The notes under the pieces: model-generated
What the model was told of the DNA's origin: nothing
What the model saw: only the letters and a program-made list of their open reading frames with translations
Database searches by the model: none
Translations under genes and position numbers: made by a program
Shown: one piece after another, positions 1 to 64,000 of the stretch
How the letters are laid out: every line of letters begins with the position of its first letter
Position numbering within the stretch: position 1 is the stretch's first letter
From: a virus
DNA: 64,000 nucleotides
IMG/VR virus record: IMGVR_UViG_3300032053_000011
Coordinates: 64,001 to 128,000 of that record
Direction: 5' to 3' (one strand)

Positions 1-996
1 CAGAAAGCCAACCCACAACACACCCAGGCCGACGAGGACCAACGGATGCGGAAAGAGGCTGCTCCGGCCGCGCCCGGGGATGTCCGTGTTGTGGCTGCAA
101 GGTCTCAGTTCGTACGAACCGATCGGATAGACATCCGAGTCTGCCGTACGCCCCCAGGCGATCGCTGACGGCGTGCCGAACGACGTAACTTGGAGCGCGA
201 ACTGCTTCTGCGCTTGGCCCTGCGGTCGCAGCGCCTCCCGACTGCCGACACCCTCCAACTCCCAGTCCCCTCTCCCGGATGACTGTCGGATACGCAGGTG
301 CGTGATGTGCGGATGCCGAGCCCAGTATGCCGCCGCCGATGAGGCGTATCCCCAACGCAGATGCGGCCGAAGAATGCTTGAGAACGTCGTGTCGTCGATC
401 GGCGCCACGATCGTTCGTGTGCCGAAGGTTTGACCGCCTTCGCGGTTGCGCATCCACTGGTAGTATTCGGCCCCGGTCAGATGCACGGGCACGGTTTCTG
501 TTGCCATGGACGCGAAGCTATCCACCGGCCACGGGAGCGTCAACCGTGTGGGTCTCGCCAACAGTTCACGCAGTGTTTCGAGGATTTCGACGCGCGCGTT
601 GAGCCTTTCGGCGAGCCGCATCGCAGCGTCCGGCGTGTATCCGATCGGTGGGCTTCCACTACACCGGCCCGTTCGGAAGTGACTCAGTGCATCGAGCCAT
701 GACGCGCAGCGTTCGTATCCGAGCGCGAGCGCTGACGCCGTGTGATCGCTGTTGCCTGCGACCAGACGGCGAGTCCTGCTGATCGGCGCGCCCCAGGATC
801 CGCCGGATCGAGGGTCGCATCCGAGTGCGCTCTCGAGCATGCCTGTCGCGAGAAGGATCTCCGCTGGCACGCCGTATCGCGCGGCGCTGTCGTCTGCATG
901 CGCAGTGATCTCGACGGCGCGGCTTGCGATGCACCGGGTGCGATCGGTTTCCGGGTACAGCGTTAGCAACGCTGCAAGCAGCGCTGCTGCGCTCAT
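1..996 (-). CDS. Putative lytic transglycosylase (SLT-like) with N-terminal hydrophobic signal; C-terminus runs off the window
   Basis: Not in the ORF track because there is no stop in the window. ATG at 996 overlaps the TGA of the upstream gene, and the frame is open to base 1. It translates MSAAALLAALLTLYP...AARYGVPAEILLATGMLESALG, matching the SLT pattern A..YGV...LL.A....ES. Confidence 0.6.
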   Translation of the reverse strand, partial: MSAAALLAALLTLYPETDRTRCIASRAVEITAHADDSAARYGVPAEILLATGMLESALGCDPRSGGSWGAPISRTRRLVAGNSDHTASALALGYERCASWLDALSHFRTGRCSGSPPIGYTPDAAMRLAERLNARVEILETLRELLARPTRLTLPWPVDSFASMATETVPVHLTGAEYYQWMRNREGGQTFGTRTIVAPIDDTTFSSILRPHLRWGYASSAAAYWARHPHITHLRIRQSSGRGDWELEGVGSREALRPQGQAQKQFALQVTSFGTPSAIAWGRTADSDVYPIGSYELRPCSHNTDIPGRGRSSLFPHPLVLVGLGVLWVGFL

Positions 997-1226
997 CGCT
1001 TTTCATCTCGACCACGGTCTTCTGCACGGTCGATCGCATAGGCAAGCATCTCGCGGATGTTTGCACAGCACCGTTCGGCATCCTCTTTGCCGCCCGGCGC
1101 GATCAGCCACACGTCTCCGAACATCACACCGTAGACCGTGACGACACTACCCAGAAATGGGGCGGCGTCCGTTGATGCCGTTGCGACGTTCACGATCACC
1201 TCGGCCCTGCTCTTCGGTGTCATCAT
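993..1226 (-). CDS. Hypothetical protein
   Basis: ATG at 1226 is coupled to the exonuclease stop (ATGA); begins MMTPKSRAEV. Confidence 0.55.
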   Translation of the reverse strand: MMTPKSRAEVIVNVATASTDAAPFLGSVVTVYGVMFGDVWLIAPGGKEDAERCCANIREMLAYAIDRAEDRGRDEKR

Positions 1227-1786
1227 GGTTGATCCAGGCGGTACTTGAGCATGTTGCAGAAGAGCGCGCCCTGCTCGATCGCGTCCTCGACGGCCACGTG
1301 CGTGTGCGGCGCCTCGTCGAACCACTCAGGCGGCATCGTGCGTTTCGATGTCCCGCGCAGCGTCTGCCGGAGCGTCGCCATCGCGTACGTCTTGATGTCG
1401 ACGGCGTTCGAAAAGCCGAACGGGCTACGACCGGCGAAGTTGATCAGGTACCAGTACGTCCATGTCCAGTCGAACACCGCCGGGTAGCCGACGAACACGG
1501 GCTTGCCATCGAATGATTCGACCCAGCGACAGAACCGATTCATCGCGACGTCCGGCGCTTCCATGCCGATGCGCGTCGCGTCATATGCGGCTTGGTTCTT
1601 CGACCAGAACTCCATCGTGTCCTTTTCGGGACGAGCGAGCGGCAGGAGTTGCAGATTGGCCGAGAACGTCCCGAGGAGACGCTTCTCCCAGTCGTACATC
1701 GCGGCACCGAGGCTCAGCATCGAGCTCGGGCCAGGGATGCGGCCATCCGCTTCGATGTCGACGCTGCAATAGAGTTCGGTGATCAT
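1223..1786 (-). CDS. DEDD 3'-5' exonuclease (Rv2179c-like exoribonuclease family)
   Basis: Motifs SVDIEADG..PG..SMLSLGA, GYPAVFDW, VDIKTY and HTHVAVEDAIEQG. Confidence 0.85.
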   Translation of the reverse strand: MITELYCSVDIEADGRIPGPSSMLSLGAAMYDWEKRLLGTFSANLQLLPLARPEKDTMEFWSKNQAAYDATRIGMEAPDVAMNRFCRWVESFDGKPVFVGYPAVFDWTWTYWYLINFAGRSPFGFSNAVDIKTYAMATLRQTLRGTSKRTMPPEWFDEAPHTHVAVEDAIEQGALFCNMLKYRLDQP

Positions 1787-1802
1787 CGCCTCATCCTCGT
1801 TT

Positions 1803-2093
1803 TCAGTGCTGACTGTACGTCTGTTGTACCGGTTTCATGGTGTACTTGGTTTCTGGACACGGGCACCGCAGGCACTTGGCGTGGCCATGAGTATGCTCGC
1901 CGAATGGATGGCCGCAGCCGTCGCGCTCGCAGATCAGGTCAGATGAGTTGATCATCCTGGCGCGGATCTGTTTCCATGCTCGTCGATGGCGCAAGATGTT
2001 TCGGATGGCGATGCCACAGCGCAGGAAGAGCCATGACAGGCACACGGCGCAGAAGGCGATCGATAGGTGGACGGACGCGTTGTGATGCGTCAT
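1803..2093 (-). CDS. Small protein with N-terminal TM segment and Cys/His cluster
   Basis: ATG 2093 overlaps the stop at 2090; hydrophobic stretch followed by CGHPFGEH...CLRCPC. Confidence 0.5.
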   Translation of the reverse strand: MTHHNASVHLSIAFCAVCLSWLFLRCGIAIRNILRHRRAWKQIRARMINSSDLICERDGCGHPFGEHTHGHAKCLRCPCPETKYTMKPVQQTYSQH

Positions 2094-3616
2094 TCGCTGG
2101 ACTCCGGCTGAAGCGACTCGAAGATCACCTCGTTCGCTGACACGCGAGTCGCCAGGAGCTGCCACGAGTCGCGGGTACATTCGGCGACGAATTCCTCGAG
2201 CTGTGTGTCGTCGATTCGCTCGAGCCCGTCGACGATCAGGATCTTCGCCTTGGCGTTGGCGCGCTTGGCGATGTTGATCGCGAAGCGCAGGCGATCGCGT
2301 CCACCGAGGCCGCTCAGGCGGATCTTGTCGAGAAAGACCTCGTCGCCCTCGAAGGCGAGACCCTCGATGCCATCCGATTGCGTGAACAGATACCCGGGCG
2401 CGTCCTGGGTGAGCGCATGCACGATGCCATCGAGCGTCGCGGCAACTGCCGAGGTGCTCGCGACGTTGCTGGCGCATGTGTTCACGTGCTGCTCAGCACG
2501 GATGAATTTCGCCCATGCGAGTGCGCGATCTCGGATGCCGGTCCACTGGCGCACGACCGCCTCTGCGTTGGCAAGGCTGGCCGGGTCAACCGGCGGCGCC
2601 GCAGCCTGGGCAAGCGCGCCCTCGAGTTCATCCGCCTGTGTGCCGAAAGCTGTGGCGCGCTCCAGGATCGCGAGCTGCGAGAGTTCAAGCGCCTCGGCCG
2701 CTTGCAGCTCGAGAAGCGCGGTTCGCTGCGCGCTCTCTGCCTGCGCGAGTTCCTCCCGCAGACGTTTGACCGTTGCATCGGCCTTGCCCACGCGTTCCTG
2801 GTGCCATGGGACAGCAGGTAGCTCCCGCTGAACAAGAAGATTGCGTTCGAGTTCTGCCTGTTGCCGAAGGCTGGCAATTCGCGTGCGGGTCTGGGTCGTA
2901 CGCTGGTTGGCGCGAACCGCCTCCGCCGCCTGCGCTTCCAATGTCGTGCGCTGCGCTTGAAACTCGCTGAGCGCTCGCTCTGCCTCTTCCACGGGCATCG
3001 CGTCGCCGGGATCACTGGCCTCTCGTGCGGTGAGCGCGTCATCCATGGCCCGGGAGGATTCCTCGACCGCTGCCTTGGCGGCAGCGTTGGCGACAGTGCG
3101 CTTGTCGTAGTACACGCCCCGCACCCGTTCCAGCACTTCCACGGCGTGGCCCTCCACGTCGGTGTCATCGGGCAGATCCGGCGCGAACCGACGGAGGGTC
3201 TCAACGGTCACCGTCATCGGCACCGCCTCGAGGATCATCTTGCGACGCTCTTTCGGAGCGGCCTCGAGCAGGGCGATCGGATCGATGGATGCACCGAACA
3301 GATCCGAAAGCCACGTCTGTGGCTTGCTCACCGTCTGACCCTCGGAGTCGGTGACCTTGAGGGTGGTCCCGCGCTTCGAGATCGCACGCCGCACACTGGC
3401 GTTGTCCATATCGATCAGGATCTCGGCACGATCCCAACCAATCCGAATAGCATCGGCGCCGACGTCACGGCCTTGCAGTCCAGCATGCAGCGCGTTCAGG
3501 ACCGACGTCTTGCCACCGCCACTTTTCCCAGTGACCAGCACGCCTGCATCGGGGATATCCTGGTCGACCTCTTCGATTCCGCGGAAGGTCCTGATACGCA
3601 GTCGTTTGATCTTCAT
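2090..3616 (-). CDS. SMC/SbcC(Rad50)-like ABC-type ATPase with coiled coil
   Basis: Begins MKIKRLRIRTFRGIEE; Walker A GKSGGGKTS; long Ala/Glu coiled coil; C-terminal signature-like LSGLGGRD and Walker B ILIVDGLERID. Start trimmed from 4033 to ATG 3616. Confidence 0.85.
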   Translation of the reverse strand: MKIKRLRIRTFRGIEEVDQDIPDAGVLVTGKSGGGKTSVLNALHAGLQGRDVGADAIRIGWDRAEILIDMDNASVRRAISKRGTTLKVTDSEGQTVSKPQTWLSDLFGASIDPIALLEAAPKERRKMILEAVPMTVTVETLRRFAPDLPDDTDVEGHAVEVLERVRGVYYDKRTVANAAAKAAVEESSRAMDDALTAREASDPGDAMPVEEAERALSEFQAQRTTLEAQAAEAVRANQRTTQTRTRIASLRQQAELERNLLVQRELPAVPWHQERVGKADATVKRLREELAQAESAQRTALLELQAAEALELSQLAILERATAFGTQADELEGALAQAAAPPVDPASLANAEAVVRQWTGIRDRALAWAKFIRAEQHVNTCASNVASTSAVAATLDGIVHALTQDAPGYLFTQSDGIEGLAFEGDEVFLDKIRLSGLGGRDRLRFAINIAKRANAKAKILIVDGLERIDDTQLEEFVAECTRDSWQLLATRVSANEVIFESLQPESSE

Positions 3617-3659
3617 CGAGTCCTCTCCAGTACGCGTTCCCAGGCTGCCGTATCCGATC

Positions 3660-4097
3660 TCAGGCGCGCCATTCGGCTTCCAGTCTTGCGACCGTCTCCT
3701 CTGCCTCGCGCAACCACTGGGCAAACCGTGGGGCAAAGGTATCGTCATCATCGCGCGGTGCGTTCGTCTCGGCGAGCTGACGTTTGTAGATCGCGATGCG
3801 CTCCTGGTAGTTCGCCAGGACTGCGGGCCGCCAAGTCTTGACGATTGCCTGCGCCGCAGCGCGGTGGTGTTCGGGCGCGCTGTCGACCGTGCGTTGACAA
3901 CGTCCGAGGTCCCCCTCATCGGAGGGTCGGTGCCCGAGATCGATGTTCTCGAGCACGAGCACGAGCAGCGTCTCCGCCGACATGCCGAGATCACCATCGA
4001 CGAGGACACGTACGATCCAGTCCAAGTCTGCACTATGCCGATCGCGTTGCTCGGTGAGATGGTCGACGATGCTCGCGAGGTCTTCGTTGAGTTTCAC
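3660..4097 (-). CDS. Phage hypothetical protein (P.D..D..RC motif)
   Basis: GTG 4097 is coupled to the stop at 4094; contains RPSDEGDLGRC and a coiled-coil end. Confidence 0.55.
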   Translation of the reverse strand: MKLNEDLASIVDHLTEQRDRHSADLDWIVRVLVDGDLGMSAETLLVLVLENIDLGHRPSDEGDLGRCQRTVDSAPEHHRAAAQAIVKTWRPAVLANYQERIAIYKRQLAETNAPRDDDDTFAPRFAQWLREAEETVARLEAEWRA

Positions 4098-4309
4098 TTC
4101 GCCGCCTTGGTCCGCGCCGAGAAGTAGCGCGTGCGAGCGCGGGATTGCGCGAGCAATGCCGCATCGCGCCTCGCTACGAGCCGATTCCATAATGGCGACC
4201 GATCGACCCCGGGGACTTCGAGCGCACGTTGAGCGGCTTCGGCCGAGACCATCGCGTCGAGCAAACGCTGCCCGAAGATTACGACGCTGCCGCGCTTCGC
4301 AGTAGTCAT
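4094..4309 (-). CDS. Hypothetical protein
   Basis: 4-nt overlaps with both neighbours. Confidence 0.5.
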   Translation of the reverse strand: MTTAKRGSVVIFGQRLLDAMVSAEAAQRALEVPGVDRSPLWNRLVARRDAALLAQSRARTRYFSARTKAAK

Positions 4310-4644
4310 GGTGTCGGCACCGCGACATCAAGCCGGAGAGCCCGCCATCCACGGACATATCGGCAGTCTGACTCATGCACGAGTGCGCCGATGTTGTGGT
4401 CCCCGCGACCGCGCGGGATACCGCCGTCGCATCCGAGGCAGCGCCACGTCTCGGGATTCACCCACGCGGGCGGGCCGTCTGGCGTGCCGACGAACTCGGC
4501 GAGCAGCGTCTCCGCCTCCTCGGCACGGGCGAGGAGAGAAGCCCGCGAGGGCTCCGAGGCGCGGCGGATCTCGACGATGTCGCGAACCGTTGCCATCTTC
4601 TTGTAAGCGTAAGTCCCGGCGATCCAGACTTTGCCCGCGCTCAC
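4306..4644 (-). CDS. Hypothetical protein, possible Zn-binding (CxxC...H...C)
   Basis: WRCLGCDG...HESDC; coupled to the downstream gene. Confidence 0.55.
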   Translation of the reverse strand: MSAGKVWIAGTYAYKKMATVRDIVEIRRASEPSRASLLARAEEAETLLAEFVGTPDGPPAWVNPETWRCLGCDGGIPRGRGDHNIGALVHESDCRYVRGWRALRLDVAVPTP

Positions 4645-4717
4645 GTCGGCACCATCTCAAGCGCGAGATGGGTGCGCGCGAACCAGTTCTGACATACGCC
4701 CGCCGGTTCACGAGTAT

Positions 4718-5128
4718 TCACTCGGCGCCTCCAGTCTCGATCCGCCGGGTCAGTCGTTGTCGCGCTTCGAGCAATGCGTCGAATCGTTCGAGCGTTTCCT
4801 GCCAGTCGACGGGATCATTCGGGATCGCGACCGCGCGGCACACATGGTCCTCAGCGGTACCGCATCCACATTGAACGACTCGCAGATAGGCTAGCGCATC
4901 AGAGAACGCCACCTGCCGCTGGATTATCGCAGTGTGCTGGTCATCGGATCCGGGACACTGTGCGACGACCAATGGAACCGGGCGCTGGGTCGATCGGATC
5001 GCTACATCAGCCGGGATCACGCCGGTCAGGCCGAGATGGGCGCCGATCGGGATGCCCAGCGCAATGCCGCCTGCCGTGAGCAGCATGGCCTCGAGTGTTC
5101 GGATGACCTTGTATGTAGGATCCGTCAC
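4718..5128 (-). CDS. Hypothetical membrane protein
   Basis: N-terminal hydrophobic helix; same orientation as the operon. Confidence 0.5.
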   Translation of the reverse strand: MTDPTYKVIRTLEAMLLTAGGIALGIPIGAHLGLTGVIPADVAIRSTQRPVPLVVAQCPGSDDQHTAIIQRQVAFSDALAYLRVVQCGCGTAEDHVCRAVAIPNDPVDWQETLERFDALLEARQRLTRRIETGGAE

Positions 5129-5193
5129 GTTGCACTCAACTCGAACTTGCGATCGCCGTCACTCATCGTCCGTTCAACCTTTTCGTCGTCTGT

Positions 5194-5595
5194 TCAGACC
5201 GGCGATGCTGCGTGCTGGTCCGGCAGCGTCCGACGCTGTGCGTCATCAATGTGATACGGCGATTCAAGTGGCTGATCCGATGGCCCAATCCACTTGTCAT
5301 CCAGCCCGAAGAACGTGTGACTTGATGCCTTGAATCCGAATTCCTTGAGCAGACTGGCGCCATCGTGGGCATCCTTCACCGCGATCCTCTTCGCGCGCGG
5401 ATGCAGGAAGAACCGTGCTCTGAACTTGCTCGCACGCAGTACGTTCGTGAGCACGATCATGAACCACAGCGGTACGCCTGCGTCGCAGATCGCCGCCAGG
5501 ACTGGCGCATTCTCGGTCTCACTCAGGACCTCGCTGAGAACGCGATGCAGGATCGTATTGAATCGCTCGTCGTTCTCATTCTTCCATGCGGTCAT
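5194..5595 (-). CDS. Hypothetical protein
   Basis: Start overlaps the RecT stop by 1 nt. Confidence 0.55.
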   Translation of the reverse strand: MTAWKNENDERFNTILHRVLSEVLSETENAPVLAAICDAGVPLWFMIVLTNVLRASKFRARFFLHPRAKRIAVKDAHDGASLLKEFGFKASSHTFFGLDDKWIGPSDQPLESPYHIDDAQRRTLPDQHAASPV

Positions 5596-6767
5596 CAGTA
5601 GTCTCCCTTGATGCGAACGCCGTCTCCGTCGTTCTGCTCACCTGGAGCTGGACCGGCCGGAGGTCCATCAGCCTGCGGGATGAGACCGGCATGGACCCCG
5701 CCGATGACAATGACGTCGCCGTGGCCAGTGGCTCCGGTCGGCGCATCCGGCGCATTTCCCGTGAGCTTGGAGAGCAGATCAGCACCGCGGTTGCCTGTCC
5801 TACGCAGACCGGGCGCCGAGGACGCCGCAGTGCGCGGCGTCGGCGTCGCCGCTGCGACGACGTGACCAGCGCGCGTCACGGAGAGACCCGGGCGCTGCTG
5901 GGCCGCCTTCGCGGGCGGAGCCGCTGGCGATCCGATCGTTGGCGCGGGGGGAAGCGGCGCTCGTACCGGCGGCGGAGGCGTGACGGTCTCGGGCCCTGGC
6001 GTCTGCATCTCGAGCAAGCTGACGAGATCAACGTCGCCATCATCGTATTGGGCGCTGATGGTGAGCGCCGTCGCCAGTTCGGCTGAGAGCGGCAGTGATT
6101 GGATCAGCCGCCGCACGACGAGACTTCGTCCCAGGCCGATCCGACGACCGGTTTCATCGGTGGGGTCGCCCTTCCATGCCGCGTCGAACTCATCCCCGGC
6201 GCGCGCCGCCAATCGCGTACGAATGCGCTCGATCTGCGCTAGCGACATCACCTCGAAGGGCGCGCCACCGTCGCGCAGTCGCGCCACTGCGTACACGCAG
6301 ACGAGGTTGCCAGGGTTTTCTTCGAACGTTGGAACATGCTCGAGCACTGGCTTCAGTCCCTGCGAGAAACGGAACTGATCACGCTGGAACACCGGGCGCG
6401 CCTCGATCGAGAGCACCTCGCCAGAACTACGTGCAAGCGCGATGAGACCGCGGTAGCCGGGCCGCATCTGGCAATCGAATTGGCCACTGACGCGATTCGG
6501 CACCGCGATCAGGTAGGCATGTCCGAGCGGGCTGCCCGGCTCGAGCCCGAGCTCGGCCGCTTGCAGCACAGCCTGGAGGAACGAGCCTTGGCTGCTGAGC
6601 AGGATGCGCGGTGACCGGGCGGCGGTCGCCAGGGCCACCTTGATGATTCGATCGGTGGTGAGCGTCGGCGGCAGCACGGCTGCGATGTGATCGCGCGATC
6701 GCTCGAGCAGCTCGCGAAACGCTTGCAGTGGATCCGATCCGGCTGGTGCTGGGGGCGAGTCAATCAT
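5595..6767 (-). CDS. recT: RecT-family single-strand annealing protein
   Basis: SFLQAVLQAAELGLEPGSPLGHAYLI, PGYRGLIALARSSG..SIEARPVFQRDQF and VYAVARLRDGG; Pro/Ala-rich tail. Confidence 0.92.
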   Translation of the reverse strand: MIDSPPAPAGSDPLQAFRELLERSRDHIAAVLPPTLTTDRIIKVALATAARSPRILLSSQGSFLQAVLQAAELGLEPGSPLGHAYLIAVPNRVSGQFDCQMRPGYRGLIALARSSGEVLSIEARPVFQRDQFRFSQGLKPVLEHVPTFEENPGNLVCVYAVARLRDGGAPFEVMSLAQIERIRTRLAARAGDEFDAAWKGDPTDETGRRIGLGRSLVVRRLIQSLPLSAELATALTISAQYDDGDVDLVSLLEMQTPGPETVTPPPPVRAPLPPAPTIGSPAAPPAKAAQQRPGLSVTRAGHVVAAATPTPRTAASSAPGLRRTGNRGADLLSKLTGNAPDAPTGATGHGDVIVIGGVHAGLIPQADGPPAGPAPGEQNDGDGVRIKGDY

Positions 6768-6782
6768 GGTGCGCCTTTCAGA

Positions 6783-7757
6783 CTACAGATCATCGGCTAC
6801 CCCGAATCCCGCCATCCGCACGACGCGGTTCGGCATCCCGGCGTACTGCTCGATCAGTTCCGGCGTCGCGCCAAGCTCCATGGCGAGCTCTTTCCACATG
6901 GGCTTGCCGCGGGAGTCCAGCTTCCATGTGACCCGCCGAGCATCGCCCTCACCGAACCCGGCAGTGTCGCCGATCAGCGCCTTGATCTGGTTGATGAGCA
7001 GCGCTTCTTCCTGCTCGGCTTGCTTGCGGATGCGTTTCGCGGAGGCCAGAAGTTCGCTCAGTGCCAACGCCTCTTCGGTCCAGACGCGCAAAGGCAGCCG
7101 GTCGGCCGGGTGCGTCTCGCGGAGGTACTCGCCCGTATCGCGCGAGGCAGTGATGGGCGGCGCGACATTCGCGACGATGTAGTCGCGCCAGAACCGCGCG
7201 CCGATCTCGAGCAGCGCATCGCCGACGCGCGGGTCGCGCTCGATTGGATACGTGCGGAAGTCCTCGTTGCCGATCAGCACCGCCACATCGCAACGCTCGA
7301 AGCCTGCAACGGCCATCTCCTGCTCGATCTGTGCGCGGTAGTAATCCGGGACCGCGTCCGTGCCATCTTCGCCCCAGTGATGCTCGACCCGGATGCTGGC
7401 GGTCTTGCACTGGACGAGTTTTTCGCGATCGCCGCTATCACGCAGCACCACCCCGTCTGGCGTGCACAGCGCACTCGGCACCGTTGCATGACGGAGCGTG
7501 CCGTTCACGCTGTTGGGCCAGTACGTCGCCGCTGGGATCACCGTGTACCCAGTCTTCTCGGCATAGAGCTCGAGGACGAACGGCTCGTTGAAGGTCCCGA
7601 ACCGCATCGGCAGCGTCGGCTTCCGGTTGACGAGTCCCTTCTTGACGCACCAGATGTCGAATGGACTCTGGTACGGACTGATTCCCGCGACGGCCGCCAC
7701 CTCTGATGCCCCAATCCCTGACTTCCTGAAGAGGAGCTGAGCATCAGTGAGGCTCAT
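6783..7757 (-). CDS. YqaJ-like viral recombinase exonuclease
   Basis: RKSGIGASEVAAVAGISPYQSPFDIW..K, CTPDG, QCKT and VPDYYRAQIEQEMAV; directly upstream of recT. Confidence 0.92.
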   Translation of the reverse strand: MSLTDAQLLFRKSGIGASEVAAVAGISPYQSPFDIWCVKKGLVNRKPTLPMRFGTFNEPFVLELYAEKTGYTVIPAATYWPNSVNGTLRHATVPSALCTPDGVVLRDSGDREKLVQCKTASIRVEHHWGEDGTDAVPDYYRAQIEQEMAVAGFERCDVAVLIGNEDFRTYPIERDPRVGDALLEIGARFWRDYIVANVAPPITASRDTGEYLRETHPADRLPLRVWTEEALALSELLASAKRIRKQAEQEEALLINQIKALIGDTAGFGEGDARRVTWKLDSRGKPMWKELAMELGATPELIEQYAGMPNRVVRMAGFGVADDL

Positions 7758-8116
7758 GGCCGGTCCTTCTTCACGCGGGCGTCATGCCGTTGTAGATCCG
7801 AGGTCACGTTGACGAGATGGCCGCTCATCAATGGCGCCTCACGAAGGAGGGTCACGGCACACCGCGTGGCATGGCCCATGGCAGCACACGCGCTGAGGAT
7901 CGCGCTGTCCGGGTCCGTCCCTCGTGCCACCAGAATCGCATCGGCGAGGATCTGCGCTGTTCGCGATGTACGCTCGGCGAGGTGATGCTCGCAGGCATCG
8001 AGCACGCGCGGTACGAGCTGTTCCTCTTCCGATGTCGTCGGGCAGCGCGCACCGATCGCGGCAATCGCGGCACGGATCTGCACTTCGATGAGATCGTTGC
8101 TCACCGCGTCCTCCAC
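7754..8116 (-). CDS. Hypothetical protein
   Basis: Coupled to the YqaJ-like gene start. Confidence 0.5.
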   Translation of the reverse strand: MEDAVSNDLIEVQIRAAIAAIGARCPTTSEEEQLVPRVLDACEHHLAERTSRTAQILADAILVARGTDPDSAILSACAAMGHATRCAVTLLREAPLMSGHLVNVTSDLQRHDARVKKDRP

Positions 8117-8487
8117 GTGCGCTTCACCAGCGCGACGTATCCGTCGGCGACCACGCCGGTAAACTCGTCGGCGAATCTGGTCGTCACCGTGATCGACCCG
8201 GGCAGGTCGAGAAAGACCTCAATGAGGCGTTCCGGGGTCTCTGTCTGCGCACGCTGCCGGTTCTTCGCACTGGAAGACCTCAAGACCCGGTGCAGCGGAA
8301 ACGTGTTGGTGCCCTGGAGGGTCACGACCCAGCACCTGCTCCCGAAGTCGACGGTTCCCGCGCCGCCGAGAAAGTCCTGGAGCGCGAGCTGCAATAGACG
8401 CGGCGATGGCGGCGTCTTCAGCCAGACATCTTTCCGCGTGGCCCGGCCAGCCGAACGACGGAATCTCACGATACGATCGTGCCCCAT
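8101..8487 (-). CDS. Hypothetical protein
   Basis: Fills the operon gap; 1-nt overlap with the upstream stop. Confidence 0.45.
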   Translation of the reverse strand: MGHDRIVRFRRSAGRATRKDVWLKTPPSPRLLQLALQDFLGGAGTVDFGSRCWVVTLQGTNTFPLHRVLRSSSAKNRQRAQTETPERLIEVFLDLPGSITVTTRFADEFTGVVADGYVALVKRTWRTR

Positions 8488-9008
8488 CAGCCGCTCTTGC
8501 CGAGTGCTGCGCGCACCAACGCAAGGATGCCAGTGTTCTTGATCGCCGCGTCTTCGGCACTCTCAGCGCGCGAGCCATCAACGAGTCGAGCGCTGACAGC
8601 AGCACACCATCCGACCAGCGGTTCTGCTGCCTCCAACGCAGCTCGCATCTGCGCACGGTCCCGAATGGCAATGGCCCATCTCTTCGCCATGATGAAAAGC
8701 GAGGCACGCCAGTCGGGCGCCTCGCCGCTGTTCGCGAACACCAGCAATGCCTCGGGCCCGCGCAGCTCATACTCGAGCGTGGTGCACTCGTTCACATCGA
8801 TCGGCGACGTGAGCGACTCTTCCAGCGCATCGCGCTGGCCCTCTTCGTAGAATCCTTGTAGCGCGTTCGCGAGGATCTCGTGCTCGGTCAGCCCGCCGGA
8901 GTGATCGCTGAGCGATCCGGTCAGCAGCTCGTTCGCCTTGAGGCGCATCGCCGCGTGCGGCCCACCGGCCGTGATCCACGCCGCGATCTGATCATCGTGA
9001 ATCGTCAT
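8487..9008 (-). CDS. Hypothetical protein
   Basis: Protein-like composition; operon context. Confidence 0.55.
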   Translation of the reverse strand: MTIHDDQIAAWITAGGPHAAMRLKANELLTGSLSDHSGGLTEHEILANALQGFYEEGQRDALEESLTSPIDVNECTTLEYELRGPEALLVFANSGEAPDWRASLFIMAKRWAIAIRDRAQMRAALEAAEPLVGWCAAVSARLVDGSRAESAEDAAIKNTGILALVRAALGKSG

Positions 9009-9020
9009 TGTGGCCCCTCG

Positions 9021-9368
9021 TCATTCCATGACGCAGGAATCGCAGCCAGTGCGACAGCCCGGGGCGCCGCATCCATTCTCGTCGTCGTCGATGCTGAACA
9101 CCGCGATGCCAGGAATCGTCATCGGCACTGCCTGCTCGAGCGCATAGCGATCGTTCGCGTGTCTGGCCTGCTCCACGGTGCATACCGTCAGGCAATAGAC
9201 CGACTGCGGATGCACGAACTGGACGATCGGCGGATCGACCTGGATCTCCGCTCGCATCATCTTGATCCCGAAGCGCTCGACTTCGCTGACCTTCGCGCCG
9301 AATCGGCGATGTCCCATCAACTCCACGATCGCAAACTGGTCGTTCTCGTCCGCTGCCATGACGCTCAC
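9021..9368 (-). CDS. Conserved phage hypothetical protein
   Basis: AIVELMGHRRFGAKVSEVERFG resembles a recurrent small phage family of unknown function. Confidence 0.65.
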   Translation of the reverse strand: MSVMAADENDQFAIVELMGHRRFGAKVSEVERFGIKMMRAEIQVDPPIVQFVHPQSVYCLTVCTVEQARHANDRYALEQAVPMTIPGIAVFSIDDDENGCGAPGCRTGCDSCVME

Positions 9369-10258
9369 TTCTTCCCCTGGAAGAAATGGAGCGACGACTC
9401 CGTCGCGTACATGTGACTGCGCCGCACCTTCTCACCGCGAAGATGGGCCTGGACCGCGCGTAGAATCTTCAAGGCTAACGGTCGGCGCTGACCCTTCACG
9501 TTGCCGATGGATCCGATGATGGTCTCCCGCGCGACCCAGATCGGCGAATCCTTGTCGAGCCCGGTGCCATCGACCAGTCCGCGCACGAATGCCTCGACCG
9601 CCGCCGGGTGTTTCTTGTGCGCGAAGACCAGAGCCGCGCCGACCATGGCGGGCTTGAACGGCGCCTTGTCGGGCAGCACTTCGAGGATCAGGTCGATCGC
9701 CTTGTGATTCCGCTGGTAGTACGCCTCGGTGTCCTCGACGCCGCCCTTGCCGCACATGTTGGTGAGGAGCTGGCGCTCGCCGTTGCACCATGCAGTCACG
9801 CGCTTCGGTCCGGGGATCACTCCATCCCGGCGCAGAACTTCGGCGATCGACCGGGTCGCACCGCGGTCGATCGTCTTGATCGCGTCCTTGGCGACGTTGT
9901 ACGCGACGGAGATCCGCACCGTGATGCCCGACTCGACGATGGCCCAGAGCCGATGCTGGCCGTCGATCAGGTTGCCATCGACATCGAATCCGATCGCCTG
10001 ATTGTTGACCTTCCAACCACCGTTCTTCATGACACGCGCGAAAGCCTCGACGCGGTTCTGGCCGATGGGTCGGTTGTCGGTGTTCTTGTCGAGGAACGCG
10101 GCAGCCGTTGTGGGATCGATGTCCATCACGTCGAAGTAGGTCTCGTCGTCCGCGCGCACGGTTGGCTTGGGCGCCTTGACGCTCCGAAGATCGGCTACTG
10201 CTTTGCGGGTCGTGGACTTCATAACGGCTCCGTGTTCGATCATTGTGTGCTGCCTCAC
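9365..10258 (-). CDS. ParB-like/DGQHR-domain phage protein
   Basis: IDP..A..FL.KN..NRPI, M..G.W, IGFD..GNLIDGQHRLWAIVESG and IDRG..RS. True start may be a later ATG. Confidence 0.8.
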   Translation of the reverse strand: MRQHTMIEHGAVMKSTTRKAVADLRSVKAPKPTVRADDETYFDVMDIDPTTAAAFLDKNTDNRPIGQNRVEAFARVMKNGGWKVNNQAIGFDVDGNLIDGQHRLWAIVESGITVRISVAYNVAKDAIKTIDRGATRSIAEVLRRDGVIPGPKRVTAWCNGERQLLTNMCGKGGVEDTEAYYQRNHKAIDLILEVLPDKAPFKPAMVGAALVFAHKKHPAAVEAFVRGLVDGTGLDKDSPIWVARETIIGSIGNVKGQRRPLALKILRAVQAHLRGEKVRRSHMYATESSLHFFQGKK

Positions 10259-10299
10259 CTGGGGATAATCCCGAAGCCTGATCGGGTCAACATCAAAAC

Positions 10300-10316
10300 G
10301 CTAGCCACTGGCTAGC
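10300..10316. promoter_or_regulatory. Operator A, copy 1: perfect palindrome GCTAGCCA-C-TGGCTAGC in a divergent intergenic region
   Basis: Lies between the leftward recombination operon and rightward genes. TTGACC-N17-TATCCC is on the minus strand just to the left, and TACGAT lies just to the right. Confidence 0.7.
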
Positions 10317-10436
10317 GCGGTACGATTCCGCGTGTCACCGACACGTACCGGCAACGACAGAGGTCCGCAACTCCGCGCCGGACATTGTCTGGCAGGACCT
10401 CTTGCACGCGCTACGAACGCGGCGTACAGACCGCGC

Positions 10437-10613
10437 ATGGAACCACTCTCGTACGAACAGCTTGTCGCCCTCGGTTGGACCGACGCCGAGATCGACGCCC
10501 GCCAGTCGGCCGAGTCAGACGAACTGCACGATGGTTCGATCGAGCCTCTGCCTCGGAAGCCCGATCCGGTCACTCCAGATGTGGCAACTCGGCGTCGGCA
10601 GGAGCGCCGCTGA
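10437..10613 (+). CDS. Small acidic hypothetical protein
   Basis: Begins MEPLSYEQLVALGWTDAEID. Confidence 0.4.
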   Translation: MEPLSYEQLVALGWTDAEIDARQSAESDELHDGSIEPLPRKPDPVTPDVATRRRQERR

Positions 10614-10699
10614 CGTCGTCGTACTCGCTGCGCCAGCGCCCGGCTGAACACAGGCGCGCCGTTGTGGACGCCGCCCCCGACCTACGCCAGAATGCCTGG

Positions 10700-11026
10700 A
10701 TGCAGAACCTGTTGCGCCTATCCATCTCTCGCGGGTTGGGGATCGCGTTCGAGTCCCTGGGCGTGCTCGGCTCTGGCTTCGCGGTTCTGCGCGCCATCAC
10801 TCCGCTCTACTCACTGCCGGATGCTCAAGCGAGCACCAGTGCCCCGCGAATGATGCCGATCGGAACCCGTCTCAAGATCGACAGCGTGAGCACGGTCTCT
10901 GGCAGGCAGTTGTATCGAGTTCGAATGCTGCGTGGCAAAGGTCCATCTCCCGCGACGTGGGCCTACGACACCGGGAGTCTGACGCGCGGGTACGCGTACC
11001 TGACCGCGGCCGATCTTCGTCACTGA
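10700..11026 (+). CDS. Hypothetical protein, SH3-like beta fold possible
   Basis: TPLYSLPD...MPIGTRLKI...LYRVR...GYAY pattern; start uncertain. Confidence 0.45.
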   Translation: MQNLLRLSISRGLGIAFESLGVLGSGFAVLRAITPLYSLPDAQASTSAPRMMPIGTRLKIDSVSTVSGRQLYRVRMLRGKGPSPATWAYDTGSLTRGYAYLTAADLRH

Positions 11027-11109
11027 GTCAGCGCCGCGCGTACGGTCACGATCGAGCCGACGTTCTCGGCGAGGCACGACCATAGTCTGCCACTCACCGC
11101 TGGAGTTCC

Positions 11110-12455
11110 ATGAGCAGCCCACAGAACAATCCACGCATCAAGGTCGGTCCCTACGCGCTGCGACCGGTGCCAGATCAGATCCCGATCGGAATGATCTATG
11201 TCGCCACGGATCAACCGATCATCTCGGTGGCGATTGGACCGGGCACGCCGCACATCTGGGAAGAGTTCGTTTCCATCCCCGCTCCTCAACCGTTGCGCAA
11301 CACAGTGTTCGTTGCCAAGAATGGCGATGACTCCACTGCGGATGGTTCGATCGGCAAGCCATTTCTGACCGTACAGGCCGGGATGGAATACGCCTGGAGA
11401 CGTACGTGGCGCCGCTCGGGCCGCAGCCCTATCCAGGCCCATACACCCGCCCGTGTGTCTTCATCAGCGCGGGGACGTACGACGGTCCGTTCGTGCTGCC
11501 GCCGCAGATCTGCCTGATGGGGGAGGGGTACAATCACTCTCGCCTCTCTGGCAACTGGTCGATCGATGATCGCTGGAGCAACTATGCTACGGCTACGGCT
11601 GCCGTCGCACCCAACGCGGTTTCCATTCCGGTCGCGCCTCTCCTGATCGCCTTCCCGGCAGGGCAAGTGATGACCTGGATCGTGGGCGGTGCGGTGACGG
11701 TCCTGACCGCGCCAGCTCTGGTTGGTGCGACGACGCTCAGCATCGCGCCACTCGTGGGGGCTATTGCCCCAGGAGAGGGTGGCGAATACGCGAACGACAT
11801 GCGGTCGTCGTGGATCAACGTTGGAGTGTTCGGTGACATCACCGTCGACTTCGCAACCGTGATCAGCAACGAGGGCAAGCTCTACGCATTCGGCGTTCGG
11901 TTTGGCGGGAACATCACGATCGACGAGAAGAGGGTCTTCCCTGTTTCCAACTCGCTCACAGTGATCGCCTCTGAACTTTTCGGCGACACGACCCTGGGCG
12001 GGATCCCCACGCTCCTGGAGGGCTGTGTGATGGGCGGCGGAACGCTGACGCTCAACCAGCTCGTGGGATCTGGCGTCGACAATCTCTTCGAGAGTTCTGG
12101 CGGATCGCTCGGAAACATTGTCGTAAACAACCTCTCGGGCCCCGTACAGGCATACAAATGCAAGTTTGGTCACTCGGTGCAGCCCGGAACCACCCTGACC
12201 ATGAACGGGCCGGATTCCCTGGTCAGTGGTGACATCTCGAGCATCCCGCTGCAAACGTCTGTGACGTTGAGCGGCCTCGCAACCCTCGATCAGATCGTTC
12301 GCACAAACCAGCCGAATTGGAGCGGCCCGACAGCTACACGGCCAACCAACGTGTACATCGGACTTCAGTTCTTCGACACGAGTCTGGGACTGGCTGGTCT
12401 CCCGATCTGGTATGACGGCACGAATTGGATCACCGCTGCTGGCGTGGTTGTCTAG
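11110..12455 (+). CDS. Spike/tail-fibre-like protein with pectin-lyase-type N-terminal motif, split by a single-base frameshift at about 11397
   Basis: Frame 1 has VFVAKNGDDSTADGSIGKPFLTVQAG and frame 2 continues VFISAGTY...LMGEG, two halves of one motif. C-terminus GPTATRP...GLQFFDTSLG..PIWYDGTNW is typical of phage spikes. Confidence 0.75.
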
Positions 12456-12486
12456 CGCGTTTTTACGCGCGGGGCAGAAGCGCTTC

Positions 12487-12515
12487 TTGACGATACGCTA
12501 GCCAGACGCTAGCGT
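12487..12515 (+). promoter_or_regulatory. Sigma70-type promoter containing operator A copy 2
   Basis: TTGACG-N17-TAGCGT with GCTAGC-CAGAC-GCTAGC at 12497-12513; ATG at 12523. Confidence 0.7.
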
Positions 12516-12522
12516 GCGCTCG

Positions 12523-13113
12523 ATGGTGCACCCGAAAGAGGCTGCTGCGAGACAGGCGATCCGCTTCACGGACGAGCCGTTGATGGAGCTCGCGCTGAAG
12601 CTTGCGGGCGGTCTTTCACTACTGCCGTGGTTCGTGAACCACGCTGCAAGTGGCCCCGAGGCGATCGCGGTCTATTGGAGCTGTTCGCGGGATCCTGTGA
12701 GCATGACGTTGGTGCTGGCGATCGTTGATCGGAGTGCCCTGTCCGACGCTCTCAGGTCGCTCAAGACACGGATCGTGCCCGGCCCTCCAGGCGCCGACTA
12801 CATAGCATTCGGCATGACGTGGCAAGACGGGCCGGATTACACCAAGCCTATCCAGGGTGGTGGCTGGTTCCACGACATTCTGGTGCACCTCGACTGCGCC
12901 ATCCTGGGCCTCGCGTTCTGGACGTTCCGCAAAAATTACGAGCACCTCATTGATCTCGCACTCAACGCGGCGATCATGACCGGTGCGATTGAGGGCACCT
13001 GCCCGGGGCCGCAGCACGAATGCGTGGCGGCTGCCCTGTGCGAAGAGCTGCGCCGGGCGATGCCGGTGCTCAGTCCTGAGCGTATCCTCGCAATCGGTGG
13101 AGAAGATCAATGA
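12523..13113 (+). CDS. Hypothetical protein, dispersed paralogue family
   Basis: W....DP..M..VL segment and C-terminal LRRAMP...E.IL, loosely shared with 13538, 25135 and 51497. Confidence 0.6.
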   Translation: MVHPKEAAARQAIRFTDEPLMELALKLAGGLSLLPWFVNHAASGPEAIAVYWSCSRDPVSMTLVLAIVDRSALSDALRSLKTRIVPGPPGADYIAFGMTWQDGPDYTKPIQGGGWFHDILVHLDCAILGLAFWTFRKNYEHLIDLALNAAIMTGAIEGTCPGPQHECVAAALCEELRRAMPVLSPERILAIGGEDQ

Positions 13114-13541
13114 CGGCGTACTTCGACAATCTTGGTTCCGCACTGCTTCAAGCGCGAGAGCTCGAGGGCGACCTGAAGCTCGACAATCGGCTACGCGAGA
13201 TTGAAGAGGGTCTCGTCTACGACGTGACGTTGTGTTTCGAGTCGCCCGGCTTTCCGGCCGACCTGCGCGAGCGTGGGCATCGCATCATCCTGAAACACGG
13301 TGTACATACTCGGCCACTCAACGATGCGACCCATCCCACGGTGGATTCGCTGTACGACGCATTCAGGGCTGTCGCGCAGATGGGTTCCGATCTGCACGAC
13401 CTGTTTCACGCCGTGTGCCGCCGCGAGACCGATGAAGGTCTGGTCGGGTTCAGCGATGACCCGCGCTCGCCGATGCGTGTTCTTGCGTGCCGTGGCGAGG
13501 AGTTCCGCGAAAACCTCGCGGCCGAAGCGAAGCCCGCATGA
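13110..13541 (+). CDS. Hypothetical protein
   Basis: ATGA coupling on both sides. Confidence 0.6.
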   Translation: MTAYFDNLGSALLQARELEGDLKLDNRLREIEEGLVYDVTLCFESPGFPADLRERGHRIILKHGVHTRPLNDATHPTVDSLYDAFRAVAQMGSDLHDLFHAVCRRETDEGLVGFSDDPRSPMRVLACRGEEFRENLAAEAKPA

Positions 13542-14194
13542 TCGACACCGATCCGTTCGTCGACTCGTTGACCGATCTGCTCGTCGGGATCGACGAGGAC
13601 GGATATCCACCACTCGCATGGGTGGTCCGCTGGAGCGACGGCGGGCGCGATCCGGTGCATGCAGCATGGGAGGCGGCAGAGTCGCCGCATGCAATGGTGA
13701 AGGTCGTCCGCCTTGGATGGGGTGATCGCGCGATCCCCTTGAAGGCGACTATGGTCGCCACATTCCAAGCGGTCTCCGACGGCGTAACGGAAGTTCTGCC
13801 ACCGGGTGGATGGCCCGCGAAGTCACCGCCACAACCGCCGCGCAAGGTGCGGCAGCGTCGACAGATGACCGGCGCCGAGTTCGTACGCGGCGCGCAGCGG
13901 TACCTATCATCGACGGCATCGACGGCGGCGCTGTTCCCTCCACCTCTTCCCGGTGCTGCTGCGGATATCACATGGAGCCTGCCGGGGATCGCAGGCCGCT
14001 CAAGTCATGGTCCCACGCGTCTCCGGTACATGGATTCCGCTGGTGAGAAGTGGTTCGAGCGCGTCCACCGTGACTACCAAGACGCGCGCGAGCGGCTCCA
14101 GTATCGCGTGGCAGTCGCCAAGATCCGCCGCGAGTGCCCTGTGCCGCCGACGCTGGAAGAGCTATTGCGCAGAGCTAGCACAGTGCTAACGTAA
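13538..14194 (+). CDS. Hypothetical protein, dispersed paralogue family
   Basis: AAWEAAESPHAMVKVV and C-terminal IRRECPVPPTLEELL. Confidence 0.6.
   Translation: MIDTDPFVDSLTDLLVGIDEDGYPPLAWVVRWSDGGRDPVHAAWEAAESPHAMVKVVRLGWGDRAIPLKATMVATFQAVSDGVTEVLPPGGWPAKSPPQPPRKVRQRRQMTGAEFVRGAQRYLSSTASTAALFPPPLPGAAADITWSLPGIAGRSSHGPTRLRYMDSAGEKWFERVHRDYQDARERLQYRVAVAKIRRECPVPPTLEELLRRASTVLT
14165..14192 (+). promoter_or_regulatory. Promoter with operator A copy 3
   Basis: TTGCGC-N16-TAACGT (TGn extended) with GCTAGC-ACAGT-GCTAAC at 14174-14190. Confidence 0.55.
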
Positions 14195-14211
14195 TCAACG
14201 CTGTCCAGGAA

Positions 14212-14421
14212 TTGGGCAACACCCGCATGATCCTCTACTTCAAAGTCGGCTCGCTGCCCGGGATGCACATGCGCGTGGTTCGCAAGCGCAAGCCGCCAGT
14301 CATTGGCGAGTGCTTCAAGATCGTCGACCCGAAGGAGAAGTACGCACGTCATGAGCCCGTGCGTCTTCTCGAGATTCGCGATGTGAGCAGCGGGACGCTC
14401 TACGTTGTGGAGCGTTTCTGA
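14212..14421 (+). CDS. Small hypothetical protein
   Basis: Stop overlaps the RNase H start. Confidence 0.5.
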   Translation: MGNTRMILYFKVGSLPGMHMRVVRKRKPPVIGECFKIVDPKEKYARHEPVRLLEIRDVSSGTLYVVERF

Positions 14422-15212
14422 TGCCTCGTTACGTCGTGACGGCACGCAAGGACAGGCTCTATCTCGAACATGTCCGATTGCTGGCGGAGCTCGAGGAGCC
14501 TGCCTACGGCGGCTTTGACGCCGCCCTCGTGGCCGATCGGACAATGCTTTGCGGCGCGCCTCTGTTCCACGGGTGGGACACGCGGCTGCCGCTGCCACGT
14601 CCGAAGGGACGTCGCTCCGACACGTGGTGCACCGTCTGTCGAGATGCCTACCTCGCGGCGGTCCATCCGGCGGCGCCGGTGAAGCCTCCGCGCGTGAAGC
14701 GCTACCGTGGCGAGTACACGCATCCCGATACCGCAGCGGGACTCGAGGGCCTCGTCGCATGGACGGACGGCAGCGGTACGTTCCAGCATTCACCGGCGGC
14801 GATCGGTGTAGTCGTCAGCGCTGATGGCGAGGTGATCTGCGAAGCATCGCAGTACGTCGGTCGCGGCACCAACAACGTCGCTGAACTCTGGGCCATCGGT
14901 CGGACACTCGCGATCGTGTACGCGATCGCACGAACACGCGACGTGCCGTTGCAGATTCGCTCGGACAGCTCCTTCGCCATTGGTGCGGTCAGGCACGGTT
15001 CTGCATGGGAGCTCGACCCGGCGTCAACGGTCGGCGCCCTTGGCCTCAAGGTGCGTGCCGAAGTCGCCCGCTGGCCGCAGATCGACCTCACCCTGGTGGC
15101 GGGCCACAGCGGAGTGCTCGGGAACGAACGTGCGGATTGGCTTGCCGGACGTGCTCGCAAGGCATTCATCGCTGCCACGCAAACCGAGTCTCATGACGAT
15201 GGAGTGTTTTGA
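14421..15212 (+). CDS. rnhA: Ribonuclease HI with about 110-aa N-terminal extension
   Basis: WTDGS, GTNNVAELWAI, RSDSSFA and VAGHSGVLGNERADWLA; all four acidic catalytic residues are present. Confidence 0.9.
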   Translation: MPRYVVTARKDRLYLEHVRLLAELEEPAYGGFDAALVADRTMLCGAPLFHGWDTRLPLPRPKGRRSDTWCTVCRDAYLAAVHPAAPVKPPRVKRYRGEYTHPDTAAGLEGLVAWTDGSGTFQHSPAAIGVVVSADGEVICEASQYVGRGTNNVAELWAIGRTLAIVYAIARTRDVPLQIRSDSSFAIGAVRHGSAWELDPASTVGALGLKVRAEVARWPQIDLTLVAGHSGVLGNERADWLAGRARKAFIAATQTESHDDGVF

Positions 15213-15433
15213 TGGTCACCAACTATCGCACCCTGGCGTCCGTTCATCCTGGACCGCATCCACCGGGTTGCCAGTGCGGCACGAGTCTCGAGGTCCGCCA
15301 AGCCTATGCTGCCATCGGCGGCTGGTGGCACACCGAGGAGTGCAAACAGTGGAAGATCGCCGTCGAAATTTGGAAGCGCACCAATGAGCTGTCACCAGAG
15401 ATGGTCCGCGACTTCCAAAGTGCGAGCCTCTGA
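15209..15433 (+). CDS. Small Cys/His hypothetical protein
   Basis: Overlaps the rnhA stop. Confidence 0.45.
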   Translation: MMVTNYRTLASVHPGPHPPGCQCGTSLEVRQAYAAIGGWWHTEECKQWKIAVEIWKRTNELSPEMVRDFQSASL

Positions 15434-15543
15434 TCTCGGCGATCGTCGCGGCGCTCTGGGTTAGATGGTAGGAGACGCATGACCAACTACAAACAGAACA
15501 CGAACCTGAAGTCCAACCTCACGCTGCTCCCATTGGTGCCCCA

Positions 15544-15846
15544 ATGACTGCGCCAGAGGCAACGCACTGGATGTGCCGCTGCGTCGCGGCGCCGCGCAAC
15601 CGGGTCCACATCACGCACCCCGGGTGCCACGAGTGCGGCGCGAAGCAGACGGACCCGCCGCCGCAGGATCCAGTCGTCGCCGCCGAGCGCCGCGGTCGCG
15701 TCGTGGGCATGGAGGAAGCGGCTGCAATCCTCGAGTCCATGCGTGTCCCGAACAGCGACATGCCTTCGGTTCACGAGAAGAACAGGGCGCTGTACTACGC
15801 CATCGAACGTATCCGCGCCGCCATCAATGCACCGAGGACGCCGTGA
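15544..15846 (+). CDS. RanBP2-like Zn-ribbon hypothetical protein
   Basis: W.CRC...N......CHECGAKQ. Confidence 0.5.
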   Translation: MTAPEATHWMCRCVAAPRNRVHITHPGCHECGAKQTDPPPQDPVVAAERRGRVVGMEEAAAILESMRVPNSDMPSVHEKNRALYYAIERIRAAINAPRTP

Positions 15847-16046
15847 GCAAGAGGCGTCGCAAGACTCGCGGCTGGACGCTGGCCGGTGCACTCGTCGATG
15901 GCGACCCGCGCATGCCTGCCGCTGCCCTCGCGCATGACATCGCGGAGATCAAACAGGCGGCACAGTACTTCGCCGACATTCGGAAGATCGGCGGCGCGGT
16001 TGGCTCCGGTATCGCCAACGACAACGCCGGGCCAAGAGCGCCATGA
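15843..16046 (+). CDS. Hypothetical protein
   Basis: GTGA coupling with the upstream gene. Confidence 0.4.
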   Translation: MSKRRRKTRGWTLAGALVDGDPRMPAAALAHDIAEIKQAAQYFADIRKIGGAVGSGIANDNAGPRAP

Positions 16047-16186
16047 GCGTATCGCTCGATTTCTACATATTGCGCCAGCGGGCACGTTTGTATGGCCGCT
16101 GAACGGGATAAAGGGGGTATGGGGACAGCGACAAGATAGACCATGGTTCCAGATCGAGAACTTGATTGATTGAAGGAGTGAAGACG

Positions 16187-16687
16187 ATGGCTACGAAACC
16201 GAAGGCAGCGCTGAATGGTTCGGAGTGGGTTGGTGCAGCCGATGCGGCCCGGTTCGGGCAGGTGCATCAGAAGCAACTCACGCAGCACGCCAAGATGGAC
16301 CACTTTCGGAGGGCCAAGGACCCGACGACGGGTCGGTGGAAGTACAATGTTGCGGACCTGGAGGCCTATGCGGCCCGCGATCGCACCAAGGGTCGCAAGC
16401 GCAAGTACGTGCGGCCATCCAGCGTCGAGAGCGCGGCCAGCGAGAAGGCACCTGCGCCCAGGAACACCAGGAACGGCCATGCCAATGGCGACGTGGCTCC
16501 TGGTGTTGTGGCGAGAGTTGCAGGGCGGCACGCCGTATCAATCGCGCCGGTTCCACCCGTGACCAGCTCGCGCGCAGAATTCTTCGCGTGGATCGATGCC
16601 GGGATTCAGGCGAACTGGCTCGGTGGAGATGAGGCTCTCGAGGTCATCAAGCGCCAGCTTCCGATCGCTCCATCCGCCTCGCACTAG
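16187..16687 (+). CDS. Excisionase/MerR-like HTH DNA-binding protein
   Basis: Strong RBS AAGGAG; WVGAADAARFGQVHQKQL...GRWKYNVADLEAY. Confidence 0.65.
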   Translation: MATKPKAALNGSEWVGAADAARFGQVHQKQLTQHAKMDHFRRAKDPTTGRWKYNVADLEAYAARDRTKGRKRKYVRPSSVESAASEKAPAPRNTRNGHANGDVAPGVVARVAGRHAVSIAPVPPVTSSRAEFFAWIDAGIQANWLGGDEALEVIKRQLPIAPSASH

Positions 16688-16723
16688 CTGCCACCATCCG
16701 AGCGCATGCGGTAGCATCGCTCG

Positions 16724-17029
16724 ATGAGCAATCCGCCAAACCCGCCACCTCCCCCATCGGTTTTCAAGCACACTGATACGAACGGGCCGATCCTGATAGG
16801 CGCGCTGCCCAGCCGGTCCGAGATCATGCACGCGCTTGCGCGCCTTCCACACGCCGAGCGCGTTACGATTCTCGACGAAGCCGCACGCTACGGATCGACC
16901 ACGATCAGCGGCGATACAAGTACGAGGCCGATGAACGATTTCGAGCGCGTGCTACTCGATCGCGCGCTCGAGTCGCCGGTGCTCGCATCCAACCGCGCTG
17001 CCCGGCGCGCGGCACGTGGACGCCGCTGA
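16724..17029 (+). CDS. Hypothetical protein
   Basis: Ends NRAARRAARGRR, a common phage-protein tail. Confidence 0.5.
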   Translation: MSNPPNPPPPPSVFKHTDTNGPILIGALPSRSEIMHALARLPHAERVTILDEAARYGSTTISGDTSTRPMNDFERVLLDRALESPVLASNRAARRAARGRR

Positions 17030-17154
17030 CGGCGTTGTGGTGTCCGAGCGATCGGCCCACGACCCATGGTGTGCCGTCCTGCGACCGCGTAATGCAACGC
17101 GTTGCGATGCGTGTTCATGAGCGGGTGCACGGGGCGTCTGTCACGACCTCTTCG

Positions 17155-17245
17155 ATTCTTCTGGACACGACTTAACCGCTGGGAATTCCGTTTGAATGCG
17201 ATAATCGCATCAAAGTCTTGCCAATTCTTCTGGACCGCTGATAAG
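17155..17245. promoter_or_regulatory. AT-richer control region with direct and inverted repeats
   Basis: ATTCTTCTGGAC at 17155 and 17224; TTTG-A-ATGCGA-TAA-TCGCAT-CAAA at 17191-17214; upstream of an RHH gene. Confidence 0.5.
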
Positions 17246-17253
17246 TCTCGTTC

Positions 17254-17487
17254 ATGACGCAGAACGCAGCGGCTCGATCTACCAAGCGGGGACGTCGGCC
17301 GCTCCACGGCGAGAGCATGATATCGGTCACGTGCGATGTTCCGAGAGCGGTCCATGACCGCGCCCGTGAGCTCGCGAAACGGACCGATCGAACCATGGCG
17401 TTCGTGATCCGCGAAGCACTATCGGGTTATCTGGATATCGCTGAGAGCAACGACGTGCAGCCGATGATTGAGCCGACCGGCATCTGA
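17254..17487 (+). CDS. Ribbon-helix-helix (CopG/Arc-like) regulator
   Basis: ISVTCDVPRAVHDRARELAKRTDRTMAFVIREALSGYL. Confidence 0.75.
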   Translation: MTQNAAARSTKRGRRPLHGESMISVTCDVPRAVHDRARELAKRTDRTMAFVIREALSGYLDIAESNDVQPMIEPTGI

Positions 17488-18043
17488 CAGAGCGGTTGTT
17501 TGTGTCGGCGTGTTTGACGTGTCCGAGATCGGAAGCACTGGGCTGTCGATGCCTGTCATGGGGGTCATTGTGTCGCCATCCGACGCCGCGCGCGATGTCC
17601 GAGGTCCGCTGAAACTGGCGAAGCCAGTGGACCCATTGGGCCATCTGTCACGGACGGTGCACCTCGTACACCAGTTTCTGTTCGTTCGCGCAGCGGGCAG
17701 AGATCTTCCGGCCGCCGACGTACTGCCGTTGATCCGCCATGCCAATTCGGAACCGCTGCCGTTCGCCGAGGCGATGGCTCGGCAGGGCGCGACGGAGATC
17801 TTGGCCATCCTGGTGGCGGAGAGACTGGCGCTCGAACTGCCAAGCGGCGACTGGCAGATCATCAGGCTTGCGCAACGCGAGAACGCCGCGATCTTCGCGG
17901 GCAGCGCGAACCTCGCGCAGTGGGATGCCGACTTCGTGACCGTGCTGGCGCTGGTGGACGAGAACAACGCGCTCGATGAGATGCTGCCTGAGACATGGGG
18001 CGCAGCACTCGACTCGATTGCCAATGAGAGGATCACTCGATGA
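17468..18043 (+). CDS. Hypothetical protein (start uncertain)
   Basis: Stop coupled to the 18040 ATG. Confidence 0.5.
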   Translation: MSRPASDRAVVCVGVFDVSEIGSTGLSMPVMGVIVSPSDAARDVRGPLKLAKPVDPLGHLSRTVHLVHQFLFVRAAGRDLPAADVLPLIRHANSEPLPFAEAMARQGATEILAILVAERLALELPSGDWQIIRLAQRENAAIFAGSANLAQWDADFVTVLALVDENNALDEMLPETWGAALDSIANERITR

Positions 18044-19056
18044 ATGAGCCAATCCGTGAGCTGATCCCCGATGTCCGATACTACTGGCACGGTGACCAGC
18101 ACGAATCCGAGTCACGCCTCCTTTATGATCGACCGTCGGACGCCTTTGTCGCGTGGAATACATTCCCGCTCACAGAGGATAGCGAGTACGCATACCGCGT
18201 TCAGGATGCCCTCAACTTCGTGCCGCGTGGCTATACACGCCCAGCCGACGCGCCAAACATCTTCGGGCATGAGCCTCCGATGGTGAGTACCGAGCTGACG
18301 GCATTGCCCGTGATCGAGTCTAGGAATTCGAGGGAGCATTGGCGCTACCCACCAGAGTTCTGGTGTTGCGGTAACTGGGACAAGGCTATCGAGGAGGGTT
18401 TTGAACGCAGCCTTCTGTACTTCGGCGACAGCGAGCCGATCGGTGTCGTTCTTCGCGCGGCATCGCGTGGAGCATTCGATCGGTTCGCGGATGCATGCGA
18501 CGTCGATGACTCACGCCTTCGATGCAAGCAGTGGCGCAAGACATCGATGCAAGCGGCACTATCGCTCAGGTCGCAATTGCATGCGGATGATGCCCGTCTT
18601 TCGAACGAACACCGCCCCATTGGTGGCGTCACGTTGGCATTCCATGATGGACAGCCGTGCTTCTTGTGGCGCCTCCGTTCTCAGCACTTCGCCGGGATCG
18701 TGGTGATCGTCGAGGCCGACCGCTGGACTGCTGAGCGGTGCAGACGAGAGTCATGCGCAGCCTGTTCGAGCGCGCACACTGTCAGGCTTCCCCCCACGGG
18801 ATGGGTCTACTTCTTCCGTGACACGTCGGGACGCATCAAGATCGGGACCACGATCACCATTCCAAAGCGGTTCGGGAACATCCAGACGGCGAGCGCTGAG
18901 AACATCATCATGATCGCCAAGATTCCTGGCGGCAAACAGGTGGAGACGATGCTTCACGAGCGTTTCAAAGCCGATCGTACTCGTGGGGACGGAGAGTGGT
19001 TCATGCCATCAAAGGACCTGCTCACGATGATCAAACAGTTGAAAGGCGGCGATTGA
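18040..19056 (+). CDS. Protein with C-terminal T5orf172/Mug113 (GIY-YIG-like) domain
   Basis: GWVYFF....RIKIGTT...KRFGNIQTAS...E.MLHERF...R...EWF. Confidence 0.8.
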   Translation: MNEPIRELIPDVRYYWHGDQHESESRLLYDRPSDAFVAWNTFPLTEDSEYAYRVQDALNFVPRGYTRPADAPNIFGHEPPMVSTELTALPVIESRNSREHWRYPPEFWCCGNWDKAIEEGFERSLLYFGDSEPIGVVLRAASRGAFDRFADACDVDDSRLRCKQWRKTSMQAALSLRSQLHADDARLSNEHRPIGGVTLAFHDGQPCFLWRLRSQHFAGIVVIVEADRWTAERCRRESCAACSSAHTVRLPPTGWVYFFRDTSGRIKIGTTITIPKRFGNIQTASAENIIMIAKIPGGKQVETMLHERFKADRTRGDGEWFMPSKDLLTMIKQLKGGD

Positions 19057-20663
19057 TGTCGGGGCGCATCCGTACCATCAAGCCGGAATTGATCGACGAT
19101 GAGAAGACCGCCTCACTGTCACACCTCGAGTTCCGGCTGTTCATCGCGTTCATTGTCACGGCGGACGACTATGGGAATCTTCGTGGCGAGCCTTCGATGT
19201 TGCGTGGACAACTGCTCTGGGCACTGGGTACGCCGGTCGCCGAGGTGGTGGCAGCGATGGACGTTCTCGAAGAGGTCGGATTGATCGACGCGTACATTGT
19301 CCGTGGTCAGCGTTACCTCCATATCGCGGGCTGGTCGAAGCATCAGAAGGTCGATAAACCGGGCAAGCCGCGCGTTCCGAGTCCAACCGATCCAGAGCGG
19401 ATTGAGGAGCGGCGCTGGAAGACGTACTTCATCCGGCTTGGCGACGATGGCCCGATTCGCATCGGCAAGACGATTCACATGGCGACCTGCATCACCAAGC
19501 TCCAGGCGACTGCCAGGGCTCCGTTGCAAGTACTGCGGGTCGTTGATGCAAACGTCGAGGCCGTTTGTCAGAAGCGGTTCAAGGGCTCGCGCACCGAAGG
19601 CGAATGGTTCGCGCCCACGCGCGAGCTGCTGGAGTACATCGCGACTGAACCGTTCGCCGACGACGTGCCGCCCGCTCCCATCGTGACGCCGGGTCAGGGC
19701 GAGCTGGTGCTTCGCCATCCGCCAGTCGCGCCGCCAGCTCTCGCAAAACCACCCGGACCCACAGCACCCCCCATCGGTGCGACGGCGCCCATGATGGCGC
19801 ATACCGGCACGCCGACTGACACACAAGTTCTGCCTGTGGAAACTACAGCGGAACCTGTTGCTGCGAGCGATTCGCGAATCATTCGCGAGACTCTCGCGAC
19901 TGACCTCCGACCTCCGACCCCGAATCCGACCACGACCACGACCGACCAGTCGAGCGGTCTGGTCGCCCCGGTTCCAGCGATCCCGATCAAGTCGCAGACC
20001 GAGACCCAGGCCGAGACGGACTCGCAACGCGAGGCGCGGCTCGAGCGCATCACTCGGAGCCTGACCGATCGCCAGCACGGCGATGGTGTCGACTGGACGG
20101 CCGAAGGGAATCGGCTTCGGAAGGAATCCAAGGGGCGGTTGCGGACGTCATGCAGTCCGGTGCAGGCCGAGGAATTCGGACGTGCGATGCGATCGCTCGC
20201 GGACCAGCATGAACGGCCAGCATCCGAGCTCGTGACCCTGCTCGCCGATCACGCTCGCGAAACGGACACGTGGGCATGGATGACCACATCGAATCCCGGC
20301 ATGGGGTACCTGCTGAGAAATGGTGCAGAGGCGCTCGTCGAGGCGATCGAGAAAGCGCTGGCCTGGGAAGCTGCTGGGAAGCCGGAGTCATCTGGCTCAG
20401 CGCCATCCAGCGGACCGTCCAACGCGCCTTCTGGGCCGACCAATGAGGAATATCTGACATCCTTGCGTGCCCGTCGGGCCGACGTCGCCGAGATGCGCGC
20501 GCCACGGCCGATGTCCGCGGAGGATACACGCGCCGCCGCAGAAGTAAGTCGTACGGCTCTTCAAAAGCTCCGCGCTGACCGAGCCGAGACAGATCGCATC
20601 GCGAACTATGCGCGCTTTGGTGAGGTGGCGCCTACGCTCAACCAGCCAACGGAGCCCAATTGA
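19056..20663 (+). CDS. Phage replication initiator-like protein with embedded degenerate T5orf172 domain
   Basis: N-terminal RIRTIKPE...RLFI......DD.G...YLHIAGWSKHQKVDKP; then YFI......IRIGKT...E....KRF...R.EGEWF; directly upstream of DnaB. Confidence 0.8.
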   Translation: MSGRIRTIKPELIDDEKTASLSHLEFRLFIAFIVTADDYGNLRGEPSMLRGQLLWALGTPVAEVVAAMDVLEEVGLIDAYIVRGQRYLHIAGWSKHQKVDKPGKPRVPSPTDPERIEERRWKTYFIRLGDDGPIRIGKTIHMATCITKLQATARAPLQVLRVVDANVEAVCQKRFKGSRTEGEWFAPTRELLEYIATEPFADDVPPAPIVTPGQGELVLRHPPVAPPALAKPPGPTAPPIGATAPMMAHTGTPTDTQVLPVETTAEPVAASDSRIIRETLATDLRPPTPNPTTTTTDQSSGLVAPVPAIPIKSQTETQAETDSQREARLERITRSLTDRQHGDGVDWTAEGNRLRKESKGRLRTSCSPVQAEEFGRAMRSLADQHERPASELVTLLADHARETDTWAWMTTSNPGMGYLLRNGAEALVEAIEKALAWEAAGKPESSGSAPSSGPSNAPSGPTNEEYLTSLRARRADVAEMRAPRPMSAEDTRAAAEVSRTALQKLRADRAETDRIANYARFGEVAPTLNQPTEPN

Positions 20664-22069
20664 CTCTGCAATCGATCCGCACCAACAAACCGGCTGAATT
20701 GGCTGTTCTCGGTGATGCGATGGCGCACAAGGGTGCCATCGCGATCCTGAAAGGAATCCTCGGCATAGAGGACTTCTACTGGCCCGAGAACAGTACCATC
20801 TGGGCAGCAATGGTCGCGCTCGAAGAGCGCGGAGTAAGCATTGACCCGGTCACTATTGCCGACGAACTACGAACGATTCGTCGGCTGAATACGGTCAGTG
20901 GTCTCGTCGACATCGAGACACTGAAGTACCACGCCGGACGGGACATCGATGCTGTGGAATCCCATGCCCGCATCGTGGCTGGCCTCGCGATGGCGCGCCG
21001 CATCGAGTCCACTGCGCAGTCCATCGCAGCGCTCGCCCTCGATCCGTCCATCGCCGTGCCGGACTTCGCCGACCGCGCGATCACAGCATTATCTGAGGCC
21101 ACCAAACAGCGGGATGTACGGGCGCCCGCAGCGATGATCGACATGGCTGAAGATCTTACGAAGCGCATCGAGCAACAAGCAGATGCTCCAGAAGGCATCA
21201 CCGGTGTTCCTTCCGGGCTTACTCAACTCGATGCCATCACGTCTGGTCTTCAGCCCGGGACGCTCGTGATCGTCGCGGCGAGACCAGCGATGGGAAAATC
21301 CAGCCTCGCGACGAAGTTGGTGAAGGCCTGCGCGGAACGCAACAACTCAGGCAACAAGGCCTCGCTGCTGTTCTCTCTCGAGATGCCCAACAAAGAGCAG
21401 TTCGAACGCATCGCTTGTGAGCAGGCCTCGATCGATGCGAAGAAGATCAAACGGCGGCAGTTGACTTCGGACGATATGACAGGGCTCACCAGCGCTTTGA
21501 ACTACGTCGCAACGTTGCCGATTTTCATCGACGATGACTCGTCCGTGACCCCGCAGGACCTGCGCGCCCGCGCTCTACGGCAGCATTCACGCACGCCGCT
21601 CGGCCTGATCGCCATCGACTATCTCCAGCTCATCATGCCTCCGCGCACGATGGGGCGCGACACACGTGAACGACAGGTTACCGTCATCGCCGAAGCGCTC
21701 AAGGCGCTGGCCAAAGAATTGAATATTCCGGTCGTTGCCCTCGCACAACTGAATCGATCACTTGAGGAACGGCCAGACAAGCGACCGCGGCTTTCAGATC
21801 TCCGCGAGAGCGGAGGACTGGAGCAATCCGCCGACCTCGTGCTCTTCATCTATCGGGACGACTACTACAATAAGGACTCGGCCGACAAAGGCATCGCCGA
21901 ACTCATTGTTGCGAAGCAGCGCGGCGGCGATACGAGCACAGCCTATGCGCGATGGATCGCAACGCTGACGCGCTTTCAGGATCTATCAGACGAGGAACTC
22001 GAAGAACTCGATAATCGCAAGGCGGCGCCAAATAACGTCGTGCCAATGCGGCCAAGGAACAGAGCATGA
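20660..22069 (+). CDS. dnaB: Replicative DNA helicase
   Basis: N-terminal domain (E.AVLG, DFY, IDPVT), AARPAMGKS, FSLEM, IDYLQL, AQLNR, DLRESGGLEQSAD and KQRGG. Confidence 0.95.
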   Translation: MTLQSIRTNKPAELAVLGDAMAHKGAIAILKGILGIEDFYWPENSTIWAAMVALEERGVSIDPVTIADELRTIRRLNTVSGLVDIETLKYHAGRDIDAVESHARIVAGLAMARRIESTAQSIAALALDPSIAVPDFADRAITALSEATKQRDVRAPAAMIDMAEDLTKRIEQQADAPEGITGVPSGLTQLDAITSGLQPGTLVIVAARPAMGKSSLATKLVKACAERNNSGNKASLLFSLEMPNKEQFERIACEQASIDAKKIKRRQLTSDDMTGLTSALNYVATLPIFIDDDSSVTPQDLRARALRQHSRTPLGLIAIDYLQLIMPPRTMGRDTRERQVTVIAEALKALAKELNIPVVALAQLNRSLEERPDKRPRLSDLRESGGLEQSADLVLFIYRDDYYNKDSADKGIAELIVAKQRGGDTSTAYARWIATLTRFQDLSDEELEELDNRKAAPNNVVPMRPRNRA

Positions 22070-22079
22070 GGGCAAGATC

Positions 22080-22940
22080 GTGAACGACAAATCGCAGTAT
22101 GGTGCATCAGACACGCCGGATGGCATCACCGGGATTCCATCCGGCCTCCGCCAGCTCGACAACATCACCGGTGGCTTCCAGCCAGGAACGCTCATCCTCG
22201 TCGCGGCGAAGTCAGCGATGGGCAAGAGCAGCTTTGGAACAAAGCTCGTGAGAAAGTGCGCGGAACGCACCAACGATGGCAAGAGCGCGTCGCTGCTATT
22301 CTCCATCGAGATGACAGGGGAAGAGCAGCACCTGCGCATTGTTTGCGAGGCAGCGTCGGTCGACGCGATGAGTATCAGGCGTGGCGACACAAGCGCACGG
22401 GCGTCGATGTTGGGCGCGGCGCGCTACGTCGCCACGTTGCCGATCTTCATCGACGACAATTCGTCCGTGACGCCGCAAGATCTCCGCGCACGTGCTCTTC
22501 TCCAGGACGCGCGCACGCCGCTCGGTCTGATCGTGATCGACAACCTCCATCTGATCCGTCCGCCGCGCACGATGAGCCAGAATACGATTGCCGAATCGCT
22601 CAAGGCGCTCGGCAAAGAACTCAACATCCCGATCGTCGCGCTCACACATTTGAATCGGTTCCAGGAGGACAGGCCGAACAGGCGTCCGGGGCTCTCGGAT
22701 CTGCCCGGTGACCTCGAGCAGTCCGCCGACGTCGTCATCTTCATCCACCGCGATGACTATGATGACAAGCATTCGTCAAACAAAGGCATCACCGAACTGA
22801 TCGTTGCGAAGCATCGCGGTGGCGAGACGAGCACCGCCTATGCGCGCTGGATCCCGACGCTGACGCGTTTTCAGGACCTCACCGACGAGGAGCTTGAGGA
22901 CATCGATACGAGCAGGTCAGCACGGAGGGGTTCGACATGA
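22080..22940 (+). CDS. Second, N-terminally truncated DnaB-like ATPase domain (tandem duplicate)
   Basis: Colinear with the C-terminal part of 20660-22069 at protein and DNA level; motifs altered (AAKSAMGKS, IDNLHL, THLNR, DLPGDLEQSAD, KHRGG). Confidence 0.85.
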   Translation: MNDKSQYGASDTPDGITGIPSGLRQLDNITGGFQPGTLILVAAKSAMGKSSFGTKLVRKCAERTNDGKSASLLFSIEMTGEEQHLRIVCEAASVDAMSIRRGDTSARASMLGAARYVATLPIFIDDNSSVTPQDLRARALLQDARTPLGLIVIDNLHLIRPPRTMSQNTIAESLKALGKELNIPIVALTHLNRFQEDRPNRRPGLSDLPGDLEQSADVVIFIHRDDYDDKHSSNKGITELIVAKHRGGETSTAYARWIPTLTRFQDLTDEELEDIDTSRSARRGST

Positions 22941-23725
22941 ACGAGCCGTCGCCGTCCGGTACCTCTGGGTACGCTGGTTCTCCTCCATACATCGGCGTCA
23001 CTGGGTTCATGTCCTCCGCCGAGGTCGCTGTGGTGTTGCGGGGGGTCCCGCTCACTGGCGCGCGCAAGCTGATGGTCGGCGTGCTTGCGAGCTCGAAGAC
23101 GCTGGCCGGATATCGGAACCGCCACCCACGCCGGTATCCGGTCATGAACGCGATCGCCGGGATCTTCCCGACCGACCCCCGCGCGCTGAACCTGATCCAC
23201 TACTTCACGGAGCAGCCGGACAGCCTCGCGGACCAACTCGAACAACTCACCGTGATTGGCGGCCCGAACCTGCATGGGTTCCAACTGAACGTCCGCTGGC
23301 CGAGCAAGAGCCAGATCCAGAAGCACCTCGAGAGGTACCCACAGCACCGGATCGTGCTCCAGCTCGGGCCGAGCGTGCTGGCGGCGTCGGAGCCCGAGTT
23401 GCTCCTACGTCAACTTGTGGACGTCAGCTATCCGGCCACGGACCTGTTGATCGACCCGTCCGGGGGTGTGGGGCGCCCGTTCGATCCAGCGGTCGCCCGG
23501 GAGTACGTCACAACGCTGTGGGGACGTCTGGGCACCGGCCTGGGGCTCGCCGGTGGCCTTGGGCCGGACAGCCTCGGCGCCCTCGCCCCACTCGCCACCG
23601 ACTTCCCTGGGCTGTCGATCGATGCCGAGGGACGGCTGCGCGATGAACAGGACTACCTTGATTGCGCGCGCGTTCTCGCATATCTAACCGCGGCGAGCAC
23701 GATGTTCGGCACCGGCACCGGCTAG
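22937..23725 (+). CDS. Phosphoribosylanthranilate-isomerase (TrpF)-like TIM-barrel protein
   Basis: YIGVTG, QLN, LLIDPSGGVG, GLAGGLGPD and SIDAEGRLR. Confidence 0.7.
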   Translation: MNEPSPSGTSGYAGSPPYIGVTGFMSSAEVAVVLRGVPLTGARKLMVGVLASSKTLAGYRNRHPRRYPVMNAIAGIFPTDPRALNLIHYFTEQPDSLADQLEQLTVIGGPNLHGFQLNVRWPSKSQIQKHLERYPQHRIVLQLGPSVLAASEPELLLRQLVDVSYPATDLLIDPSGGVGRPFDPAVAREYVTTLWGRLGTGLGLAGGLGPDSLGALAPLATDFPGLSIDAEGRLRDEQDYLDCARVLAYLTAASTMFGTGTG

Positions 23726-23732
23726 GGGATCC

Positions 23733-24110
23733 ATGGGCGGCAGCACGTACGTTTCGAGTTATGACGAGTGGCTCCAGCGCCAGAAGACCTCCAAGACCAC
23801 GCTGTCGTTCCTCTGGGCGGCTCGCATCTCGGCGACGGTCAGCGATGTTGCGGCGCCGCTCGTGCTGGCCGAGACGCTGTACCTCGCATTCGCCGACGTG
23901 GCTGTGGTGCGGCCCGAAGACAAGGAGCTCTTCAGTTTCTTCTGCGCGGCATCTTCGGAGTTCGCGCTCGAGGGCCGCGAGGCCGATTGCGCACGGATGC
24001 TGGTGCAGGCCCAGAAGCTCTCGGGACATGCCATGAGTTGGCTGCGCGCTGGCTGCGCGGCGATCCGCACCGAGATGGCTCGGCGCGGCGTGGCGCATCC
24101 GCGGGACTGA
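23733..24110 (+). CDS. Hypothetical protein
   Basis: Operon context; helical composition. Confidence 0.5.
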   Translation: MGGSTYVSSYDEWLQRQKTSKTTLSFLWAARISATVSDVAAPLVLAETLYLAFADVAVVRPEDKELFSFFCAASSEFALEGREADCARMLVQAQKLSGHAMSWLRAGCAAIRTEMARRGVAHPRD

Positions 24111-24113
24111 CTG

Positions 24114-24635
24114 GTGGTGGCGCAACCCGTCGCACGACAGGTTCTACTCATCACCGGCTCGCGCGCGCTCTGCGACAGTCCGGCAGCCGAGTCCTGGGCG
24201 CGGGAGATCTTGTACGAAACGATCCGCGTGCTGCCGCCGGATGCGGTCGTCGTGGCCGGTGATGCCGGGGGCCCAGATCACTGGGGCCTGCATGAAGCCG
24301 AGATCCGCGATCTCTACTGGACCCGATTCCAACTCGATGGGACCCGGCATGACTGGCGTGGGCTGCGGAAGCTACGCTGCGTGGAATGGTGCTCCATCGA
24401 CGCTGTCCCGGAACGTGGATCTCCGAGGTGGCGCCGGTGGCCACTCGAGCGCAACCGGGTGATGGTCGCGCAGATCGCGGCGGTGCGAGCGCCCATCGAA
24501 CGCAGCGCACTTGCCCTCCTGGCGCCATGGGCCAGCACGCATGGGACCGCACACACGGCCATGCTTCTCGATCAGCGCGGCATCGTGGTACGGCGCGAGA
24601 CCTGCCCGGTGGGACACGCGCCGTTCAGCCACTGA
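24114..24635 (+). CDS. SLOG-superfamily (YspA/DUF2493-like) protein
   Basis: LLITGSR, VVAGDAGGPD, PLERNRVM and THGTAHT. Confidence 0.75.
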   Translation: MVAQPVARQVLLITGSRALCDSPAAESWAREILYETIRVLPPDAVVVAGDAGGPDHWGLHEAEIRDLYWTRFQLDGTRHDWRGLRKLRCVEWCSIDAVPERGSPRWRRWPLERNRVMVAQIAAVRAPIERSALALLAPWASTHGTAHTAMLLDQRGIVVRRETCPVGHAPFSH

Positions 24636-24679
24636 ACCGACTCTTCCTGTGTGGCTAGCAGCATGCAATACTCCGAACC

Positions 24680-25138
24680 ATGGCTCTGACGAAAAAACAG
24701 GCACACGACAAGATCTGCACTGATGGACTGCTGATGGGCGGGCAGATGCGGGCGTATAATGGCCTGTGGTCCCATGGTCCCATCACCGCGACCGGGCTCA
24801 GTAGAGCTATGCAGACGGAGCACGACAAGATCGAAGGACACCCCTGCTACCACAAGCGCCTCGCAGATCTGGAGAAGCGTGGATTGGTGTCGCGATCGGA
24901 GAATTCTGATCCAGCGCAACGTCGCCACGGAAAGGTGTGGAGCATCATCCCGGGCCAGTTGCCAGGGCCGATGCCGCCAGCCACAAAGGGTCCGCCGAAG
25001 CCGACCAGCGACGAGCTGAGGCTTTACAACGCGATCGTCGATGACCTCGCACGGAAGGGGAGGAAGGGCGGCTCCCACGGCGGTGCGTTCGAGAAGACTC
25101 GAGCGTGGTTGAAGTCTGGCGCTCGCCCGTCGAAGTGA
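24680..25138 (+). CDS. Winged-helix DNA-binding protein
   Basis: HGPITATGL...HKRLADLEKRGLV; a GCTAGC half-site lies upstream at 24654. Confidence 0.65.
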   Translation: MALTKKQAHDKICTDGLLMGGQMRAYNGLWSHGPITATGLSRAMQTEHDKIEGHPCYHKRLADLEKRGLVSRSENSDPAQRRHGKVWSIIPGQLPGPMPPATKGPPKPTSDELRLYNAIVDDLARKGRKGGSHGGAFEKTRAWLKSGARPSK

Positions 25139-25743
25139 TAGTGGAAATGGACGAGGACGAGGACGACATGGCCCGATGCGGAGTCTTTCACCGGATCATC
25201 GCTGAGGAGTCGAGAGGTCCGCGCGGTGGTGCCATCACGCACTATCAGGCGGAGTGCATCGGCTGCGGTCGCAAGACGGATCCAATCCGAATCACATCGG
25301 ATTCAATGGGCCGCGAGCGGAGCCTTGCCGCGCTTCACGAACACCAGTGCCCGACGCCACCAGTGGTCTCCGCGCAAGGTCTTCTGCTGAACGGCCTCGC
25401 GAAGTACATCGAGGATGAAGAGCCGATCCCTCTGACCTTCGCCATCGAACACTTCGGCGACCGCACGCCGGAAGATGCGCTGCGGCTGGCATGGAGCAAG
25501 TGTGTTGAGGGACACGCGCTCGGCGCGTTGATGTATGCGCTCCGCCAGAAAGTCTCGTGCGAATCGGCACCGCGCTACAGCCAGGATCGCGCAACGACGT
25601 TCGTCTCGTTCAACTGCGGCAACGTGTCGTATCAGTTGCGTGGGACCGACGCCAACGTCGCCGATGCGGTCCGTGGAATCGTCGATGCGGAAAAACTGAT
25701 CGCTGGGACCCTGCGCCGGTGCTTCAAACCGGCCGTGGGATAG
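25135..25743 (+). CDS. Hypothetical protein with CxxC...H.C and paralogue-family-like C-terminus
   Basis: CIGCG...HEHQC; ALRLAWSKC...ADAVRGIV. Confidence 0.55.
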   Translation: MIVEMDEDEDDMARCGVFHRIIAEESRGPRGGAITHYQAECIGCGRKTDPIRITSDSMGRERSLAALHEHQCPTPPVVSAQGLLLNGLAKYIEDEEPIPLTFAIEHFGDRTPEDALRLAWSKCVEGHALGALMYALRQKVSCESAPRYSQDRATTFVSFNCGNVSYQLRGTDANVADAVRGIVDAEKLIAGTLRRCFKPAVG

Positions 25744-25764
25744 GCGCTTTCGGTTTCTGCCGGG

Positions 25765-25975
25765 TTGAGGTTGCGCCTGAACATTGAGGTCGCGCCTGAA
25801 TACGCCGCGAACATCGCCAGAGCGGTTTGAGCGTCTCGGTTGCACCCTCTGGACAGTTGAATCGCCATTTCGACCCTTGACGACCAGTCATGCATCGGTG
25901 GACCCGCTACCTGCGGAAGATCATGAAATCTTCCGCACAGAGCGGTTTGAGCGATTGTAACGCCGTGTAACGCCG
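25765..25975. repeat. Cluster of direct and inverted repeats in a convergent intergenic gap
   Basis: TTGAGGTYGCGCCTGAA x2 (25765, 25784); CAGAGCGGTTTGAGCG x2 (25818, 25938); TGCGGAAGAT-N6-ATCTTCCGCA (25912-25937); TGTAACGCCG x2 (25956, 25966). Confidence 0.85.
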
Positions 25976-26045
25976 TTCTCCGATCACCGGGCGAGATGAT
26001 CGGATTGACATCGGCACGTTACGCCAAGCGTTGCCGCGTGAAGGC

Positions 26046-26261
26046 TTATTGGTCGAACTCGCACGCGTGCTGTTGCGAATCGATGTTCATCCGCCCGCAG
26101 TCTGGACACTGCGGCGCGAACTCGTGCGAGCGTGACTTTGCATGCTCGTCACGAGCGTCCACGGGCCCGTGGAACGCATGCGTTTGTTCGTTGCCACAGA
26201 TGCCGCACTTGATGTGTCCGCATGCGGGACAGAACGGGCACGCATCTTTCGTCTTAGCCAT
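26046..26261 (-). CDS. Small Cys-rich Zn-binding protein
   Basis: CPFCPACGHIKCGIC...CPDC. Confidence 0.55.
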   Translation of the reverse strand: MAKTKDACPFCPACGHIKCGICGNEQTHAFHGPVDARDEHAKSRSHEFAPQCPDCGRMNIDSQQHACEFDQ

Positions 26262-26266
26262 GCCGA

Positions 26267-26641
26267 CTACGACTGGATTCGCGGCGTGAGGAACGGGGCC
26301 GGTGCACAACCGGTGGTGCGATCGCCGCTGAATGTCCCGGGTCCTACCCAGAACGGGCCAGGATTCGGCTGCCACGGTCCGATCGTCGGGGTCGCTGGCG
26401 GAAACGGCAACGGAAATGGCATCGGCATGATCGGCACGATCGGAAGCGGATAGACGTCGGGGTACATCCGTTGCGGCGCTATCGACACCGCGCGCAGCAA
26501 CTCGGCAAGTGCGGCGCCCGGGGTCGGCAGCCACAGGAGGCCCGTCGCGCCGCATCCCTTGCACTTCACGCGCATGCGTGGTGCTGAGCCAGGATGTGAA
26601 CCGCGTCCATCGCAGGCCGGGCACTTGATTGGATTGGTCAT
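26267..26641 (-). CDS. CxxCxGxG Zn-finger + Pro-rich protein
   Basis: CPACDGRG...CKGCGATG; RBS-like AGAGAG upstream. Confidence 0.6.
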   Translation of the reverse strand: MTNPIKCPACDGRGSHPGSAPRMRVKCKGCGATGLLWLPTPGAALAELLRAVSIAPQRMYPDVYPLPIVPIMPMPFPLPFPPATPTIGPWQPNPGPFWVGPGTFSGDRTTGCAPAPFLTPRIQS

Positions 26642-26689
26642 CGATCGTCTCTCTTTCCGATCTCGAGACTACCATGCTACTGTCGACAC

Positions 26690-26801
26690 AACGCAGTAGC
26701 TCAGCGAGCTGTAAGTGGCGGCGAAGTACAAGCCACCCAAGCGACAGAAGAGCACCCGGTTCCTAACCGGTTGGTCGCCCGTGCAACTCGGGCCTGCGTC
26801 C
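26690..26801 (+). tRNA. tRNA-Arg(CCU)-like RNA with a 47-nt D-loop
   Basis: Acceptor ACGCAG/CTGCGT, U8A9, D-stem GCTC (26699-702)/GAGC (26750-53), anticodon arm CCGG-TTCCTAA-CCGG, variable TGGTC, T-arm GCCCG-TGCAACT-CGGGC; no encoded CCA; TGcTACTGT extended -10 just upstream. Confidence 0.75.
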
Positions 26802-26822
26802 TATTGTGGTACCGTGGCGCCC

Positions 26823-27197
26823 ATGAAGATCGTCCTCGTGCGCGGCGCCCAAGCTGATGACGCCAGACGGCATCTCGGGCTGTTGAAGGTGACGCGCGCG
26901 ACTGCCGAAGCGCTGTGGAACGTCGGCTTCCCCGTGATCCTGACCGGCAACAACGTCAACTCCCACCACTTCTTCACCGGCTGGAATCTGGCATACCCGA
27001 TGCGGCCGAAGAGCGAGGACGGCAACTTCTCGGTTGCGGCCAACGCCTTCGTGGCGAACCTCGAGCCCGAGCTCGGAACCGGACCCGCGTTCTTCCTCAG
27101 ACCCGAGCTGAGCGAGGACGAACTTCGGACGGTCGGACTGGCGACATATCTTCTGTTCGAGGCGGCTGTCGCCGCAGCGCTCTCGCCGAAACGATGA
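26823..27197 (+). CDS. Hypothetical protein
   Basis: Start moved to ATG 26823 because the upstream part of the ORF is the tRNA-like gene. Confidence 0.55.
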   Translation: MKIVLVRGAQADDARRHLGLLKVTRATAEALWNVGFPVILTGNNVNSHHFFTGWNLAYPMRPKSEDGNFSVAANAFVANLEPELGTGPAFFLRPELSEDELRTVGLATYLLFEAAVAAALSPKR

Positions 27198-27215
27198 TGC
27201 GATGATCCGTGTGTT

Positions 27216-27539
27216 TCACGGCGGTCCCACAACCTCGGTTTTCCCGTAACGGTTGACCTCGAGATCCCGGATTACGATGCGGAGACCGTTGATCACATGC
27301 TCGCGCGACTCAGCACAGTCCGCCATCGCCGCTCCGCCGCTTGGCGTCGCCACGAGGATGAAGATGACAGCGTCGGCGTGAAACCGCTGGCGCAGCACAT
27401 CAAGACTTTGATGCGTGGCCACCTGCAACTGCTCACTGTTCATCGGCACGAGCGCACGGAGACGCTGCACCGGTCTCAGGATCGGTCCGAACACTGCACC
27501 GAGGATGCACCCGAGCACCAGCATGATCGCGAGGTTCAT
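27216..27539 (-). CDS. Small membrane protein
   Basis: N-terminal TM helix. Confidence 0.5.
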   Translation of the reverse strand: MNLAIMLVLGCILGAVFGPILRPVQRLRALVPMNSEQLQVATHQSLDVLRQRFHADAVIFILVATPSGGAAMADCAESREHVINGLRIVIRDLEVNRYGKTEVVGPP

Positions 27540-27562
27540 CGTTTCGTTGTACCATTGCTGCG

Positions 27563-27943
27563 ATGTCCAGGGAGCTCCAGATCGGCGAGAGACGGCCGCC
27601 GCAGATTCACGTAGCCGGGCCCGCGCGCCTGAAGCTCTACATGAGCCAGCGTGGCGTCAGCCAGACGAAGTTCGCGAAGATCCTGCGCGTCGGCCGAGTG
27701 ACGCTCTGCCGATGGCTGAACGAAGAACAGCGGCCGGACGGCGAGGGGCGCGAACGAATCGCACTCGCCACCGACGGCTTCGTTCGGCCGCCTGACTGGG
27801 AGACACCGGCGGAGTTCACCGCGCGCAGGGACAAGGAGCGTTACGTCGCCGAGCACCCGCGCAAACGGCAACGCAAGCCTCGACCGAAGCACTTCAGTTT
27901 CGCGCAGGCCATCTTCGATCCGCGTACAGGACAACTCCGGTGA
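27563..27943 (+). CDS. XRE/Cro-family HTH regulator
   Basis: LKLYMSQRGVSQTKFAKILRVGRVTLCRWLNEEQRP...IALATDG.V.P.DW. Confidence 0.8.
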   Translation: MSRELQIGERRPPQIHVAGPARLKLYMSQRGVSQTKFAKILRVGRVTLCRWLNEEQRPDGEGRERIALATDGFVRPPDWETPAEFTARRDKERYVAEHPRKRQRKPRPKHFSFAQAIFDPRTGQLR

Positions 27944-28338
27944 GCAAGCTCCTGCGGCTCTACGGGACCTTCAAGATCGAACGCGACCGGTTCGCGCGCG
28001 TCTTCCCGAATGTCGCCCATGCCACGCTGATGGTCTCGCCGCGCGCCTGCTCGCCCGCAAGCCGATGTGTGTGGCGCGACTTCGCCTGGGCGTTTCCAGA
28101 TCATGGTGAAGTGCATCTGTCCCATCGCGTCCTGTCGCTGCCGGTCGAGAATCAGATCGGCCTCATCCGTCACGAACTCGGACACCTCGCTGATGGGCAT
28201 ATTGCGGAGCCATGGGCAGAGCAGCGCGCCGACGATCTCGCCGAGAGAGCTACCGGCGAACGCATCTTCTACGACGCACGCGATCTTCAGACGATTGCGC
28301 GGGGCCAGTACCCGCGGCCCATGCACTTGCACCGGTGA
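27940..28338 (+). CDS. HExxH Zn metallopeptidase (ImmA/IrrE-like or minimal zincin)
   Basis: LIRHELGH...AEQRADDLAE; coupled to the XRE gene. Confidence 0.7.
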   Translation: MSKLLRLYGTFKIERDRFARVFPNVAHATLMVSPRACSPASRCVWRDFAWAFPDHGEVHLSHRVLSLPVENQIGLIRHELGHLADGHIAEPWAEQRADDLAERATGERIFYDARDLQTIARGQYPRPMHLHR

Positions 28339-28406
28339 TTGCGTCGTGAGAGGAACGCGAATGCGCGGGAAGTGTCCGCACTACTCGTGCCGTGTAGACT
28401 GCCGAC

Positions 28407-29444
28407 ATGCACGAGAACCCACCACGGCGGCTCCCAGTGTTCGGCCAGAGCCGTGTCGCGCCCGAAGAGCACGCGCGCGAAGCGGAAGTGTTCGCCCGGC
28501 GAATGGAGCGACGTGAAAAATTCCTGGCCTTCGTTGCCGCACGCGACCTCGCACTGGTAGTGCGCCCGGTCGACCCGTATACCGGCCATGTCCATGAGCC
28601 GTGCATAGTCCCTGTCGGCGGGCCGCTTGTGATGCAGTACGACGACGGCGAAGGCGGCATCAGGACGAGCAGCCCGATCTGGTCCGCCGGTCTCTTCTCG
28701 GACACCACGAAGATGAAGGCGCCGAGCTTCTCTCTTCCGGCCGGACTCCCCTCGGCCGGAGGGACCTGTCCCGCATCCAAGCTGGATGGTGAGCCTGACA
28801 AAGTCTTCATCTGCCACGACTGTTACGCCACCAAGGGCGGATACCAGTGGCCCAGAAATGTCGCGCTGAGCCTCATCCGGCGTGACTGGACCATCTCCGC
28901 GGTGCGCGACAGCAGCTTCGCGCCGGGGATGATTGCTTCCATCGAGACCATCCTCGAGCGACCGCATGACCCACGCTGGGACTCACGCTACTTCCGAGTC
29001 CATGACTCTGGCGACTTCATGGGCAGCGCGGCGTACGTGCGTGCCTGGAACACCGTGGCGGCTCACTTCGTGAAACGCATCATCTTCTGGGCGCCCACCC
29101 GCGACTGGGTGTTCTTCCCCGATCAGGCCCAGACGGCACGGAAGTACGGCAACGTCCGACCGAACCCCGATCTCGCCGCGGCGATGCGAGAGCGCCCAGC
29201 GAACTTCGTGATCCGGCCGAGCGCGCTCCAGGTCGGCGATGCACCGCCGGTCGTGCATGGACTGGACGGCGGAACCAGCGTGGATACCCCGTCCATCCAC
29301 GCCGCGTTCACCACGTGCGGTCCTGCCGCCAAGGGCCACCAGTGCAGTTGCCCGGCGTACGAACGTAGCGTCAACTGCCAGAGCGCAGGATGCCGGACCT
29401 GCTGGATCTTCCCCAAACGCCAAGTCGGTTACAAACAGCACTGA
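28407..29444 (+). CDS. Gp88-like (radical-SAM-related) phage protein
   Basis: SFSLPA...TCP...C..CYA.KG.Y, YFRVHDSGDF, WAPTR, NFVIRPS and CPAY....C...CRTCW. Confidence 0.8.
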   Translation: MHENPPRRLPVFGQSRVAPEEHAREAEVFARRMERREKFLAFVAARDLALVVRPVDPYTGHVHEPCIVPVGGPLVMQYDDGEGGIRTSSPIWSAGLFSDTTKMKAPSFSLPAGLPSAGGTCPASKLDGEPDKVFICHDCYATKGGYQWPRNVALSLIRRDWTISAVRDSSFAPGMIASIETILERPHDPRWDSRYFRVHDSGDFMGSAAYVRAWNTVAAHFVKRIIFWAPTRDWVFFPDQAQTARKYGNVRPNPDLAAAMRERPANFVIRPSALQVGDAPPVVHGLDGGTSVDTPSIHAAFTTCGPAAKGHQCSCPAYERSVNCQSAGCRTCWIFPKRQVGYKQH

Positions 29445-29450
29445 GGTCCC

Positions 29451-30167
29451 ATGACCGGCGCCGATCGACTTCAACAGTTCTACGCACATTTTCTCGCCGA
29501 CGCGCCTGCTGGGCCACCGTTCCCAATGTCATCGGCGGACACGCTCTTCGAGGCATGGCTCGAAGGACACGAGATCGCCCCCGACGACTTCCGCGAGGAG
29601 GACTGGATCGAATTCCTGACGCGCATCGGGATCACCGACTCGCGCGATCAGGATGCCTACCTCACGCGCCTTTCAGAATGGGGAGGCGTCGTTCACGTGG
29701 ATCGGGAGACTGCCGCAGCCGCCGGACAGGTGTACTACGGCATGGTCGCCAATCCGAGTGCTGGATACCCAGCGCCGTACCAAGCCAACATCAGCAAGGT
29801 TGGCTCGCAGAACAGGAACTTCAGACGCGTGCTGCATACCGGGCAGCGCATGCAACTGGTCGTGATGAGTCTTCCGCCTGGGGGCGAGATCGGTGCCGAA
29901 ACGCACGCGCACGTCGAGCAGATGATCTTCGTTCAGAACGGCAAGGGTCGCGCGTGGATCGGCGATTCAGTCCGAACGATCACGACCGGCGATGTCGTCG
30001 TAGTGCCAGCAGGCGCACGGCACAATGTGCAGAACGACGGCAAGGATCCATTGCAGCTCTACACCGTCTACGGTCCGCCCAATCACATCGATGGTCGCGT
30101 GCATGCGACGCGTGCTGATGCCGATGCCGACAACGCTGACGAGGAGTTCGGACGGCAGGTTCGGTAA
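29451..30167 (+). CDS. Cupin-domain protein with acidic N-terminal extension
   Basis: NFRRVLHTG..MQLVVMSL.PGGEIG.ETH..VEQ...PAGARHNV.N....LQLYTVYGPPNH. Confidence 0.85.
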   Translation: MTGADRLQQFYAHFLADAPAGPPFPMSSADTLFEAWLEGHEIAPDDFREEDWIEFLTRIGITDSRDQDAYLTRLSEWGGVVHVDRETAAAAGQVYYGMVANPSAGYPAPYQANISKVGSQNRNFRRVLHTGQRMQLVVMSLPPGGEIGAETHAHVEQMIFVQNGKGRAWIGDSVRTITTGDVVVVPAGARHNVQNDGKDPLQLYTVYGPPNHIDGRVHATRADADADNADEEFGRQVR

Positions 30168-30179
30168 CTGGTATGCAGC

Positions 30180-30779
30180 TCAGCGCTCGCGGAGCGCCTC
30201 TTCGATTCGCTCGCGCTGTGCATGCACCGCTGAAACGAGCTTACGCATCTCCGCCTCGGTCGCCTCGATTCGTTGCTGATCGGTTCGCGCCTGACTCTCC
30301 GCCTGTGCTCGGACGCGATCCAGTTCGCGCCTGAGCATGGCGTTGTCGTTCTTGGCCCACTTGGCCATCGCTTGAATGATCGTCTTCGTGCGGACGTCGG
30401 GCCGCTCGATCTTGTCGAGATCGATCCGTAGCTCGCGCGCGCAGTCCTCGATGTTGGCCGTTGGATCACCATCAAGAGACGACGAAATCGGTGGTCGTTC
30501 ATACTTGCAGTTCCCGCAATCGATCCAGTCGGCAGGTCTGGGAACGTGCGGCTCACAGCCGCACTTCCATGTTCCGCTCTCGCACCACGTTCCGACCTTC
30601 GCTGCTTCCCTGGTCGCGACACGCTCTGGATACGCGTCGTCCAATCGCTGCCGTGCCGCAGGATCCCCCGGCATGAAGTGCCGATCGCAGGCATAGGATC
30701 CGCCGCAGTCGGTGCACGACGCGTTGAATCCGGCGTCTACTTCCCGCTGTTGAGTACCGTCACCGCGGTTCCCCATCAT
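30180..30779 (-). CDS. Cys-rich Zn-binding + coiled-coil hypothetical protein
   Basis: CTDC...C..H, WKCGC...CGNC; helical C-terminus. Confidence 0.55.
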   Translation of the reverse strand: MMGNRGDGTQQREVDAGFNASCTDCGGSYACDRHFMPGDPAARQRLDDAYPERVATREAAKVGTWCESGTWKCGCEPHVPRPADWIDCGNCKYERPPISSSLDGDPTANIEDCARELRIDLDKIERPDVRTKTIIQAMAKWAKNDNAMLRRELDRVRAQAESQARTDQQRIEATEAEMRKLVSAVHAQRERIEEALRER

Positions 30780-31246
30780 GGCCTCACGACTCGGCGAGCG
30801 GCATGATGAACGGCACAACACGACTGGCCGTGAACCGCGTCATTCTCGCAGTCCAGAACGGCGCACGGAGGAGCATCGGAGATCGCGCGACTCAGCACAG
30901 CGATCACCTCGAGATGCGAATGCGTGTCATTGTAGAGTCCGATTTGAGCATCGCTCTTCTTGCGCGACACAAACTCGATGTGGGTCAACAATATGACCAA
31001 CGCATGGATCTCGGCGCGGCGCGTTGGCGCCACGCGCTGGACCGCGCCACGAAGGCACCAGCATGCGGCGCGGGGATCGCTCACGCCGACTGATACACCG
31101 TCGCTGCTCCGAGCATATGCAACCTGGGACCAGCATCCAGGCGGCGAGATCAGATCACGTGCATCGCGCAGAACTCCGATGGCCAACGTGCGTTCCTCGG
31201 CGTTCATCGGCTTCCGGTCCTCAACATTGTAGAGAAACTCGGTCAT
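30776..31246 (-). CDS. DUF6197-like phage protein
   Basis: LRDARDLI....W.Q..Y, WCLRGAV and YND..SH.EVIAVL.RAI. Confidence 0.65.
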   Translation of the reverse strand: MTEFLYNVEDRKPMNAEERTLAIGVLRDARDLISPPGCWSQVAYARSSDGVSVGVSDPRAACWCLRGAVQRVAPTRRAEIHALVILLTHIEFVSRKKSDAQIGLYNDTHSHLEVIAVLSRAISDAPPCAVLDCENDAVHGQSCCAVHHAARRVVRP

Positions 31247-31677
31247 CGCGAAGCCTCAAGCGGTCCGATGGGTCGAATGGCACCGCAACGCGGACACCGG
31301 TCGACGGCAGCCCCCACGACGCGCGCAAGATCACCATCGCAATGGCAGCACCAGAACTCTCCCTCCGCACCTACGATCCATATCCCGGCCACTGTTGCTT
31401 CTGCGGCCGAGTCATCGCCGCAGTGCGGACATGACCCGACTGAAGATCCGAAGCCGTCCGGGTGCGAGCACAGCGCGATGCGCAGAACGCCGGTGATCTG
31501 GGCGAGCGTCGATCGCACGGATAACAGATCCATCCAGTCGGGATCCTCTGCTGACGCCGCGAACGCCGCCACATCGCGGTCGCATTCGGCCAGCATGGCG
31601 AGGGCCTTCTCGCATGCCTTACGCACCGACGTTTCGAGAACAGCCGCGGGAGATGCCGATGGCGCGTCAGCGTCCAT
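31243..31677 (-). CDS. Hypothetical Zn-ribbon protein
   Basis: CPHCG, CCHC and CPRCG. Confidence 0.5.
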   Translation of the reverse strand: MDADAPSASPAAVLETSVRKACEKALAMLAECDRDVAAFAASAEDPDWMDLLSVRSTLAQITGVLRIALCSHPDGFGSSVGSCPHCGDDSAAEATVAGIWIVGAEGEFWCCHCDGDLARVVGAAVDRCPRCGAIRPIGPLEASR

Positions 31678-32146
31678 TGCTACCCACCGCGATCCGCGGC
31701 CGTGCCGCTCGTGGCGCCTTCGCCGGTGTGCGCGCCGGATCACGCGCAGCCTTCGCACTCTTCACAGCGTCCTTCACCGCCGCCGCGGGCGCGGCTTTGT
31801 TTCGTGGTCGTCCACGAACGCGTGGATACTCGCGAGCGAGATCGTCCAAGCCGAGCCCCCGTGGATCGCTCAAGGGCAGCAGCCAGTAATGCAGCACGCG
31901 CTGTGAGACCTTCAACATGCGCGCGCTCTGATCCCTGTTGCCAGCATGCGTCTCGAGCGCCGCGCGAACGGCCGCACGAACGAGTTCCAGCGACGGAGCA
32001 TGACCAGACCGCGCGAACCGGGCCAAGACCGCCAGCTTGACCGGGATGACCGGGGCGGTCTTCGTCGCGTGCCGTTCCTTGTGGGAGCTCTCGCTGATGT
32101 GCTCGAAAGCACCGCCCGTCCTTGCACAAAAAACACAGCCGTTCAT
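31667..32146 (-). CDS. Fis-type HTH protein with basic Ala/Lys tail
   Basis: VRAALETHAGNRDQSARMLKVSQRVLHYWL; RGRPR AT-hook-like motif; start uncertain. Confidence 0.7.
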   Translation of the reverse strand: MNGCVFCARTGGAFEHISESSHKERHATKTAPVIPVKLAVLARFARSGHAPSLELVRAAVRAALETHAGNRDQSARMLKVSQRVLHYWLLPLSDPRGLGLDDLAREYPRVRGRPRNKAAPAAAVKDAVKSAKAARDPARTPAKAPRAARPRIAVGSNGR

Positions 32147-32154
32147 GGCCGAAC

Positions 32155-32184
32155 ACCATAACGCACGGGGCGTGCGGCTGTCAC
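32155..32184 (-). promoter_or_regulatory. Promoter with operator B copy (CGCACG-GGG-CGTGCG)
   Basis: Minus strand GTGACA-N18-TATGGT; palindrome 32162-32176 in the spacer. Confidence 0.6.
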
Positions 32185-32233
32185 CGCAATGCGGACCGTC
32201 CGAGTACCGATCGTACTCGGACGGCATGCCCGC

Positions 32234-33793
32234 CTACTCGACATCGAGCGCTGCACTGCGCCCGCCGGAGCGCTCGGCTGCCTCGGGGGTGCTTGCCGGT
32301 CGCGCACGGCCCTTTGCCCAGGTTCGGAGCACCTCGAGCTTCTCGCTCGCGCTCTTGCTCTGCGGCACGACGTTCTTCGCGGCCTCGAGCAGGTCGGCCG
32401 AGGTGATCGCACGCTCGTTCTCGGCGAACGCCACGAACAGCGCATCGGGCACCAGGGCAGACAGCTCTGCGCCGGTGAATCCTGCGGTGGCGCGCGCGAC
32501 GCTGTCGATCTGGGCGTCCGGCGCGCGATCGTACTGACGAAGCGACGACGCCAGGATGGCGCTGCGCTCCACCGCGGTCGGCAGATCGAGGAAGAACACC
32601 TCGTCGAAGCGGCCCTTGCGCATTAGCTCGGGCGGCAGCGCGCGAACGTCGTTGGCGGTCGCGATCACGAAGACCGAACCGACCCGCTCTTGCATCCAAG
32701 ACAGTACCGCGCCAAGTGCATCGGCCGCCACGCCGCCGTCGCCCTGGGGCGAGGTGCTGCCGCCGAGCGCCTTCTCGATCTCGTCGAGCCAGAGCACGCA
32801 GGGGCTGACTGCTTCGGCCACCTGGAGCGCCTTGCGGATGTTGGCCTCCGACTCGCCGACCCACTTCGACTTGAGCGCGCCCATGTCCAGGCGCAAGAGC
32901 GGCATGCCCCAGGCGCTGGCGATGCACTTCGCCACGAGGCTCTTGCCGGTCCCGGGCGGACCGATCAGGAGCGCGCCCTTCGGCGCGGGCAGACCGAAGG
33001 CACGTGCGCGCGGCGAGAATGCCTGCTTGCGCGCGGAGAGCCAGTTCTTGAGCAGGTCCAGGCCGCCGACGGCCTCCATGCCGCGCGGATCCGGCTCGTG
33101 CCACGTAAGGACCTTCTCGCGAGCGATCACACGGCGCTTCTCAGCGCTGACGATCGCGGGATCGATCTTCTTGAGCGTGACGAGCGAACGTGCGTAGCAG
33201 TTGGCGGCTTCCTCCGAGGTGAGACCGACCGCCGCGTCGATCGCGGCCTCGCGGATCGGACCATCGGCGACCTTGTCGCGGATCTTCTCGGGGAGCGCCT
33301 CGATCACGTCCGAAAGAATCTGCGCGACCTCGGCACGGTCGGGGAGCGGATACTCGATCACCGTAGTATGGCCGGATAGCTCGGGCGGGACATCGCCGCT
33401 CGGCGTGAGGACGATGATCGTGCGGGCCACGTCGGAAGGCGCGCTTTGAAGCGACCGCGCGAGTGAACGTACGCCGCGCAGGACGACGGGATCCAACCAC
33501 TTGTGCAAGTCGCGCAGGACGTAGACACAACGCTCTTTGCTATCCCGGATGTAGTCGAGGACGGCGCTCGGGTCCTTGTCGCCAGAGACCTCCTCGCCCT
33601 CGAGGTCGGTGAGGCCAGTGGCGCAATCCCAGAACCGGGTCTCGTACTTCGCAACCGCGCACGCATCGGCGATCGCGCGTTCGACGCGCACTTCCTCGCG
33701 GGTGACGATCCACAACAGCGTGTTGCGCGCCTTGAGGAGCGCGGTGATGTCTGCGTTGGTCTTCTGTCCGCGGGTCTGGGTCTCGGTGGCCAT
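32234..33793 (-). CDS. Ycf46-like AAA+ ATPase
   Basis: LWIVTREEVR, VGGLDLLKNWL, GPPGTGKSL, WVGESEANIR, WLDEIEK and RKGRFDEVFFLDLP. Confidence 0.9.
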   Translation of the reverse strand: MATETQTRGQKTNADITALLKARNTLLWIVTREEVRVERAIADACAVAKYETRFWDCATGLTDLEGEEVSGDKDPSAVLDYIRDSKERCVYVLRDLHKWLDPVVLRGVRSLARSLQSAPSDVARTIIVLTPSGDVPPELSGHTTVIEYPLPDRAEVAQILSDVIEALPEKIRDKVADGPIREAAIDAAVGLTSEEAANCYARSLVTLKKIDPAIVSAEKRRVIAREKVLTWHEPDPRGMEAVGGLDLLKNWLSARKQAFSPRARAFGLPAPKGALLIGPPGTGKSLVAKCIASAWGMPLLRLDMGALKSKWVGESEANIRKALQVAEAVSPCVLWLDEIEKALGGSTSPQGDGGVAADALGAVLSWMQERVGSVFVIATANDVRALPPELMRKGRFDEVFFLDLPTAVERSAILASSLRQYDRAPDAQIDSVARATAGFTGAELSALVPDALFVAFAENERAITSADLLEAAKNVVPQSKSASEKLEVLRTWAKGRARPASTPEAAERSGGRSAALDVE

Positions 33794-33832
33794 GTGAGAA
33801 ACTCCTTGCCGGGGTCCGATCCCGACTCCCAG

Positions 33833-33861
33833 AGAATAGTGCACGGGCCGTGCGTCGTCAA
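33833..33861 (-). promoter_or_regulatory. Sigma70-type promoter with operator B (GCACGG-G-CCGTGC)
   Basis: Minus strand TTGACG-N17-TATTCT; palindrome 33841-33853 in the spacer. Confidence 0.8.
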
Positions 33862-33865
33862 GCCA

Positions 33866-34078
33866 TTACGAGCGTTTTCGAATACGCCGGTTCGGAATGA
33901 TCGTTTCCGTGCGGATTCCCCACTTGTCTTTCACGTGGTGCCAGCCTGGGAAAGCACGGGATGGCGCCACGTAGGTACCCGGCTCCCAGCTATTCAGCGT
34001 GATCGGCGGCGGCGGGTTCGCCCGGATGAACTCGATGGGATCGCCCTCGAGAAACGCCTTCACGAATGGCTTTCTCAC
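33866..34078 (-). CDS. Small hypothetical protein
   Basis: GTG 34078 coupled to the RNB gene stop. Confidence 0.5.
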   Translation of the reverse strand: MRKPFVKAFLEGDPIEFIRANPPPPITLNSWEPGTYVAPSRAFPGWHHVKDKWGIRTETIIPNRRIRKRS

Positions 34079-35895
34079 CGGCCGTCGCCGAGCACTCGGA
34101 TCATCTCGATCGCCGCGCCGCGCTTCGCGTCGATCTTGCTTCCGGCCCGGGCGTGGACAATCAGCTCGCGCACCTTGCACGCGCAGAGCATCACCGGAAT
34201 GTGCGGTGGACCGCTGACCTCGAACGTGTACGACGGCATCACGTTCTCGATCTGGCACCATTCCTGGAGTGTGGAGATGGGGTCCTTCGAGGGGTTCAAG
34301 GTCGGCACCGGCGCAGCGACGGGGACAGGCGCCGTCGGGCTCACCGGCGGACGCTCCATGTCCGCCTGGGGCACTGGCACGCCCGCCATGTTCGCGAGAA
34401 TGGCAACCGTCGCCAACTGCTCCGCGCGTTTCTTCTGCTTGGCACTGGCCTTCCCAGTCCACACAACACCGTCGATCGACACCGACGCAACGACCTCGAA
34501 CACCGGCACGGTACCGGGCGCGGTACTAGTGAGTTCGTATTGCGGCACGGTCCATCTCGGATCGAGCGACGCCGCCTGTGCGAGAGCGCTCACCGCATCC
34601 TCCGGGCGCTGAGCCAGCGCTGCGATGATGGCGGCGCGCATGGGCCGCCACGCATCGGTCATCGGCGCCTGCGTCAGGACGACCGTCATCGCCAAGAGTG
34701 GGGTCTTGTTCTCTCTGGTGCGAAGCAGGAACGCATCGGCGAACGCCGCGGACGGGTCGAGACCAGACCGGGCCTCGACCTTCGTCACTCGCTCGAAATC
34801 CTTGTGCGCGAGGCCATCGATCTGCCGAGCACCGATCGCGCGCGCGGCCTTCTGCTCGCTCTTCTCTTTCATCGCTCGAGATGTGGCAGCGTCCTCCGCC
34901 TTCATCACCGTCGCGATGTGCTCGGCGAACACCGTCATCTGATCCTTCGCGTAGAAGTGCGTGCCGTCTTTCAGCGCTCGGCGGATCTGGCGATGGTTGA
35001 TCAGATCCGCGTATCGTCGAATGGGAGAGGTGAAGTGCGTGTAGACCGGAAGGTTCAGCCCATAGTGGCCGAGCACCGAGCCGCCGTAAGATGCGCGGTC
35101 GAGCAGCAGATGCGTACGCTGACGGAGGGCATCGAGTCCCTGGAGCGGCGCAGTGATGGCGCCGCCGAGCTGTCGTTGTAACTCCGCCCGGTCAGGCGCC
35201 GCCGCGCGCGCGACGTGGTTGCGAAATAGGATCGGGATGTCTTGATCCACAGCCCAACGAGCGATCGCGCTGTTCGCGAGGATCATCAGCTCCTGGATGA
35301 GGATGTATCCGACGGTGGCGTCATGGCTCTCGATCCGTCGAAGGAATCCCTCCTCGCTGGCCACCCAGCCGTTGTTGAGGTCGTACAGGACGAAGGCTCC
35401 ATCCAACCGGCGCTTGTCGAGCAACGCTCGCGTGAGCGACGCCGCGGAGATCAACATGGCGCGATACGGCGGATCCATCTCTCCATTCAGGATCGCTGGG
35501 ATCTCTCGATAGGTGAGCTTCGCAAGGCTGACCAGGATCTCGTGCGACACGGTCACGTCTGTGTTCGTGAGGCTTTCTTTGTCGACGGCGATCGTCACCG
35601 CCAGCACGCGACGTTTCTGTCCAGGCCACAGCGAGATGTCCCCCTCACTCAGATCACGCCGAAGCATCGGGCTATTCCCCGAAGCGAAGTACCGCGTCTC
35701 GGCCATCACGCGCGCGCGCAGATCATCTTCGTCGCCATCCTTGACGAACGCAGCGACGTCCGCGATCGAAACGGTCACCTTCCATGCCGTCGCAGTCTCC
35801 TCGACCCAGATCGCATCGTCGATGTCGCGTGTCGAAGCGTCGTCGATCGTCAGCCCAGAGATCGTTGGCTCCCCATATACTTTCTCGGTCTTCAT
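34075..35895 (-). CDS. RNase II/R catalytic (RNB) domain fused to two dsRNA-binding domains
   Basis: TIDDASTRDIDDA, SIADVA, LIQELMILAN and HYGL....YTHFTSPIRRYADLINHRQI. dsRBD1: DAVSALAQ...P.YE...PVFEV...KQKKRAEQLA. dsRBD2: DPISTLQEWCQ....P.Y....SGPPHIP...SKIDAKRGAA. ATG 35895 is coupled to the upstream stop. Confidence 0.9.
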   Translation of the reverse strand: MKTEKVYGEPTISGLTIDDASTRDIDDAIWVEETATAWKVTVSIADVAAFVKDGDEDDLRARVMAETRYFASGNSPMLRRDLSEGDISLWPGQKRRVLAVTIAVDKESLTNTDVTVSHEILVSLAKLTYREIPAILNGEMDPPYRAMLISAASLTRALLDKRRLDGAFVLYDLNNGWVASEEGFLRRIESHDATVGYILIQELMILANSAIARWAVDQDIPILFRNHVARAAAPDRAELQRQLGGAITAPLQGLDALRQRTHLLLDRASYGGSVLGHYGLNLPVYTHFTSPIRRYADLINHRQIRRALKDGTHFYAKDQMTVFAEHIATVMKAEDAATSRAMKEKSEQKAARAIGARQIDGLAHKDFERVTKVEARSGLDPSAAFADAFLLRTRENKTPLLAMTVVLTQAPMTDAWRPMRAAIIAALAQRPEDAVSALAQAASLDPRWTVPQYELTSTAPGTVPVFEVVASVSIDGVVWTGKASAKQKKRAEQLATVAILANMAGVPVPQADMERPPVSPTAPVPVAAPVPTLNPSKDPISTLQEWCQIENVMPSYTFEVSGPPHIPVMLCACKVRELIVHARAGSKIDAKRGAAIEMIRVLGDGR

Positions 35896-37346
35896 GACTT
35901 CTCCTGGTACAGCGACACATGAACGAGCCCTGCGGATGGGCAGATGGAAACTCTGGTGCCAGCGGGGTATCGCGTACACGCTTTCGGCACGAGTACGATC
36001 GGGATGTTGCGCTCGAGCGCCACCTGGGCGAGATGAGCCAACGCGCCTCCGGCTTCGGTGATCACGCCCTTCGCAGACAGGAGAGACTCGAGCCGGTCTG
36101 GATGCAGATCGGGCAGAACGATGATGTCCGTCCCAACGACGCCGTAGACGTCTGCGCCGCCAACGAGCACGGCACACTCGAAGTTGCCGAGCCGTTCCTG
36201 GAGCTCGTACATCGTGTGGTCCGCGCCCTTGCAGACCTCGGAATCGGGGTTGTAGGCGTCTTCGATCGGGAGTCCCGCGCCGAGCCACCAATCCGTGTGG
36301 TACGGATCATCGTTTGTCATCTTCGTTCCAGAATGGGCGACACACTTCCATGCCGGAGCGAGGTGGCGCAGCGAGGTTCGGTGGAGTGCCCAGTTCATGA
36401 ACGGCGCACGCGGAACCGAAGCCACCACCTTGCCGCCCTCGGTGGTCACGTCGAGCATGTCGCCATTCGCACGCTCGATGACGCCGAGGCGAATGCGGTC
36501 GAGTTCGGCACGGTACTCCACCTCTTGCGCGTCTTCGCGTAGCGCTCGTTCCATGGCCACCGCGGACCGCGACGGCCGCGGCAGCTCTTCGTCCGAGTCC
36601 TCATCAGGTACTGACCTCGCGCGGTCGCCACAGCGTGCGCTCCAGCCCTCTTTGGTGAGCGTGCGGCCAGCGGCGAGAAAGTCGGCGAGCGCCTTCGTCG
36701 GCGTCGTGTTCTCGGTCCACCACACCGGTGGTTCGCCGCATGCCTCGAAGATGATGCAAGCTTCCCATGGGTCACGATCGGGGCGGTCGACTCGGCAGAC
36801 GCGATCGCCTTCCCCTGCATAGAACGAGACACGATCGTCGTAACCACGCTCTGTGATACCGCGTGTGCGGACACGTCTCGAGTTCGCGTGATCGGCATCG
36901 TCCGGGCCCAAGTCCATCACCTCCGCGCTCGGCCGCCACCATGTCCCGTCGATGCGGATGCGTCCCGCATAGAGGTATCGGACCTGCGCGATGTACTCGA
37001 GGTCATCGTCATCGGCGGCGTCCATGCCCGTCTCGTCCCCGACCAACTTCTGTCTGCCGTCGAGTAGCTCCGAAGCAACATGCTCCGCGGCGCCGGGCGG
37101 GCCGCCACCGAGGCCATCGACGATCAGACGCCATGCCTTTCCGGGCATGTCAGATAGGAAGATGTCGCGCGCCGCGCGGGTGAGATACTCGCCCGAGATG
37201 CGGAAGTGCGTGACCCCGCACCTGCGCTCAGCGGGCTCCGCTGTTTCCTGGCGCGCTACCGACGTCTTGTTCTTCTTCGTTCGCATTCGTATCCCCTGGT
37301 CGATTGTCTGCGCGCCCGTGGCTCCGCGATCGGAGCGCGAACTCAT
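35892..37346 (-). CDS. Unknown N-terminal region + PEP-utilising enzyme mobile (phospho-His swivel) domain
   Basis: IIVLPDLHPD......AKGVITEAGGALAHLAQVALERNIP...G.RV.I....G.V. Confidence 0.75.
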   Translation of the reverse strand: MSSRSDRGATGAQTIDQGIRMRTKKNKTSVARQETAEPAERRCGVTHFRISGEYLTRAARDIFLSDMPGKAWRLIVDGLGGGPPGAAEHVASELLDGRQKLVGDETGMDAADDDDLEYIAQVRYLYAGRIRIDGTWWRPSAEVMDLGPDDADHANSRRVRTRGITERGYDDRVSFYAGEGDRVCRVDRPDRDPWEACIIFEACGEPPVWWTENTTPTKALADFLAAGRTLTKEGWSARCGDRARSVPDEDSDEELPRPSRSAVAMERALREDAQEVEYRAELDRIRLGVIERANGDMLDVTTEGGKVVASVPRAPFMNWALHRTSLRHLAPAWKCVAHSGTKMTNDDPYHTDWWLGAGLPIEDAYNPDSEVCKGADHTMYELQERLGNFECAVLVGGADVYGVVGTDIIVLPDLHPDRLESLLSAKGVITEAGGALAHLAQVALERNIPIVLVPKACTRYPAGTRVSICPSAGLVHVSLYQEKS

Positions 37347-37537
37347 CGTCCGAGCGTCATCCCCATGGACATGGCGCCCCGGAGTGAGCTGGCCTCGCCG
37401 CTGAAGACCTCGGTGCCATCCTTGAGTGCCCAGACACGAAATCGCTCATGGCCAACCTGCGTCGCAACGACGACGTAGGGACCCGATTCGTAGCGATCCA
37501 TCAGCTTTGATCTCGCCTTTCGGCTTTGGCTGTTCAT
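37343..37537 (-). CDS. Small hypothetical protein
   Basis: RBS and ATGA coupling. Confidence 0.45.
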   Translation of the reverse strand: MNSQSRKARSKLMDRYESGPYVVVATQVGHERFRVWALKDGTEVFSGEASSLRGAMSMGMTLGR

Positions 37538-37542
37538 GTCTT

Positions 37543-37881
37543 CTACTTGTGGCCCGGGTGCCATGTGTTGCCACCGTCGTGCGAGTGCACGCCTGCTCCG
37601 ACCGCCTGTGGGTTGAGCTTGCGTCCGCTGGTCGTCTCGGCGCGCGAGACGGCTTGGCGGAGTGCCCAGGAATTCCTCGCCGCCAGCGCGCGGTACGCGC
37701 AGACGTCGGACACGCCATCGCTGTCCTTCCAACCGGAGAAGGCGATCGCGCCGTTCTGTCCGATGTTGGCGCGGACCCGCCCGGCCGTGAGAGCGACCTC
37801 CAGGCGGCTCAGTGCCTTGGTGATCTGGATGTTGCGCGTCTCGAGCGTCATGCCCTCGGGGATCTTGCTATCGCACGGCAT
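37543..37881 (-). CDS. Conserved-looking phage hypothetical protein (MPCD start)
   Basis: IGQNGAIAF.GW...DGVSDVCAYRAL....SW.LRQA...AE; coupled to the upstream gene. Confidence 0.65.
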   Translation of the reverse strand: MPCDSKIPEGMTLETRNIQITKALSRLEVALTAGRVRANIGQNGAIAFSGWKDSDGVSDVCAYRALAARNSWALRQAVSRAETTSGRKLNPQAVGAGVHSHDGGNTWHPGHK

Positions 37882-38681
37882 CAGACTGCCGCCGCGTGAA
37901 CAACCGGGGCATCCGTGGCCGCGTCGGCATCGGCATCGGCGCCGAGATCCGCGAACCGCTGAATGGTGACCGCGGGGAGCGACAGGGAGGTCTGAACGGC
38001 ATCCTCTTCGAGGTCGAGGAATGTGACCCGGGCGCGGTCGATTGCGCCGCGACGCATGTCCTTGAGAACGAGGGCAGCCTCTTCGCCGCCCTTCTCGATG
38101 CGGCGAACGATCTCGCGGGCATTGGCGCGGGCCGCCGTCACCGCCTCGGTCACGATCTTCTCGCGTTCCGGCGATAGCATCGCCGACAGCTCACGGGCGC
38201 GGGTCGCGGCGGCGCGGATCGATTCCGGGTTGAGCTTCTCGACGCTCGAGCCCAGCTCGTTGATCAGACCAGCCAACTCCGCGTTGATCGTCTTCACGGC
38301 CTGCTCGTCGGTCGCAGCGATCCGGCCACGAAGCATGTGCAGCTCCACGACGGAGCACTTGGCCTGCGCGTTGTGGGCATCGCGCATCTCGAGCGCCTTG
38401 GCGAACGCTGCGTCGAGCTCCGCTTCCTTTTCGGCGGGGCACAGCAGACCGAAACTCGTCGTAATGCATACGCCGCGTATCTGCGCGATCGCGTTGCTGC
38501 GAGCCTTCTGCGCCAGCGCGTGCTCCTTCGGGTCGTTGATCACGCGCGTTGTTTCCCAACGGACGGTCGCTTCCGAGTCGGACTCGAGGTTGACGCGGGT
38601 GTAGTTGACTCCACCGCGGACGGTGCTGCGCAGGGCGATGAGGAGGCCGGGCTTGATCGTGAGGGTCGCTGACGGTGCCAT
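37881..38681 (-). CDS. Helical hypothetical protein, DUF3150-like (AAA partner candidate)
   Basis: PGLLIAL...RGGV.Y, T.FGLLCP, long helical C-terminus ending FLDLE. Confidence 0.6.
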   Translation of the reverse strand: MAPSATLTIKPGLLIALRSTVRGGVNYTRVNLESDSEATVRWETTRVINDPKEHALAQKARSNAIAQIRGVCITTSFGLLCPAEKEAELDAAFAKALEMRDAHNAQAKCSVVELHMLRGRIAATDEQAVKTINAELAGLINELGSSVEKLNPESIRAAATRARELSAMLSPEREKIVTEAVTAARANAREIVRRIEKGGEEAALVLKDMRRGAIDRARVTFLDLEEDAVQTSLSLPAVTIQRFADLGADADADAATDAPVVHAAAV

Positions 38682-38729
38682 GTGACGGATCCTTTGGTTG
38701 GGCGCCAGCGGTGTTGCTGACGTTGGGTA

Positions 38730-38759
38730 GGTATATATGCACGGGCCGTGCGGTGTCAA
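38730..38759 (-). promoter_or_regulatory. Sigma70-type promoter with operator B (GCACGG-G-CCGTGC)
   Basis: Minus strand TTGACA-N16/18-TATATA/TATACC; palindrome 38739-38751; 22 of 24 nt identical to 33840-33863. Confidence 0.8.
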
Positions 38760-38850
38760 GCGAGTCGAACGCTTTTCTCGTTCACCCCATGAACACGCAA
38801 GGCGCCTGGGCGGTCTTGCGCCGCGCGGGCGGGCGACCTACCAACGTCCG

Positions 38851-39183
38851 ATGAATCGCCGCCAGCGTCGAAAGAACGCACTGGGCGAGTTCGTCCAGTT
38901 CGGGTTCTCCGTCGACGGCTCGTTCGTTTCCGATGGGCTACGTGACACAGAGCCGTTCTGCGATGCGCTGATCGCTTTCGTGGAGAGCCGCGGACTCAGC
39001 TACGGTGGCAGCATCGACGCCTTCGGGATGGAGGGGTTCGTCGAGCGCTGGCGTCGGAACGAGCGTGGTCGTTGGAGCACGGTCACCAGCACCGATGCCG
39101 ATCGCGCTTTGGTCGGGCGCTGGTTGTGTGCTAGACAAGAGATAGCCAGCGTCGCTGTGGGTCCGCTGCGCGTGATCCGGTGA
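38851..39183 (+). CDS. yggL: YggL (DUF469)-like 50S ribosome-binding protein
   Basis: RRQRRK...GEFVQFGFSV, FVESRGL.YGG, T.ADRA.V..WL and VGPL. Confidence 0.75.
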   Translation: MNRRQRRKNALGEFVQFGFSVDGSFVSDGLRDTEPFCDALIAFVESRGLSYGGSIDAFGMEGFVERWRRNERGRWSTVTSTDADRALVGRWLCARQEIASVAVGPLRVIR

Positions 39184-39207
39184 ACCACTGAGCTCGAGGT
39201 TCGGTCC

Positions 39208-40002
39208 ATGAAGATCAAAGAGAAGGTCCGCAAGCGCATCGTCCGCACCGTGGTGAAGGACATCCTCTGCAACCTATGCGGGGAGAGCTGCATGAAAACG
39301 CAGCATGAAGGGACGCCGCAGGCGCGTCAGTATCTGACGGGAGGATCCACAGTGGTGGACGGCGGCTACGAGAGTGCCTTCCCGCCGGACTATCACCGGT
39401 GGCGATTCGATCTGTGCGAGTCCTGCCTCGGTTTCCTCGTCTCGCGTTTCAAGATCCAGCCGACAGATTGCGACATGACTAACGCGGTGTTCCGCGGCGG
39501 GAAACCGGAAGCCATCGAAGACTATCACCCGACACGCGACATGCTCGCGAACGGGACGATCCACGACGCCGAGACGACGATCGGGGACCGCACTTTCGGC
39601 GCTACGCCAGACTGGATCAGAATCGCATACGCCAGGGCCATGGCGAAGGGCGCGCTGATCACCGGCGATAGCGTGGCGCAGCGCGCGGCCGATGCCGCCA
39701 ACGCGGTGAGCGACGAACTCGAGCGGCAGCGTGGAGCGCATCGTGGTGAGTGCTGGGCGACACACGAGGCGTTGAGCGCCATCGGCTGCCCAGGATCTGG
39801 CTCGGTGCTGGAGCGCGTTCAATTGCTTCGCGCCGAGACGGTCGATGAGAGGCTGGTCGGCCAACTCCGCCAGCTCCACGACGTTCTCGAGAAGATCTTC
39901 GAGACCGAGATGAAGCTTCTCTCGCCGACGTCTATCGATCGACATGCGGTCGCGGTGGCGCTCGACGATGCCAGGGCATACCTCGAGGAGCGCGCGAAGT
40001 AA
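39208..40002 (+). CDS. Hypothetical protein with CxxC...DLCExC Zn motif
   Basis: ILCNLCGESC...GGYES...FDLCESC. Confidence 0.6.
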   Translation: MKIKEKVRKRIVRTVVKDILCNLCGESCMKTQHEGTPQARQYLTGGSTVVDGGYESAFPPDYHRWRFDLCESCLGFLVSRFKIQPTDCDMTNAVFRGGKPEAIEDYHPTRDMLANGTIHDAETTIGDRTFGATPDWIRIAYARAMAKGALITGDSVAQRAADAANAVSDELERQRGAHRGECWATHEALSAIGCPGSGSVLERVQLLRAETVDERLVGQLRQLHDVLEKIFETEMKLLSPTSIDRHAVAVALDDARAYLEERAK

Positions 40003-40042
40003 CGGCCGCGCGACTTTCGCGCGGAGACAAGGGAAAGACGAC

Positions 40043-40255
40043 ATGGCGATCGAAGGATTGGAACGGATGTTCGGCGAGCTTCTCGGCGTGATTGGATCGG
40101 CCGACGAGACGGCCGTCTACGTGCGTGCGATCCGACGCGCATCCATCGAGGGAGCGAAGGCATTCGCAGCGTCTCTCGAGAGCTACGACGCGGCGGAAGT
40201 GAAGAGCCTCGAGAAACCAGCGCAGGTCGCGTTGCCACCGGGCGCCGAGCGTTGA
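40043..40255 (+). CDS. Small hypothetical protein
   Basis: RBS-like AGGGAA upstream. Confidence 0.45.
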   Translation: MAIEGLERMFGELLGVIGSADETAVYVRAIRRASIEGAKAFAASLESYDAAEVKSLEKPAQVALPPGAER

Positions 40256-40479
40256 TCTGTGCGCATGCTGCGCAGAGTGCGTTCGTGATCGAGCTCCGCC
40301 AGTGCGAGGCGATGGACTGGGTCCCGACCGAGGACGACGCGGAGTACCTGCGCTGCCCGAGGGATGGCGCGGTGATTGAAGAGCGGGATGAGTTCGGCCA
40401 TGTCCGGCATCGATCCGTGTGTGTGGATCACGGTCTCGATCTGTGCAGTGCGATTCTCGCGGATGTGTCCGATGGGTAG
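40252..40479 (+). CDS. Small Cys-containing hypothetical protein
   Basis: 4-nt overlap with the upstream stop. Confidence 0.35.
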   Translation: MICAHAAQSAFVIELRQCEAMDWVPTEDDAEYLRCPRDGAVIEERDEFGHVRHRSVCVDHGLDLCSAILADVSDG

Positions 40480-40512
40480 ATACGAAGTCAGTGGTGTTGG
40501 GCTGGAAGACGA

Positions 40513-40815
40513 ATGAGCGCTGCGCATGAGCATGCTGCATGGCTGACGCTCGTGCAGGTCATCGTGTGCGATGCGATCGAGGATGTCGTCGTCATTCACT
40601 CCTCGGCGCGGACCACGAGTGATGCGGTGAGACTGTGGATTGGGCGCGTCGATACACACCACACGGCATGGTTCGACGTGTCGGTGAACGGCGAGATCAC
40701 GGCGACGACGCGCGGCAACGGTGCCCGCCGTATGCTGGATGACGTCAGCATCGACGACATTGGCATCGAGTCGGCTCGACTGCTCGCATGGGTCCAGCGT
40801 GGAACTGCCGTCTGA
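40513..40815 (+). CDS. Hypothetical protein
   Basis: ATG start; protein-like composition. Confidence 0.45.
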   Translation: MSAAHEHAAWLTLVQVIVCDAIEDVVVIHSSARTTSDAVRLWIGRVDTHHTAWFDVSVNGEITATTRGNGARRMLDDVSIDDIGIESARLLAWVQRGTAV

Positions 40816-40826
40816 CGTTCAGCCGG

Positions 40827-41480
40827 TCATCGCCGAGACTGCGCAGCGACAACGCCGGGCAGAAGTTCGTTCAGACGCAACCACTCACGCTGGAGCGGCG
40901 TCGGATACCAATACTGCTCACGTTCCTCGCCGAAGCGTGGATCGTAACGAGTGCCCTCGGGCGAGTCGCGGAACCGCTCCTCGGCCTCGCTCCAAGAGAC
41001 GTAGCGTCGGATCTGGTCCTCGTTGAGGACGTGATCGCCCTCGGCTGACAACTCAGCGAAGAATCCGTACTCAGCATCCCGAGCATCCCGAAGCTTCCAT
41101 GGATCGTCGACGTCAGGGCGAACGATCTCGAGCAGTCGTGGCGGTTCGGTCGCGATCGTATCGGCGAGGAGTCGTCGCCATGTTCGCTCGATCGAAGATC
41201 CGAATGCATACCCAGGCGTCTCGAAGTCGAGCGCACGGCGGCCGGTCTTCGTGAGGATGGCAATGGCCTCGCCGCGGGCGATGATGTCGGCGGCCATCTC
41301 CATCGCCTCGGGTGCGATTCCGATCGCGACGACGGACTGAACGAGGCGATACACGCCTGGATCCGCGATTTCGTACGGCCGTGGCGGCGTCTTGTCGAAG
41401 TCGATCGCGTACGGAGCATTGAACGTCGGCCGCAGGCTCTCCATGGTGACGGCAACCCAGAGTGGATACGGCGCGGTCAT
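40827..41480 (-). CDS. Hypothetical protein
   Basis: ATG 41480 coupled to the stop at 41477. Confidence 0.55.
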   Translation of the reverse strand: MTAPYPLWVAVTMESLRPTFNAPYAIDFDKTPPRPYEIADPGVYRLVQSVVAIGIAPEAMEMAADIIARGEAIAILTKTGRRALDFETPGYAFGSSIERTWRRLLADTIATEPPRLLEIVRPDVDDPWKLRDARDAEYGFFAELSAEGDHVLNEDQIRRYVSWSEAEERFRDSPEGTRYDPRFGEEREQYWYPTPLQREWLRLNELLPGVVAAQSRR

Positions 41481-41842
41481 CGTTGTGTCCGACGGTACTG
41501 CGCCGCGCGTTGCGCCGCGAGCGCGACGCCCGGCAGAGCCACGTTCAGCGAGAGCCACTTGTCCTGAACCGTGATCGGCGGTGACATCGGGATATACGTG
41601 GTGGCGAGCCAGAGAAGGATGCCGACCACTACGAGGACCTGGATGATCTGACCGAAGATGCCGAGGGCCACGAAGATTCCGAAGACCTGAAGGATCCAGA
41701 ACACGAGCGCGATCACCACGACAGTGACGAGGAGCTGTTTGATCGGTGGGGCCATCGGGACGTATGTGGTCACGAGTCCCAGCAGAAGGCCTGCCAGGAC
41801 GAGAACAACGATGATCGTGCCGATGGCGCCGAGGTGGATCAT
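41477..41842 (-). CDS. Thivi_2564-like small membrane protein with partial internal duplication
   Basis: LLGLVTTYVPMAPPIK...FWILQVFG followed by LLWLATTYIPMSPPI. Confidence 0.65.
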   Translation of the reverse strand: MIHLGAIGTIIVVLVLAGLLLGLVTTYVPMAPPIKQLLVTVVVIALVFWILQVFGIFVALGIFGQIIQVLVVVGILLWLATTYIPMSPPITVQDKWLSLNVALPGVALAAQRAAQYRRTQR

Positions 41843-41962
41843 CGTCCCAGACTGCTCGCTTCCACGCCAGAATGGTAGCGGTGACGGAACCGCCCCGGGC
41901 GCGTATCATGCGCGCGCCGCCGTTGACGCAGACCATACGACCGTGTTCAGCATGGTGTCGCG

Positions 41963-42700
41963 ATGCCCAACCCAATCGTGCACTGGCGCGACATCCTCAC
42001 GCTCGATTGGCCGCAGAACCCCAAGCCCTGGATCCTCCTGCCCGAGGGAGAGCGGTTGCCATCGGTCGTGATGTCGGTGGTCTGGGGCACCGTCTCGGAG
42101 GCACACGGACGCGCGCTCGAGTGCGGGATGCTGGTCAGCAGCGCCCGCGCGGCGGCACTCTCCGAACAACTTCAGCTCCTGGCGATCGACCTCTGCGAGA
42201 ACTGCATGGCGCATCGGTATTGCGTGCGGCTACTCCAGCGCGGCGATGAGTTCCGACGCCGGACGCTTCTTGCGGGAATGACCCGACCCGGCACCAGCGC
42301 CACCTGGGTGGGCGACCACGATCGCTTCATGCGCTTCGCGACAGCCCCGGCCGATCCGCCGCCTCCTCCATGGCGCACCGGCTTCGCGGACCCATATGGG
42401 TCGATGTGGGATAGCGGGAGATACGCCGACCGAGTCCGGGAAGCCATGGAGGACATGCATCGGCAGCGGCCACCCGGCCGAGCGATCTCGATACCGGCCG
42501 ACGAGCGCGAGGTGCGCAAGGCCGCCAAGACCCTCGGAGTTACCCTCCCCACGACGGTGGATGCAGTTCAAAAGGCCTGGAAGCGAAAGGCGAGACAGCA
42601 TCACCCGGATTCGCATCCCGACGGCAAGGATGGGTCGACAGAGAAAATGGTAGCTGTAAACGTCGCGCGCGACCTATTATTGCGTCACCTCCGCACTTGA
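41963..42700 (+). CDS. C-terminal J-domain protein
   Basis: AKTLGV.......VQKAWKRKARQHHPD......EKMVAVNVARDLL. Confidence 0.8.
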   Translation: MPNPIVHWRDILTLDWPQNPKPWILLPEGERLPSVVMSVVWGTVSEAHGRALECGMLVSSARAAALSEQLQLLAIDLCENCMAHRYCVRLLQRGDEFRRRTLLAGMTRPGTSATWVGDHDRFMRFATAPADPPPPPWRTGFADPYGSMWDSGRYADRVREAMEDMHRQRPPGRAISIPADEREVRKAAKTLGVTLPTTVDAVQKAWKRKARQHHPDSHPDGKDGSTEKMVAVNVARDLLLRHLRT

Positions 42701-42712
42701 AAGGCAAACCCA

Positions 42713-43108
42713 ATGGGTCTCCTCGATTACGTCCAGAAGTCCGTCCGCGTGGCCCAGGACGTGGCCGCCGCGGCAAAGCTGATCGCCGGAGCCGCCCCCG
42801 CGATGAAGTCAGCGATGGCGGACGTCGAGCAGGCTGCGAATCTGTTCCGCGGCGAGGCGCGCGTCGATCCGACCGCTGGCGGCGTCACCGATGGGATGAA
42901 CTACCCGCCCGAAGTGCTCCACGCGGCAGGCGTCCTGGGGCTCTCCCTGCCTGCTACGCGAGCCGATGTCGACGCTGCCTACAAGAAAGCAGCGAGGCTC
43001 GCACACCCCGATCGTCTGAACGGCGACACTGCCGCGATGGTGCGCGTAAATCGCGCAAAAGGAACGATGGTTCGCTATCTGGCACCTGTATCGGCTGCGC
43101 CGCGCTGA
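42713..43108 (+). CDS. C-terminal J-domain protein (second)
   Basis: AGVLGL.......VDAAYKKAARLAHPDR..GD...MVRVNRA. Confidence 0.8.
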   Translation: MGLLDYVQKSVRVAQDVAAAAKLIAGAAPAMKSAMADVEQAANLFRGEARVDPTAGGVTDGMNYPPEVLHAAGVLGLSLPATRADVDAAYKKAARLAHPDRLNGDTAAMVRVNRAKGTMVRYLAPVSAAPR

Positions 43109-43175
43109 TACAGGCTGTCGATACATCCACACGTTTTCCACACCTCGTTTCGGCGCCGCGTGTTACCTTTGAGGC

Positions 43176-44162
43176 ATGGGTGCTGACGCCGCCGCCTCCA
43201 GCTCTGCTGCTCCTGCATTCATGCCGCTGTTCCCCGAGGTTCCGGTCGACGCGTGCGCGTTCATCGAACTGTTCGGGATCTCGACGCGCGGCAAAGGCGA
43301 GGAGGACCTGTGGCTGATCGACAAGATCAAGCCCGCCTCCATCGAGCAGGACATCACCGATCAGTATGGAGGTGGCCGCTTTCAGCTCGGCGCCGTCGCC
43401 CCTGATGCCGCCGCGGGCGGCAAGAAGCGTTACGTGATGGAGCGGCAGCTCGCGCTGGTAGGCGAGGAGCGCTGGCGCTCGCTGGTACCGCAACTCCGCG
43501 AAGAATCAGAGAGAAAGGCGCGAGAAGCCAACATGAGCCGAGGATATCAGCCGCCCGCACCGGGAGCCCCCGCCGCAGGGTATCCCCCAGGTTACCCGCA
43601 GCAGGCCGGTGGCTATCCACCGGCGGGCTACGGTCCGCCGGGGTATCCGCCCGGCGGCTATCCACCGGCGGGCTATCCGCCCGCGGGGTATCCACCTGCC
43701 GGATACGGCGGCGGACAGGCCGCGCCGAACCGCCCGGACGAGTTCGAACGGACGCTGAACAATACGAAGGCGCTCACCACCCTGATTCAGGGTTCCGGGT
43801 CGCAGCACACCAGCAACGACCAATCACAGATCCAGTGGCTTCAGGGAGAACTGAACCGCAAGAACGGCGAGATCGAACAGATCCGTGGGACGCACCGTGA
43901 TCAGTTGGCCCAGCGCGATGCCGAGGTCTTCAAGCTGCGCAACGACTTCCTCACCCTCCAGGGCGAGCTGTTCCAGATGCGCGCCGAGCGCGCCGCGGGA
44001 GTTCGTCCCGGCGAAGCGCCGTCGATGGCCGGTCAGGTTGGCGTCGCCGCCGTCCAGGCAATGATCCCCAAGCTCATGGACAACCCCGCCATCGGACGTC
44101 TGATCGGCAGCCTCGCCACCTCGATGGGCGCGCCGCCTGCGGGCACGAGTGGTAGCGGCTGA
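43176..44162 (+). CDS. Protein with GYPP(A/G) repeats and coiled coil
   Basis: About seven GYPP/GYGPP/GYP units at roughly 43575-43705, then a Gln/Glu coiled coil. Confidence 0.75.
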   Translation: MGADAAASSSAAPAFMPLFPEVPVDACAFIELFGISTRGKGEEDLWLIDKIKPASIEQDITDQYGGGRFQLGAVAPDAAAGGKKRYVMERQLALVGEERWRSLVPQLREESERKAREANMSRGYQPPAPGAPAAGYPPGYPQQAGGYPPAGYGPPGYPPGGYPPAGYPPAGYPPAGYGGGQAAPNRPDEFERTLNNTKALTTLIQGSGSQHTSNDQSQIQWLQGELNRKNGEIEQIRGTHRDQLAQRDAEVFKLRNDFLTLQGELFQMRAERAAGVRPGEAPSMAGQVGVAAVQAMIPKLMDNPAIGRLIGSLATSMGAPPAGTSGSG

Positions 44163-44170
44163 GGGCTGAG

Positions 44171-44530
44171 GTGAGTGATCCGCTCGTTCCCGCCACGACT
44201 TGGGGCGAGGTCGTAGGGCGCGTACTGATCAGCACGCGCAATTCGATCTCGATGACCCAGGCCGAGATGGCACGTAGAGTCGGCCTCAGCAAGGGCGCAT
44301 GGTCGCGGATCGAACATGGCTCGAGAGCCTTCAGGATCGACCAACTCGAGAACGCAGCGCGCGCCATGGGCACCACGTCCGATGATATCCTGCGCCTCGC
44401 TCGGCTCGTTGCCGAACATCTCAGAGCGCGGGGCATTCGCGTAGAGACGGCACGCGAACTCACCGTTGGTCGCGTGGGGATCGACGGCAGTGCCCTCGCG
44501 ACGCTGGCCGATCAAGTCATGAACTCGTAG
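44171..44530 (+). CDS. XRE-family HTH regulator
   Basis: MTQAEMARRVGLSKGAWSRIEHG....IDQLENAARAMG. Confidence 0.85.
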   Translation: MSDPLVPATTWGEVVGRVLISTRNSISMTQAEMARRVGLSKGAWSRIEHGSRAFRIDQLENAARAMGTTSDDILRLARLVAEHLRARGIRVETARELTVGRVGIDGSALATLADQVMNS

Positions 44531-44536
44531 CAGTGG

Positions 44537-44565
44537 TTGACGCCGATGCGCTAGGACGGCATTGT
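44537..44565 (+). promoter_or_regulatory. Promoter for the tRNA gene
   Basis: TTGACG-N17-CATTGT, ending 5 nt before the tRNA 5' end. Confidence 0.6.
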
Positions 44566-44570
44566 ACTCG

Positions 44571-44645
44571 TACGAGCGGGGGGTGGAGTCATCCTGCCGG
44601 TCTCATAAGCCGGACAACTGGGCGCGACTCCCAGGCTCGGAACCA
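44571..44645 (+). tRNA. Atypical tRNA with CAU anticodon (Met or Ile2)
   Basis: TACGAGC/GCTCGGA-A-CCA acceptor (one mismatch), D-arm GGGTG-GAGT-CATCC, CCGGT-CTCATAA-GCCGG, and CTGGG-CGCGACT-CCCAG. Confidence 0.8.
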
Positions 44646-44651
44646 CACACC

Positions 44652-44690
44652 CAGAACGCCTCGGCATCCAATCGATGCCGAGGCGTTCTG
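44652..44690 (+). terminator. Perfect 17-bp hairpin after the tRNA
   Basis: CAGAACGCCTCGGCATC-CAATC-GATGCCGAGGCGTTCTG; only a weak U-tract follows. Confidence 0.65.
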
Positions 44691-45064
44691 CTTCAGCGCC
44701 GATAGCCGGGGCCGGGATGCTCTGCCGGATTCCACGGAAGAGCGACGCGAGCGGGAGCAGCCGGGTCCAATGCTGGGCCGCTCTTGGCCGACATCGAATA
44801 CTGGACCGTGTAACCCTCCCGCACGAGCTCGCGCGGAGTGATCTGGATCCCGTGCTTCGCGAACTCCGCAATCAACTGATGTGCGAACACCAGCGCATTA
44901 CGAAGGTCGGGTTCGCCGATTGGCTCATCTCGATTGGCGCGTCCAATGGCCTCGCAAACCGCGTCGGCGAGTGGCTGAAGGTGTTGAGGGATCATGCCGA
45001 CAACGGTACCAGGACCATGTCTGCGTGGAAACATGATCTGGACCGACTGCTGCCTGCGTTGCGC

Positions 45065-45093
45065 TTGACGCGCGCTAGCACCAAGGCTACGGT
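45065..45093 (+). promoter_or_regulatory. Promoter with operator A variant ahead of an RHH gene
   Basis: TTGACG-N17-TACGGT with GCTAGC at 45074 and GCTACG downstream. Confidence 0.65.
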
Positions 45094-45103
45094 CCATTCT
45101 AAT

Positions 45104-45397
45104 ATGGCGAAATCATCGAAGACCCGGACCCCGCCGCGTCGGCCCGCGCGTGTCCTGTTTGTGCGCGTTCCCGAAGAAACACTCGCATGGCTGGACGATC
45201 TCGCCGCCGTACGTGAAACCGCGACGGGATTGCCGGTGAATCGCTCGGACGTGGTACGGCTGTTGATCGGTGAGGCGAAGAAAGCCGCCATGCCGACCGA
45301 GTCAGCGGAAACGCTGGCAGCGCTCTCTTCGGTCTCGAAGAAACCGAAGAGCAAGGTCGCCAAGAATGGCAGCAAGGCTCGTCACGCGACCGGATAG
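45104..45397 (+). CDS. Ribbon-helix-helix regulator
   Basis: VLFVRVPEETLAWLDDLA.........NRSDVVRLLI; ATG 45104 follows the promoter. Confidence 0.75.
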   Translation: MAKSSKTRTPPRRPARVLFVRVPEETLAWLDDLAAVRETATGLPVNRSDVVRLLIGEAKKAAMPTESAETLAALSSVSKKPKSKVAKNGSKARHATG

Positions 45398-45409
45398 AGC
45401 TGGAATTCC

Positions 45410-45754
45410 ATGGCCAAGACGCACGTCTCTACGAGGGTGGCTGTGCGAGAAGAGCGGAGGCTCACGAAGCGAGCCCGCGCAATCATGCGGTTGATGGTCG
45501 AGCCGAAGGACGGCGACGATGGCCAGTTGGTTGGCGAGTCAGGCCAGTGGTGGGTCGATCTCGAGCGAACGTCGTGGTCTGTCGTCCGCCAGCTTCTGAA
45601 GCTCTGCCTGATCCGGCTGGAGTACGAAGACAATCGCGGCAACTACCAGCAGTATGCCGCGACGGATGAAGCTCGGAAGATTCTCGACGATCCTAGCTAT
45701 GTGACGATGATCGAGCGCGCAAAAGCGACCGGAAAGCCGGTGTACGCGTTCTGA
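45410..45754 (+). CDS. Hypothetical protein, wHTH-like
   Basis: LTKRARAIMRLM...VVRQLLKLCLI...YAATDEARKIL. Confidence 0.6.
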   Translation: MAKTHVSTRVAVREERRLTKRARAIMRLMVEPKDGDDGQLVGESGQWWVDLERTSWSVVRQLLKLCLIRLEYEDNRGNYQQYAATDEARKILDDPSYVTMIERAKATGKPVYAF

Positions 45755-45759
45755 CGTCG

Positions 45760-46239
45760 TCAGTGATGTGGTCCGGGGCCGGGATGCGGACCTGGATGCG
45801 GGCCAGGGCCAGGACCCGGATGCGGGCCCGGCCCGGGATGTCCGGGATGCAGCGGGAAGTGCGCGGGCCGACCCTGCCAGAAATGATACGGCGCGTACTG
45901 CCGGGTGTACGCGTTGACGAGAAAGGTCTCGCTGCTCGGGTCGGCGAAGTAGAACGGGTGGAGGACGATCGGGTACACCGCATTCGGTGGGATCAGCAGG
46001 TCCTCGAGCCCGGTCACTTCGATCATGAAGCGGTGGGACTCCCAGACGCCGCCGACCTGAGAGACGTTGACCTCGGCCATCTGCCGTCCGCCTTCCGGCG
46101 CGAGGATCGTGACGTCGACGAGCCACCAGCCTGTTCCTTCCACGCCAAAGTGTGAGGACACGAGCTGTCGCACGTCCCGTGCGAAGTCATTCCAGGAGCG
46201 CGGCAGCGGATCGGTGCGGACCGTGATGAAGTCGCTCAT
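45760..46239 (-). CDS. Protein with C-terminal His/Pro/Gly repeat tail
   Basis: MSDFITV...HPGHPGPGPHPGPGPGPHPGPHPGPGPHH. Confidence 0.65.
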   Translation of the reverse strand: MSDFITVRTDPLPRSWNDFARDVRQLVSSHFGVEGTGWWLVDVTILAPEGGRQMAEVNVSQVGGVWESHRFMIEVTGLEDLLIPPNAVYPIVLHPFYFADPSSETFLVNAYTRQYAPYHFWQGRPAHFPLHPGHPGPGPHPGPGPGPHPGPHPGPGPHH

Positions 46240-46267
46240 CGGCCGATCGTACGCTAGGATGTTCACC

Positions 46268-46459
46268 ATGCTCAAACTTGCTGCTCTGCTCTCCATGCTC
46301 GCTCTCAGTGCTTGTGTGCCGCCCGCGGCCACTCCCGACGTCCTGGACGCCACCGCCGTGGAGGCATCGACGGTCGACGCCTCGGCCGAGGTGACCAGCG
46401 ACGAGCCCGCGCCGCGGCCCGACGGCGAGCTGCCGATGGATGCGCGCGTCGACTTCTGA
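46268..46459 (+). CDS. Small lipoprotein
   Basis: MLKLAALLSMLALSAC lipobox followed by an acidic DA-rich stretch. Confidence 0.55.
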   Translation: MLKLAALLSMLALSACVPPAATPDVLDATAVEASTVDASAEVTSDEPAPRPDGELPMDARVDF

Positions 46460-46513
46460 GCGGCACTCTGCACGCAGGGTGACGGCGTCGCCGCGGGCGG
46501 CGATACTGCGCAA

Positions 46514-47170
46514 GTGCCCAAGCTGATCAAATGCCCGGAATGTGGACAGGCGTTGTCCGAACGGCGCATGCACGCTCACCGCGGGCTCCAGTGTCAGGTC
46601 GCTTGCGCAGAATCCAAGGCACGCGCCGAAGGACTCGATCGGCTCGACTCCGAATGGAGTGGCTGGCTGAACGAACTGTACGACACTGGCATGCGAATCG
46701 AGCGACGACCGACGGGTCTACCGGATCTCCATGGCTTCGGCGCCTACGAGCGCGCGGTTGAGGAATGGTGGACCGAGGCTTGGATCGCCAGGATCGCATC
46801 CTGGGAAGGGCTGTATCAGAACCAGAAGCGGGCTGCGGTTCGGCGTCTCATCGCAGACCCGGCCATGCTTGCCGATGCACGCGCACACATCGGGGCCTGT
46901 GCCTCGACCGTATTTACCGAGCAGGCAACAGTGCACCTGATCTCGGCGACCGGCGCCGAGGTGATGATGAAGGAACAGCCCGGCCTCCGGTGGATTCTGG
47001 TGTTCGACGATGACGGCCAGATCGTCGACTCTTTCCTTGGTGCACGCATGGGGAAGTACGAGCATGAGGGAAAGTTTCCCCCGTTGCACATCGTGCTCGC
47101 AGTGATGCCAGTGATTGAACAGTTCGCTCGGTGCAACGCGATGTTCAACTGGCTTGCAGGGACGCGATGA
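46514..47170 (+). CDS. Array paralogue 1 (C2HC Zn finger)
   Basis: CPEC-x11-H-x4-C; WWTEAW; FPPLHIV...IEQFARCNAMFNWLAG. Confidence 0.8.
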   Translation: MPKLIKCPECGQALSERRMHAHRGLQCQVACAESKARAEGLDRLDSEWSGWLNELYDTGMRIERRPTGLPDLHGFGAYERAVEEWWTEAWIARIASWEGLYQNQKRAAVRRLIADPAMLADARAHIGACASTVFTEQATVHLISATGAEVMMKEQPGLRWILVFDDDGQIVDSFLGARMGKYEHEGKFPPLHIVLAVMPVIEQFARCNAMFNWLAGTR

Positions 47171-47952
47171 GCGCGCGCGTACGCTGCGAGGTCTGCGACG
47201 TGAACGTCGCATACAAAGGCTTGCGAGCGCATGAGCAGACGACCGGGCATCAGGAAGCGGCGCCGTTGTTCCTCGCATCGCGCGCGGCAGAAGCACAGGC
47301 ACACAATGACGGCCTCGACCGTCTGATCGATTTCGACTTCGCGCCGTACGACCAGGATGCTTTGTCGACTGCGAGCGCAGGCCATGATCGGCTGACGCCG
47401 GTCTTCGATGCCCTTGGTATTCCAGTTCTCGCGTTGCCAACCGGATTCCATCGCGGCACTCGATACAGCCACCGCTATGACGAGTTGTGGACCGTGTGGT
47501 GGGCAGCGAATGTCGCTAACTGGAAAGAGGTCGAGTTCAAGACGCGTGTCCGCGCGCTCGAGCGTCTTGCGGCCGAGCCGAACCTCCGCGAGTACGTGCG
47601 CGACTGGCCCCCCGTCATCGGCATGAGCGTCCGCCTCGTTGGCCTGGAATTCTCAAGCGGGCACGCCATCGCCGGAACTGCGCGAAGGGCCGGGATGCAA
47701 GTCTGGGTCAGCCAACCCGGGTCAGCGCATCTGATGATCTTGCTGGATCCGTCGGACAAGTGGACGTCCGTGGAATCCTGGGACCTCACTTTCAGCCCAC
47801 ACGGAGAGATCCTGGAGTTCCGGTCGAGCCATTGGCCACAGCACGAAGAGATGCCGATGCCGCCGCTGAACGTGATGATCGAAACTCAGGGTGCGATCGA
47901 GAAGTTCGCCCGGTGCAGTGCCACGATCCGTTGGCTGGCAGGTGGCACGTGA
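47167..47952 (+). CDS. Array paralogue 2 (C2H2 Zn finger)
   Basis: CEVC-x11-H-x5-H; WTVWWA..VANW; PPLNVM...IEKFARCSATIRWLAG. Confidence 0.8.
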   Translation: MSARVRCEVCDVNVAYKGLRAHEQTTGHQEAAPLFLASRAAEAQAHNDGLDRLIDFDFAPYDQDALSTASAGHDRLTPVFDALGIPVLALPTGFHRGTRYSHRYDELWTVWWAANVANWKEVEFKTRVRALERLAAEPNLREYVRDWPPVIGMSVRLVGLEFSSGHAIAGTARRAGMQVWVSQPGSAHLMILLDPSDKWTSVESWDLTFSPHGEILEFRSSHWPQHEEMPMPPLNVMIETQGAIEKFARCSATIRWLAGGT

Positions 47953-48644
47953 GCGCGACGTACTGCGAGGTCTGTGGCATGAAGGTCGCGCCCCATGGGA
48001 TGTGGGCTCACAAACACACCGCGGAGCATCTGAGGGCCGTGCCAGTGGTGCAGGCAGCTCAGGCTGAGACCGAGAATGCCGCTGCCGCTGGGCTGGTCCG
48101 ACTATATTACGCCGCCGAATTCTACGATCATCTCGCTGCAATCGGCGTCCGAACAGAGATGCTACCAACGTCGGTCGAGCACGAATCGGCGCGCGGCAGA
48201 GTTCGGCCACTACGTCAGCCATGGACAGAAGCCTGGGCTGGAGCAATCGCCAATTGGGATGCTGTGGATACCAAGACTCGCAAGCGCGCGCTGGCACGTG
48301 TGGCAGCCGATCCAGCGTTGCGTGCATCCGTGCCCGAGTGTCAGCAGGACGTAGACTTGCCGGGCGCTCGCGTGTCGCTCAAGAGCTTCGAGTGGAATCC
48401 TAGCGCGATGGCAACAATCTCGACTGAGCGCGAGCACGGACGGATCGCCGGTAGCAGCATGTGGAACCTCTACTTCGATGAAGTCGGACACATCCTGGAG
48501 ATCACGCGATGTGAGATCCCGCATCTGCGAATCGCAACGCACGACGCTGCGCCACCATTGCACCTGATGGTTCAGGCAGTGGACATCATCGAGCACTTCG
48601 CGCGCTGCAACGCTGCCATCCGTTGGCTGGCAGGTGCGCCGTGA
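47949..48644 (+). CDS. Array paralogue 3 (C2H2 Zn finger)
   Basis: YCEVC-x11-H-x5-H; WTEAWAGAIANW; IEHFARCNAAIRWLAG. Confidence 0.8.
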   Translation: MSATYCEVCGMKVAPHGMWAHKHTAEHLRAVPVVQAAQAETENAAAAGLVRLYYAAEFYDHLAAIGVRTEMLPTSVEHESARGRVRPLRQPWTEAWAGAIANWDAVDTKTRKRALARVAADPALRASVPECQQDVDLPGARVSLKSFEWNPSAMATISTEREHGRIAGSSMWNLYFDEVGHILEITRCEIPHLRIATHDAAPPLHLMVQAVDIIEHFARCNAAIRWLAGAP

Positions 48645-49384
48645 GCGCGACGTACTGCGAGGTCTGCAAGACGAAGGTCATGTCCGGCGGCATGCGTGCG
48701 CACGAGCGTTCAGCGGGGCATCAACGCACGGCGCCGCTGGCGGCCGAGGCGAGACTTGCGACAGAGCAGGCGATCGCTCAGGGACTCGTTCGAATGACCG
48801 AACACGACTTCTCGAACTGGGATACTGGGACGCCATTTCTCGATTCCATTGGAGTGCGCACGGAACGGTTGCTCACCTCGTATGCGCGCAGCCGGAACCA
48901 TAGCTGGAAGTATCCAGAATGGTGGACCGAGGCCTGGGCAGCACCGATCGCTGACTGGCGAGGTCTCGACGTCGCCACTCGCGAACGGGCGCTCGCGCGA
49001 GTGGCTGCTGATCCGAGTCTGCGAGCCTACGTGCCGCACTGCCCGCTTGTCTTGGAATTCCAGGGTGTAACAGTGACCATCAACCACAAGCGCTACGTGC
49101 AAGATATGGCGATGTTGTCTGATGAACACGCGGCGGGCGCAGACGGGCTATCCATGGCAACAATCTCGATCTCGGGGCACGGACGCGGCAACACGAACAT
49201 GTGGCACGTCCACTTCGACGGCACCGGGAGCATCGTGGATATCGTCCCGTTCCGTGTCCCACATCTCGAGATCAACACGCCGGAGGATGCCCCGCCGCTG
49301 AGCGTGATGGTCGAGGCTCAGGGCGCGATCGAGCACTTCGCGCGCTGCAATGCTGCGATCCGATGGCTGGCAAGCGATGCATGA
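48641..49384 (+). CDS. Array paralogue 4 (C2H2 Zn finger)
   Basis: YCEVC-x11-H-x5-H; WWTEAWAAPIADW; IEHFARCNAAIRWLAS. Confidence 0.8.
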   Translation: MSATYCEVCKTKVMSGGMRAHERSAGHQRTAPLAAEARLATEQAIAQGLVRMTEHDFSNWDTGTPFLDSIGVRTERLLTSYARSRNHSWKYPEWWTEAWAAPIADWRGLDVATRERALARVAADPSLRAYVPHCPLVLEFQGVTVTINHKRYVQDMAMLSDEHAAGADGLSMATISISGHGRGNTNMWHVHFDGTGSIVDIVPFRVPHLEINTPEDAPPLSVMVEAQGAIEHFARCNAAIRWLASDA

Positions 49385-49745
49385 AGAGAGCTTCATCATC
49401 GGCGAGCATGTGATCGGTTTGCGTTGGCTCGAACGCAAGGGCGAGAGCGCGTTCTATAGAGGCGCTGGCCTCTTCTGGTTTCCTGGGTTCCCCATCGGTG
49501 TGCTCGGTGGTCGCTACTTTTCTTACCAGCGGGGAACCTTCCACCGGGACGAATTGTTCCCAGAGGGCCACGGAGTGGGCAGGAACTTCGATGATTTCAA
49601 GTCGTTGTCGGCGCACCATCAGAAAGCAGTGCGGCCGATGCTCCGTAGATTCTACGAGCTCGTCGGGGTAACGCCCGAGGCTCTCCAGATGATGGGGCTC
49701 GCAGGCTACATCGTACTCGAACAGATGGTTAAGGGTGCTGCATGA
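49377..49745 (+). CDS. Unrelated hypothetical protein inside the array
   Basis: Overlaps both neighbours; lacks the array motifs. Confidence 0.55.
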   Translation: MHEESFIIGEHVIGLRWLERKGESAFYRGAGLFWFPGFPIGVLGGRYFSYQRGTFHRDELFPEGHGVGRNFDDFKSLSAHHQKAVRPMLRRFYELVGVTPEALQMMGLAGYIVLEQMVKGAA

Positions 49746-50302
49746 GCCGGAAGACCGAAGACTTCGAGAAATCCTACTACGCGGCGGAGCGTTTCGCTCC
49801 GCTGCTGAGGGAGCTTGGAATCCCCGTCATCATGTTGCGCGATCCGGCGAACGCCGGACGTGGATATGACGATCGGCCCGTGCCACATGTCCCGTTCTGG
49901 GCAGTCCGAGTCGTCAACTGGATGGGGTTGAGCGTGGCGGAGATAGAGACAGCGTTGCGGCGGTTGGCCGCCGAGCCAGCCTTGCGGGCGACCGTGCGCG
50001 GCCTCGTCCAGGTCATGCGAACGGATACGGTCACAGTCGCTCTTCAGAGCACGTCATTCATGCGAGATCGAGAGGGTAGGTTCCCGACAGAGATGTTCGC
50101 GCAGGTGTGGACCAATGATCGGAACATTGGAGAGTGGGAGGTCCACTACGATCGCACCGGTGCGATTCTCAAGATTGGGCCGCGCTCGAGAGCGGGGGGG
50201 GAGATTGTCCCCATGCCGCTGCATATTGCGGTCGTCGTCCAGCAGGCCATCGAGGAGTTCGTGCGGGGCGACGCCGTGATGCACGCCTTGGGCGCGTCGT
50301 GA
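49742..50302 (+). CDS. Array paralogue 5 (no Zn finger)
   Basis: WAVRVVNW...ALRRLAAEPALR; MPLHIAVVVQQAIEEF. Confidence 0.75.
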   Translation: MSRKTEDFEKSYYAAERFAPLLRELGIPVIMLRDPANAGRGYDDRPVPHVPFWAVRVVNWMGLSVAEIETALRRLAAEPALRATVRGLVQVMRTDTVTVALQSTSFMRDREGRFPTEMFAQVWTNDRNIGEWEVHYDRTGAILKIGPRSRAGGEIVPMPLHIAVVVQQAIEEFVRGDAVMHALGAS

Positions 50303-50865
50303 ACCGCTCCGAAAGATTGATCGAGTGCTATGGGGCACGACAACACGAGGCCCTGCTCACAGAGCTTGGAGTGCCGATCACCTGGAAGGCGCCGCGCATC
50401 GTCGGAGCGGGGAAGTCCGAGCTTCCGGCGCCATACATCGCTGCCTGGGCAGGCGTGATCATCTACTGGATTGGTCTCGACGACGAAGAGCGTGAACGCG
50501 TGCTCCGCCGCGTGGCCGCCGATCCAGCACTGCGGGCAATCGTTGGAGATCTCACGCAACGATTCGGCACCGACGATATTCGAGTCACTCTCAATCGCGT
50601 CCATCGGTCGGACTGGCGTTCGCATGAGCGGCTGCATAGCGATGGCTCAGGAGAGGCGTCCGTCGGTTTTGCGGATGGCCCATGGGTCGATGAACGATGG
50701 TTGGTGAGCTACGATTCGACCGGCGTCATCCTCAATATCCTGCAACACGATGACGCGCAGGTGGAAGAGATGCCATTGCACATCGCGGTCATCGTTCAGG
50801 CGGCCATCGAGGAGTTCATTCGCGGCGGCTTGCTGATGCATCAGCTCGGAGCGAAGCAGCCGTGA
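50299..50865 (+). CDS. Array paralogue 6 (no Zn finger)
   Basis: WAGVIIYW...VLRRVAADPALR; MPLHIAVIVQAAIEEF. Confidence 0.75.
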   Translation: MNRSERLIECYGARQHEALLTELGVPITWKAPRIVGAGKSELPAPYIAAWAGVIIYWIGLDDEERERVLRRVAADPALRAIVGDLTQRFGTDDIRVTLNRVHRSDWRSHERLHSDGSGEASVGFADGPWVDERWLVSYDSTGVILNILQHDDAQVEEMPLHIAVIVQAAIEEFIRGGLLMHQLGAKQP

Positions 50866-51500
50866 GCGACCACTCTGTCGAGTGCCCGATCTGTCACGAG
50901 CGCGTCGCCAGTTGGCGTGGGATGACGGCACATCAACGCGGCTTCCGCTGCATGGCCGCCCGCGCGACGAGCGAGGCGATCGCGGAGGGTCTCGGCCGTG
51001 TCGATCCACGCGACTTGGCCTCAGTCGGACTTGCATGCCAATACCGTTTCACCCGCCGCGAGAGAACAGCCCCGAGCGAATGCTGGACCGAGGCATGGAT
51101 CGCCGGGATCCTGAACTGGGTCGCGCTTCGTCGCGTGGTGCGGAGAGCTGCGGTGCGACATGTTCTGCGCGACCCGTCATTGCGAACGCGGGTACCGATC
51201 TGCCCGCCGAATACCTTCTACTTCGACGACAGCAGGATGCAGATCTGGCTCGGTCGCTCGAACGAACTTGGCTTCAAGGAGAACGATGCGCGGATGCATA
51301 TCCCGGTACCGAGTCCGCCGACCGGCGGTCCGAACTATGACGCATGGGATCTCATCTTCGATGACGATGGGTACATCGCATTCCCCGATGCGGTGGTCTA
51401 TCCACCGATGTTCGTCGTGCTCCAGGCACAGTCGGTCACGATGCAATGGGCCGCCTGCTCGGCGGCCATCCGCGCGCTGGCCGAGGGCGAGATACTGTGA
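50862..51500 (+). CDS. Array paralogue 7 (C2HC Zn finger)
   Basis: CPIC-x12-H-x5-C; WTEAWIAGILNW; YPPMFVV...WAACSAAIRALA. Confidence 0.8.
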   Translation: MSDHSVECPICHERVASWRGMTAHQRGFRCMAARATSEAIAEGLGRVDPRDLASVGLACQYRFTRRERTAPSECWTEAWIAGILNWVALRRVVRRAAVRHVLRDPSLRTRVPICPPNTFYFDDSRMQIWLGRSNELGFKENDARMHIPVPSPPTGGPNYDAWDLIFDDDGYIAFPDAVVYPPMFVVLQAQSVTMQWAACSAAIRALAEGEIL

Positions 51501-52096
51501 CGCCGTCGATCGCACTGATCGAGACGTACGTCTGGTTCAGCGCCGGTCCGATGCCGCTCGAGCTCGCGATTCAGCTCACGCCAGAGCGGCTCCACAAGCT
51601 CTGGCACCGCACTACGAACTGGCGAGCGATGCTGCGCATCCTGCTCGTCACGCGATTGCCACTAGCGCGGCTCGCGGTAGTCGAGGCTGTTGCTCTCGCG
51701 CTCGAGAAAGAGCCGCGAGTATCCAATCCAATCGACGCGCAAGGTTCGTTGTCGCTCCTGCGGATGAGAGCGGCTGAGTTGTCGGTTGGGATTCCGCTCC
51801 AGCGTGCGTCGGAGGTCGTCACGGCGCGCGCGTTCGCCAACTCACAAGCGTCATTCGATGCCCGGTTCCGCAAGCTCACGAACTCTGGACTCGTATGGGA
51901 TGCGATCTACGATGCTCTGAGAAGTCTGCTTGAGAGTGATGACCTAGTGTTCGGTCAGCCGAAGTACGCCGCCGACCGTGCCATGTGTGCGGCGGAGAAA
52001 GCTGGCGTTACCGGCGGCGAGATCCTGCATTGGCTTCGACCACTGGGGCCTCCGACGCTCGAGGAAATCGTGGCTGCGAGCTTTCAAGGCATCTAG
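51497..52096 (+). CDS. Hypothetical protein, dispersed paralogue family
   Basis: LWHRTTNWRAMLRIL; C-terminal LRPLGPPTLEEIV as in 13538. Confidence 0.6.
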   Translation: MTPSIALIETYVWFSAGPMPLELAIQLTPERLHKLWHRTTNWRAMLRILLVTRLPLARLAVVEAVALALEKEPRVSNPIDAQGSLSLLRMRAAELSVGIPLQRASEVVTARAFANSQASFDARFRKLTNSGLVWDAIYDALRSLLESDDLVFGQPKYAADRAMCAAEKAGVTGGEILHWLRPLGPPTLEEIVAASFQGI

Positions 52097-52196
52097 GCAT
52101 CCCGATCGTCGTCAGCCAGCCCATGTGACAACCAATGTCCAGCGGGCCGCAACTGCATGGTTGCCAAGACTCGTCATGGACTTCTAGGCTACCGTC

Positions 52197-52829
52197 ATGA
52201 CGGAGCGCAAAACGTATGGCGCATGGACTCGTCTCGGCCGCGAGAAACGCGAGAAACGACGCAGCGGCCGTGGCAACACGCTGTTCTGGGAATGCGAGTG
52301 CCGATGCGGGACCGTGAAGTGGGTGCGGGCATCGCAATTGAAGAACAACACATCAACCTGCTGCGGGTGCATCCGGCCTATCAAACATGGCAAGTGCGAC
52401 ACGCCCGAATACCATATCTGGGCGACCATGCTCGCGCGCTGCCGGAACCCATCATCGGACAGTTATTATCTGTACGGGGAACAGGGCGTTACCGTCTGCA
52501 CCGACTGGCTGCGCTTCGAGAATTTTCTTCGTGATATGGGTCCTCGGCCATCTCCTGAACTGTCAATCGAGAGGAAGAACAACGACGGCAACTATGAGTT
52601 GCTGAACTGCCGCTGGGCGACCGCTGGAGAGCAGTCACGAAATACGTGCAGGACAAAGCTGTTCACCATTGCCGGGAAGACACTGTGTATGAAGGACTGG
52701 GCCAAGGATCAGGGGATGGTCTATACCACGCTGCAAGGACGATTACGGCGAGGTCTCTCCATCGAGGCCGCTCTGAATCTGCCGCTTCAAGTACACAAAC
52801 CACGCCGGAACGTGGCACCAGTGCCATAG
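52197..52829 (+). CDS. HNH homing endonuclease
   Basis: WECECRCG, HG...TPEY.IW..M..RC.NP, VC..W..FE.F..DMG.RP and SIER.NNDGNY...NCRWAT..EQSRN. Confidence 0.9.
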   Translation: MTERKTYGAWTRLGREKREKRRSGRGNTLFWECECRCGTVKWVRASQLKNNTSTCCGCIRPIKHGKCDTPEYHIWATMLARCRNPSSDSYYLYGEQGVTVCTDWLRFENFLRDMGPRPSPELSIERKNNDGNYELLNCRWATAGEQSRNTCRTKLFTIAGKTLCMKDWAKDQGMVYTTLQGRLRRGLSIEAALNLPLQVHKPRRNVAPVP

Positions 52830-52833
52830 CAGC

Positions 52834-52861
52834 TTGCAACGCGCTAGCACTGTGTTACCCT
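52834..52861 (+). promoter_or_regulatory. Promoter with operator A variant ahead of the kinase
   Basis: TTGCAA-N16-TACCCT (TGn extended) with GCTAGC-ACTGT-GTTACC at 52843-52859. Confidence 0.55.
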
Positions 52862-52868
52862 GTTTCGC

Positions 52869-54443
52869 ATGCTCAACGCGGCGGCCTTGGAAGCACGGAT
52901 TGGAACGATGCTGGCTGGCAAGTATCGGCTCGATCGAATTCTTGGCATGGGTGGCATGGGCGCGGTCTTCGACGCCGAGAACACATGGCTCACACGGCGG
53001 GTTGCCGTCAAGGTTATGCACCCCGACGTGAGTCGTGATCAGGCGCTCGTGGAGCGTTTCCTACGCGAAGCAAGAGCCGCCGCACGTGTGCATCATCCGA
53101 ATGTCGTCGACGTGCTCGACTTGGGGCAGGATGCCGATGGGACTCTTTTCATCGTGCAGGAATTCTTGCCGGGGACCGACCTCGAGCATCTGATGCGAGA
53201 TCGTGGGCCGCTTCCTCCGCGTGAAGCGCTCGAGATCATCGTGCCCGTGATGAGCGCGTTGATTGCTGCTCACCGCAGCGGCATCCTGCACCGCGACGTG
53301 AAGCCCGCCAACGTGCTCCTCGCGAATTCACCAGGAGGTGGTGTTGTCCCCAAGCTTCTGGACTTTGGTATCGCGAAGGTACAGGAGTCCGTCGCATCGA
53401 AGGACCTCACACAGACCGGCGTCGCACTCGGCACAGTGCATTACTTCTCGCCCGAGCAAGCCGCGGGCGCGCGCGACGTTGATGCGCAGACCGACGTTTG
53501 GGCCCTGGCAGTGATGTTGTACGAGATGCTCTCGGGACGCTGCCCCTGGGAAGGCGAGACGGTCAACCAGATCTTCGCAGCCGTGTTGACCGCAGAAGTG
53601 CCGCCGATTCAGTCGATCGCGCCGAACGTGCCCGATGCACTCGCGGCGGTGATCATGCGTGCGCTCGAGCGCGATCGGACGGTGCGCTTCCGTTCGATGC
53701 AGGAATTCCTTGGTGCTCTGCTCGACTGCCCGACGTTCGAGAAGGAGAGCTGGCACACCACTCTGCGGGTCACCCATCAGGCAGCCACTACATCGGTCGA
53801 CGGCCCAATCGAGATGGAGCGCGAACGCCGTGGGACGGACGTGCTGCAAGTGATGCCGAGCAAGGTAACGCCGCCACGCATGACTACGTTCGGCAGGACG
53901 GCGCGCGAGATCCTCGTCCCGTCGGACAACCATCTCGATACATCATCGCTCAGCGGATTCGTCGTGATGGCCGGGTTCCTGATGCTCACCGCATTCGGGA
54001 TGACCGCAATCGGTATTGCGTTTGGGATCGGTGGACTTGGCTCCCATGCCTCCGTCCCCGCGCCGCGTCCGGCTGCGACGTTCGAAGCGGTCTTCGATGT
54101 CCCCGGCGCCACGATCGAGATCGACGGTGTGCCGATGGGCACCGGTCATGTCGCCGTGGTGCTGCCGGTTGATGGCCGCAGCCATGTCGCGCGCTGCTAC
54201 GCCCCCGGACGTGTCGAACGTCGCGTGGAGTTTCGCAACCAGCTTCCGCCGGTTCGCATCGCGCTCGAGCCAATTGCGGTTCCGCCTCTCGTCGTGGAAC
54301 CACCGACGGCAGCGCCCACCATCATTCGCCATGTCCGGGCTGCGGCGCCAGTCGCGGTCCATCCGACGCCTCCACCGCCTGCCGCGGCTCATTCCGCAAG
54401 CCGCTCGCGCAATGGCGCACCGATCCTGGGGCTCGATGAATAA
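52869..54443 (+). CDS. Hanks-type Ser/Thr protein kinase with TM helix and PEGA-like extracellular domain
   Basis: LGMGGMGAV, VAVK, HRDVKPAN, DFGIAK, GTVHYFSPEQ and DVWALAV; TM segment; PGATIEIDG...G...APG. Confidence 0.95.
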   Translation: MLNAAALEARIGTMLAGKYRLDRILGMGGMGAVFDAENTWLTRRVAVKVMHPDVSRDQALVERFLREARAAARVHHPNVVDVLDLGQDADGTLFIVQEFLPGTDLEHLMRDRGPLPPREALEIIVPVMSALIAAHRSGILHRDVKPANVLLANSPGGGVVPKLLDFGIAKVQESVASKDLTQTGVALGTVHYFSPEQAAGARDVDAQTDVWALAVMLYEMLSGRCPWEGETVNQIFAAVLTAEVPPIQSIAPNVPDALAAVIMRALERDRTVRFRSMQEFLGALLDCPTFEKESWHTTLRVTHQAATTSVDGPIEMERERRGTDVLQVMPSKVTPPRMTTFGRTAREILVPSDNHLDTSSLSGFVVMAGFLMLTAFGMTAIGIAFGIGGLGSHASVPAPRPAATFEAVFDVPGATIEIDGVPMGTGHVAVVLPVDGRSHVARCYAPGRVERRVEFRNQLPPVRIALEPIAVPPLVVEPPTAAPTIIRHVRAAAPVAVHPTPPPPAAAHSASRSRNGAPILGLDE

Positions 54444-55224
54444 CCGCATCGTCCTCGCACTCGCGCTGATCGGACTCACGCTCGTCCTTGGAGTGTTTGC
54501 TGGGTCAGCGCACGCGCAGGCCAGTGATCCAGTCACCGAACAGATCCGGCATGGGATCGCTCTGCGCGAAGCAGGTGACGATGCGTCGGCGCTGCTGGAA
54601 TTCCAGCACGCGTTCGATCAATCGCACCGACCGCTTGCCGTGGCGCAGATGGGACTGGCGGAGCAGGCTCTTGGACACTGGACTGACGCCGAGGCTCATC
54701 TGCGCGCGGCGCTGGCTGCGCAGGGAGACACCTGGATTGACCGACATCGTGACGCGCTCCAAGCCGCCTATGCCGTGATCCTCCAGCATACGGCGCCGCC
54801 AACGGAGGCGCAGCCATCACGACCGGTGGCCGCGCTTTCGCCTGCTCCGTCCCCGGCGCCGCAGGTCTCGTCCACTCGTTCGAACACCCTGCCACTCGGC
54901 CTCGCCGCCGGGGCAGTAGTATTGCTGGGAGCTGGAGTGGCTGGTGCGATCGCGCGTGAATCGATCGCGCAGTCCTACAATCGGACCTGCCGTGGGATCG
55001 GTGACCCGACTCCGAGCAACGGCTGCCTCGAGAGCGCATGGGTCGGCAGCGCCAATGGCGCGGGGGCGCTGGCAGCCACCGGGCTGATCACCGGCGGATT
55101 GCTGGCGATTGTCGCGGCGATCGTCTTCGTCCGGCCTGCATCCGAGCATTCGCACCAGCAGGCCAGGATCTGGTGCGGCAGCGGTCCTGGGGATCTTGGA
55201 ATCGCTTGTGGAGGCTCGCTGTGA
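54436..55224 (+). CDS. Secreted TPR protein with C-terminal membrane segments (myxobacterial type)
   Basis: Signal peptide AHAQA; GIALREAGDD..AL..F..A......A.AQMGLAEQALGHW..AE.HL..AL. Confidence 0.8.
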   Translation: MNNRIVLALALIGLTLVLGVFAGSAHAQASDPVTEQIRHGIALREAGDDASALLEFQHAFDQSHRPLAVAQMGLAEQALGHWTDAEAHLRAALAAQGDTWIDRHRDALQAAYAVILQHTAPPTEAQPSRPVAALSPAPSPAPQVSSTRSNTLPLGLAAGAVVLLGAGVAGAIARESIAQSYNRTCRGIGDPTPSNGCLESAWVGSANGAGALAATGLITGGLLAIVAAIVFVRPASEHSHQQARIWCGSGPGDLGIACGGSL

Positions 55225-55901
55225 AGACCATGAAGATCCATCTACTCCTGATCCTCGCGATCTCGGCCTGCACGCCCTTCAAGCTCTATGACTCGCGGGA
55301 GGATGCCGAGAGCGACGCCGCGCGCGACGAACGCGCAGAGAATTCCAGCGATAGTGGGTCCGGCGACGATGCCGTCGATGTCGCCGAATCTAGCTCCGAT
55401 GCCGTTGACGTTGTGACCGCCGCCGATGTCCCGGCATCCACCGACGTTGTGGATGTCGTCGACGTATCACTGCCTCCTGATGTCGTTCAGGACGTCGTCG
55501 TGGATGTACGGCCAGACGTTTCCATCGTCGATACCGCGCCCGACACGGCCTCGGACGTCCCGGCCGACGTACGGCCGGATGCGCCGGGCACCTGCACGGA
55601 CGGAATCCAGAACGGTCTCGAGAGCGACATCGATTGCGGCGGTGGCGTTTGCCGCCAATGCCGCCAAGGCAATCACTGTCGGGGCGTCACCGACTGTCTG
55701 TCATTCTCGGCCGAGTGCCGAGCTGGCTCCTGTTTCGAGCCCGCGTGCATCGATGGAAGACAGACCGGTCTCGAGACCGACATCGACTGCGGAGCGTACT
55801 GCGCGGCATGTGTGGTCGGCCGTCGCTGTCAGTTGCCAAGCGACTGCGCTTCGTCGCGCTGCTCCATCGGCGATGCGGGATTCCTGATCTGTATGCCGTG
55901 A
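55221..55901 (+). CDS. Lipoprotein with Asp/Val linker and two Cys-rich repeats
   Basis: LLILAISAC lipobox; DV-rich stalk; CTDGIQNGLESDIDCGG and CIDGRQTGLETDIDCG. Confidence 0.8.
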   Translation: MKTMKIHLLLILAISACTPFKLYDSREDAESDAARDERAENSSDSGSGDDAVDVAESSSDAVDVVTAADVPASTDVVDVVDVSLPPDVVQDVVVDVRPDVSIVDTAPDTASDVPADVRPDAPGTCTDGIQNGLESDIDCGGGVCRQCRQGNHCRGVTDCLSFSAECRAGSCFEPACIDGRQTGLETDIDCGAYCAACVVGRRCQLPSDCASSRCSIGDAGFLICMP

Positions 55902-55904
55902 CCC

Positions 55905-56483
55905 ATGTACGGCACCTTCCCGCTGGAATTCCAGGCTCAGATGCGACCGTTCATTGCAGAGCGGCGTGTGGTCGACTTGGGAGCTGGTGACGGGGAGCGC
56001 ACCCTCATCTTGCTGGCGCTCGGTGCCGCTTCGGTTCTCGCCGTCGAGAAGGACCCCGCGCCCTGGTATGCGACACCCATCCTCGGCATCGAATCGTTCC
56101 GCAGCCAATTCCGAGATGCGCGCGGCAAGATCAGGGACCGGGACATCGAAGTCGCTCATCTCGCATGGCCCTTGAACCACGACAGCCTTGGCTTGATCGA
56201 CATTCTCGAAGAGCTACGGATGGTGATCTACGTCGGCTCGAATACGAGCGGCAACGCTTGTGGCACGCAGGCGCTGTTCGCTCACTTCAATGCGCGTGAA
56301 GTTCTGGCGTATGTCCCGGCGCGGGCCAATACCCTGATCGTGTATGGGCAGCGATTGACCGGCCCGCGCGCCCTGCTCCACTGGGAAGAGCATCCATCGT
56401 TGTTTGGGCGGACGATTATCCCGTTCTCAGACACGATGGAACTCTTTCCGAGCACCCGAAAGTTGCCTGCGCGAGACGCATAG
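55905..56483 (+). CDS. Class I SAM-dependent methyltransferase-like protein
   Basis: RVVDLGAGDG and VLAVEK; substrate unknown. Confidence 0.7.
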   Translation: MYGTFPLEFQAQMRPFIAERRVVDLGAGDGERTLILLALGAASVLAVEKDPAPWYATPILGIESFRSQFRDARGKIRDRDIEVAHLAWPLNHDSLGLIDILEELRMVIYVGSNTSGNACGTQALFAHFNAREVLAYVPARANTLIVYGQRLTGPRALLHWEEHPSLFGRTIIPFSDTMELFPSTRKLPARDA

Positions 56484-56497
56484 CCGACGATGTCGGC

Positions 56498-58246
56498 ATG
56501 CCCCCATCACTCTTCGGCAAGAGCACGCCCGCGCCGCTTCGTCGCACCGTCCGTCCCGCGGGTCAGGTCGAGACCCCGCGCGAGACGCTGAAACGAAAGC
56601 TTGGCGGGGTCGAGGTGCCGCTAGAGATGAGCGATGACGAGGTCAGTCGTCTGCTCGCGAATGATGACGCCCGCGCCGCGTGGCTGGCCGCCCGGACCTC
56701 GGGGCCTGCGGTGGCTCGGCAGACTCTGATGCTCCGGCTCGATGTCCACGACCTCCCGCCGGAACTCAGCGATGCCGATGTGACTGCGCTGCTGGCAATG
56801 GATGGCCCGACACGCACGACGTGGTTCCGCGCCCAGCCCTTTTGCACGCCGCCCGCGGAGGGCTTCGCCTCCGAAGCGCTGCGGCAGGCGTGGGCGGACA
56901 GTCATCGCTGGTGCCCGCCTCCCGCCCTCAGCACTGTCCGGGCACCCGGCGGCGCGCCTCTCATGGAAGTGCCGGATCTGCTCTCTCCCGGTGACGCGAA
57001 CCGCGTCCTCGCCAACAGCAACGTCACCTTCTCGTGGAAGACGGTTCGCGGCGCAGCGAGTTACGAGGTGCGGGTCTGCACCGACGCCGCCATGACCCAG
57101 GGATGCCTGCCCGGTGGCGCGGCACAGATCACAGGCCTGAACACGACCTTCGCTGTTCCCGCGGGCGACTACTTCTGGAACGTGCGCGCCATCGGCGCTG
57201 ACGGCACCGTGGGGCCGGTCTCCGCGACACGCCATCTGGCGTCGGCCGCGCCTGCCGCCTCACCAAGCCTCGCGGCTCCCACCCTCGCAGGGCCGACCGA
57301 TGCGGCTCTCGTCGTCGCGAATGGAACCGTGGCGTTCTCCTGGAATTCCGTGGCGAATGCAACCGGCTACGAGGTCCAGGTCTGCACGGATGCCGCCATG
57401 ACCCAGGGGTGTTTGCAGAGCGGCAACGGTCGGACGGCAGCGCCGGACGCGACGATGCTTCTCTTCGCGGTGCCCGCAGGCGATTACTTCTGGCGCGTGC
57501 GCGCGATCGCCGCCGACGGCACGCTCGGTCCGGCATCGGAAGTCCGCCATCTCGCGTCGGCCGCGCCGTCCGCGACGACGACGACCCCGCCCGGGCAACC
57601 CCTGCCACCGCCGACGCTGATTGCGCCTGCGGACATGACACATGCAGATCCCGACACCCTCGTGACCTTCTCTTGGGCGCTCGTGCCCGGTGCCGCAGGC
57701 CATGAATTGGTGGTCTGTACCGATCCCGGCATGACGGTCGGTTGCCTAACCGGACAGGGACGTCTGCCTGCGCCGCAGAGCACGCTCACCGTGAGTATTC
57801 CAGCGGGAACCTACTACTGGACTGTGCGCGGCATCGCCGAAGATGGCACCGTCGGTCACTCCGCTGGAGTGCGTCGGTTGCTCGGCGCGTCCGTGGCAGC
57901 ACCGTTTCAGACGTCGGTGGAAGCCTTGACCTCGGCGCCAGCGCCGACGACGCCCGCGGCGCCACAGGTGGCGGCGAAGGCCTCGGCAGTGCCATGGATC
58001 CTCGGCGCTGCCGCGCTGGCGGGCGCTGCATGGTGGCTCTGGCCGAAGAGTGATGGCCCGGGTCCGCATTCGAACCCGTCGCATTCGTTCATCGGCAGTC
58101 GGGTGACCAAGCTTGGACGGGGCGCCGGGCGCCGCGGCACGATCCTCTCGCTCGAGGGGTCCGGCCCAATGATGAACGCGACTGTCCGCTGGGAAGACGG
58201 CTCGGTGGGGACTGCCCACGGGAAAGATCTCGGACTGGTCGGCTGA
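56498..58246 (+). CDS. Membrane-anchored protein with three Ig/FN3-like repeats and a small SH3-like C-terminal domain
   Basis: Three units of P.L..P......VTFSW..V.GA..YEV.VCTD..MT.GCL....P.G.Y.W.VRAI..DGT.G..S.VR; TM WILGAAALAGAAWWLW; tail IGSRV....GTI....ATVRWEDG. Confidence 0.8.
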   Translation: MPPSLFGKSTPAPLRRTVRPAGQVETPRETLKRKLGGVEVPLEMSDDEVSRLLANDDARAAWLAARTSGPAVARQTLMLRLDVHDLPPELSDADVTALLAMDGPTRTTWFRAQPFCTPPAEGFASEALRQAWADSHRWCPPPALSTVRAPGGAPLMEVPDLLSPGDANRVLANSNVTFSWKTVRGAASYEVRVCTDAAMTQGCLPGGAAQITGLNTTFAVPAGDYFWNVRAIGADGTVGPVSATRHLASAAPAASPSLAAPTLAGPTDAALVVANGTVAFSWNSVANATGYEVQVCTDAAMTQGCLQSGNGRTAAPDATMLLFAVPAGDYFWRVRAIAADGTLGPASEVRHLASAAPSATTTTPPGQPLPPPTLIAPADMTHADPDTLVTFSWALVPGAAGHELVVCTDPGMTVGCLTGQGRLPAPQSTLTVSIPAGTYYWTVRGIAEDGTVGHSAGVRRLLGASVAAPFQTSVEALTSAPAPTTPAAPQVAAKASAVPWILGAAALAGAAWWLWPKSDGPGPHSNPSHSFIGSRVTKLGRGAGRRGTILSLEGSGPMMNATVRWEDGSVGTAHGKDLGLVG

Positions 58247-58309
58247 GGCAAGAGTCGCGCAATCTGCGTGAAAGTTGACCGTTCTGCGGTGTCGCCAGAC
58301 GATGGGCGC

Positions 58310-59959
58310 ATGGAACCCTGCAAGCCCTGTGGGCGCGGTCGCCTCTTTCCTTCGACCGCGGGGACCTCGCCAGCGGGCATCTTGGCTCCGGGACTTGGAA
58401 ACAGGGCCGGTATCGTATTCCCTGGTCAGAAGAGACTCGGACCACAGCCGTCGGGACAGATCGTCAGCCGCCGTGAGCAACTGCGGGCCAGCCTGAACGT
58501 CACCGATCTGCCCGAGCAGAACAAGGACAACGGCCGAGGCGTCGTCTTCAACGATGCCCATGTGCAATGGCTGCTCGTGATGCCGCTCGATCAGCGACGC
58601 GCGCAGTTTCTCCACGACTGGTGCACCCTGCCCGACGCAGGGTTCATCAACGAGGCCGCCCGAGCAGCCTGGGCGCGAAGCCATGTCTGGTGTGAAGCCC
58701 CGGCGAGCGACACCGTGCGCGATGTCTCGCGCGCTGCCCTCAAGCTGATGCTCGGATTCGGCAATCAGAAGCTTCCGTCGGAGCTGTCGGATGCCATGGC
58801 GCGCGAGCTGATCGTGATGGGCCGTGATGCAGCAGCCCTGGAATTCCAGCGTCGATTCTGTGTGACGCCCCCGGGCGGATTCGCGACCGATGCGGACATG
58901 GCCGCCTGGATGACGGACCATGATTGGTGCACCGTTCCCGCGATCCGGGACGCGCGGCCCGGCGCACCCACGCCGTTGAGCGAAGCCGATCAGTACCTGC
59001 ATACGATGGGGATGGGGTGTCCGGCCTGGGCGCGAATCACCGACGCAGCCGCTCGGACGCTTCGGCTCCGTTCGTCGAATCCCGATCTCTCTCCCGAGGA
59101 AGCCGACCGTCGGCGCCGGGTCATCGATGCGCAGTGCGGCATCGTCTCCACGCGAGCGGCGTTCGTGGGCGCGACAACGCTTCTGCCCTCGAGCACGAGC
59201 ACTTTCACTCTGGTCGGTGGTGGTGGTGCCAAAGGGGGAACTCCAGCAGCTTCGCCGCCACGGACCGGGCCGTTGCCAGCCCCGGTCTTGGGCAACCCGC
59301 TTGCGGGCGTCCCTGTGGTGGCGGATGCCGACGTGTCCTTCAACTGGGCAGCGGTGGATGGAGCGCAGAACTACGAGTTCCGTCTGTGTCTCGATGCCGA
59401 TCTCCAGCTCGGGTGCATCACGGGAACAGGTGGCGGCATGATGCTCACTGGCCTCTCGCTCACAATGCGAGTGCCAGCCGGTTCCTACTTCTGGTCCGTG
59501 CGCGCTACGGGCAGCGACGGAACGCCTGGAATTCTTGCCGAAGCGCGTGCTCTTCGGTCTGTGCAGGCCACGACCCAAGTACCGATTCCGGTGCAAACAC
59601 CGGCGACGCTCCTGGCGAGCCTCGGCCTGACATGCGACGAGTGGAGCGCACTCACCGCCGATGACCAGGGCACTCGGCTCGCTCTTCTCATTCCGCCATC
59701 ACGTTCTGGCGATCCATCAGAAGCCCCGAGAGCGAACCCGATCCCGGCGCAGATCGCCGCCATCAACGTCTACTGCCAGAACCAGTCCATGCTCGATGGC
59801 AGAGGCACAAATCAAGACGCTATACTCCGCCAGACGATGGCACCGCCTGCCGTCGTGCGCAGTAGCCCACTGGTCCCCGTGCTTCTCGTTGCAGGCGCGG
59901 TGGGCGTCGTCGGCCTCGGCTGGTGGATGTTGCGCGATCCGACCCCGGCGCATCGGTAG
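58310..59959 (+). CDS. Modular membrane-anchored protein (Cys/Trp modules + one Ig-like repeat)
   Basis: Shares modules with 56498 and 61306; C-terminal TM VLLVAGAVGVVGLGWWML; start may be GTG 58268. Confidence 0.75.
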   Translation: MEPCKPCGRGRLFPSTAGTSPAGILAPGLGNRAGIVFPGQKRLGPQPSGQIVSRREQLRASLNVTDLPEQNKDNGRGVVFNDAHVQWLLVMPLDQRRAQFLHDWCTLPDAGFINEAARAAWARSHVWCEAPASDTVRDVSRAALKLMLGFGNQKLPSELSDAMARELIVMGRDAAALEFQRRFCVTPPGGFATDADMAAWMTDHDWCTVPAIRDARPGAPTPLSEADQYLHTMGMGCPAWARITDAAARTLRLRSSNPDLSPEEADRRRRVIDAQCGIVSTRAAFVGATTLLPSSTSTFTLVGGGGAKGGTPAASPPRTGPLPAPVLGNPLAGVPVVADADVSFNWAAVDGAQNYEFRLCLDADLQLGCITGTGGGMMLTGLSLTMRVPAGSYFWSVRATGSDGTPGILAEARALRSVQATTQVPIPVQTPATLLASLGLTCDEWSALTADDQGTRLALLIPPSRSGDPSEAPRANPIPAQIAAINVYCQNQSMLDGRGTNQDAILRQTMAPPAVVRSSPLVPVLLVAGAVGVVGLGWWMLRDPTPAHR

Positions 59960-59964
59960 GTCCG

Positions 59965-60552
59965 ATGATCCGGTGGCAGACTCCTGCGGAACTCCAGGAC
60001 GCATACGACGTACTGCCGCGGCTTTCGCCGGACATCGCGACGCGTCTACTCGACCCGTACTCGAAGCCCTATCGGATCCCGGACACCACCCAGGCGGATG
60101 ATCGCCTGCGCATGCAGGACATTCTCGTCCACATCACGATGCAGCAGCCCATCATTCAGGGGCTGGCAGCCACCATCGGGGAGGGGTTGAACACCGAGAC
60201 TGAGCGCGCGATGGCAGTGCTCAACTACGTGCAGCATCTCGGCTACATCCCGGATCCGCCGGGCGAGTGGTACCAGAGCGGTCTCTACACGATCGCCAGT
60301 CGTGGGAGGGCAGGCAACTGCAACGATCTTGGCGTCGTGGCGGTGGCTCTGCTGCGCTTGCTGGGCATCGAGGCTTGGGTCTGGTGGATCTTCCAGAAAG
60401 GGGCCGCCCTCAATCACATGACCGTGCGTGCCAGCGTCGACGGTCGGATGCGATGGGTGGAAACCACAATCGTCGACGCACGGCTCGGCGAGAACCCCTA
60501 TCGCGCCGCGGAACGAACAGGTCAGCAAGCGAACGTGGGCATCACCGCATAG
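59965..60552 (+). CDS. Transglutaminase-like (papain-fold) protein
   Basis: LNYVQ..GY..DP..EWYQ...YT......GNCNDL......LL..LG...NHM......W.ETT...RLGE.P. Confidence 0.8.
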   Translation: MIRWQTPAELQDAYDVLPRLSPDIATRLLDPYSKPYRIPDTTQADDRLRMQDILVHITMQQPIIQGLAATIGEGLNTETERAMAVLNYVQHLGYIPDPPGEWYQSGLYTIASRGRAGNCNDLGVVAVALLRLLGIEAWVWWIFQKGAALNHMTVRASVDGRMRWVETTIVDARLGENPYRAAERTGQQANVGITA

Positions 60553-60639
60553 CTGCGCCAGTGCGCCTGCACGAAAATAGACAGCGAAGAGTTCTCGGCC
60601 GAGAGTTGACATCCAGACTCCAACCACGAGGACGATCGC

Positions 60640-60852
60640 ATGTACGCAACGACGACTGCACCCGCTGGCTACTCGAGCCGCATCGGTTCCAGCTCCATGG
60701 TCCAGGCCTCGGGACAGGCCGTCACCGCGACGCCTGCCGTCGATCTGACGCCCCACCAGATGCAGGTGCGATCCGACCTCGTGTCGTACTTCGCGCTCGG
60801 CGGCGCCATCCTCGGCCTCGCCATCGGCATCATGAACCGCCACCAGGGCTAG
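60640..60852 (+). CDS. Small C-terminal TM protein
   Basis: RBS GAGG; YFALGGAILGLAIGIM. Confidence 0.6.
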   Translation: MYATTTAPAGYSSRIGSSSMVQASGQAVTATPAVDLTPHQMQVRSDLVSYFALGGAILGLAIGIMNRHQG

Positions 60853-60933
60853 TTCATCGCGCTCGCCTATCGAGCGCCTCGCACGCCTTCTGTTTCCCAC
60901 AGGCTCTCAAACGATCGATTGACGGAGACGAAA

Positions 60934-61215
60934 ATGCCCGACGCGACCACGACTGACACGACCACGACCGAACCCCTCAACCTCCGCGGCTCCGAGTACG
61001 CGGCGCTCGCCGTCGGCACCGTTGTCGCTGGCGCGTTCGGCGCCGTCCTCGGCCATGCCATCGGCGACGCCATCAAGAGCATGAAGGACCGCAAGGCCCT
61101 CGGTGCCGGGGCGCACGACAACCCCTACGAGAATCCGCGCTACCACTACACCCGTGGTGGCCAGGGTCACTACGGCTACCGTCCGGCGGGCGATCGTCCC
61201 GGCGGCCGTCGCTAG
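60934..61215 (+). CDS. Small TM protein with DNPYENP motif and basic tail
   Basis: RBS GGAG; ALAVGTVVAGAFGAVLG. Confidence 0.6.
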   Translation: MPDATTTDTTTTEPLNLRGSEYAALAVGTVVAGAFGAVLGHAIGDAIKSMKDRKALGAGAHDNPYENPRYHYTRGGQGHYGYRPAGDRPGGRR

Positions 61216-61305
61216 TCGTTCCGTCCCGTCGGTCCGTTCCAACGAGGATGCCTTTCGCGTGACGTGCCCGTCCGTTGAGTAGGCACGTCCACGCGGAGGC
61301 ATCTC

Positions 61306-63378
61306 ATGGCAGCGGTCTGGCAGCTCATTCACATCCGCGCACGCGTTGACGGTGACCGTGCCACCGTGGACCCGAACGGATCCTGGGATATCCTGCATTG
61401 GGCGGATGTCGAGCTCGCGCGTGCATGGATCCGGCAGGCCTCTGCCGCGATCGATCCGCAGCGAGTCCGCGATGCAGACGCTGGTGGTCATGCCGCACAG
61501 GTTGCGCTGCTCGTAGCCGTCACCTTCGCGATCGCCAACGCCTACAACGCCATGAACATCCTGTGGGAGAACGACCCGCTCGCACGCATGCGATACCGGG
61601 CGTCCCTCTCCGGGCCCCCCGCGAGTAGCAGCAGCGAATACTCCGCCTACGACAACTATGGCGGCGGGCATTGGTACCGGGCCAACGAGAGCTTCCCGAC
61701 AGCCGGTGGCATTCGTTTGTTGGATGGCGAGCAGGTGCACGCCGAGGACTTCACCGGCAGCATTCCAATGCTGGCGCGTCAGATCTTCCTCCAGGACTAC
61801 CCTCTCGGACGCCGTGTGGCGGAGATGCATCCCAGCGAGTTCCGGCAATCAGTCGGTGTCTACGTGGACTCGCAGGGCCGCCTGGACGCCCAGGGACGGC
61901 CCGCAGACGTATTCGAAGACGTCCGTACCTCGAGGAATCGGATCAACCGGCCCTTCGTGATGGGCGATCTGCCGCAAGAGATTCTCCCCGGAACTGATCC
62001 GAGCACTGGACGCGGGAGCAACGCCCCTCTGTCCCCCGAGAATTGGTGCCGTACCAATCGAGACTTCGAATGTCCGAGGTGGATCAGCCCGGCTGCATTC
62101 ATGGGATTCGTCACCGGTGTCGTCACGAGCGGCGGAGGTGTCCTTTGTGGACCCGCGCCGCCAAGGCGCGCCGATGAAACGGCAGTCGACACGGCCTGGG
62201 GCGCCATCCAGCGATCTGTCACGATGCACGCGAATTGCGCGAACCTCGACTGGCATTACGGAATGTTCGTGGAGGCGCTCCGCATCACCACGCATCTGGC
62301 ACTCGTCATCACCGACGACCTCAATCCGTTCGTTCCATTGCCGGTCTGGGCGCCGCTGCGCGCCTATCTGCCGTGGCTCCAGGCATGGATCGGAGATCTC
62401 GAGAGTCGGTCGCCTGAACAGATCATCGTGGACAGCCGCAAGTTCGTGATTCAGCAGAATCTGCATTGGATCCAGAACGCAGGCGGTCCCGATGCATTCT
62501 ATCGACAGCTCCTCGCCGGGCAGGAGAATCGCGCGGCAGACCAGGGTGCCGCCGATCCGAATGTGCAGATGGCCGCTGCGGCCGTCGGTGCCATTGGCGC
62601 CGCTCTCGCAGGAGCGACGTACGGCATCTCCGCTGTTGCGGGCGCCGTGATCGGTGCGGGTCTCACGATCTGGGACGCGTCACGGACGCATGACGTCGCG
62701 CCCGATGGCAACTTCAAGGACGACCTCGGTCGGTACAAACCATCGTTCGCGCTCGGCTGGCTTGGCGGACTCGGACCAGGATTTCCCGGCGAGGAAGGTC
62801 ACCCTGATAACGCTCGCCTTCCGATCCCTGACCCGCCAGGATTCCAACGCGGCGGTCGGCCTACCGTGCAGGGTCCGAATGCCGGGCAGACCTACCTGAG
62901 CGACCTTGGAATGGGCTGCGATGCCTGGGCGCGAATCAGCGATCCGGCCGCGCGAACGATCCGACTCCGGTCGGCCTCGGTGAACCGTGGCATCGATCCG
63001 GCGGAAGGCGATCGCCGCCGAGTCCTCGTCGATGCGTATTGCGCCAGTCAGGGCGCCCAAGTCAGAGGAGCCGTGAATCCGCCGGTCCTGAACATAATGG
63101 CTGTCCTGACGTCGACGACCCCTGGCAAGGGCGTCACGGAGACCGCGACGCAGACATTGACCTCGACGCCAGCAGCGCCCCCATCGACAACGACGCCAGC
63201 GACATCAACGACGCCTGCGTTGGAGATCCTGCCAGCGCACAACGAGGTCGTGCAACTGACCGAGATCGTGCCCGCACCGCGCAAGGTATGGCCGTGGGTC
63301 GTCGGTGGTGTCGTGGTCCTTGGTGCAGGCGCAGGCGGCTACTGGTGGCTGCATCGCGACAAGCGACCGCACCAGTGA
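61306..63378 (+). CDS. Large membrane-anchored protein, putative virion component
   Basis: RBS GGAGG; internal Gly/Ala hydrophobic hairpin; module shared with 58310; Thr-rich stalk; TM WPWVVGGVVVLGAGAGGYWW. Confidence 0.75.
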   Translation: MAAVWQLIHIRARVDGDRATVDPNGSWDILHWADVELARAWIRQASAAIDPQRVRDADAGGHAAQVALLVAVTFAIANAYNAMNILWENDPLARMRYRASLSGPPASSSSEYSAYDNYGGGHWYRANESFPTAGGIRLLDGEQVHAEDFTGSIPMLARQIFLQDYPLGRRVAEMHPSEFRQSVGVYVDSQGRLDAQGRPADVFEDVRTSRNRINRPFVMGDLPQEILPGTDPSTGRGSNAPLSPENWCRTNRDFECPRWISPAAFMGFVTGVVTSGGGVLCGPAPPRRADETAVDTAWGAIQRSVTMHANCANLDWHYGMFVEALRITTHLALVITDDLNPFVPLPVWAPLRAYLPWLQAWIGDLESRSPEQIIVDSRKFVIQQNLHWIQNAGGPDAFYRQLLAGQENRAADQGAADPNVQMAAAAVGAIGAALAGATYGISAVAGAVIGAGLTIWDASRTHDVAPDGNFKDDLGRYKPSFALGWLGGLGPGFPGEEGHPDNARLPIPDPPGFQRGGRPTVQGPNAGQTYLSDLGMGCDAWARISDPAARTIRLRSASVNRGIDPAEGDRRRVLVDAYCASQGAQVRGAVNPPVLNIMAVLTSTTPGKGVTETATQTLTSTPAAPPSTTTPATSTTPALEILPAHNEVVQLTEIVPAPRKVWPWVVGGVVVLGAGAGGYWWLHRDKRPHQ

Positions 63379-63409
63379 GATAGTGCCTTTTGAGGAGATC
63401 AGAGCCCAT

Positions 63410-64000
63410 ATGGTCAACATGAACTTCGACGCGTATTCCTCGGCCAACATGTGTGGTGCCTGCGGCACGCGTGGGGCATGCAGCGGAGGACGTTGCCCAG
63501 GCCCGGAAGCATCTGGAATTCTTGCGTCGGGAGGCATCAACTGCTGCCCCGGATGCGCCAGCGCGATTGGCTGTGAGGGCGGCGATTGCCCGGGACCCAG
63601 CGCATGCTTGCGAGTGCGCTTCGGGATGCGCGGCAACACGCATGGGAATGTCGGCTGCACCCTTTCGTTGGCAAAGCGCGAGTATTCGCGGGCCAACAAC
63701 ACCTTGCAGGAGCTGCCTCGCACGCCCGGCCGCGGACGTCTGTTCCCCACGCCGGAGACCAAGCAGTCGCAGCCGCGGCTGCCCGGTCCGCCGGAGGGGA
63801 ACTTTCCCCTCATTCCGCCGCCGCCCCCGCCGACGACCGAGCAGCGCTACCCGAATCAGCCGGAGCAGCCGCGTCCGCAGATCATGCAGCCGCGTTCCCC
63901 GGCGCCTCCGAAGCCGCTGGCATTCCAGCCTCTTCCGAGCCAGCCCGGCGCGCCGCAGGGGTCTGTCGCGCAGGCGATGATTCCTCAGCAGCCCGCCGGT
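63410..64000 (+). CDS. Cys-rich then Pro/Gln-rich protein, runs off the window
   Basis: Not in the ORF track. GAGGAG upstream and frame open to the end; MVNMNFD...CGACG....C.GG.CPGP (twice)...GRGRLFP. Confidence 0.65.
   Translation, partial: MVNMNFDAYSSANMCGACGTRGACSGGRCPGPEASGILASGGINCCPGCASAIGCEGGDCPGPSACLRVRFGMRGNTHGNVGCTLSLAKREYSRANNTLQELPRTPGRGRLFPTPETKQSQPRLPGPPEGNFPLIPPPPPPTTEQRYPNQPEQPRPQIMQPRSPAPPKPLAFQPLPSQPGAPQGSVAQAMIPQQPAG

What the first reader, a model, noticed from the sequence alone, without database searches (positions are those of the whole stretch)
26690..26801. tRNA-Arg(CCU)-like RNA with a structured insertion of about 38 nt in the D-loop
Seen: all four tRNA stems are present, but the D-loop spans 26703-26749 (47 nt versus the usual 7-10). 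It can fold as CTGT/ACAG plus GTGGC/GCCAC. The T-loop is TGCAACT, pair 1:72 is A-C, CCA is not encoded, and an extended -10 sits just upstream. Knowledge: bacterial tRNA introns are large group I/II elements, while short D-loop introns are archaeal and need a bulge-helix-bulge, which I do not see here. Inference: a novel short intron, a tRNA with an extra arm, or a tRNA mimic/decoy against anticodon nucleases. Standard scanners would probably miss it.
Basis: partly seen in the sequence, partly recalled or inferred. Interest (0 to 1): 0.8.

Follow-up and report, generated by a model that had tools for sequence, protein, structure and literature searches.

The report
Interrupted arginine tRNA relic in phage
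A large uncultured phage carries, between two divergent genes, a real descendant of an arginine tRNA gene with 40 extra bases in its D-loop, but this copy has lost several features a working tRNA needs and is probably defective or repurposed.

Summary
Window 26690-26801 (+) has all four tRNA stems, a CCU anticodon loop and a 47-nt D-loop.

The tRNA likeness is not chance. ARAGORN calls tRNA-Arg(CCU) in 83 of 180 insert-deleted variants. The same procedure passed only 3 loci in 100 random genomes, all with lower scores. A covariance model that tolerates D-loop inserts scores the locus 41.9 bits (E 4e-8). It is the only tRNA-like hit in the 137.5-kb phage outside the phage's own nine tRNAs.

Standard scanners miss it. 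ARAGORN finds nothing, and Rfam tRNA gives 15.2 bits against a threshold of 29.

Short D-loop inserts recur in other phage tRNA genes: 20 of 29 IMG/VR pattern hits had no ordinary tRNA call. Earlier notes of this scan reported the same on other DNA. I found no paper on it.

This copy differs from those. It has A18 and G55 where G18 and U55 are near-universal, an A1·C72 mismatch, discriminator C73 and no CCA, and it lies far from the tRNA cluster. I found no intron signature, no relatives whose DNA I could read, and no RNA data.

Best reading (0.45): a defective, unspliced tRNA-Arg(CCU) copy. A functional extra-arm tRNA or a decoy is not excluded.

The parts
26690..26801 (+). Whole tRNA-Arg(CCU)-derived element (112 nt including discriminator C26801)
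   Evidence: Custom CM R2 aligns it end to end: 41.9 bits, E 4.4e-8 and 3.8e-8. ARAGORN calls tRNA-Arg(cct) in 83 of 180 insert-deleted variants.
26690..26696 (+). Acceptor stem, 5' strand AACGCAG (A1 unpaired against C72)
   Evidence: Sequence. Pair probabilities 0.89-1.0.
26794..26800 (+). Acceptor stem, 3' strand CTGCGTC
26699..26702 (+). D stem, 5' strand GCTC
   Evidence: It pairs with 26750-26753 in the CM alignment but has ensemble probability 0.02.
26750..26753 (+). D stem, 3' strand GAGC
26706..26745 (+). 40-nt insertion as placed by the covariance model, between C16 and the A18-G19-A20-A21 end of the D-loop
   Evidence: CM alignment. No similar sequence elsewhere in the phage. No significant likeness to inserts of 15 other interrupted phage tRNAs; best z is 2.3.
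26715..26736 (+). Hairpin GTGGC-12 nt-GCCAC inside the insertion
   Evidence: MFE fold. Pair probability 0.38. The whole 47-nt D-loop (26703-26749) folded alone gives z -0.62.
26697..26711 (+). Competing proximal hairpin TAGCTC-AGC-GAGCTG, which would sequester U8, A9 and the D-stem 5' strand
   Evidence: MFE. Pair probabilities 0.54-0.97.
26755..26771 (+). Anticodon arm CCCGG-TTCCTAA-CCGGT; anticodon CCT at 26762-26764
   Evidence: The core 15 nt (CCGG-TTCCTAA-CCGG, window 26756-26770) is found unchanged in bacterial tRNA-Arg(CCU) genes L031-L034.
26777..26793 (+). T arm GCCCG-TGCAACT-CGGGC, with G at position 55 (26783)
   Evidence: All nine tRNAs of the phage have T at position 55.
26675..26683 (+). 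TGcTACTGT, an extended -10-like element ending 6 nt before A26690
   Evidence: Sequence only. Not found by the consensus promoter scan. No repeat of it elsewhere in the phage.
26823..27197 (+). Downstream ORF (124 aa, no family). Its frame is open back to GTG 26715, across the element.
   Evidence: One homologue, P0002, at 68% identity, whose N-terminal extension is not alike. Pfam, PHROGs, Atlas and AF2 are uninformative.
26267..26641 (-). Divergent upstream ORF (124 aa, two CxxCxGxG motifs). Together with 26823 it bounds a 181-bp intergenic gap.
   Evidence: Homologues P0004 (58% identity) and P0005.

Best explanation
The element descends from a bacterial-type tRNA-Arg(CCU) gene. It carries a 40-nt insertion in the D-loop, at the site where other phages also carry short inserts.

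In this copy the insert is not removed. The RNA, if it is made at all, would be the 5' part of the transcript of the downstream gene. The elbow of the tRNA is no longer canonical: A replaces G18, G replaces U55, and a proximal hairpin competes with the D stem. The acceptor end is poor, with an A1·C72 mismatch, discriminator C73 and no CCA.

It is therefore most likely a defective, pseudogene-like second copy of the phage's tRNA-Arg(CCU) and does not decode.

Shown: tRNA ancestry, position and size of the insert, the listed departures, and absence of known intron signatures. Inferred: no splicing, no charging, no function.
For: tRNA ancestry:
- ARAGORN calls tRNA-Arg(cct) in 83 of 180 insert-deleted variants. 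Scores are 102.9-114.2, against 109.2-121.6 for the phage's nine tRNAs.
- In the null test, only 2 of 350 loose cloverleaves in the real genome pass. One is this locus; the other is an artefact that reuses the true tRNA-Lys. In 100 order-2 Markov genomes 3 loci passed in all, best score 102.7.
- CM R2, built without any tRNA-Arg(CCU) chosen for likeness, gives 41.9 bits. At E<=10 it is the only hit in the whole phage besides the nine known tRNAs.
- The body matches bacterial tRNA-Arg(CCU) genes L033 and L034.

Defects:
- All nine phage tRNAs have a standard 1:72 pair and T at position 55. Four encode CCA and four more encode CC. This copy has A·C, G55 and TAT.
- The CM aligns A26746 to G18.
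- Most interrupted tRNAs found elsewhere keep GG just before the D-stem 3' strand. Rfam of 20 of them whole, at 31.9-59.2 bits. This one gets 15.2 bits.
- The phage already has a canonical tRNA-Arg(CCU), at 51.7 bits in Rfam.
- An engineered aptamer inserted between C16 and G18 of E. coli tRNA-Tyr was not detectable on Northern blots (PMC5397188, passages read).

No intron signature:
- Rfam finds no ribozyme or intron family.
- The helices around the insert do not form a bulge-helix-bulge.
Against: - 19 of 21 stem pairs are intact, and 12 of about 14 near-invariant tRNA positions are kept. The two that changed, 18 and 55, are partners in the folded tRNA. That could mean a remodelled elbow under selection rather than decay.
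- Phage genomes usually delete dead DNA quickly, yet this element is full length.
- D-loop inserts sit in otherwise perfect tRNAs of other phages, sometimes several per cluster. The insert by itself is therefore no sign of a dead gene.
- A -10-like element stands at the right distance for a transcript starting at position 1.
- Its R2 score of 41.9 bits lies within the range of other interrupted phage tRNAs that were not in the training set (31-68 bits).
- No expression or conservation data exist either way.
Confidence: 0.45

Rival explanations
1. It is a working tRNA-Arg(CCU) with a fifth arm. The insert stays in the mature RNA and projects from the elbow, and the molecule is still charged, after CCA addition by the host, and reads AGG.
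For: - The insert is at the D-loop site that recurs in other phage tRNAs.
- The anticodon loop is canonical, and A20, C35 and U36 are present. These are ArgRS identity elements as I recall them from E. coli work; they come from no call.
- Stems are largely intact.
- AGG makes up 193 of 2709 Arg codons in 164 ORFs picked by codon-position G+C, not a curated gene set.
Against: - G55, A18, A1·C72, C73 and no CCA.
- A canonical tRNA-Arg(CCU) already exists in the cluster.
- The engineered D-loop fusion was unstable in E. coli.
- The D stem has probability 0.02 in the ensemble.
Confidence: 0.17
2. It is a non-decoding tRNA-shaped RNA. One possibility is a bait for a host anticodon nuclease or another tRNA-binding defence protein. 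Another is a tRNA-like leader that controls processing or translation of the ORF that starts 22 nt downstream and has no Shine-Dalgarno sequence.
For: - The anticodon arm is perfect for tRNA-Arg(CCU) while the acceptor end is unfit for charging.
- The element lies in the leader of an ORF with no visible ribosome-binding site.
- Earlier notes of this scan describe other non-decoding tRNA mimics in phages. These are unchecked leads only.
Against: - No partner gene was identified. The neighbours have no family.
- No relatives of the element were found in IMG/VR, JGI metagenomes or GTDB genomes by pattern.
- The upstream stretch of the only homologue, P0002, gives an unlike peptide.
Confidence: 0.2
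3. The 40 nt are a new kind of short intron. A protein endonuclease and ligase, or an unrecognised ribozyme, remove them to give a 72-nt tRNA.
For: In some other phages, tRNAs with D-loop inserts and tRNAs with 45-57-nt anticodon-loop inserts lie in the same clusters. That pattern would fit a splicing system.
Against: - No bulge-helix-bulge, and no Rfam ribozyme or intron hit.
- Removing the insert would still leave A18 and G55.
- The DNA contigs show no insert-free form.
Confidence: 0.05
4. It is a chance resemblance inside a divergent promoter region, or an N-terminal coding extension of the downstream gene starting at GTG 26715.
For: - The cloverleaf alone is expected about 5 times per genome.
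- The frame is open from 26715, and the called homologue P0002 is also longer, at 159 aa.
Against: - ARAGORN null test: 0 of 100 random genomes reach its score.
- CM E-value is 4e-8.
- The extension is not conserved with P0002 and lacks the codon-position G+C pattern of the gene: 0.58/0.61/0.75 against 0.65/0.46/0.81.
Confidence: 0.04

Closest known systems
Bacterial tRNA-Arg(CCU) genes (for example those in a Myxococcales MAG, L033, and a Gemmatimonadetes MAG, L034)
   Same: Positions 8-16 (TAGCTCAGC in L034), D-stem 3' strand GAGC, A26, anticodon arm NCCGG-TTCCTAA-CCGGN, variable loop NGGTC and a 5-bp G+C-rich T stem.
   Different: The bacterial genes have a 9-nt D-loop with G18G19, a TTCGARТ-type T-loop with U55, a fully paired acceptor stem and discriminator A. 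Here there is a 47-nt D-loop, A18, G55, A1·C72 and C73.
D-loop-interrupted tRNA genes of other uncultured phages (IMG/VR loci L003, L005, L007, L019, L020, L022, L027 and others; earlier scan notes e1-4090478, e1-5822480, e1-3754880)
   Same: A 25-45-nt insert within the D-loop of an otherwise recognisable tRNA. ARAGORN makes no call (20 of 29 pattern hits). Insert sequences are idiosyncratic.
   Different: Those copies mostly keep GG before the D-stem 3' strand. They have a canonical T-loop, though my search pattern required that. They often encode CCA, and several lie in tRNA clusters. Rfam of 20 whole. Several have 4-6-nt 'anticodon' loops. The present copy is solitary and degenerate.
Archaeal (and red-algal) bulge-helix-bulge tRNA introns at non-canonical positions, including the D-arm (PMC3241643: search listing and start of abstract only; the rest recalled)
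   Same: A short intervening sequence inside the D region of a tRNA gene.
   Different: A BHB motif and a splicing endonuclease are required. No BHB can be drawn here. The virus looks bacterial: its RecT protein matches records of phages of bacteria, and several of its tRNAs encode CCA.
Engineered D-Spinach tRNA-Tyr of E. coli (PMC5397188, passages read)
   Same: A structured insert between C16 and G18 of a bacterial tRNA.
   Different: It is synthetic, with a roughly 100-nt aptamer. That fusion was undetectable on Northern blots, whereas the variable-loop fusion was stable and active.

Membership tests
tRNA (Rfam RF00005 / ARAGORN) | Reaches the family's gathering score (29 bits), or is called by ARAGORN on the native sequence | tested here: not met
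   Rfam found nothing at gathering or at E<=10 on 501 nt. On 133 nt it gave 15.2 bits, E 0.8, with the D arm deleted. ARAGORN made no call with default, -i or -ps settings.
tRNA (Rfam RF00005 / ARAGORN) | Scores as a tRNA once the D-loop insert is discounted | tested here: met
   83 of 180 deletion variants are called tRNA-Arg(cct), against a null of 0.03 loci per random genome. Insert-tolerant CM R2 gives 41.9 bits, E 4e-8. R1 gives 48.9 bits but is biased by four Arg(CCU) genes chosen by pattern.
tRNA (Rfam RF00005 / ARAGORN) | Near-invariant nucleotides U8, A14, G18, G19, A21, U33, G53, U54, U55, C56, A58, C61 | tested here: not met
   10 of these 12 are present. G18 is A26746 and U55 is G26783.
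tRNA (Rfam RF00005 / ARAGORN) | Mature RNA that is charged and used in translation | not testable with these tools
   No RNA run is listed.
Archaeal-type BHB tRNA intron | Two 3-nt bulges on opposite strands separated by a 4-bp helix at the exon-intron borders | tested here: not met
   Around the only 4-bp helix, CUGU/ACAG, the unpaired stretches are 6 and 2 nt on the outside and 2 and 7 nt on the inside. That helix has probability at most 0.09. This was checked by inspection; no dedicated BHB finder was run.
Group I / group II self-splicing intron or small self-cleaving ribozyme | Match to a known intron or ribozyme family; adequate size | tested here: not met
   The insert is 40 nt. No Rfam family other than the weak tRNA hit matched.
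D-loop-interrupted phage tRNAs (informal class, not a curated family) | Insert lies within the D-loop, 3' of position 16 | tested here: met
   The CM places 40 nt after A14-G15-C16. Class members read AG|insert|GGTA-GAGC.
D-loop-interrupted phage tRNAs (informal class, not a curated family) | Rest of the tRNA is canonical (G18G19 kept, U55, paired 1:72, often CCA) | tested here: not met
   A18, G55, A1·C72 and no CCA.
D-loop-interrupted phage tRNAs (informal class, not a curated family) | Insert forms a stable hairpin | tested here: inconclusive
   The whole 47-nt D-loop (26703-26749) folded alone gives -11.1 kcal/mol, z -0.62; 51 of 200 shuffles fold as well. Hairpin probability in the full RNA is 0.38.
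Phage attP core derived from a host tRNA gene | Integrase gene in the phage; identity to a host tRNA 3' part | tested here: not met
   No PF00589 or PF00239 match in the 137.5-kb record. No exact 19-nt match in 596 Gb of GTDB genomes.

The most novel reading that the evidence does not exclude
The element is a working member of an undescribed class of phage tRNAs and tRNA-like RNAs that carry an extra structured arm in the D-loop. Here the elbow has been rebuilt (A18/G55 plus the arm), so that the RNA still displays a perfect tRNA-Arg(CCU) anticodon arm. In this reading it serves as a nuclease-resistant decoder of AGG or as bait for a host tRNA-Arg-directed defence nuclease. It is expressed from its own -10 element ahead of an early gene.
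Probability: 0.25. Interest if true: 0.8.

Novelty: new variant of a known kind. Interest (0 to 1): 0.45.

Why it matters
Bacterial and phage tRNA genes are thought to be interrupted only by large self-splicing introns in the anticodon loop. Short inserts in the D-loop are a hallmark of archaea and of a few eukaryotes.

This locus adds to a growing set of phage tRNA genes with short D-loop inserts. The set now includes the IMG/VR hits found here (20 of 29 lacking an ordinary ARAGORN tRNA call) and several earlier notes of this scan. ARAGORN misses them, Rfam's tRNA model calls only about half of them whole, and I found no paper that describes them.

If such RNAs are functional, there are two possibilities. 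Either phages tolerate or use a fifth arm at the tRNA elbow, or an unknown splicing route exists in bacteria.

This particular copy is the weaker kind of evidence, because it looks degenerate and has no relatives whose DNA could be read. Its main value is twofold. It shows that the class also leaves relics or diverged forms. It also provides a test case with an explicit null model and an insert-tolerant covariance model that can be reused.

Tried and rejected
Homologous loci:
- The search for related loci with three flanking proteins, and with the alignment A2, found no relatives in viral contigs or metagenome contigs.
- tblastn of both flanking proteins against GenBank phages found none.
- blastn of 25500-28500 against phages found none.
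- The only homologues are P0002 (ENA, 1.8-kb contig), P0004 (JGI, 970 bp), P0005 (Logan, 3.1 kb) and an identical copy on a 247-kb contig. Conservation and covariation of the element therefore remain untested.

Element-specific DNA patterns:
- No match in IMG/VR, JGI metagenomes or GTDB for the 19-mer.
- A looser Arg(CCU) D-insert pattern gave 5 IMG/VR matches. None had a tRNA structure.

Expression:
- No RNA holder is listed for the stretch.
- Laying the one DNA run showed only the source contig, with no variant and no joint.

Rejected ideas:
- An internal duplication of the tRNA 5' part, suggested by the Rfam alignment. The local alignment scores 10 against a shuffle mean of 12.
- The insert as a repeated element of the phage. 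There is no second copy.
- A shared promoter or operator motif. None recurs.
- Homology of the insert to other phages' inserts. Best z is 2.3, with L003.
- An attP site. There is no integrase.

Uninformative tests:
- Back-translation compatibility of the P0002 N-terminus with the element had no power. The coding control scored 0.68, the same as shuffles.
- The structure of the downstream protein had mean pLDDT 40, so no fold search was run. The Atlas gave only hypothetical viral clusters scoring below 0.9.

Literature: searches found no paper on short D-loop inserts in bacterial or phage tRNA genes. The library holds open-access papers only. Supplements were not consulted.

Full report
WHAT IS THERE

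The window is bases 64001-128000 of a 137,514-bp IMG/VR virus record (63.5% G+C, CheckV completeness 93%) from a sediment metagenome. The finding lies in a 181-bp gap between two genes.
- One is a minus-strand gene, 26267-26641. Its product has 124 aa, two CxxCxGxG motifs and homologues P0004 and P0005.
- The other is a plus-strand gene starting at ATG 26823. Its product has 124 aa and one homologue, P0002, at 68% identity.

- Acceptor stem: 6 of 7 pairs, with A1·C72.
- D stem: GCTC/GAGC.
- D-loop: 47 nt.
- Anticodon arm: CCCGG-TTCCTAA-CCGGT.
- Variable loop: TGGTC.
- T arm: GCCCG-TGCAACT-CGGGC.
- Discriminator: C, with no CCA after it.

IS IT MORE THAN CHANCE?

The cloverleaf alone is not. 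I wrote a descriptor for a cloverleaf with a D-loop of about 20-60 nt (total span 83-125 nt) and these minimum stem qualities: acceptor at least 6 of 7 pairs, T stem at least 4 of 5, anticodon stem at least 4 of 5, D stem at least 3 of 4.
- On both strands of the phage it finds 350 cloverleaves, 5 of them as good as the candidate.
- Order-2 Markov genomes give a mean of 335.5 loose and 5.1 equally good ones.

The tRNA-specific content is significant.
- I deleted the insert inside a script and gave the result to ARAGORN. It calls tRNA-Arg(cct) in 83 of 180 deletion variants at default settings and in 103 of 180 at the pseudogene setting. Scores are 102.9-114.2. The phage's nine tRNAs score 109.2-121.6, and a dubious ARAGORN call elsewhere scores 101.3.
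- I applied the same 20-variant procedure to all 350 cloverleaves of the real genome. Only two pass. One is this locus, at 114.2. The other is an artefact that reuses the true tRNA-Lys 3' part.
- In 100 random genomes 3 loci passed in all, with a best score of 102.7.
- I then built covariance models that learn a D-loop insert state. R1 gave 48.9 bits, but it contained four bacterial tRNA-Arg(CCU) genes that I had selected by the candidate's own anticodon arm. I therefore discount R1.
- R2 was built from 8 interrupted phage tRNAs and 8 tRNAs of this phage, without those four genes. It gives 41.9 bits, E 4.4e-8, aligned end to end over 26690-26801.
- Over the whole phage at E<=10, R2 finds only its 8 training tRNAs, tRNA-Ser (29.9 bits) and this locus.
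- One caveat applies. R2 contains this phage's two tRNA-Ile genes, which share the anticodon-stem sequence CCCGG. That helps the candidate somewhat.

STANDARD SCANNERS

ARAGORN finds nothing on the native sequence, whether intron-aware or in pseudogene mode. Rfam finds nothing at gathering score, nor at E<=10 on 501 nt. On 133 nt it gives one weak tRNA hit of 15.2 bits, E 0.8. That hit skips the D arm and uses an internal pseudo-acceptor. The apparent internal repeat behind it is not significant.

WHERE THE INSERT IS AND WHAT IT LOOKS LIKE

The CM places 40 nt (26706-26745) after A14-G15-C16. It aligns A26746-G26747-A-A to G18-G19-U20-A21.

Bacterial tRNA-Arg(CCU) genes with the same anticodon stem have D-loops AGCCGGAAA (L034) or AGTTGGATA (L033) and discriminator A. 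The body here is therefore a typical bacterial tRNA-Arg(CCU).

The insert has no second copy in the phage. It folds no better than shuffles (z -0.62).

In the full RNA the acceptor and T arms are near certain. The distal D stem, however, has probability 0.02, because UAGCUC-AGC-GAGCUG forms a competing hairpin with probability 0.54-0.97. Tertiary contacts are not modelled, so this is a caution and not a disproof.

NO INTRON SIGNATURE

Forty nucleotides are far too few for a group I or II intron, and no Rfam ribozyme or intron family matches. The unpaired stretches around the only 4-bp helix are 6 and 2 nt on the outside and 2 and 7 nt on the inside. This is not a bulge-helix-bulge. No RNA run holds the stretch. 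The one DNA run shows no insert-free form.

A RECURRENT CLASS ELSEWHERE

I searched IMG/VR with the pattern GTAGCTCAG-N28-58-GAGC-N24-28-GGTTCGAATCC. It gave 29 loci. A rough chance expectation is 0.02, scaled from the 5 chance matches of a 19-base pattern.
- 9 of the 29 overlap an ordinary ARAGORN tRNA. These are a 5' tRNA fragment followed by a complete tRNA.
- 20 of the 29 have no ARAGORN call.

Of those 20:
- Rfam's tRNA model covers the whole interrupted gene in 10, at 31.9-59.2 bits. These are L003, L005, L007 and L022 and L009, L017, L019, L020, L024 and L027.
- It covers part of 1 (L015) and none of the other 9.
- R2 finds 9 of these loci at 44-68 bits: L002, L006, L008, L011, L013, L015, L017, L023 and L028. 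L017 is one that Rfam had already covered whole. L025 and L026, near copies of L008, were not searched.

Most of these read AG | insert | GG(A)TA-GAGC. That is, the insert lies 5' of a retained G18G19.

Two of the 20, L017 and L024, are better read as a tRNA-Leu-like gene with a very long variable region.

Several have 'anticodon' hairpins with loops of 4-6 nt and so may not decode. Some phages hold several long tRNAs side by side, including ones with 45-57-nt inserts in the anticodon loop. Insert sequences are not alike.

Earlier notes of this scan report the same kind of D-loop hairpin on other DNA (e1-4090478, e1-5822480, e1-3754880). They are unchecked AI notes. My pattern scan, run before I read them, agrees with their claim of recurrence. 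Five literature searches found no paper describing it.

HOW THIS COPY DIFFERS

My pattern forced a canonical T-loop, so U55 cannot be compared across the class. G18G19 was not forced, yet it is kept in most members. Here position 18 is A.

Within the same phage:
- All nine tRNAs have a standard 1:72 pair.
- All nine have T at position 55.
- Four encode CCA and four more encode CC.

The candidate has A·C at 1:72, G55 and TAT after the discriminator.

The phage already has a canonical tRNA-Arg(CCU) in its cluster at genome 4.4-6.1 kb. The candidate sits alone, 85 kb away.

A Spinach aptamer inserted between C16 and G18 of E. coli tRNA-Tyr gave no detectable RNA, whereas the variable-loop fusion was stable (PMC5397188, passages read).

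Several points argue against simple decay.
- 19 of 21 pairs are intact.
- 12 of about 14 near-invariant positions are kept.
- The two lost positions, 18 and 55, are partners in the folded tRNA.
- A -10-like TGcTACTGT ends 6 nt before position 1. This rests on sequence only; the consensus scan found no promoter.

OTHER READINGS CHECKED

An attP core is unlikely. The record has no tyrosine or serine recombinase, and 596 Gb of genomes hold no exact 19-mer.

A coding N-terminal extension from GTG 26715 is unlikely. Its codon-position G+C is not gene-like, and P0002's extension is unlike it.

The virus looks like a bacteriophage. Its RecT protein matches 502 records of phages of bacteria, and other genes encode an RNB/dsRBD exoribonuclease, a Ser/Thr kinase and an AAA ATPase. 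The host is not identified.

VERDICT

The insert sits at a site where other phage tRNAs also carry short inserts. This copy has an unorthodox elbow and acceptor end, no relatives whose DNA could be read and no expression data.

My estimates are:
- 0.45 that it is a defective, unspliced copy;
- about 0.37 that it is a functional RNA, either a five-arm decoder (0.17) or a non-decoding mimic or leader (0.20);
- 0.05 that it is spliced;
- 0.04 that it is chance or coding.

The remaining mass, about 0.09, is left for readings I have not thought of.

The decisive data are the DNA of the three short homologous contigs and any small-RNA data.

Noticed in passing
G000 genome c16509-16580 (outside the window; L041 210-281): A tRNA with anticodon CUA (amber-suppressor type) and encoded CCA; Rfam gives 60.7 bits. 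The ORFs here were picked by codon-position G+C and are not a curated gene set. Of 50 that end in TAG, 8 are followed in frame by a coding-like stretch of at least 60 codons, against 8 of 104 that end in TGA. This is a weak hint that some TAG codons are read through.
   Followed up: partly
G000 genome 4984-5055 (outside the window; L040): The tRNA-Ile(UAU)-type gene has an unusual T-loop, ATCGTAC, with A54 and T58 swapped relative to the usual T54 and A58. It has C instead of U at position 33. It nevertheless encodes CCA and scores 59.2 bits in Rfam.
   Followed up: no
window 41869-41938 (-): ARAGORN's only call in the window, tRNA-Ile(gat), 70 nt, score 101.3. Neither Rfam at gathering score nor the custom model R2 at E<=10 supports it. 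It is probably a false positive.
   Followed up: partly
L006 3333-3952; L002 4246-5992; L011 965-1292 and 4028-4143; L023 4156-4473: Other uncultured phages hold two to four long tRNA genes (91-122 nt) side by side. Some have D-loop inserts and some have 45-57-nt inserts in the anticodon loop, too short for group I introns. Several D-interrupted ones have 4-6-nt 'anticodon' loops capped like tetraloops. As a group this looks undescribed and deserves its own study.
   Followed up: partly
L017 13527-13630 and L024 348-451: A tRNA-Leu(UAA)-like gene with a normal D arm and anticodon arm, and a variable region of about 34 nt containing a 7-8-bp hairpin. This is much longer than usual class II variable arms.
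   Followed up: no
window 34075-36291 (-), 52869-54443 (+), 35892-37346 (-): The phage encodes an RNase II/R-type exoribonuclease fused to a dsRNA-binding motif, a Ser/Thr protein kinase, and a protein with a PEP-utilising mobile domain.
   Followed up: no
window 25744-26266: About 520 bp between the end of the plus-strand gene block and the minus-strand gene has no ORF with gene-like codon-position G+C. No Rfam family matches.
   Followed up: no
whole record: Proteins identical to both flanking genes are on record on a single contig of 247,125 bp (P0001, P0003). The phage genome may therefore be much larger than the 137.5-kb record that CheckV rated 93% complete.
   Followed up: no
G000 genome 5395-5859 and 16742-16990 (outside the window): ORFs next to the phage's tRNA genes have tblastx relatives next to tRNA clusters in unrelated IMG/VR phages: L018 and L020 for the first, L005 and L022 for the second.
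   Followed up: no

Follow-up and report, generated by a model that had tools for sequence, protein, structure and literature searches.

A predicted RNB-helical-dsRBD-dsRBD ribonuclease of an uncharacterised family, encoded by a phage

The locus

The gene discussed here belongs to a large uncultivated phage from a sediment habitat, represented by the 137.5-kb IMG/VR virus contig IMGVR_UViG_3300032053_000011, whose completeness CheckV puts at 93. We analysed a stretch of 64,000 nt of this record, hereafter the window, and all coordinates below are positions in it. An earlier sequence-only reading of this DNA had placed the gene in a virus, and the record indeed carries RecT/RecE-like, DnaB-like, HNH and tail-J-like genes. 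Also encoded by the phage are a homologue of the 50S-binding protein YggL and a peptide deformylase. The gene of interest, P0001, and its two immediate neighbours are arranged as follows.

32234..33844, minus strand: downstream AAA+ ATPase, 536 aa (Pfam AAA; phrog_8638, E 8.5e-158)
34075..35895, minus strand: P0001, the RNB-helical-dsRBD-dsRBD gene, 606 aa, stop codon included
35892..35905, minus strand: translation start region of P0001 (AGGAG at 35905-35901, ATG at 35895-35893)
35892..37346, minus strand: upstream gene, 484 aa, with a C-terminal PEP-utilizers mobile domain (PF00391, E 1.8e-10; phrog_11532)

On translation the frame of P0001 runs for its 606 aa without internal stops, and its full-length homologues are 39-73% identical to it. 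The ATG is preceded by the AGGAG and shares bases, in an ATGA, with the TGA (35894-35892) that ends the upstream gene. A longer, TTG-started ORF that reaches to 36291 was rejected, because it overlaps the upstream gene and because the homologues begin, in the alignment, at the same point as the ATG of P0001, that is, at the RNB domain. Given this start coupling there may be a local functional link with the PEP-utilizers-domain gene, whose N-terminal part of about 400 aa was assigned to no family. On the other side the AAA+ ATPase follows 230 nt past the RNB gene. This spacer (33845-34074) has an RNA fold z-score of 0.30, no better than shuffled sequences, and no Rfam family was found in the window.

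Domain architecture of P0001

The protein can be divided into the following parts, all of which are encoded on the minus strand.

34969..35853, minus strand: RNB catalytic domain, residues 15-309 (Pfam PF00773)
35812..35850, minus strand: motif TIDDASTRDIDDA, residues 16-28, with the catalytic Asp residues D18, D24, D26 and D27
35011..35034, minus strand: motif FTSPIRRY, residues 288-295, which includes R293 and R294
34609..34947, minus strand: family-specific helical domain, residues 317-429, about 115 residues, from AlphaFold2 models
34384..34605, minus strand: dsRBD 1, residues 431-504, the second dsrm stretch, alpha-beta3-alpha in the models
34282..34383, minus strand: Pro/Ala-rich linker, residues 505-538, predicted disordered
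34084..34281, minus strand: dsRBD 2, residues 539-604 (Pfam dsrm 539-602)

Just 14 residues separate the start of the protein from the RNB domain, which matches PF00773 with E 6.1e-59 and 200.3 bits (cut-off 29.3) over profile positions 10-325 of 326. The sequence-only reading had described a catalytic motif near the start with its four Asp residues intact, a FTSPIRRY motif, and an RNB domain that lacks cold-shock (CSD) and S1 domains and is accompanied by two dsRBDs; all of this is borne out. None of the CSD, OB_RNB and S1 families of Pfam was found on P0001, even at E <= 1. Its catalytic residues align with the motif of E. coli RNase R, and we take the Asp and Arg residues to be equivalent to D201/D207/D209/D210 and R500 of RNase II. 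D201 and D210 are named in a review (PMC12320835). Each of D18, D24, D26 and D27 is kept in all 32 aligned family members, as is each of S290, P291, I292, R293 and R294. The presence of the four Asp and of R293 and R294 in 32 of 32 members points to selection on catalysis.

The C-terminal part gives two stretches of PF00035 (dsrm; E 2.2e-14; 54.2 bits, cut-off 23). In a six-frame search of the record the same family appears at window positions 34090-34281 and 34390-34548, with 39.6 and 23 bits, both over the cut-off. We obtained two AlphaFold2 models, with mean pLDDT of 86.3 and 90.8, and in these predicted structures alpha-beta-beta-beta-alpha units stand at residues 431-504 and 539-604 with pLDDT mostly above 85. 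The predicted domains match solved dsRBDs with Z of 9-12.8, so that the C-terminal segments are predicted to take the fold ascribed to them earlier. For dsRBD 2 the matches have Z of 11-12.8 and rmsd of 1.0-2.1 over 67-72 residues, among them the dsRBD of A. aeolicus RNase III (VIA Z 12.8, rmsd 2.1 over 72) and that of MLE (VIA Z 12.0, rmsd 1.0 over 70). Matches to the tandem dsRBDs of TRBP, R2D2, Loqs and MLE span both domains (model residues 112-287). The linker between them varies in length across the family alignment; its pLDDT is 45-48 in two blocks of residues 511-530 and below 50 at residues 514-527.

The two dsRBDs differ in the RNA-contact residues that they keep. We take the RNA-contact regions of such domains to be the helix-1 Glu, the loop-2 GPxH and the helix-2 KxxAK. 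Domain 2 keeps these canonical residues as E545, G562-P563-x-H565 and K587-x-x-A590-K591, and they are conserved in the family (E545 in 31 of 32 members, H565 in 27, and G562, K587 and K591 in all 32). Domain 1 keeps them only in part: K489 is present (29/32 in the family), while loop 2 reads APGT and not GPxH. At position 462 the family has His in 22 of 32 members and Thr in a single one, P0001 being of the Thr type. Because of this lost His, dsRBD 1 may bind RNA weakly, or it may bind protein instead; dsRBDs are also capable of protein-protein contacts.

Between the RNB domain and dsRBD 1 lies a further domain, which had escaped the sequence-only reading. It consists of a single long helix followed or flanked by four shorter helices; in the C-terminal AlphaFold2 model most of its pLDDT values are 82-98, and its conserved residues in the family alignment are F367-E368-R369, K372 and R376. 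No Pfam family was common to more than one of the nine members scanned for this domain, and a profile built from nine members found nothing better than E 0.14 among PDB sequences. A whole-library fold search of the C-terminal region returned mostly dsRBD matches and barely sampled the helical part.

Comparison with known ribonucleases

RNase II and RNase R are exonucleases that thread single strands, and their cold-shock and S1 domains set the choice of substrate; it is by this 'anchor' that a single-stranded 3' tail is normally fed into the channel. Judged by sequence, the RNB domain of P0001 resembles that of RNase R more than that of RNase II, with 191 bits against RNase R models and 112-125 bits against RNase II models. 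In detail, it scores 191.3 bits with TIGR02063 (cut-off 597.85) and 116.2 with NF008648 (cut-off 982), both RNase R equivalog models, and 112 with TIGR02062 (cut-off 641.9) and 125.4 with NF003455 (cut-off 542) for RNase II, each of these being below its cut-off. The closest solved relatives, by sequence and by Foldseek (E 1e-22), are the RNase R of E. coli (5xgu) and B. subtilis (8cdu), with best sequence matches of E 4e-27 and 1e-26. With these and other bacterial RNase R (Rnr/VacB, including 7dic of M. genitalium) P0001 shares the same four Asp and SPIRRY. The chemistry that would be expected of it is the same, processive hydrolytic 3'-5' exonucleolysis. On the other hand, the HTH, CSD1, CSD2, S1 and K/R-rich tail of RNase R are all missing, and the helical domain and the two dsRBDs stand in their place.

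A further difference concerns the 'tri-helix wedge' of RNase R, which is required for unwinding. The wedge region of P0001 appears shortened: the stretch mapped to it from the alignment has about 43 residues against 59, and it is modelled as two helices with pLDDT 64-76. Because this region is both shorter and modelled at such values, the ability of P0001 to unwind RNA is uncertain.

RNase II stalls at duplexes. With the E. coli enzyme (Rnb; 2id0, 2ix1) P0001 shares the RNB fold and the catalytic motif, but it lacks the CSD/S1 anchor and has duplex-binding domains. Its match to the D. radiodurans structure 2r7d is of E 1.4e-14, with a Foldseek E of 9e-18. According to the review PMC12320835, the RNase II-family protein of Deinococcus radiodurans and the RNase R of Haloferax volcanii have few or no OB-fold accessory domains. 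Zam, a cyanobacterial RNB protein, does not belong to the family of P0001, having CSD and S1 domains.

The dsRBD fold and the contact residues of dsRBD 2 are a likeness to RNase III and to TRBP, R2D2, Loquacious, MLE and Staufen, and with the eukaryotic tandem-dsRBD proteins P0001 further shares the arrangement of its two dsRBDs on a flexible linker. RNase III, however, is an endonuclease that cuts duplexes, whereas the nuclease of P0001 is a predicted exonuclease. The match of P0001 to TIGR02191 (RNase III) has 25.2 bits, below the cut-off of 166.25, and is limited to residues 430-501, which align with the dsRBD segment of the profile (positions 149-217); an RNase III catalytic domain is lacking.

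Distribution of the family

By its sequence and predicted folds, P0001 is a member of an uncharacterised family with the order RNB, helical domain, dsRBD, dsRBD. The sequence-only reading had asked whether this architecture might be common and already characterised. Common it is: all 119 best homologues have RNB and dsrm, and the C-terminal module forms 315 clusters at 50% identity. As to characterised, our literature search found no study of the combination of RNB, a helical domain and tandem dsRBDs. The family proteins carry the generic database annotation 'RNB domain-containing ribonuclease'.

The family is widespread in archaeal genomes, plasmids and huge-phage contigs and is not peculiar to this virus. 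Members occur in named genome records of Methanosarcina and Methanocella. At >=80% coverage they are also present on 46 plasmid records, among them plasmids of Rhodococcus, Streptomyces and Mycolicibacterium (RNB and dsrm in 4/4 examined), and further members lie on seven IMG/VR huge-phage contigs of 48-536 kb (RNB and dsrm in 6/7). In some members there is a third dsRBD, or PF16277 separates the dsRBDs. The members from Methanosarcina, from Methanocella and from plasmids, actinobacterial and other, are 29-44% identical to P0001 over the full length and have the same domain order; P0001 differs from them by its place in a phage and by details such as the lost His of dsRBD 1. Full-length matches were found in one or two of 401 sampled genomes of one phylum, and 2/401 is a lower bound, because the C-terminal module is too diverged for tblastn. 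Large plasmids and huge phages are the main carriers of the family, besides a few cellular lineages.

Among GenBank phages we found no full-length match to P0001, and none of the 40 records found by tblastn with the RNB part only covers >=80% of the query. By the same method, for which it is too diverged, the C-terminal module had no match in 50,697 phage records and two weak matches in plasmids. A single-protein search of IMG/VR found no close relative, and a metagenome scan gave one relative, L161, 43% identical. The phage RNB nucleases of phrog_13933, such as the 'putative ribonuclease' of Lactococcus phage Q54, do match P0001 (E 2.7e-53), but of the 677 positions in the profile just 226-583 are aligned.

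Genomic neighbours

We compared 13 window proteins, namely the RNB protein and 12 neighbours, with nine related loci by tblastn. The RNB protein was found in 9/9, whereas none of the 12 neighbours was found in any of the nine, except that the AAA protein matched over 41 residues of its P-loop region in one locus (L083). The Pfam contexts, too, differ among these nine loci and four plasmids. Seen from the other side, the AAA+ ATPase is 43% identical to gp96 of mycobacteriophage Corndog, which is without an RNB neighbour, and the upstream PEP-utilizers gene has no RNB neighbour in the phages that possess it and is missing from the nine related loci. A conserved operon or system with these neighbours is therefore rejected: the neighbours are not shared, and the AAA and PEP-utilizers genes occur elsewhere without an RNB neighbour. 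We also reject a known defence family, as the RNB protein was matched by none of the PADLOC models; for the AAA+ ATPase these gave generic AAA matches only (IetA, TRIP13).

Proposed function and alternative explanations

We think it rather probable that P0001 has 3'-5' exoribonuclease activity of the RNase R type and is tethered to duplex-containing RNA, and that it serves as a stand-alone accessory enzyme of RNA turnover. As the sequence-only reading proposed, it is reasonable to infer from the domain exchange that the nuclease has been retargeted to structured or duplex RNA, but for the particular targets named in that reading (crRNA, retron or antitoxin RNAs) we found no support. The helical domain and dsRBD 1 would form a rigid unit and dsRBD 2 a flexibly tethered one, and with these the enzyme would dock on A-form RNA helices, where the exposed RNB domain would digest a 3' end in or beside the duplex. 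In the phage its role may be the accessory turnover of duplex-rich RNA, that is, sense/antisense pairs of the element itself, stable host RNAs, or both. P0001 would act alone, outside any multi-gene system.

One may ask whether the substrate is rather bulk host RNA, with rRNA, tRNA and mRNA being degraded for host shutoff and the products feeding phage nucleic-acid synthesis. In three of the seven huge-phage loci thymidylate synthase genes are indeed less than 5 kb away from the gene, and a fourth locus has adenylosuccinate synthetase and a dNMP-kinase-like gene near it (L084, L086 and L087 are not independent, because they have several neighbours in common). It also speaks for such a role that a 30S-bound RNase R is among the best structural relatives and that the phage carries the YggL homologue and the peptide deformylase. 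Nevertheless, the family is carried by stable large plasmids and by Methanosarcina genomes, which fits bulk destruction of host RNA poorly, and no nucleotide-metabolism gene was found beside P0001 in the window. We regard this explanation as unlikely.

The enrichment on mobile elements (46 plasmid records and seven huge-phage contigs versus one or two of 401 genomes of one phylum) brings counter-defence to mind, in which the element would destroy structured RNAs of host immunity or sensing, such as CRISPR, retron or antitoxin RNAs or the RNA triggers of signalling systems. The plasmid copies are surrounded by small hypothetical genes, with HNH, Lsr2, mIHF or replication genes close by, and in three phage loci RNA-repair and ADP-ribosyl enzymes are nearby, which would agree with such a role. 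But PADLOC gave no match to a defence or anti-defence family, the nine related loci revealed neither a conserved partner nor a target locus, and the conservation of members across Methanosarcina and Methanocella records fits a general RNA enzyme better. The same holds for the copies in two bacterial genomes (L001 and L002), which adjoin housekeeping-type genes. In our opinion counter-defence is quite unlikely, and we are equally doubtful of a broader version, in which the family would be a duplex-seeking exoribonuclease of huge phages and large plasmids that erases the RNA duplexes or structured RNAs serving host immunity as guides, antitoxins or infection signals, or else the sense/antisense dsRNA of the element itself before the host senses it. 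Were such a weapon real, it would be the first anti-defence RNase that acts as an exonuclease and is defined by targeting through dsRBDs.

A catalytically silent RNA binder in which RNB fold and dsRBDs alike serve for binding alone, a pseudonuclease like yeast Ssd1 (which is among the Foldseek matches), has a precedent, as some RNB proteins have lost activity according to PMC10516660, but it is very improbable here, given all four Asp and both active-site Arg in P0001 and in 32/32 relatives.

Implications

P0001 does not represent a system of a new kind, being a lone gene that has no conserved partners and was generically annotated already. [quoted passage not shown] If its members are active as predicted, duplex RNA in prokaryotes would be subject to exonucleolytic attack beside that of the endonuclease RNase III, and the family could account for the way in which some mobile elements deal with antisense or structured RNA.

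The RNB gene and its product

The RNB gene lies exactly where the sequence-only reading had placed it. Read from the sequence, its ATG (35895-35893) shares bases with the TGA of the gene before it (ATGA), and an AGGAG stands before that ATG at 35905-35901. A longer ORF, starting from a TTG at 36291, was also considered. Because this extension runs across the upstream gene in a different frame and disagrees with the starts of the homologues, 31 of which begin in the alignment only a few residues from the RNB domain, we regard the short ATG form as the true gene.

34075-35895, minus strand: RNB gene, open reading frame, 606 codons and a stop

Both of the motifs that had been quoted are found in the translation, TIDDASTRDIDDA at residues 16-28 and FTSPIRRY at residues 288-295. 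Pfam places RNB at residues 15-309 (E 6.1e-59) and dsrm in two stretches (E 2.2e-14), and it returns no cold-shock, OB_RNB or S1 family even at E <= 1, which bears out the claim that the usual RNA-binding domains, CSD and S1, are absent. Among NCBIfam models, those of RNase R outscore those of RNase II (191 versus 112-125 bits), all equivalog scores being far under their cut-offs. The RNB part matches phrog_13933, 'nuclease', in PHROGs; PADLOC gives no match for the protein. When the whole record is searched in six frames, dsrm is matched in this gene only, twice, each time above cut-off.

Predicted structure

AlphaFold2 models built on a 32-sequence alignment reach a mean pLDDT of 86.3 for the whole protein and of 90.8 for residues 320-606 modelled alone.

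Predicted domains of the 606-aa protein (AlphaFold2 model)
Residues 11-310: RNB domain
Residues 317-355: single long helix
Residues 364-429: four more helices
Residues 431-504: dsRBD1, alpha-beta-beta-beta-alpha
Residues 505-538: linker, pLDDT <50 at 514-527
Residues 539-604: dsRBD2, a second alpha-beta-beta-beta-alpha

With Foldseek the RNB model resembles, at E values of about 1e-22 to 1e-20, the RNase R of E. coli, B. subtilis and M. genitalium, and the tail resembles the tandem-dsRBD proteins TRBP, R2D2, Loquacious, MLE, NF90 and DRB4 over 166-181 columns. In an alignment-independent fold search the top dsRBD match is RNase III of A. aeolicus (Z 12.8, rmsd 2.1 over 72 residues), and some fifty other dsRBDs follow at Z 9-12.4. 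Since both C-terminal segments are predicted to take the dsRBD fold and match solved dsRBDs at Z up to 12.8, the possibility that they do not adopt it appears, on these models, to fall away.

The helical domain between RNB and dsRBD1 is an element that the sequence-only reading did not mention. A profile of nine members has its best PDB-sequence match at only E 0.14, and the nine members scanned have no Pfam family in common. The domain is without a recognisable family, and the fold-library search barely covered this helical part. Its invariant residues are E368, K372 and R376, present in 32/32 sequences of the alignment, and F367 and R369, in 31/32.

In the same alignment the catalytic-site residues D18, D24, D26, D27, R293 and R294 are each conserved in 32/32. 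The canonical contacts of a dsRBD (helix-1 Glu, loop-2 GPxH, helix-2 KxxAK) are retained in dsRBD2 (E545 31/32, G562 32/32, H565 27/32, K587 and K591 both 32/32). The first dsRBD is less canonical: K489 is found in 29/32 and the loop-2 His in 22/32, the phage protein itself having Thr. According to an excerpted account of RNase R, a 'tri-helix wedge' of residues 487-545 is needed for unwinding. By our own mapping on the alignment with the E. coli enzyme, the equivalent stretch here is shorter, about 43 residues, and in the model it forms two helices with pLDDT 64-76.

Extent of the family

All of the 119 best homologues in a large protein collection carry precomputed RNB and dsrm domains (39-73% identity, 543-728 aa); the named ones, from Methanosarcina species and Methanocella conradii, are called 'RNB domain-containing ribonuclease' or 'exoribonuclease R'. 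The C-terminal 287 residues, scored against all representatives of 1.84 billion 50%-identity clusters, match 315 proteins at E <= 1e-3, 132 at <= 1e-10 and 33 at <= 1e-30, typically proteins of 580-630 aa aligned at about 310-600. Sixteen matches of odd length were inspected and are of four sorts: N-terminally cut fragments, dsRBD-only proteins, forms of ~885 aa with two dsrm stretches by Pfam, and proteins with PF16277 (DUF4926) between the two dsRBDs (in one of them, P0028, at residues 520-561). An SNF2-type helicase of 1439 aa (P0201) has an N-terminal stretch resembling the dsRBD module of the family. In the ESM Atlas there are several clusters, of 74-350 members each, in which 100% of members have RNB and 71-99% have dsrm, and the taxa recorded for them are chiefly Actinomycetota and Cyanobacteriota.

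The earlier remark that this architecture is not known from characterised proteins agrees with our search of the full-text literature, subscription journals and supplementary files being outside its scope, which turned up no description of an RNB enzyme that carries dsRBDs. Zam, an RNB protein of cyanobacteria, differs in having CSD and S1 domains, and the available portion of a review of cyanobacterial RNA decay does not mention the RNB-dsRBD architecture. The phage protein belongs to a widespread, generically annotated branch of the RNB superfamily, a branch that is apparently unstudied.

The record and the neighbouring genes

The DNA comes from a linear virus record of IMG/VR (137,514 bases, CheckV completeness estimate 93). 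The majority of the record's ORFs are unmatched, and no terminase, portal or major capsid gene was detected in its ORF set at the thresholds used. Its phage-type genes include recombination genes of RecT-like and RecE/YqaJ-like type, an RNase H and two adjacent DnaB-like genes, one of full length with the N-terminal domain (20660-22069, plus), the other a 286-aa C-terminal ATPase domain only (22080-22940, plus). There are also HNH endonucleases, a tail-J-like gene, a peptide deformylase, a eukaryote-like Ser/Thr protein kinase of 524 aa (52869-54443, plus; Pkinase E 7e-44 in Pfam; phrog_2361) and one tRNA-Ile(GAT) (41869-41938, minus). The latter is the sole tRNA gene of the window and adjoins two consecutive small proteins with DnaJ (J-domain) matches (41963-42700 and 42713-43108, plus). 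A homologue of the 50S-ribosome-binding YggL (38737-39183, plus; Pfam E 8e-15) and the deformylase, which lies in the other part of the record (L165:1001-1495, minus; phrog_2890), together hint at phage interference with host translation.

Neighbours of the RNB gene, all in one leftward block (order: 292-aa, 112-aa and 484-aa proteins, RNB, ATPase)
32234-33844, minus strand: AAA+ ATPase, 536 aa, 230 nt past the RNB gene; phrog_8638, E 8.5e-158
35892-37346, minus strand: 484-aa protein, C-terminal PEP-utilizers mobile domain (Pfam E 1.8e-10); phrog_11532
Leftward block: 292-aa protein; phrog_11021
Leftward block: 112-aa protein; phrog_11784

The ATPase matches its phrog nearly end to end and is 43% identical to gp96 of mycobacteriophage Corndog; its PADLOC matches (IetA, TRIP13) are limited to the ATPase core. 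The PEP-utilizers protein, a 'swivelling' phospho-His domain behind some 400 unmatched residues, shares 42% identity with a Virus Rctr197k protein and about 30% with Caulobacter phage proteins, and it also has a Vibrio phage homologue; that phages carry a swivel domain by itself suggests some phosphotransfer function. In the Corndog, Rctr197k and Caulobacter phage records compared, no RNB gene adjoins either homologue.

Twelve neighbour proteins of the window have no relatives in nine related loci, bar one P-loop match of 41 residues, and Pfam gene contexts vary between loci. Around the phage genes we find thymidylate synthases, adenylosuccinate synthetase, RNA ligase, a HAD_SAK_2 domain and ADP-ribosyl enzymes; on plasmids HNH, Lsr2, mIHF, DndC and replication genes amid hypothetical genes; on two bacterial chromosomes housekeeping-type genes. 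In huge-phage relatives, RNA-repair-type genes (HAD_SAK_2, RNA ligase) and ADP-ribosyl enzymes (ADP-ribosylglycohydrolase, PARP-like, DRAT-like) lie <5 kb from the RNB-dsRBD gene. Three of these loci (L084, L086, L087) are not independent, since several neighbours are common to all three.

RNA-repair and ADP-ribosyl neighbours in huge-phage loci
L083:10565-11167
L087:4519-5172
L084:10195-11157
L087:3337-4476

Because neighbours are not conserved and contexts differ, we conclude that the RNB gene stands alone and is no component of a conserved system. A counter-defence function of the family is in our opinion a minority reading, given that neither a conserved partner nor a defence signature was found for it.

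Where family members occur

RNB relatives are encoded in 153 of 354 candidate IMG/VR stretches, and only seven matches extend beyond the RNB domain (the huge-phage loci L081-L087, contigs of 48-536 kb; RNB and dsrm by Pfam in six). Among 50,697 GenBank phage records, 40 have RNB-only matches, none covers >=80% of the protein and none matches the C-terminal module. Plasmids match in 161 of 72,556 records, 46 of them over >=80% of the query, mostly in Rhodococcus, Streptomyces, Mycolicibacterium, Acaryochloris and Variovorax, and also on the megaplasmid of Methylorubrum extorquens AM1; all four plasmid members examined have RNB and dsrm. In 401 genomes drawn evenly from one bacterial phylum, the family profile gives RNB-type matches in 174, a tally that includes one unpublished genome (G320), on which none of our conclusions depends. 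Among the 150 matches listed, besides which there are 128 weaker ones, one only covers the whole profile; the C-terminal query alone, which is insensitive, matches in at least two of the 401.

In a quick maximum-likelihood tree of 44 rows, the viral ones fall in at least five places amid metagenomic rows that bear no label. A single starred, divergent clade unites the three actinobacterial plasmid rows, the Variovorax row grouping with it on a long, unsure branch, and Methanosarcinales form a separate clade. As most rows are without label, we claim no direction of transfer. That the family occurs in Methanosarcinales and on plasmids that are stably maintained speaks against a general role in the bulk destruction of host RNA.

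Possible mechanism and role

RNase R ordinarily requires a single-stranded 3' overhang, according to the part of the literature consulted, while the phage protein has dsRBDs and neither CSD nor S1; for this reason docking on helices is to be expected. With two dsRBDs and no CSD/S1 anchor, the RNB domain would dock on RNA helices and might then degrade 3' ends within or next to them. In our opinion the best explanation of the protein is such a helix-docking digester of nearby 3' ends, and we infer its activity, its tethering to dsRNA and its class of substrate alike. For a role in the phage, the candidate RNAs would be sense/antisense pairs of the element itself, stable RNAs of the host and those of its immunity.

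What the first reader, a model, noticed from the sequence alone, without database searches (positions are those of the whole stretch)
46514..51500. Tandem array of seven paralogues: Zn finger + conserved W-rich core + variable beta region + conserved end
Seen: seven translationally coupled genes share W(T)EAW...I..W....R..A..R..A(D/E)P.LR and a terminal P(P)L.......IE.F(ARC.A.IRWLA) block, with highly divergent sequence between. Three start with CxxC-x11-H-x5-H, two with C2HC fingers, and two have none; one unrelated gene is embedded. Junction DNA is conserved (TGGCTGGCAGGTG...GTGAGCGCGACGTACTGCGAGGTCTG near 47932 and 48624), offering recombination handles. Knowledge: H-x5-H spacing resembles matrin/U1/JAZ-type fingers, which bind RNA in eukaryotes. 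Inference: a gene-accordion repertoire of specificity variants (anti-defence, host-takeover or RNA-targeting adaptors) diversified by RecT-mediated exchange. This is my best candidate for an undescribed system.
Basis: partly seen in the sequence, partly recalled or inferred. Interest (0 to 1): 0.85.

Follow-up and report, generated by a model that had tools for sequence, protein, structure and literature searches.

The report
Seven-copy zinc-finger protein family, phage
A large uncultured bacterial virus carries seven old, diverged copies of one two-part protein of unknown fold and function, strung together in a single tightly coupled operon; the array is real and undescribed, but it looks like a stable, long-kept panel of binding proteins and not a fast-changing gene accordion.

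Summary
Window 46514-51500 encodes seven paralogues (18-51% identical) with one unrelated gene embedded, and all eight junctions overlap. Three proteins have a CxxC-x11-H-x5-H finger, two have CCHC fingers and two have none.

The window lies in a 137.5-kb virus record that holds exactly seven copies. Its kinase gene points to a Myxococcota host.

No Pfam, PHROG, NCBIfam, PADLOC or PDB family matches. AlphaFold models are confident (pLDDT 88 and 91), but no fold match exceeds Z 5.6.

Among 1.84 billion representatives only 36 proteins match. Three outside proteins are full-length relatives. Twenty-five share only the N-terminal finger plus W-core module.

Relatives of g1 and g4 from another metagenome contig are 59-66% identical to them, even in the 'variable' region (56-58%, against 10-32% between paralogues). 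So the duplications are old and each copy is conserved. I found no mosaicism and no copy-number variant. The accordion/RecT reading is not supported.

Function is unknown. My best guess is a fixed panel of target-specific binders. The scan noted this same stretch once more (e1-6165418), on the same genome and not on other DNA.

The parts
46259..46459 (+). Small predicted lipoprotein gene just upstream on the same strand, with a 54-nt gap to g1. It is possibly the first gene of the operon.
   Evidence: The ORF translation has a signal-peptide-like stretch ending LSAC. ATG codons at 46259 and 46268 were read. The only NCBIfam hit is far below cut-off. Operon membership is inferred.
46514..47170 (+). 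g1, 218 aa, CCHC finger + W-core + acidic beta domain + C-terminal helix
   Evidence: Its counterpart P0009/P0038 is 59-60% identical.
47167..47952 (+). g2, 261 aa, CCHH finger (C-x2-C-x11-H-x5-H); the longest variable region
   Evidence: ATGA overlap with g1.
47949..48644 (+). g3, 231 aa, CCHH finger
   Evidence: GTGA overlap. It is 51% identical to g4.
48641..49384 (+). g4, 247 aa, CCHH finger; the copy that was modelled
   Evidence: AlphaFold2 gives pLDDT 88.1 and pTM 0.83. Its counterpart P0002 is 63-66% identical.
49377..49745 (+). Embedded unrelated gene, 122 aa, overlapping g4 by 8 nt (ATGCATGA) and g5 by 4 nt
   Evidence: hhalign against the family profile gives probability 0.1%. No Pfam, PADLOC or NCBIfam hit.
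49742..50302 (+). g5, 186 aa, no finger; it starts just before the L..GIP block
   Evidence: It pairs with g6 (44% identity; tree support 100/100).
50299..50865 (+). g6, 188 aa, no finger
   Evidence: GTGA overlap. The public gene call is also 188 aa.
50862..51500 (+). g7, 212 aa, CCHC finger; the most diverged copy
   Evidence: It has a long branch in the tree.
51497..52096 (+). Next gene, 199 aa, coupled to g7 by a GTGA overlap. It is not a member of the family and is weakly like another expanded helical family of this phage.
   Evidence: hhalign against the family gives probability 0.2%. BLASTP hits four ORFs at genome 8.6-14.8 kb with E 1e-4 to 3e-3.
47896..48030 (+). g2/g3 junction, one copy of a 135-nt direct repeat (the other copy is 48588-48722, the g3/g4 junction)
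   Evidence: 75% identity and 71 of 90 nt around the stop codons. Codons for identical residues are the same in 21 of 25 cases at the gene ends against 39 of 88 elsewhere (Fisher p=5e-4, windows chosen after looking).

Best explanation
The array is an old, stably inherited operon of seven paralogous two-domain proteins in a large uncultured phage. The phage probably infects Myxococcota.

Each protein has two parts:
- An N-terminal module: a beta-beta-alpha zinc finger (ancestrally CCHC, changed to CCHH in g2-g4 and lost in g5-g6), a long helix, a beta hairpin, and the Trp-rich helical core. A sparse family of small, mostly basic proteins, probably viral, shares this module. Many of these proteins consist of little more than the module.
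- A lineage-specific, mostly acidic antiparallel beta-sheet domain, closed by a conserved C-terminal helix.

Most likely mechanism (inferred, not shown): the conserved finger, W-core and C-helix form a common scaffold or a common docking function. The paralogue-specific acidic beta surface of each copy binds a different, evolutionarily stable partner, such as a host or defence protein or a basic nucleic-acid-binding protein. Translational coupling delivers the seven copies together in fixed proportions.

On this reading the array is a fixed multi-target panel of binders or blockers for host takeover or counter-defence.
For: Shown:
- Seven paralogues with 8 of 8 overlapping junctions.
- Exactly 7 copies in the genome.
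- Confident models in which both halves fold together (pLDDT 88, pTM 0.83; N-module pLDDT 91).
- The N-module alone recurs in 25 of the 36 database hits, in proteins of 125-282 aa with median pI 9.2.
- The full two-domain form recurs in only 3 outside clusters.
- The variable domain is acidic in 6 of 7 copies (pI 4.1-5.6; g5 is 8.6).
- Identity among paralogues is lowest in the beta region: 21% mean against 29-41% in the other four regions.
- That same region is 56-58% conserved between g1 or g4 and their counterparts on another contig. Each copy's surface is therefore kept by selection and not free-running.
- Relationships are the same in all four regions tested.
- The tree places the outside relatives P0010 and P0011 with the CCHC copies g1 and g7 (support 96/96). 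CCHC is therefore probably the ancestral finger; the tree is rooted at its midpoint only.

Context, from AI notes that I checked only in part: the same phage carries other expanded families read as immunity-like blockers (e1-6165379). The gene coupled to g7 is weakly like those.
Against: - No partner, ligand or activity is known, and no RNA data exist.
- No defence or anti-defence model matches. PADLOC holds defence systems only, not counter-defence proteins.
- A basic zinc-finger module fits nucleic-acid binding at least as well as protein docking.
- Only two counterparts from one 4.2-kb contig support the 'stable panel' claim. Their being on one contig is inferred from equal contig lengths.
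- I could not fetch that contig, so synteny and copy number elsewhere were not seen.
- The acidic charge of the beta domain is modest.
- No surface mapping was possible, because model coordinates are not exposed.
Confidence: 0.35

Rival explanations
1. The proteins are nucleic-acid-binding regulators. The finger plus basic N-module binds DNA or RNA, and the seven copies recognise different operators or transcripts of the phage or host. The acidic domain would then act as an effector or oligomerisation part.
For: - The wider N-module family is basic (median pI 9.2, n=25).
- The finger and first helix are basic in g1, g4, P0002, P0010 and P0011, and the core is basic in g3, g7, P0010 and P0011.
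- Two relatives carry an extra N-terminal finger: RanBP2-type in P0036, above the Pfam cut-off, and FCS-type in P0030, just below it.
- The finger superposes on small beta-beta-alpha fingers: Sgf11 (rmsd 1.8 over 30), WRNIP1 UBZ (0.7 over 20) and RAD18 UBZ. Those rows have E above 2.
- Phage Mu Com is a precedent for a small phage zinc-finger protein that binds mRNA (PMC6483171; I saw only the search listing and the start of the abstract).
Against: - The whole proteins are neutral to acidic (pI 5.3-6.9).
- Two copies lack the finger altogether yet keep the rest.
- A single finger rarely gives sequence specificity (general knowledge).
- No helix-turn-helix or other DNA-binding fold was found.
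- The most divergent part is the acidic domain, not the finger.
Confidence: 0.25
2. The seven coupled products are subunits of one hetero-oligomeric assembly. On this reading the coupling serves stoichiometry, and the conserved W-core and C-helix are the subunit interfaces.
For: - All junctions overlap.
- No promoter-like site and no terminator excess lie inside the array: 0 promoter-like sites found against 1.5 expected, and 6 terminator-like sites against 4.0 expected over 44000-53000.
- The conserved blocks are shared by all seven copies, including the finger-less ones.
- Each copy is individually conserved.
Against: - Overlapping starts are common in compact phage operons whatever the function. 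Here they also extend to two unrelated genes.
- Outside relatives P0010 and P0011 are known only as single genes. P0011's contig is only 891 bp and neither contig was seen.
- No test of assembly gave an answer.
Confidence: 0.12
3. This is the first reader's model: a gene accordion whose copies are being amplified, exchanged and diversified by RecT-mediated recombination at conserved junction handles.
For: - RecT and a YqaJ exonuclease are encoded in the window.
- Adjacent copies are each other's closest relatives (g3-g4 51%, g5-g6 44%), as tandem duplication predicts.
- The g2/g3 and g3/g4 junctions keep 71 of 90 nt with excess synonymous identity. This could be a trace of gene conversion.
Against: - Nucleotide identity between copies is only 39-60%. 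That is far too low for ongoing homologous exchange outside two short junction runs.
- Counterparts of g1 and g4 in another contig show that the duplications predate the split of the two phages.
- There is no mosaic pattern.
- One contig at even depth of about 40 spans the array without variants.
- The junction identity coincides with the conserved WLAG and MSATYCEVC codons and an AGGTG stretch 4 nt before the next start, so coding and initiation constraints are an alternative explanation.
Confidence: 0.06
4. The proteins are virion-associated or ejected proteins, internal or accessory, that are delivered with the DNA.
For: - The array lies about 5 kb upstream of genes with tail-fibre-like and membrane-anchored modules. 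One of them matches phrog_31 (tail fibre J) at E 2.4e-8.
- Multi-copy internal proteins are known in large phages (general knowledge).
Against: - No structural PHROG hit for any copy.
- An HNH endonuclease gene and a kinase cassette separate the array from those genes.
- There are no signal or transmembrane features in the translations (read).
Confidence: 0.07

Closest known systems
Small beta-beta-alpha C2HC/C2H2 zinc fingers (Sgf11-type, UBZ4 of RAD18/WRNIP1)
   Same: The CxxC...H...C/H ligand order is the same. The predicted hairpin-then-helix shape matches. The finger superposes locally on 2lo2 (rmsd 1.8 over 30 columns), 3vhs (0.7 over 20) and 5vf0. A language-model lead points to a cluster in which 16% of members carry PF08209 Sgf11 (score 0.87).
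   Different: No Pfam finger model reaches its cut-off (best E 0.034). The Foldseek rows have E above 2. Those fingers are eukaryotic and bind ubiquitin or nucleosomes. Here the finger continues into a 20-residue helix that belongs to a larger domain.
Matrin/U1/JAZ-type C2H2 fingers
   Same: The H-x5-H spacing in g2-g4. The spacing of those families is recalled by me and was not checked in a call.
   Different: The Cys-to-His gap is 11, not 12 as I recall for those families. No hit to any such Pfam model for g2-g4 at E<=1. The CCHH form is a derived state within this phage lineage, and the relatives are CCHC.
p32 / MAM33 (gC1qBP) acidic alpha/beta fold
   Same: Both have a helix, an antiparallel sheet and a long C-terminal helix. 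Both are acidic. This is the best second-look match over the whole C-terminal half (1yqf_C: Z 5.1, rmsd 5.0, 113 aligned, model 119-247; also 6szw_B Z 4.3 and 1p32_C Z 4.1).
   Different: Z is below the 7-8 that unrelated models typically reach. It is tied with polo-box (Z 5.6) and GNAT/MYST rows (Z 4-5). There is no sequence similarity (9% identity).
PcfJ-like proteins of phages (BFVD models)
   Same: Five of the top 13 BFVD rows carry this name (best E 0.027, probability 0.96, TM 0.24/0.40).
   Different: No row reaches E<=0.001. The TM-scores are low. No PcfJ Pfam hit at E<=1. The function of PcfJ is itself unknown (recalled).
Expanded paralogue families of large phages and giant viruses, including the Imm5-like array of this same phage (note e1-6165379)
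   Same: Many diverged copies of one small protein, clustered, with conserved ends and a variable middle, in a genome that invests heavily in such families.
   Different: The fold and sequence family are different. Here there is strict head-to-tail coupling of all copies, a zinc finger, and two domains. I checked the other family only through weak BLAST links.
Poxvirus-type gene accordions (K3L)
   Same: A tandem array of one gene in a virus.
   Different: Accordions are recent, near-identical and variable in number (recalled). These copies are 18-51% identical, and at least two predate a phage split.

Membership tests
Classical or matrin/U1/JAZ-type C2H2 zinc finger (Pfam zf-C2H2, zf-met, zf-U1, zf-C2H2_jaz) | A significant match to the family profile | tested here: not met
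   g2, g3 and g4 have 0 Pfam families at E<=1. g7 hits zf-C2H2 at E 0.034, 15.0 bits against a cut-off of 25.2.
Classical or matrin/U1/JAZ-type C2H2 zinc finger | Four zinc ligands in C-x2-C ... H-x(3-6)-H order on a beta-hairpin plus helix | tested here: met
   The spacing C-x2-C-x11-H-x5-H was read in g2-g4. The model shows strands 4-5 and 12-13 followed by helix 18-22. Zinc binding itself cannot be tested here.
Sgf11 / UBZ4-type C2HC finger | C2HC ligand set with structural superposition on solved fingers | tested here: inconclusive
   g1, g7 and 28 of 33 aligned family members are CCHC-type. The local superpositions are good but not significant (E above 2). The Atlas lead scores 0.87, below the tool's 0.9 line.
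PcfJ-like (PF14284; accession recalled) | Profile match or clear fold match | tested here: inconclusive
   No Pfam hit at E<=1. The best BFVD Foldseek row has E 0.027 and TM 0.24/0.40.
p32/MAM33 fold | Fold match well above background over the domain | tested here: inconclusive
   Z 5.1, rmsd 5.0, 113 aligned residues. The tool's own background for unmatched models is Z 7-8.
Known anti-phage defence proteins (PADLOC-DB) | Profile match | tested here: not met
   0 families for 10 of 10 proteins at E<=0.1.
Gene accordion (recent tandem amplification) | Near-identical copies | tested here: not met
   Pairwise identity is 18-51% at the amino-acid level and 39-60% at the nucleotide level.
Gene accordion (recent tandem amplification) | Copy number varies between closely related genomes or within a population | tested here: inconclusive
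   No joint or length variant in the contigs of 2 runs, but contigs hide rare variants. The related contig could not be fetched.
New family defined here (finger + W-core + beta domain + FARC helix) | Full-length profile match outside this genome | tested here: met
   P0002, P0009/P0038, P0010 and P0011 have E 7.8e-63 to 1.3e-19 over profile positions 3-233 (P0009 from position 82). This comes from a search of 1.84 billion representatives.

The most novel reading that the evidence does not exclude
The array is a previously undescribed phage system: a fixed battery of seven proteins built on one new zinc-finger/Trp-core scaffold. In this reading each copy's own conserved acidic beta surface neutralises a different host immunity protein or nucleic-acid-binding protein. 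The seven are produced together from one coupled operon, and the battery has been kept intact across related Myxococcota phages.
Probability: 0.2. Interest if true: 0.75.

Novelty: new variant of a known kind. Interest (0 to 1): 0.45.

Why it matters
Large phages of poorly studied hosts such as Myxococcota devote much of their DNA to expanded families of unknown proteins. These families are the likeliest place to find new ways of disabling host functions.

This family gives confident models that resemble no solved or predicted viral structure. It also has a clean natural experiment built in: seven versions with three finger states, each individually conserved.

If the copies bind different host or defence proteins, they would be a ready-made set of specific inhibitors, and a handle on immunity in a bacterial phylum where almost nothing is known.

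If they instead bind nucleic acids, the N-terminal module would define a new prokaryotic-virus zinc-finger domain.

The family is very rare, with 36 hits in 1.84 billion representatives, so its reach is narrow.

Tried and rejected
**Family libraries**
- Pfam, PHROGs, NCBIfam and PADLOC on the seven copies and their neighbours gave nothing at or near the cut-offs.
- Scanning all 33 members of alignment A2 gave only stray extra fingers, one phage family of unknown function (phrog_5643) and one partial match to a PHROG named HNH endonuclease.
- A PDB sequence profile search had a best E of 0.064, to CD4, which is noise.

**Fold searches**
- Foldseek against PDB and BFVD gave no row at E<=0.001.
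- VIA-align wide gave a best Z of 5.6 for the whole model (polo-box, 69 aligned) and 3.6 for the N-module.
- The second look gave Z 5.1.
- I therefore name no fold. This does not prove that the fold is new.

**ESM Atlas**
- No usable feature hit for g1, and structure rows at TM<=0.38.
- Only leads below 0.9 for P0012.

**Looking for relatives with context**
- 6 of 6 scans of viral contigs, 2 of 2 scans of metagenome contigs and 1 scan of genome contigs returned no relative.
- tblastn of g1, P0013, P0024 and P0018 against 50,697 GenBank phage records gave no match for any of the 4.
- The N-module profile matched 0 of 5 Myxococcota genomes reached by handles.
- It matched 1 of 401 sampled genomes of that phylum. 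That match is finger-only: 35 positions, E 2.4e-4, inside a 572-aa frame.
- Two word-index searches added nothing. The A1 profile returned only 3 of the window's own proteins, and g5 returned only itself.

**Oligomer test**
- Complex prediction with two copies of g4 scored 0.00 and gave 'no answer'. It is no evidence either way.

**Expression**
- No RNA holder is listed.
- Laying contigs of runs X1 and X2 showed no variants. X1 is the probable source. X2, from a second sediment study, holds identical 208-nt and 151-nt pieces.
- A part without cover says nothing.

**Signals and literature**
- The promoter and terminator scan found nothing above the shuffles.
- Two full-text searches listed nothing on such a family. 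I saw only listings and abstract starts, so 'not in print' rests on those two searches alone. No supplements were consulted.

**Slips of my own**
- In one search I translated the embedded gene from 49381, which is out of frame. Its pI and BLAST rows there are void. The correct start is 49377.
- In some searches the lipoprotein was started at 46250 with a forced Met. The real ATG codons are at 46259 and 46268.
- The end-of-gene windows for the synonymous-site test were chosen after looking at the data.

Full report
**What is there**

The window is bases 64001-128000 of a 137,514-bp virus record rated 93% complete.

Between 46514 and 51500 the + strand carries seven genes of one family, with an unrelated 122-codon gene between the fourth and fifth. 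Their coordinates are:
- g1 46514-47170
- g2 47167-47952
- g3 47949-48644
- g4 48641-49384
- g5 49742-50302
- g6 50299-50865
- g7 50862-51500

A profile of the seven finds these seven places and no other in the whole record (8 candidates scored, E 9.4e-96 to 2.3e-60). That E-value is circular, because the profile contains the sequences. Independently, plain BLASTP at E<1e-4 links all seven into one component. It is the largest of nine paralogue families among 205 rough gene calls.

**Coupling**

Reading the junctions, the stop of each gene is overlapped by the start of the next.
- Seven of eight junctions are ATGA or GTGA. These run from g1/g2 to g7 and the following gene.
- The embedded gene starts at ATG 49377, an 8-nt overlap (ATGCATGA).
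- The ATG at 49381, which I first took as its start, is out of frame. That was my slip.

Public gene calls agree with my starts for g4, g5, g6 and g7 (247, 186, 188 and 212 aa). They begin later for g1, g2 and g3 (200, 251 and 221 aa). The later starts would cut the CxxC half of the finger. The finger is conserved in P0002, P0010 and P0011, which favours the overlapping starts.

No sigma-70-like promoter was found over 44000-53000 (0 against 1.5 expected). Terminator-like sites were 6 against 4.0 expected. Nothing therefore argues against a single transcript, but transcription was not observed.

**Finger types and blocks**

- g2, g3 and g4 carry C-x2-C-x11-H-x5-H.
- g1 carries C-x2-C-x11-H-x4-C, and g7 carries C-x2-C-x12-H-x5-C.
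- g5 and g6 begin roughly 45-55 residues later and lack the finger and the first helix.
- The Trp-rich block and the terminal PPL...IE.FARC.A.IRWLA block are shared by all seven, though degenerate in g5-g7.

**Junction DNA**

Only two junctions resemble each other. g2/g3 and g3/g4 share 71 of 90 nt, with perfect runs of 17 and 25 nt. They form a 135-nt repeat at 75% identity. Most other junction pairs share 18-47 of 90; g3/g4 against g4/embedded shares 53.

In the g3-g4 pair, codons for identical residues are the same in 21 of 25 cases in the first and last alignment windows. In between the figure is 39 of 88 (Fisher p=5e-4). I chose those windows after seeing the data.

The conserved stretch codes for ...IRWLAG and MSATYCEVC, and it contains AGGTG 4 nt before the next start. 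Dual coding and initiation constraints explain it as well as gene conversion does.

**What the proteins are**

No library knows them:
- Pfam gives only sub-threshold finger hits in g1 and g7 (E 0.03-0.17) and none in g2-g6.
- PHROGs gives nothing below E 0.03.
- PADLOC gives nothing at E<=0.1.
- NCBIfam gives nothing near its cut-offs.
- The PDB sequence profile search gives noise.

AlphaFold2 on an 11-row alignment gives a confident single-body model of g4 (pLDDT 88.1, pTM 0.83). Its elements, in order, are:
- a beta hairpin and short helix (the finger, residues 4-22)
- a long helix (25-46)
- a hairpin of two 10-residue strands (74-97), ending in the WWTEAW block
- helices 101-130 (the R..A..R..AADP.LR block)
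- a mostly antiparallel sheet with one helix (137-203)
- a long C-terminal helix (220-244, the FARC block)

The N-module of g1 alone, modelled with 30 sequences, gives pLDDT 91.4.

Fold searches find nothing convincing:
- No Foldseek row at E<=0.001 in PDB or BFVD.
- VIA-align best Z 5.6 for the whole model (polo-box, 69 residues) and 3.6 for the N-module.
- The second look gives Z 5.1 for a p32/MAM33-like protein over the whole C-terminal half.
- The tool's own background for unmatched models is Z 7-8.

I treat p32, polo-box, GNAT and the weak PcfJ-like BFVD rows as leads only.

The finger itself superposes on small beta-beta-alpha fingers (Sgf11, RAD18 and WRNIP1 UBZ), without significance.

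**How wide the family is**

An exhaustive HMMER search of 1.84 billion representatives gives 36 proteins at E<=0.001. They break down as follows:
- Seven are the window's own clusters.
- Three are full-length outsiders: P0009, P0010 and P0011. P0002, which stands for the g4 cluster, is a fourth outside protein.
- Twenty-five match only profile positions of roughly 3-130. These are proteins of 125-282 aa with the CCHC finger, a GL.R turn, a GV..E strand and W.P.W.
- One 1,895-aa protein matches a short C-terminal stretch and is probably spurious.

The N-module proteins are basic (median pI 9.2). Three carry additions:
- P0036 has an extra RanBP2-type finger.
- P0030 has an FCS-like finger.
- P0015 is fused to a phage family of unknown function (phrog_5643, E 1.4e-12).

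The N-module is therefore the older, wider unit. The beta domain plus FARC helix is nearly private to this phage lineage.

Nothing related was found in any of these:
- 50,697 GenBank phage records (4 of 4 queries blank).
- IMG/VR (6 of 6 scans blank).
- 401 sampled Myxococcota genomes, apart from one finger-only match.

**Age and stability**

Paralogue identities are 18-51%. P0009/P0038 is 59-60% identical to g1, and P0002 is 66% identical to g4. Both have a single contig of 4,246 bp on record, presumably the same one (this is an inference).

The tree gives these groupings:
- g1 with P0038 (99/96)
- g4 with P0002 (81/84)
- g5 with g6 (100/100)
- a CCHC clade of g1, g7, P0010 and P0011 (96/96)

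The duplications that made g1 and g4 are therefore older than the split from that relative. The CCHH and finger-less forms look derived; the tree is rooted only at its midpoint.

Region by region:
- Among paralogues, the beta region averages 21% identity, against 29-41% in the other four regions.
- In residues 132-190 of that region, paralogues are at 10-32% and counterparts at 56-58%.
- Counterparts are only a little less conserved in the beta region than elsewhere: 60% against 64-74% for g4/P0002.
- Each copy's nearest relative is the same in all four regions.

Each copy therefore keeps its own surface under constraint. There is no mosaicism. The 'variable' region is variable between copies, not through time.

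One contig at even depth of about 40 spans the array in the probable source run. A second sediment study holds identical fragments, with no variants. Contigs cannot exclude rare variants.

**Host and setting**

The kinase just downstream (52869-54443) has its best relatives (37-49% identity) in genomes whose titles mostly name Myxococcota lineages. These include Kofleriaceae, Haliangiales, Nannocystaceae and Polyangiaceae. A few titles name other phyla (509 of 576 candidate stretches confirmed, best 80 listed).

RecT, YqaJ, two DnaB-like genes, an RNB-dsRBD nuclease and an HNH endonuclease are in the window.

The gene coupled to g7 is unrelated to the family.

**Mechanism**

Shown:
- the architecture and the coupling
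- the confident two-domain model
- a basic, widely shared N-module
- an acidic beta domain that is copy-specific and individually conserved

Inferred:
- a common scaffold with seven fixed specificities
- targets that are most likely proteins or basic nucleic-acid-binding factors of the host or its defences
- co-delivery of the copies in fixed ratio

I put this at about 0.35. The rivals are nucleic-acid-binding regulators (0.25), one hetero-oligomeric assembly (0.12), virion-associated proteins (0.07) and the accordion (0.06). The rest is unassigned.

**Verdict**

The family is undescribed and its predicted fold is unmatched. The evolutionary reading of the first stage is wrong in its dynamic part. 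Interest is moderate: the family is real and novel, but rare and without a functional handle.

Noticed in passing
window 51497-52096: The gene coupled to g7 by a GTGA overlap is not a family member (hhalign probability 0.2%). It gives weak BLASTP hits (E 1e-4 to 3e-3, 28-50% identity) to four ORFs at genome 8.6-14.8 kb, the region another note reads as an Imm5-like array. Two expanded families may therefore be co-transcribed.
   Followed up: partly
window 49377-49745: The embedded 122-aa gene has no relative in any library. It is unrelated to the array and overlaps both neighbours (8 nt and 4 nt). It sits exactly where the finger-bearing copies give way to the finger-less ones.
   Followed up: partly
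window 46259-46459: A small acidic predicted lipoprotein (signal peptide ending LSAC) is encoded 54 nt upstream of g1 on the same strand. A GCTAGG stretch lies right before its ATG.
   Followed up: no
whole record: The protein collection lists the window's own proteins on a contig of 247,125 bp, while the virus record is 137,514 bp. Either the phage is larger than the record (a jumbo phage), or another assembly joins it to flanking DNA.
   Followed up: no
window 20660-22069 and 22080-22940: Two adjacent DnaB-like helicase genes. The second lacks the N-terminal part (phrog_19, E 1e-95 and 8e-61). BLASTP links them as paralogues.
   Followed up: no
window 52869-54443: The Ser/Thr kinase gene has 37-49% identical relatives, mostly in Myxococcota genomes (Kofleriaceae, Nannocystaceae, Polyangiales). 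This is the best host clue in the window.
   Followed up: yes
window 50338-50545 and 50842-50992: A second sediment metagenome from another study holds unitigs identical to these pieces of g6 and g7 at low depth (2-3). The same phage therefore occurs in at least two data sets.
   Followed up: partly
window 43176-44162: This ORF has a long run of PPGY/PAGY-type repeats followed by a coiled-coil-like tail. It has no PHROG hit.
   Followed up: no
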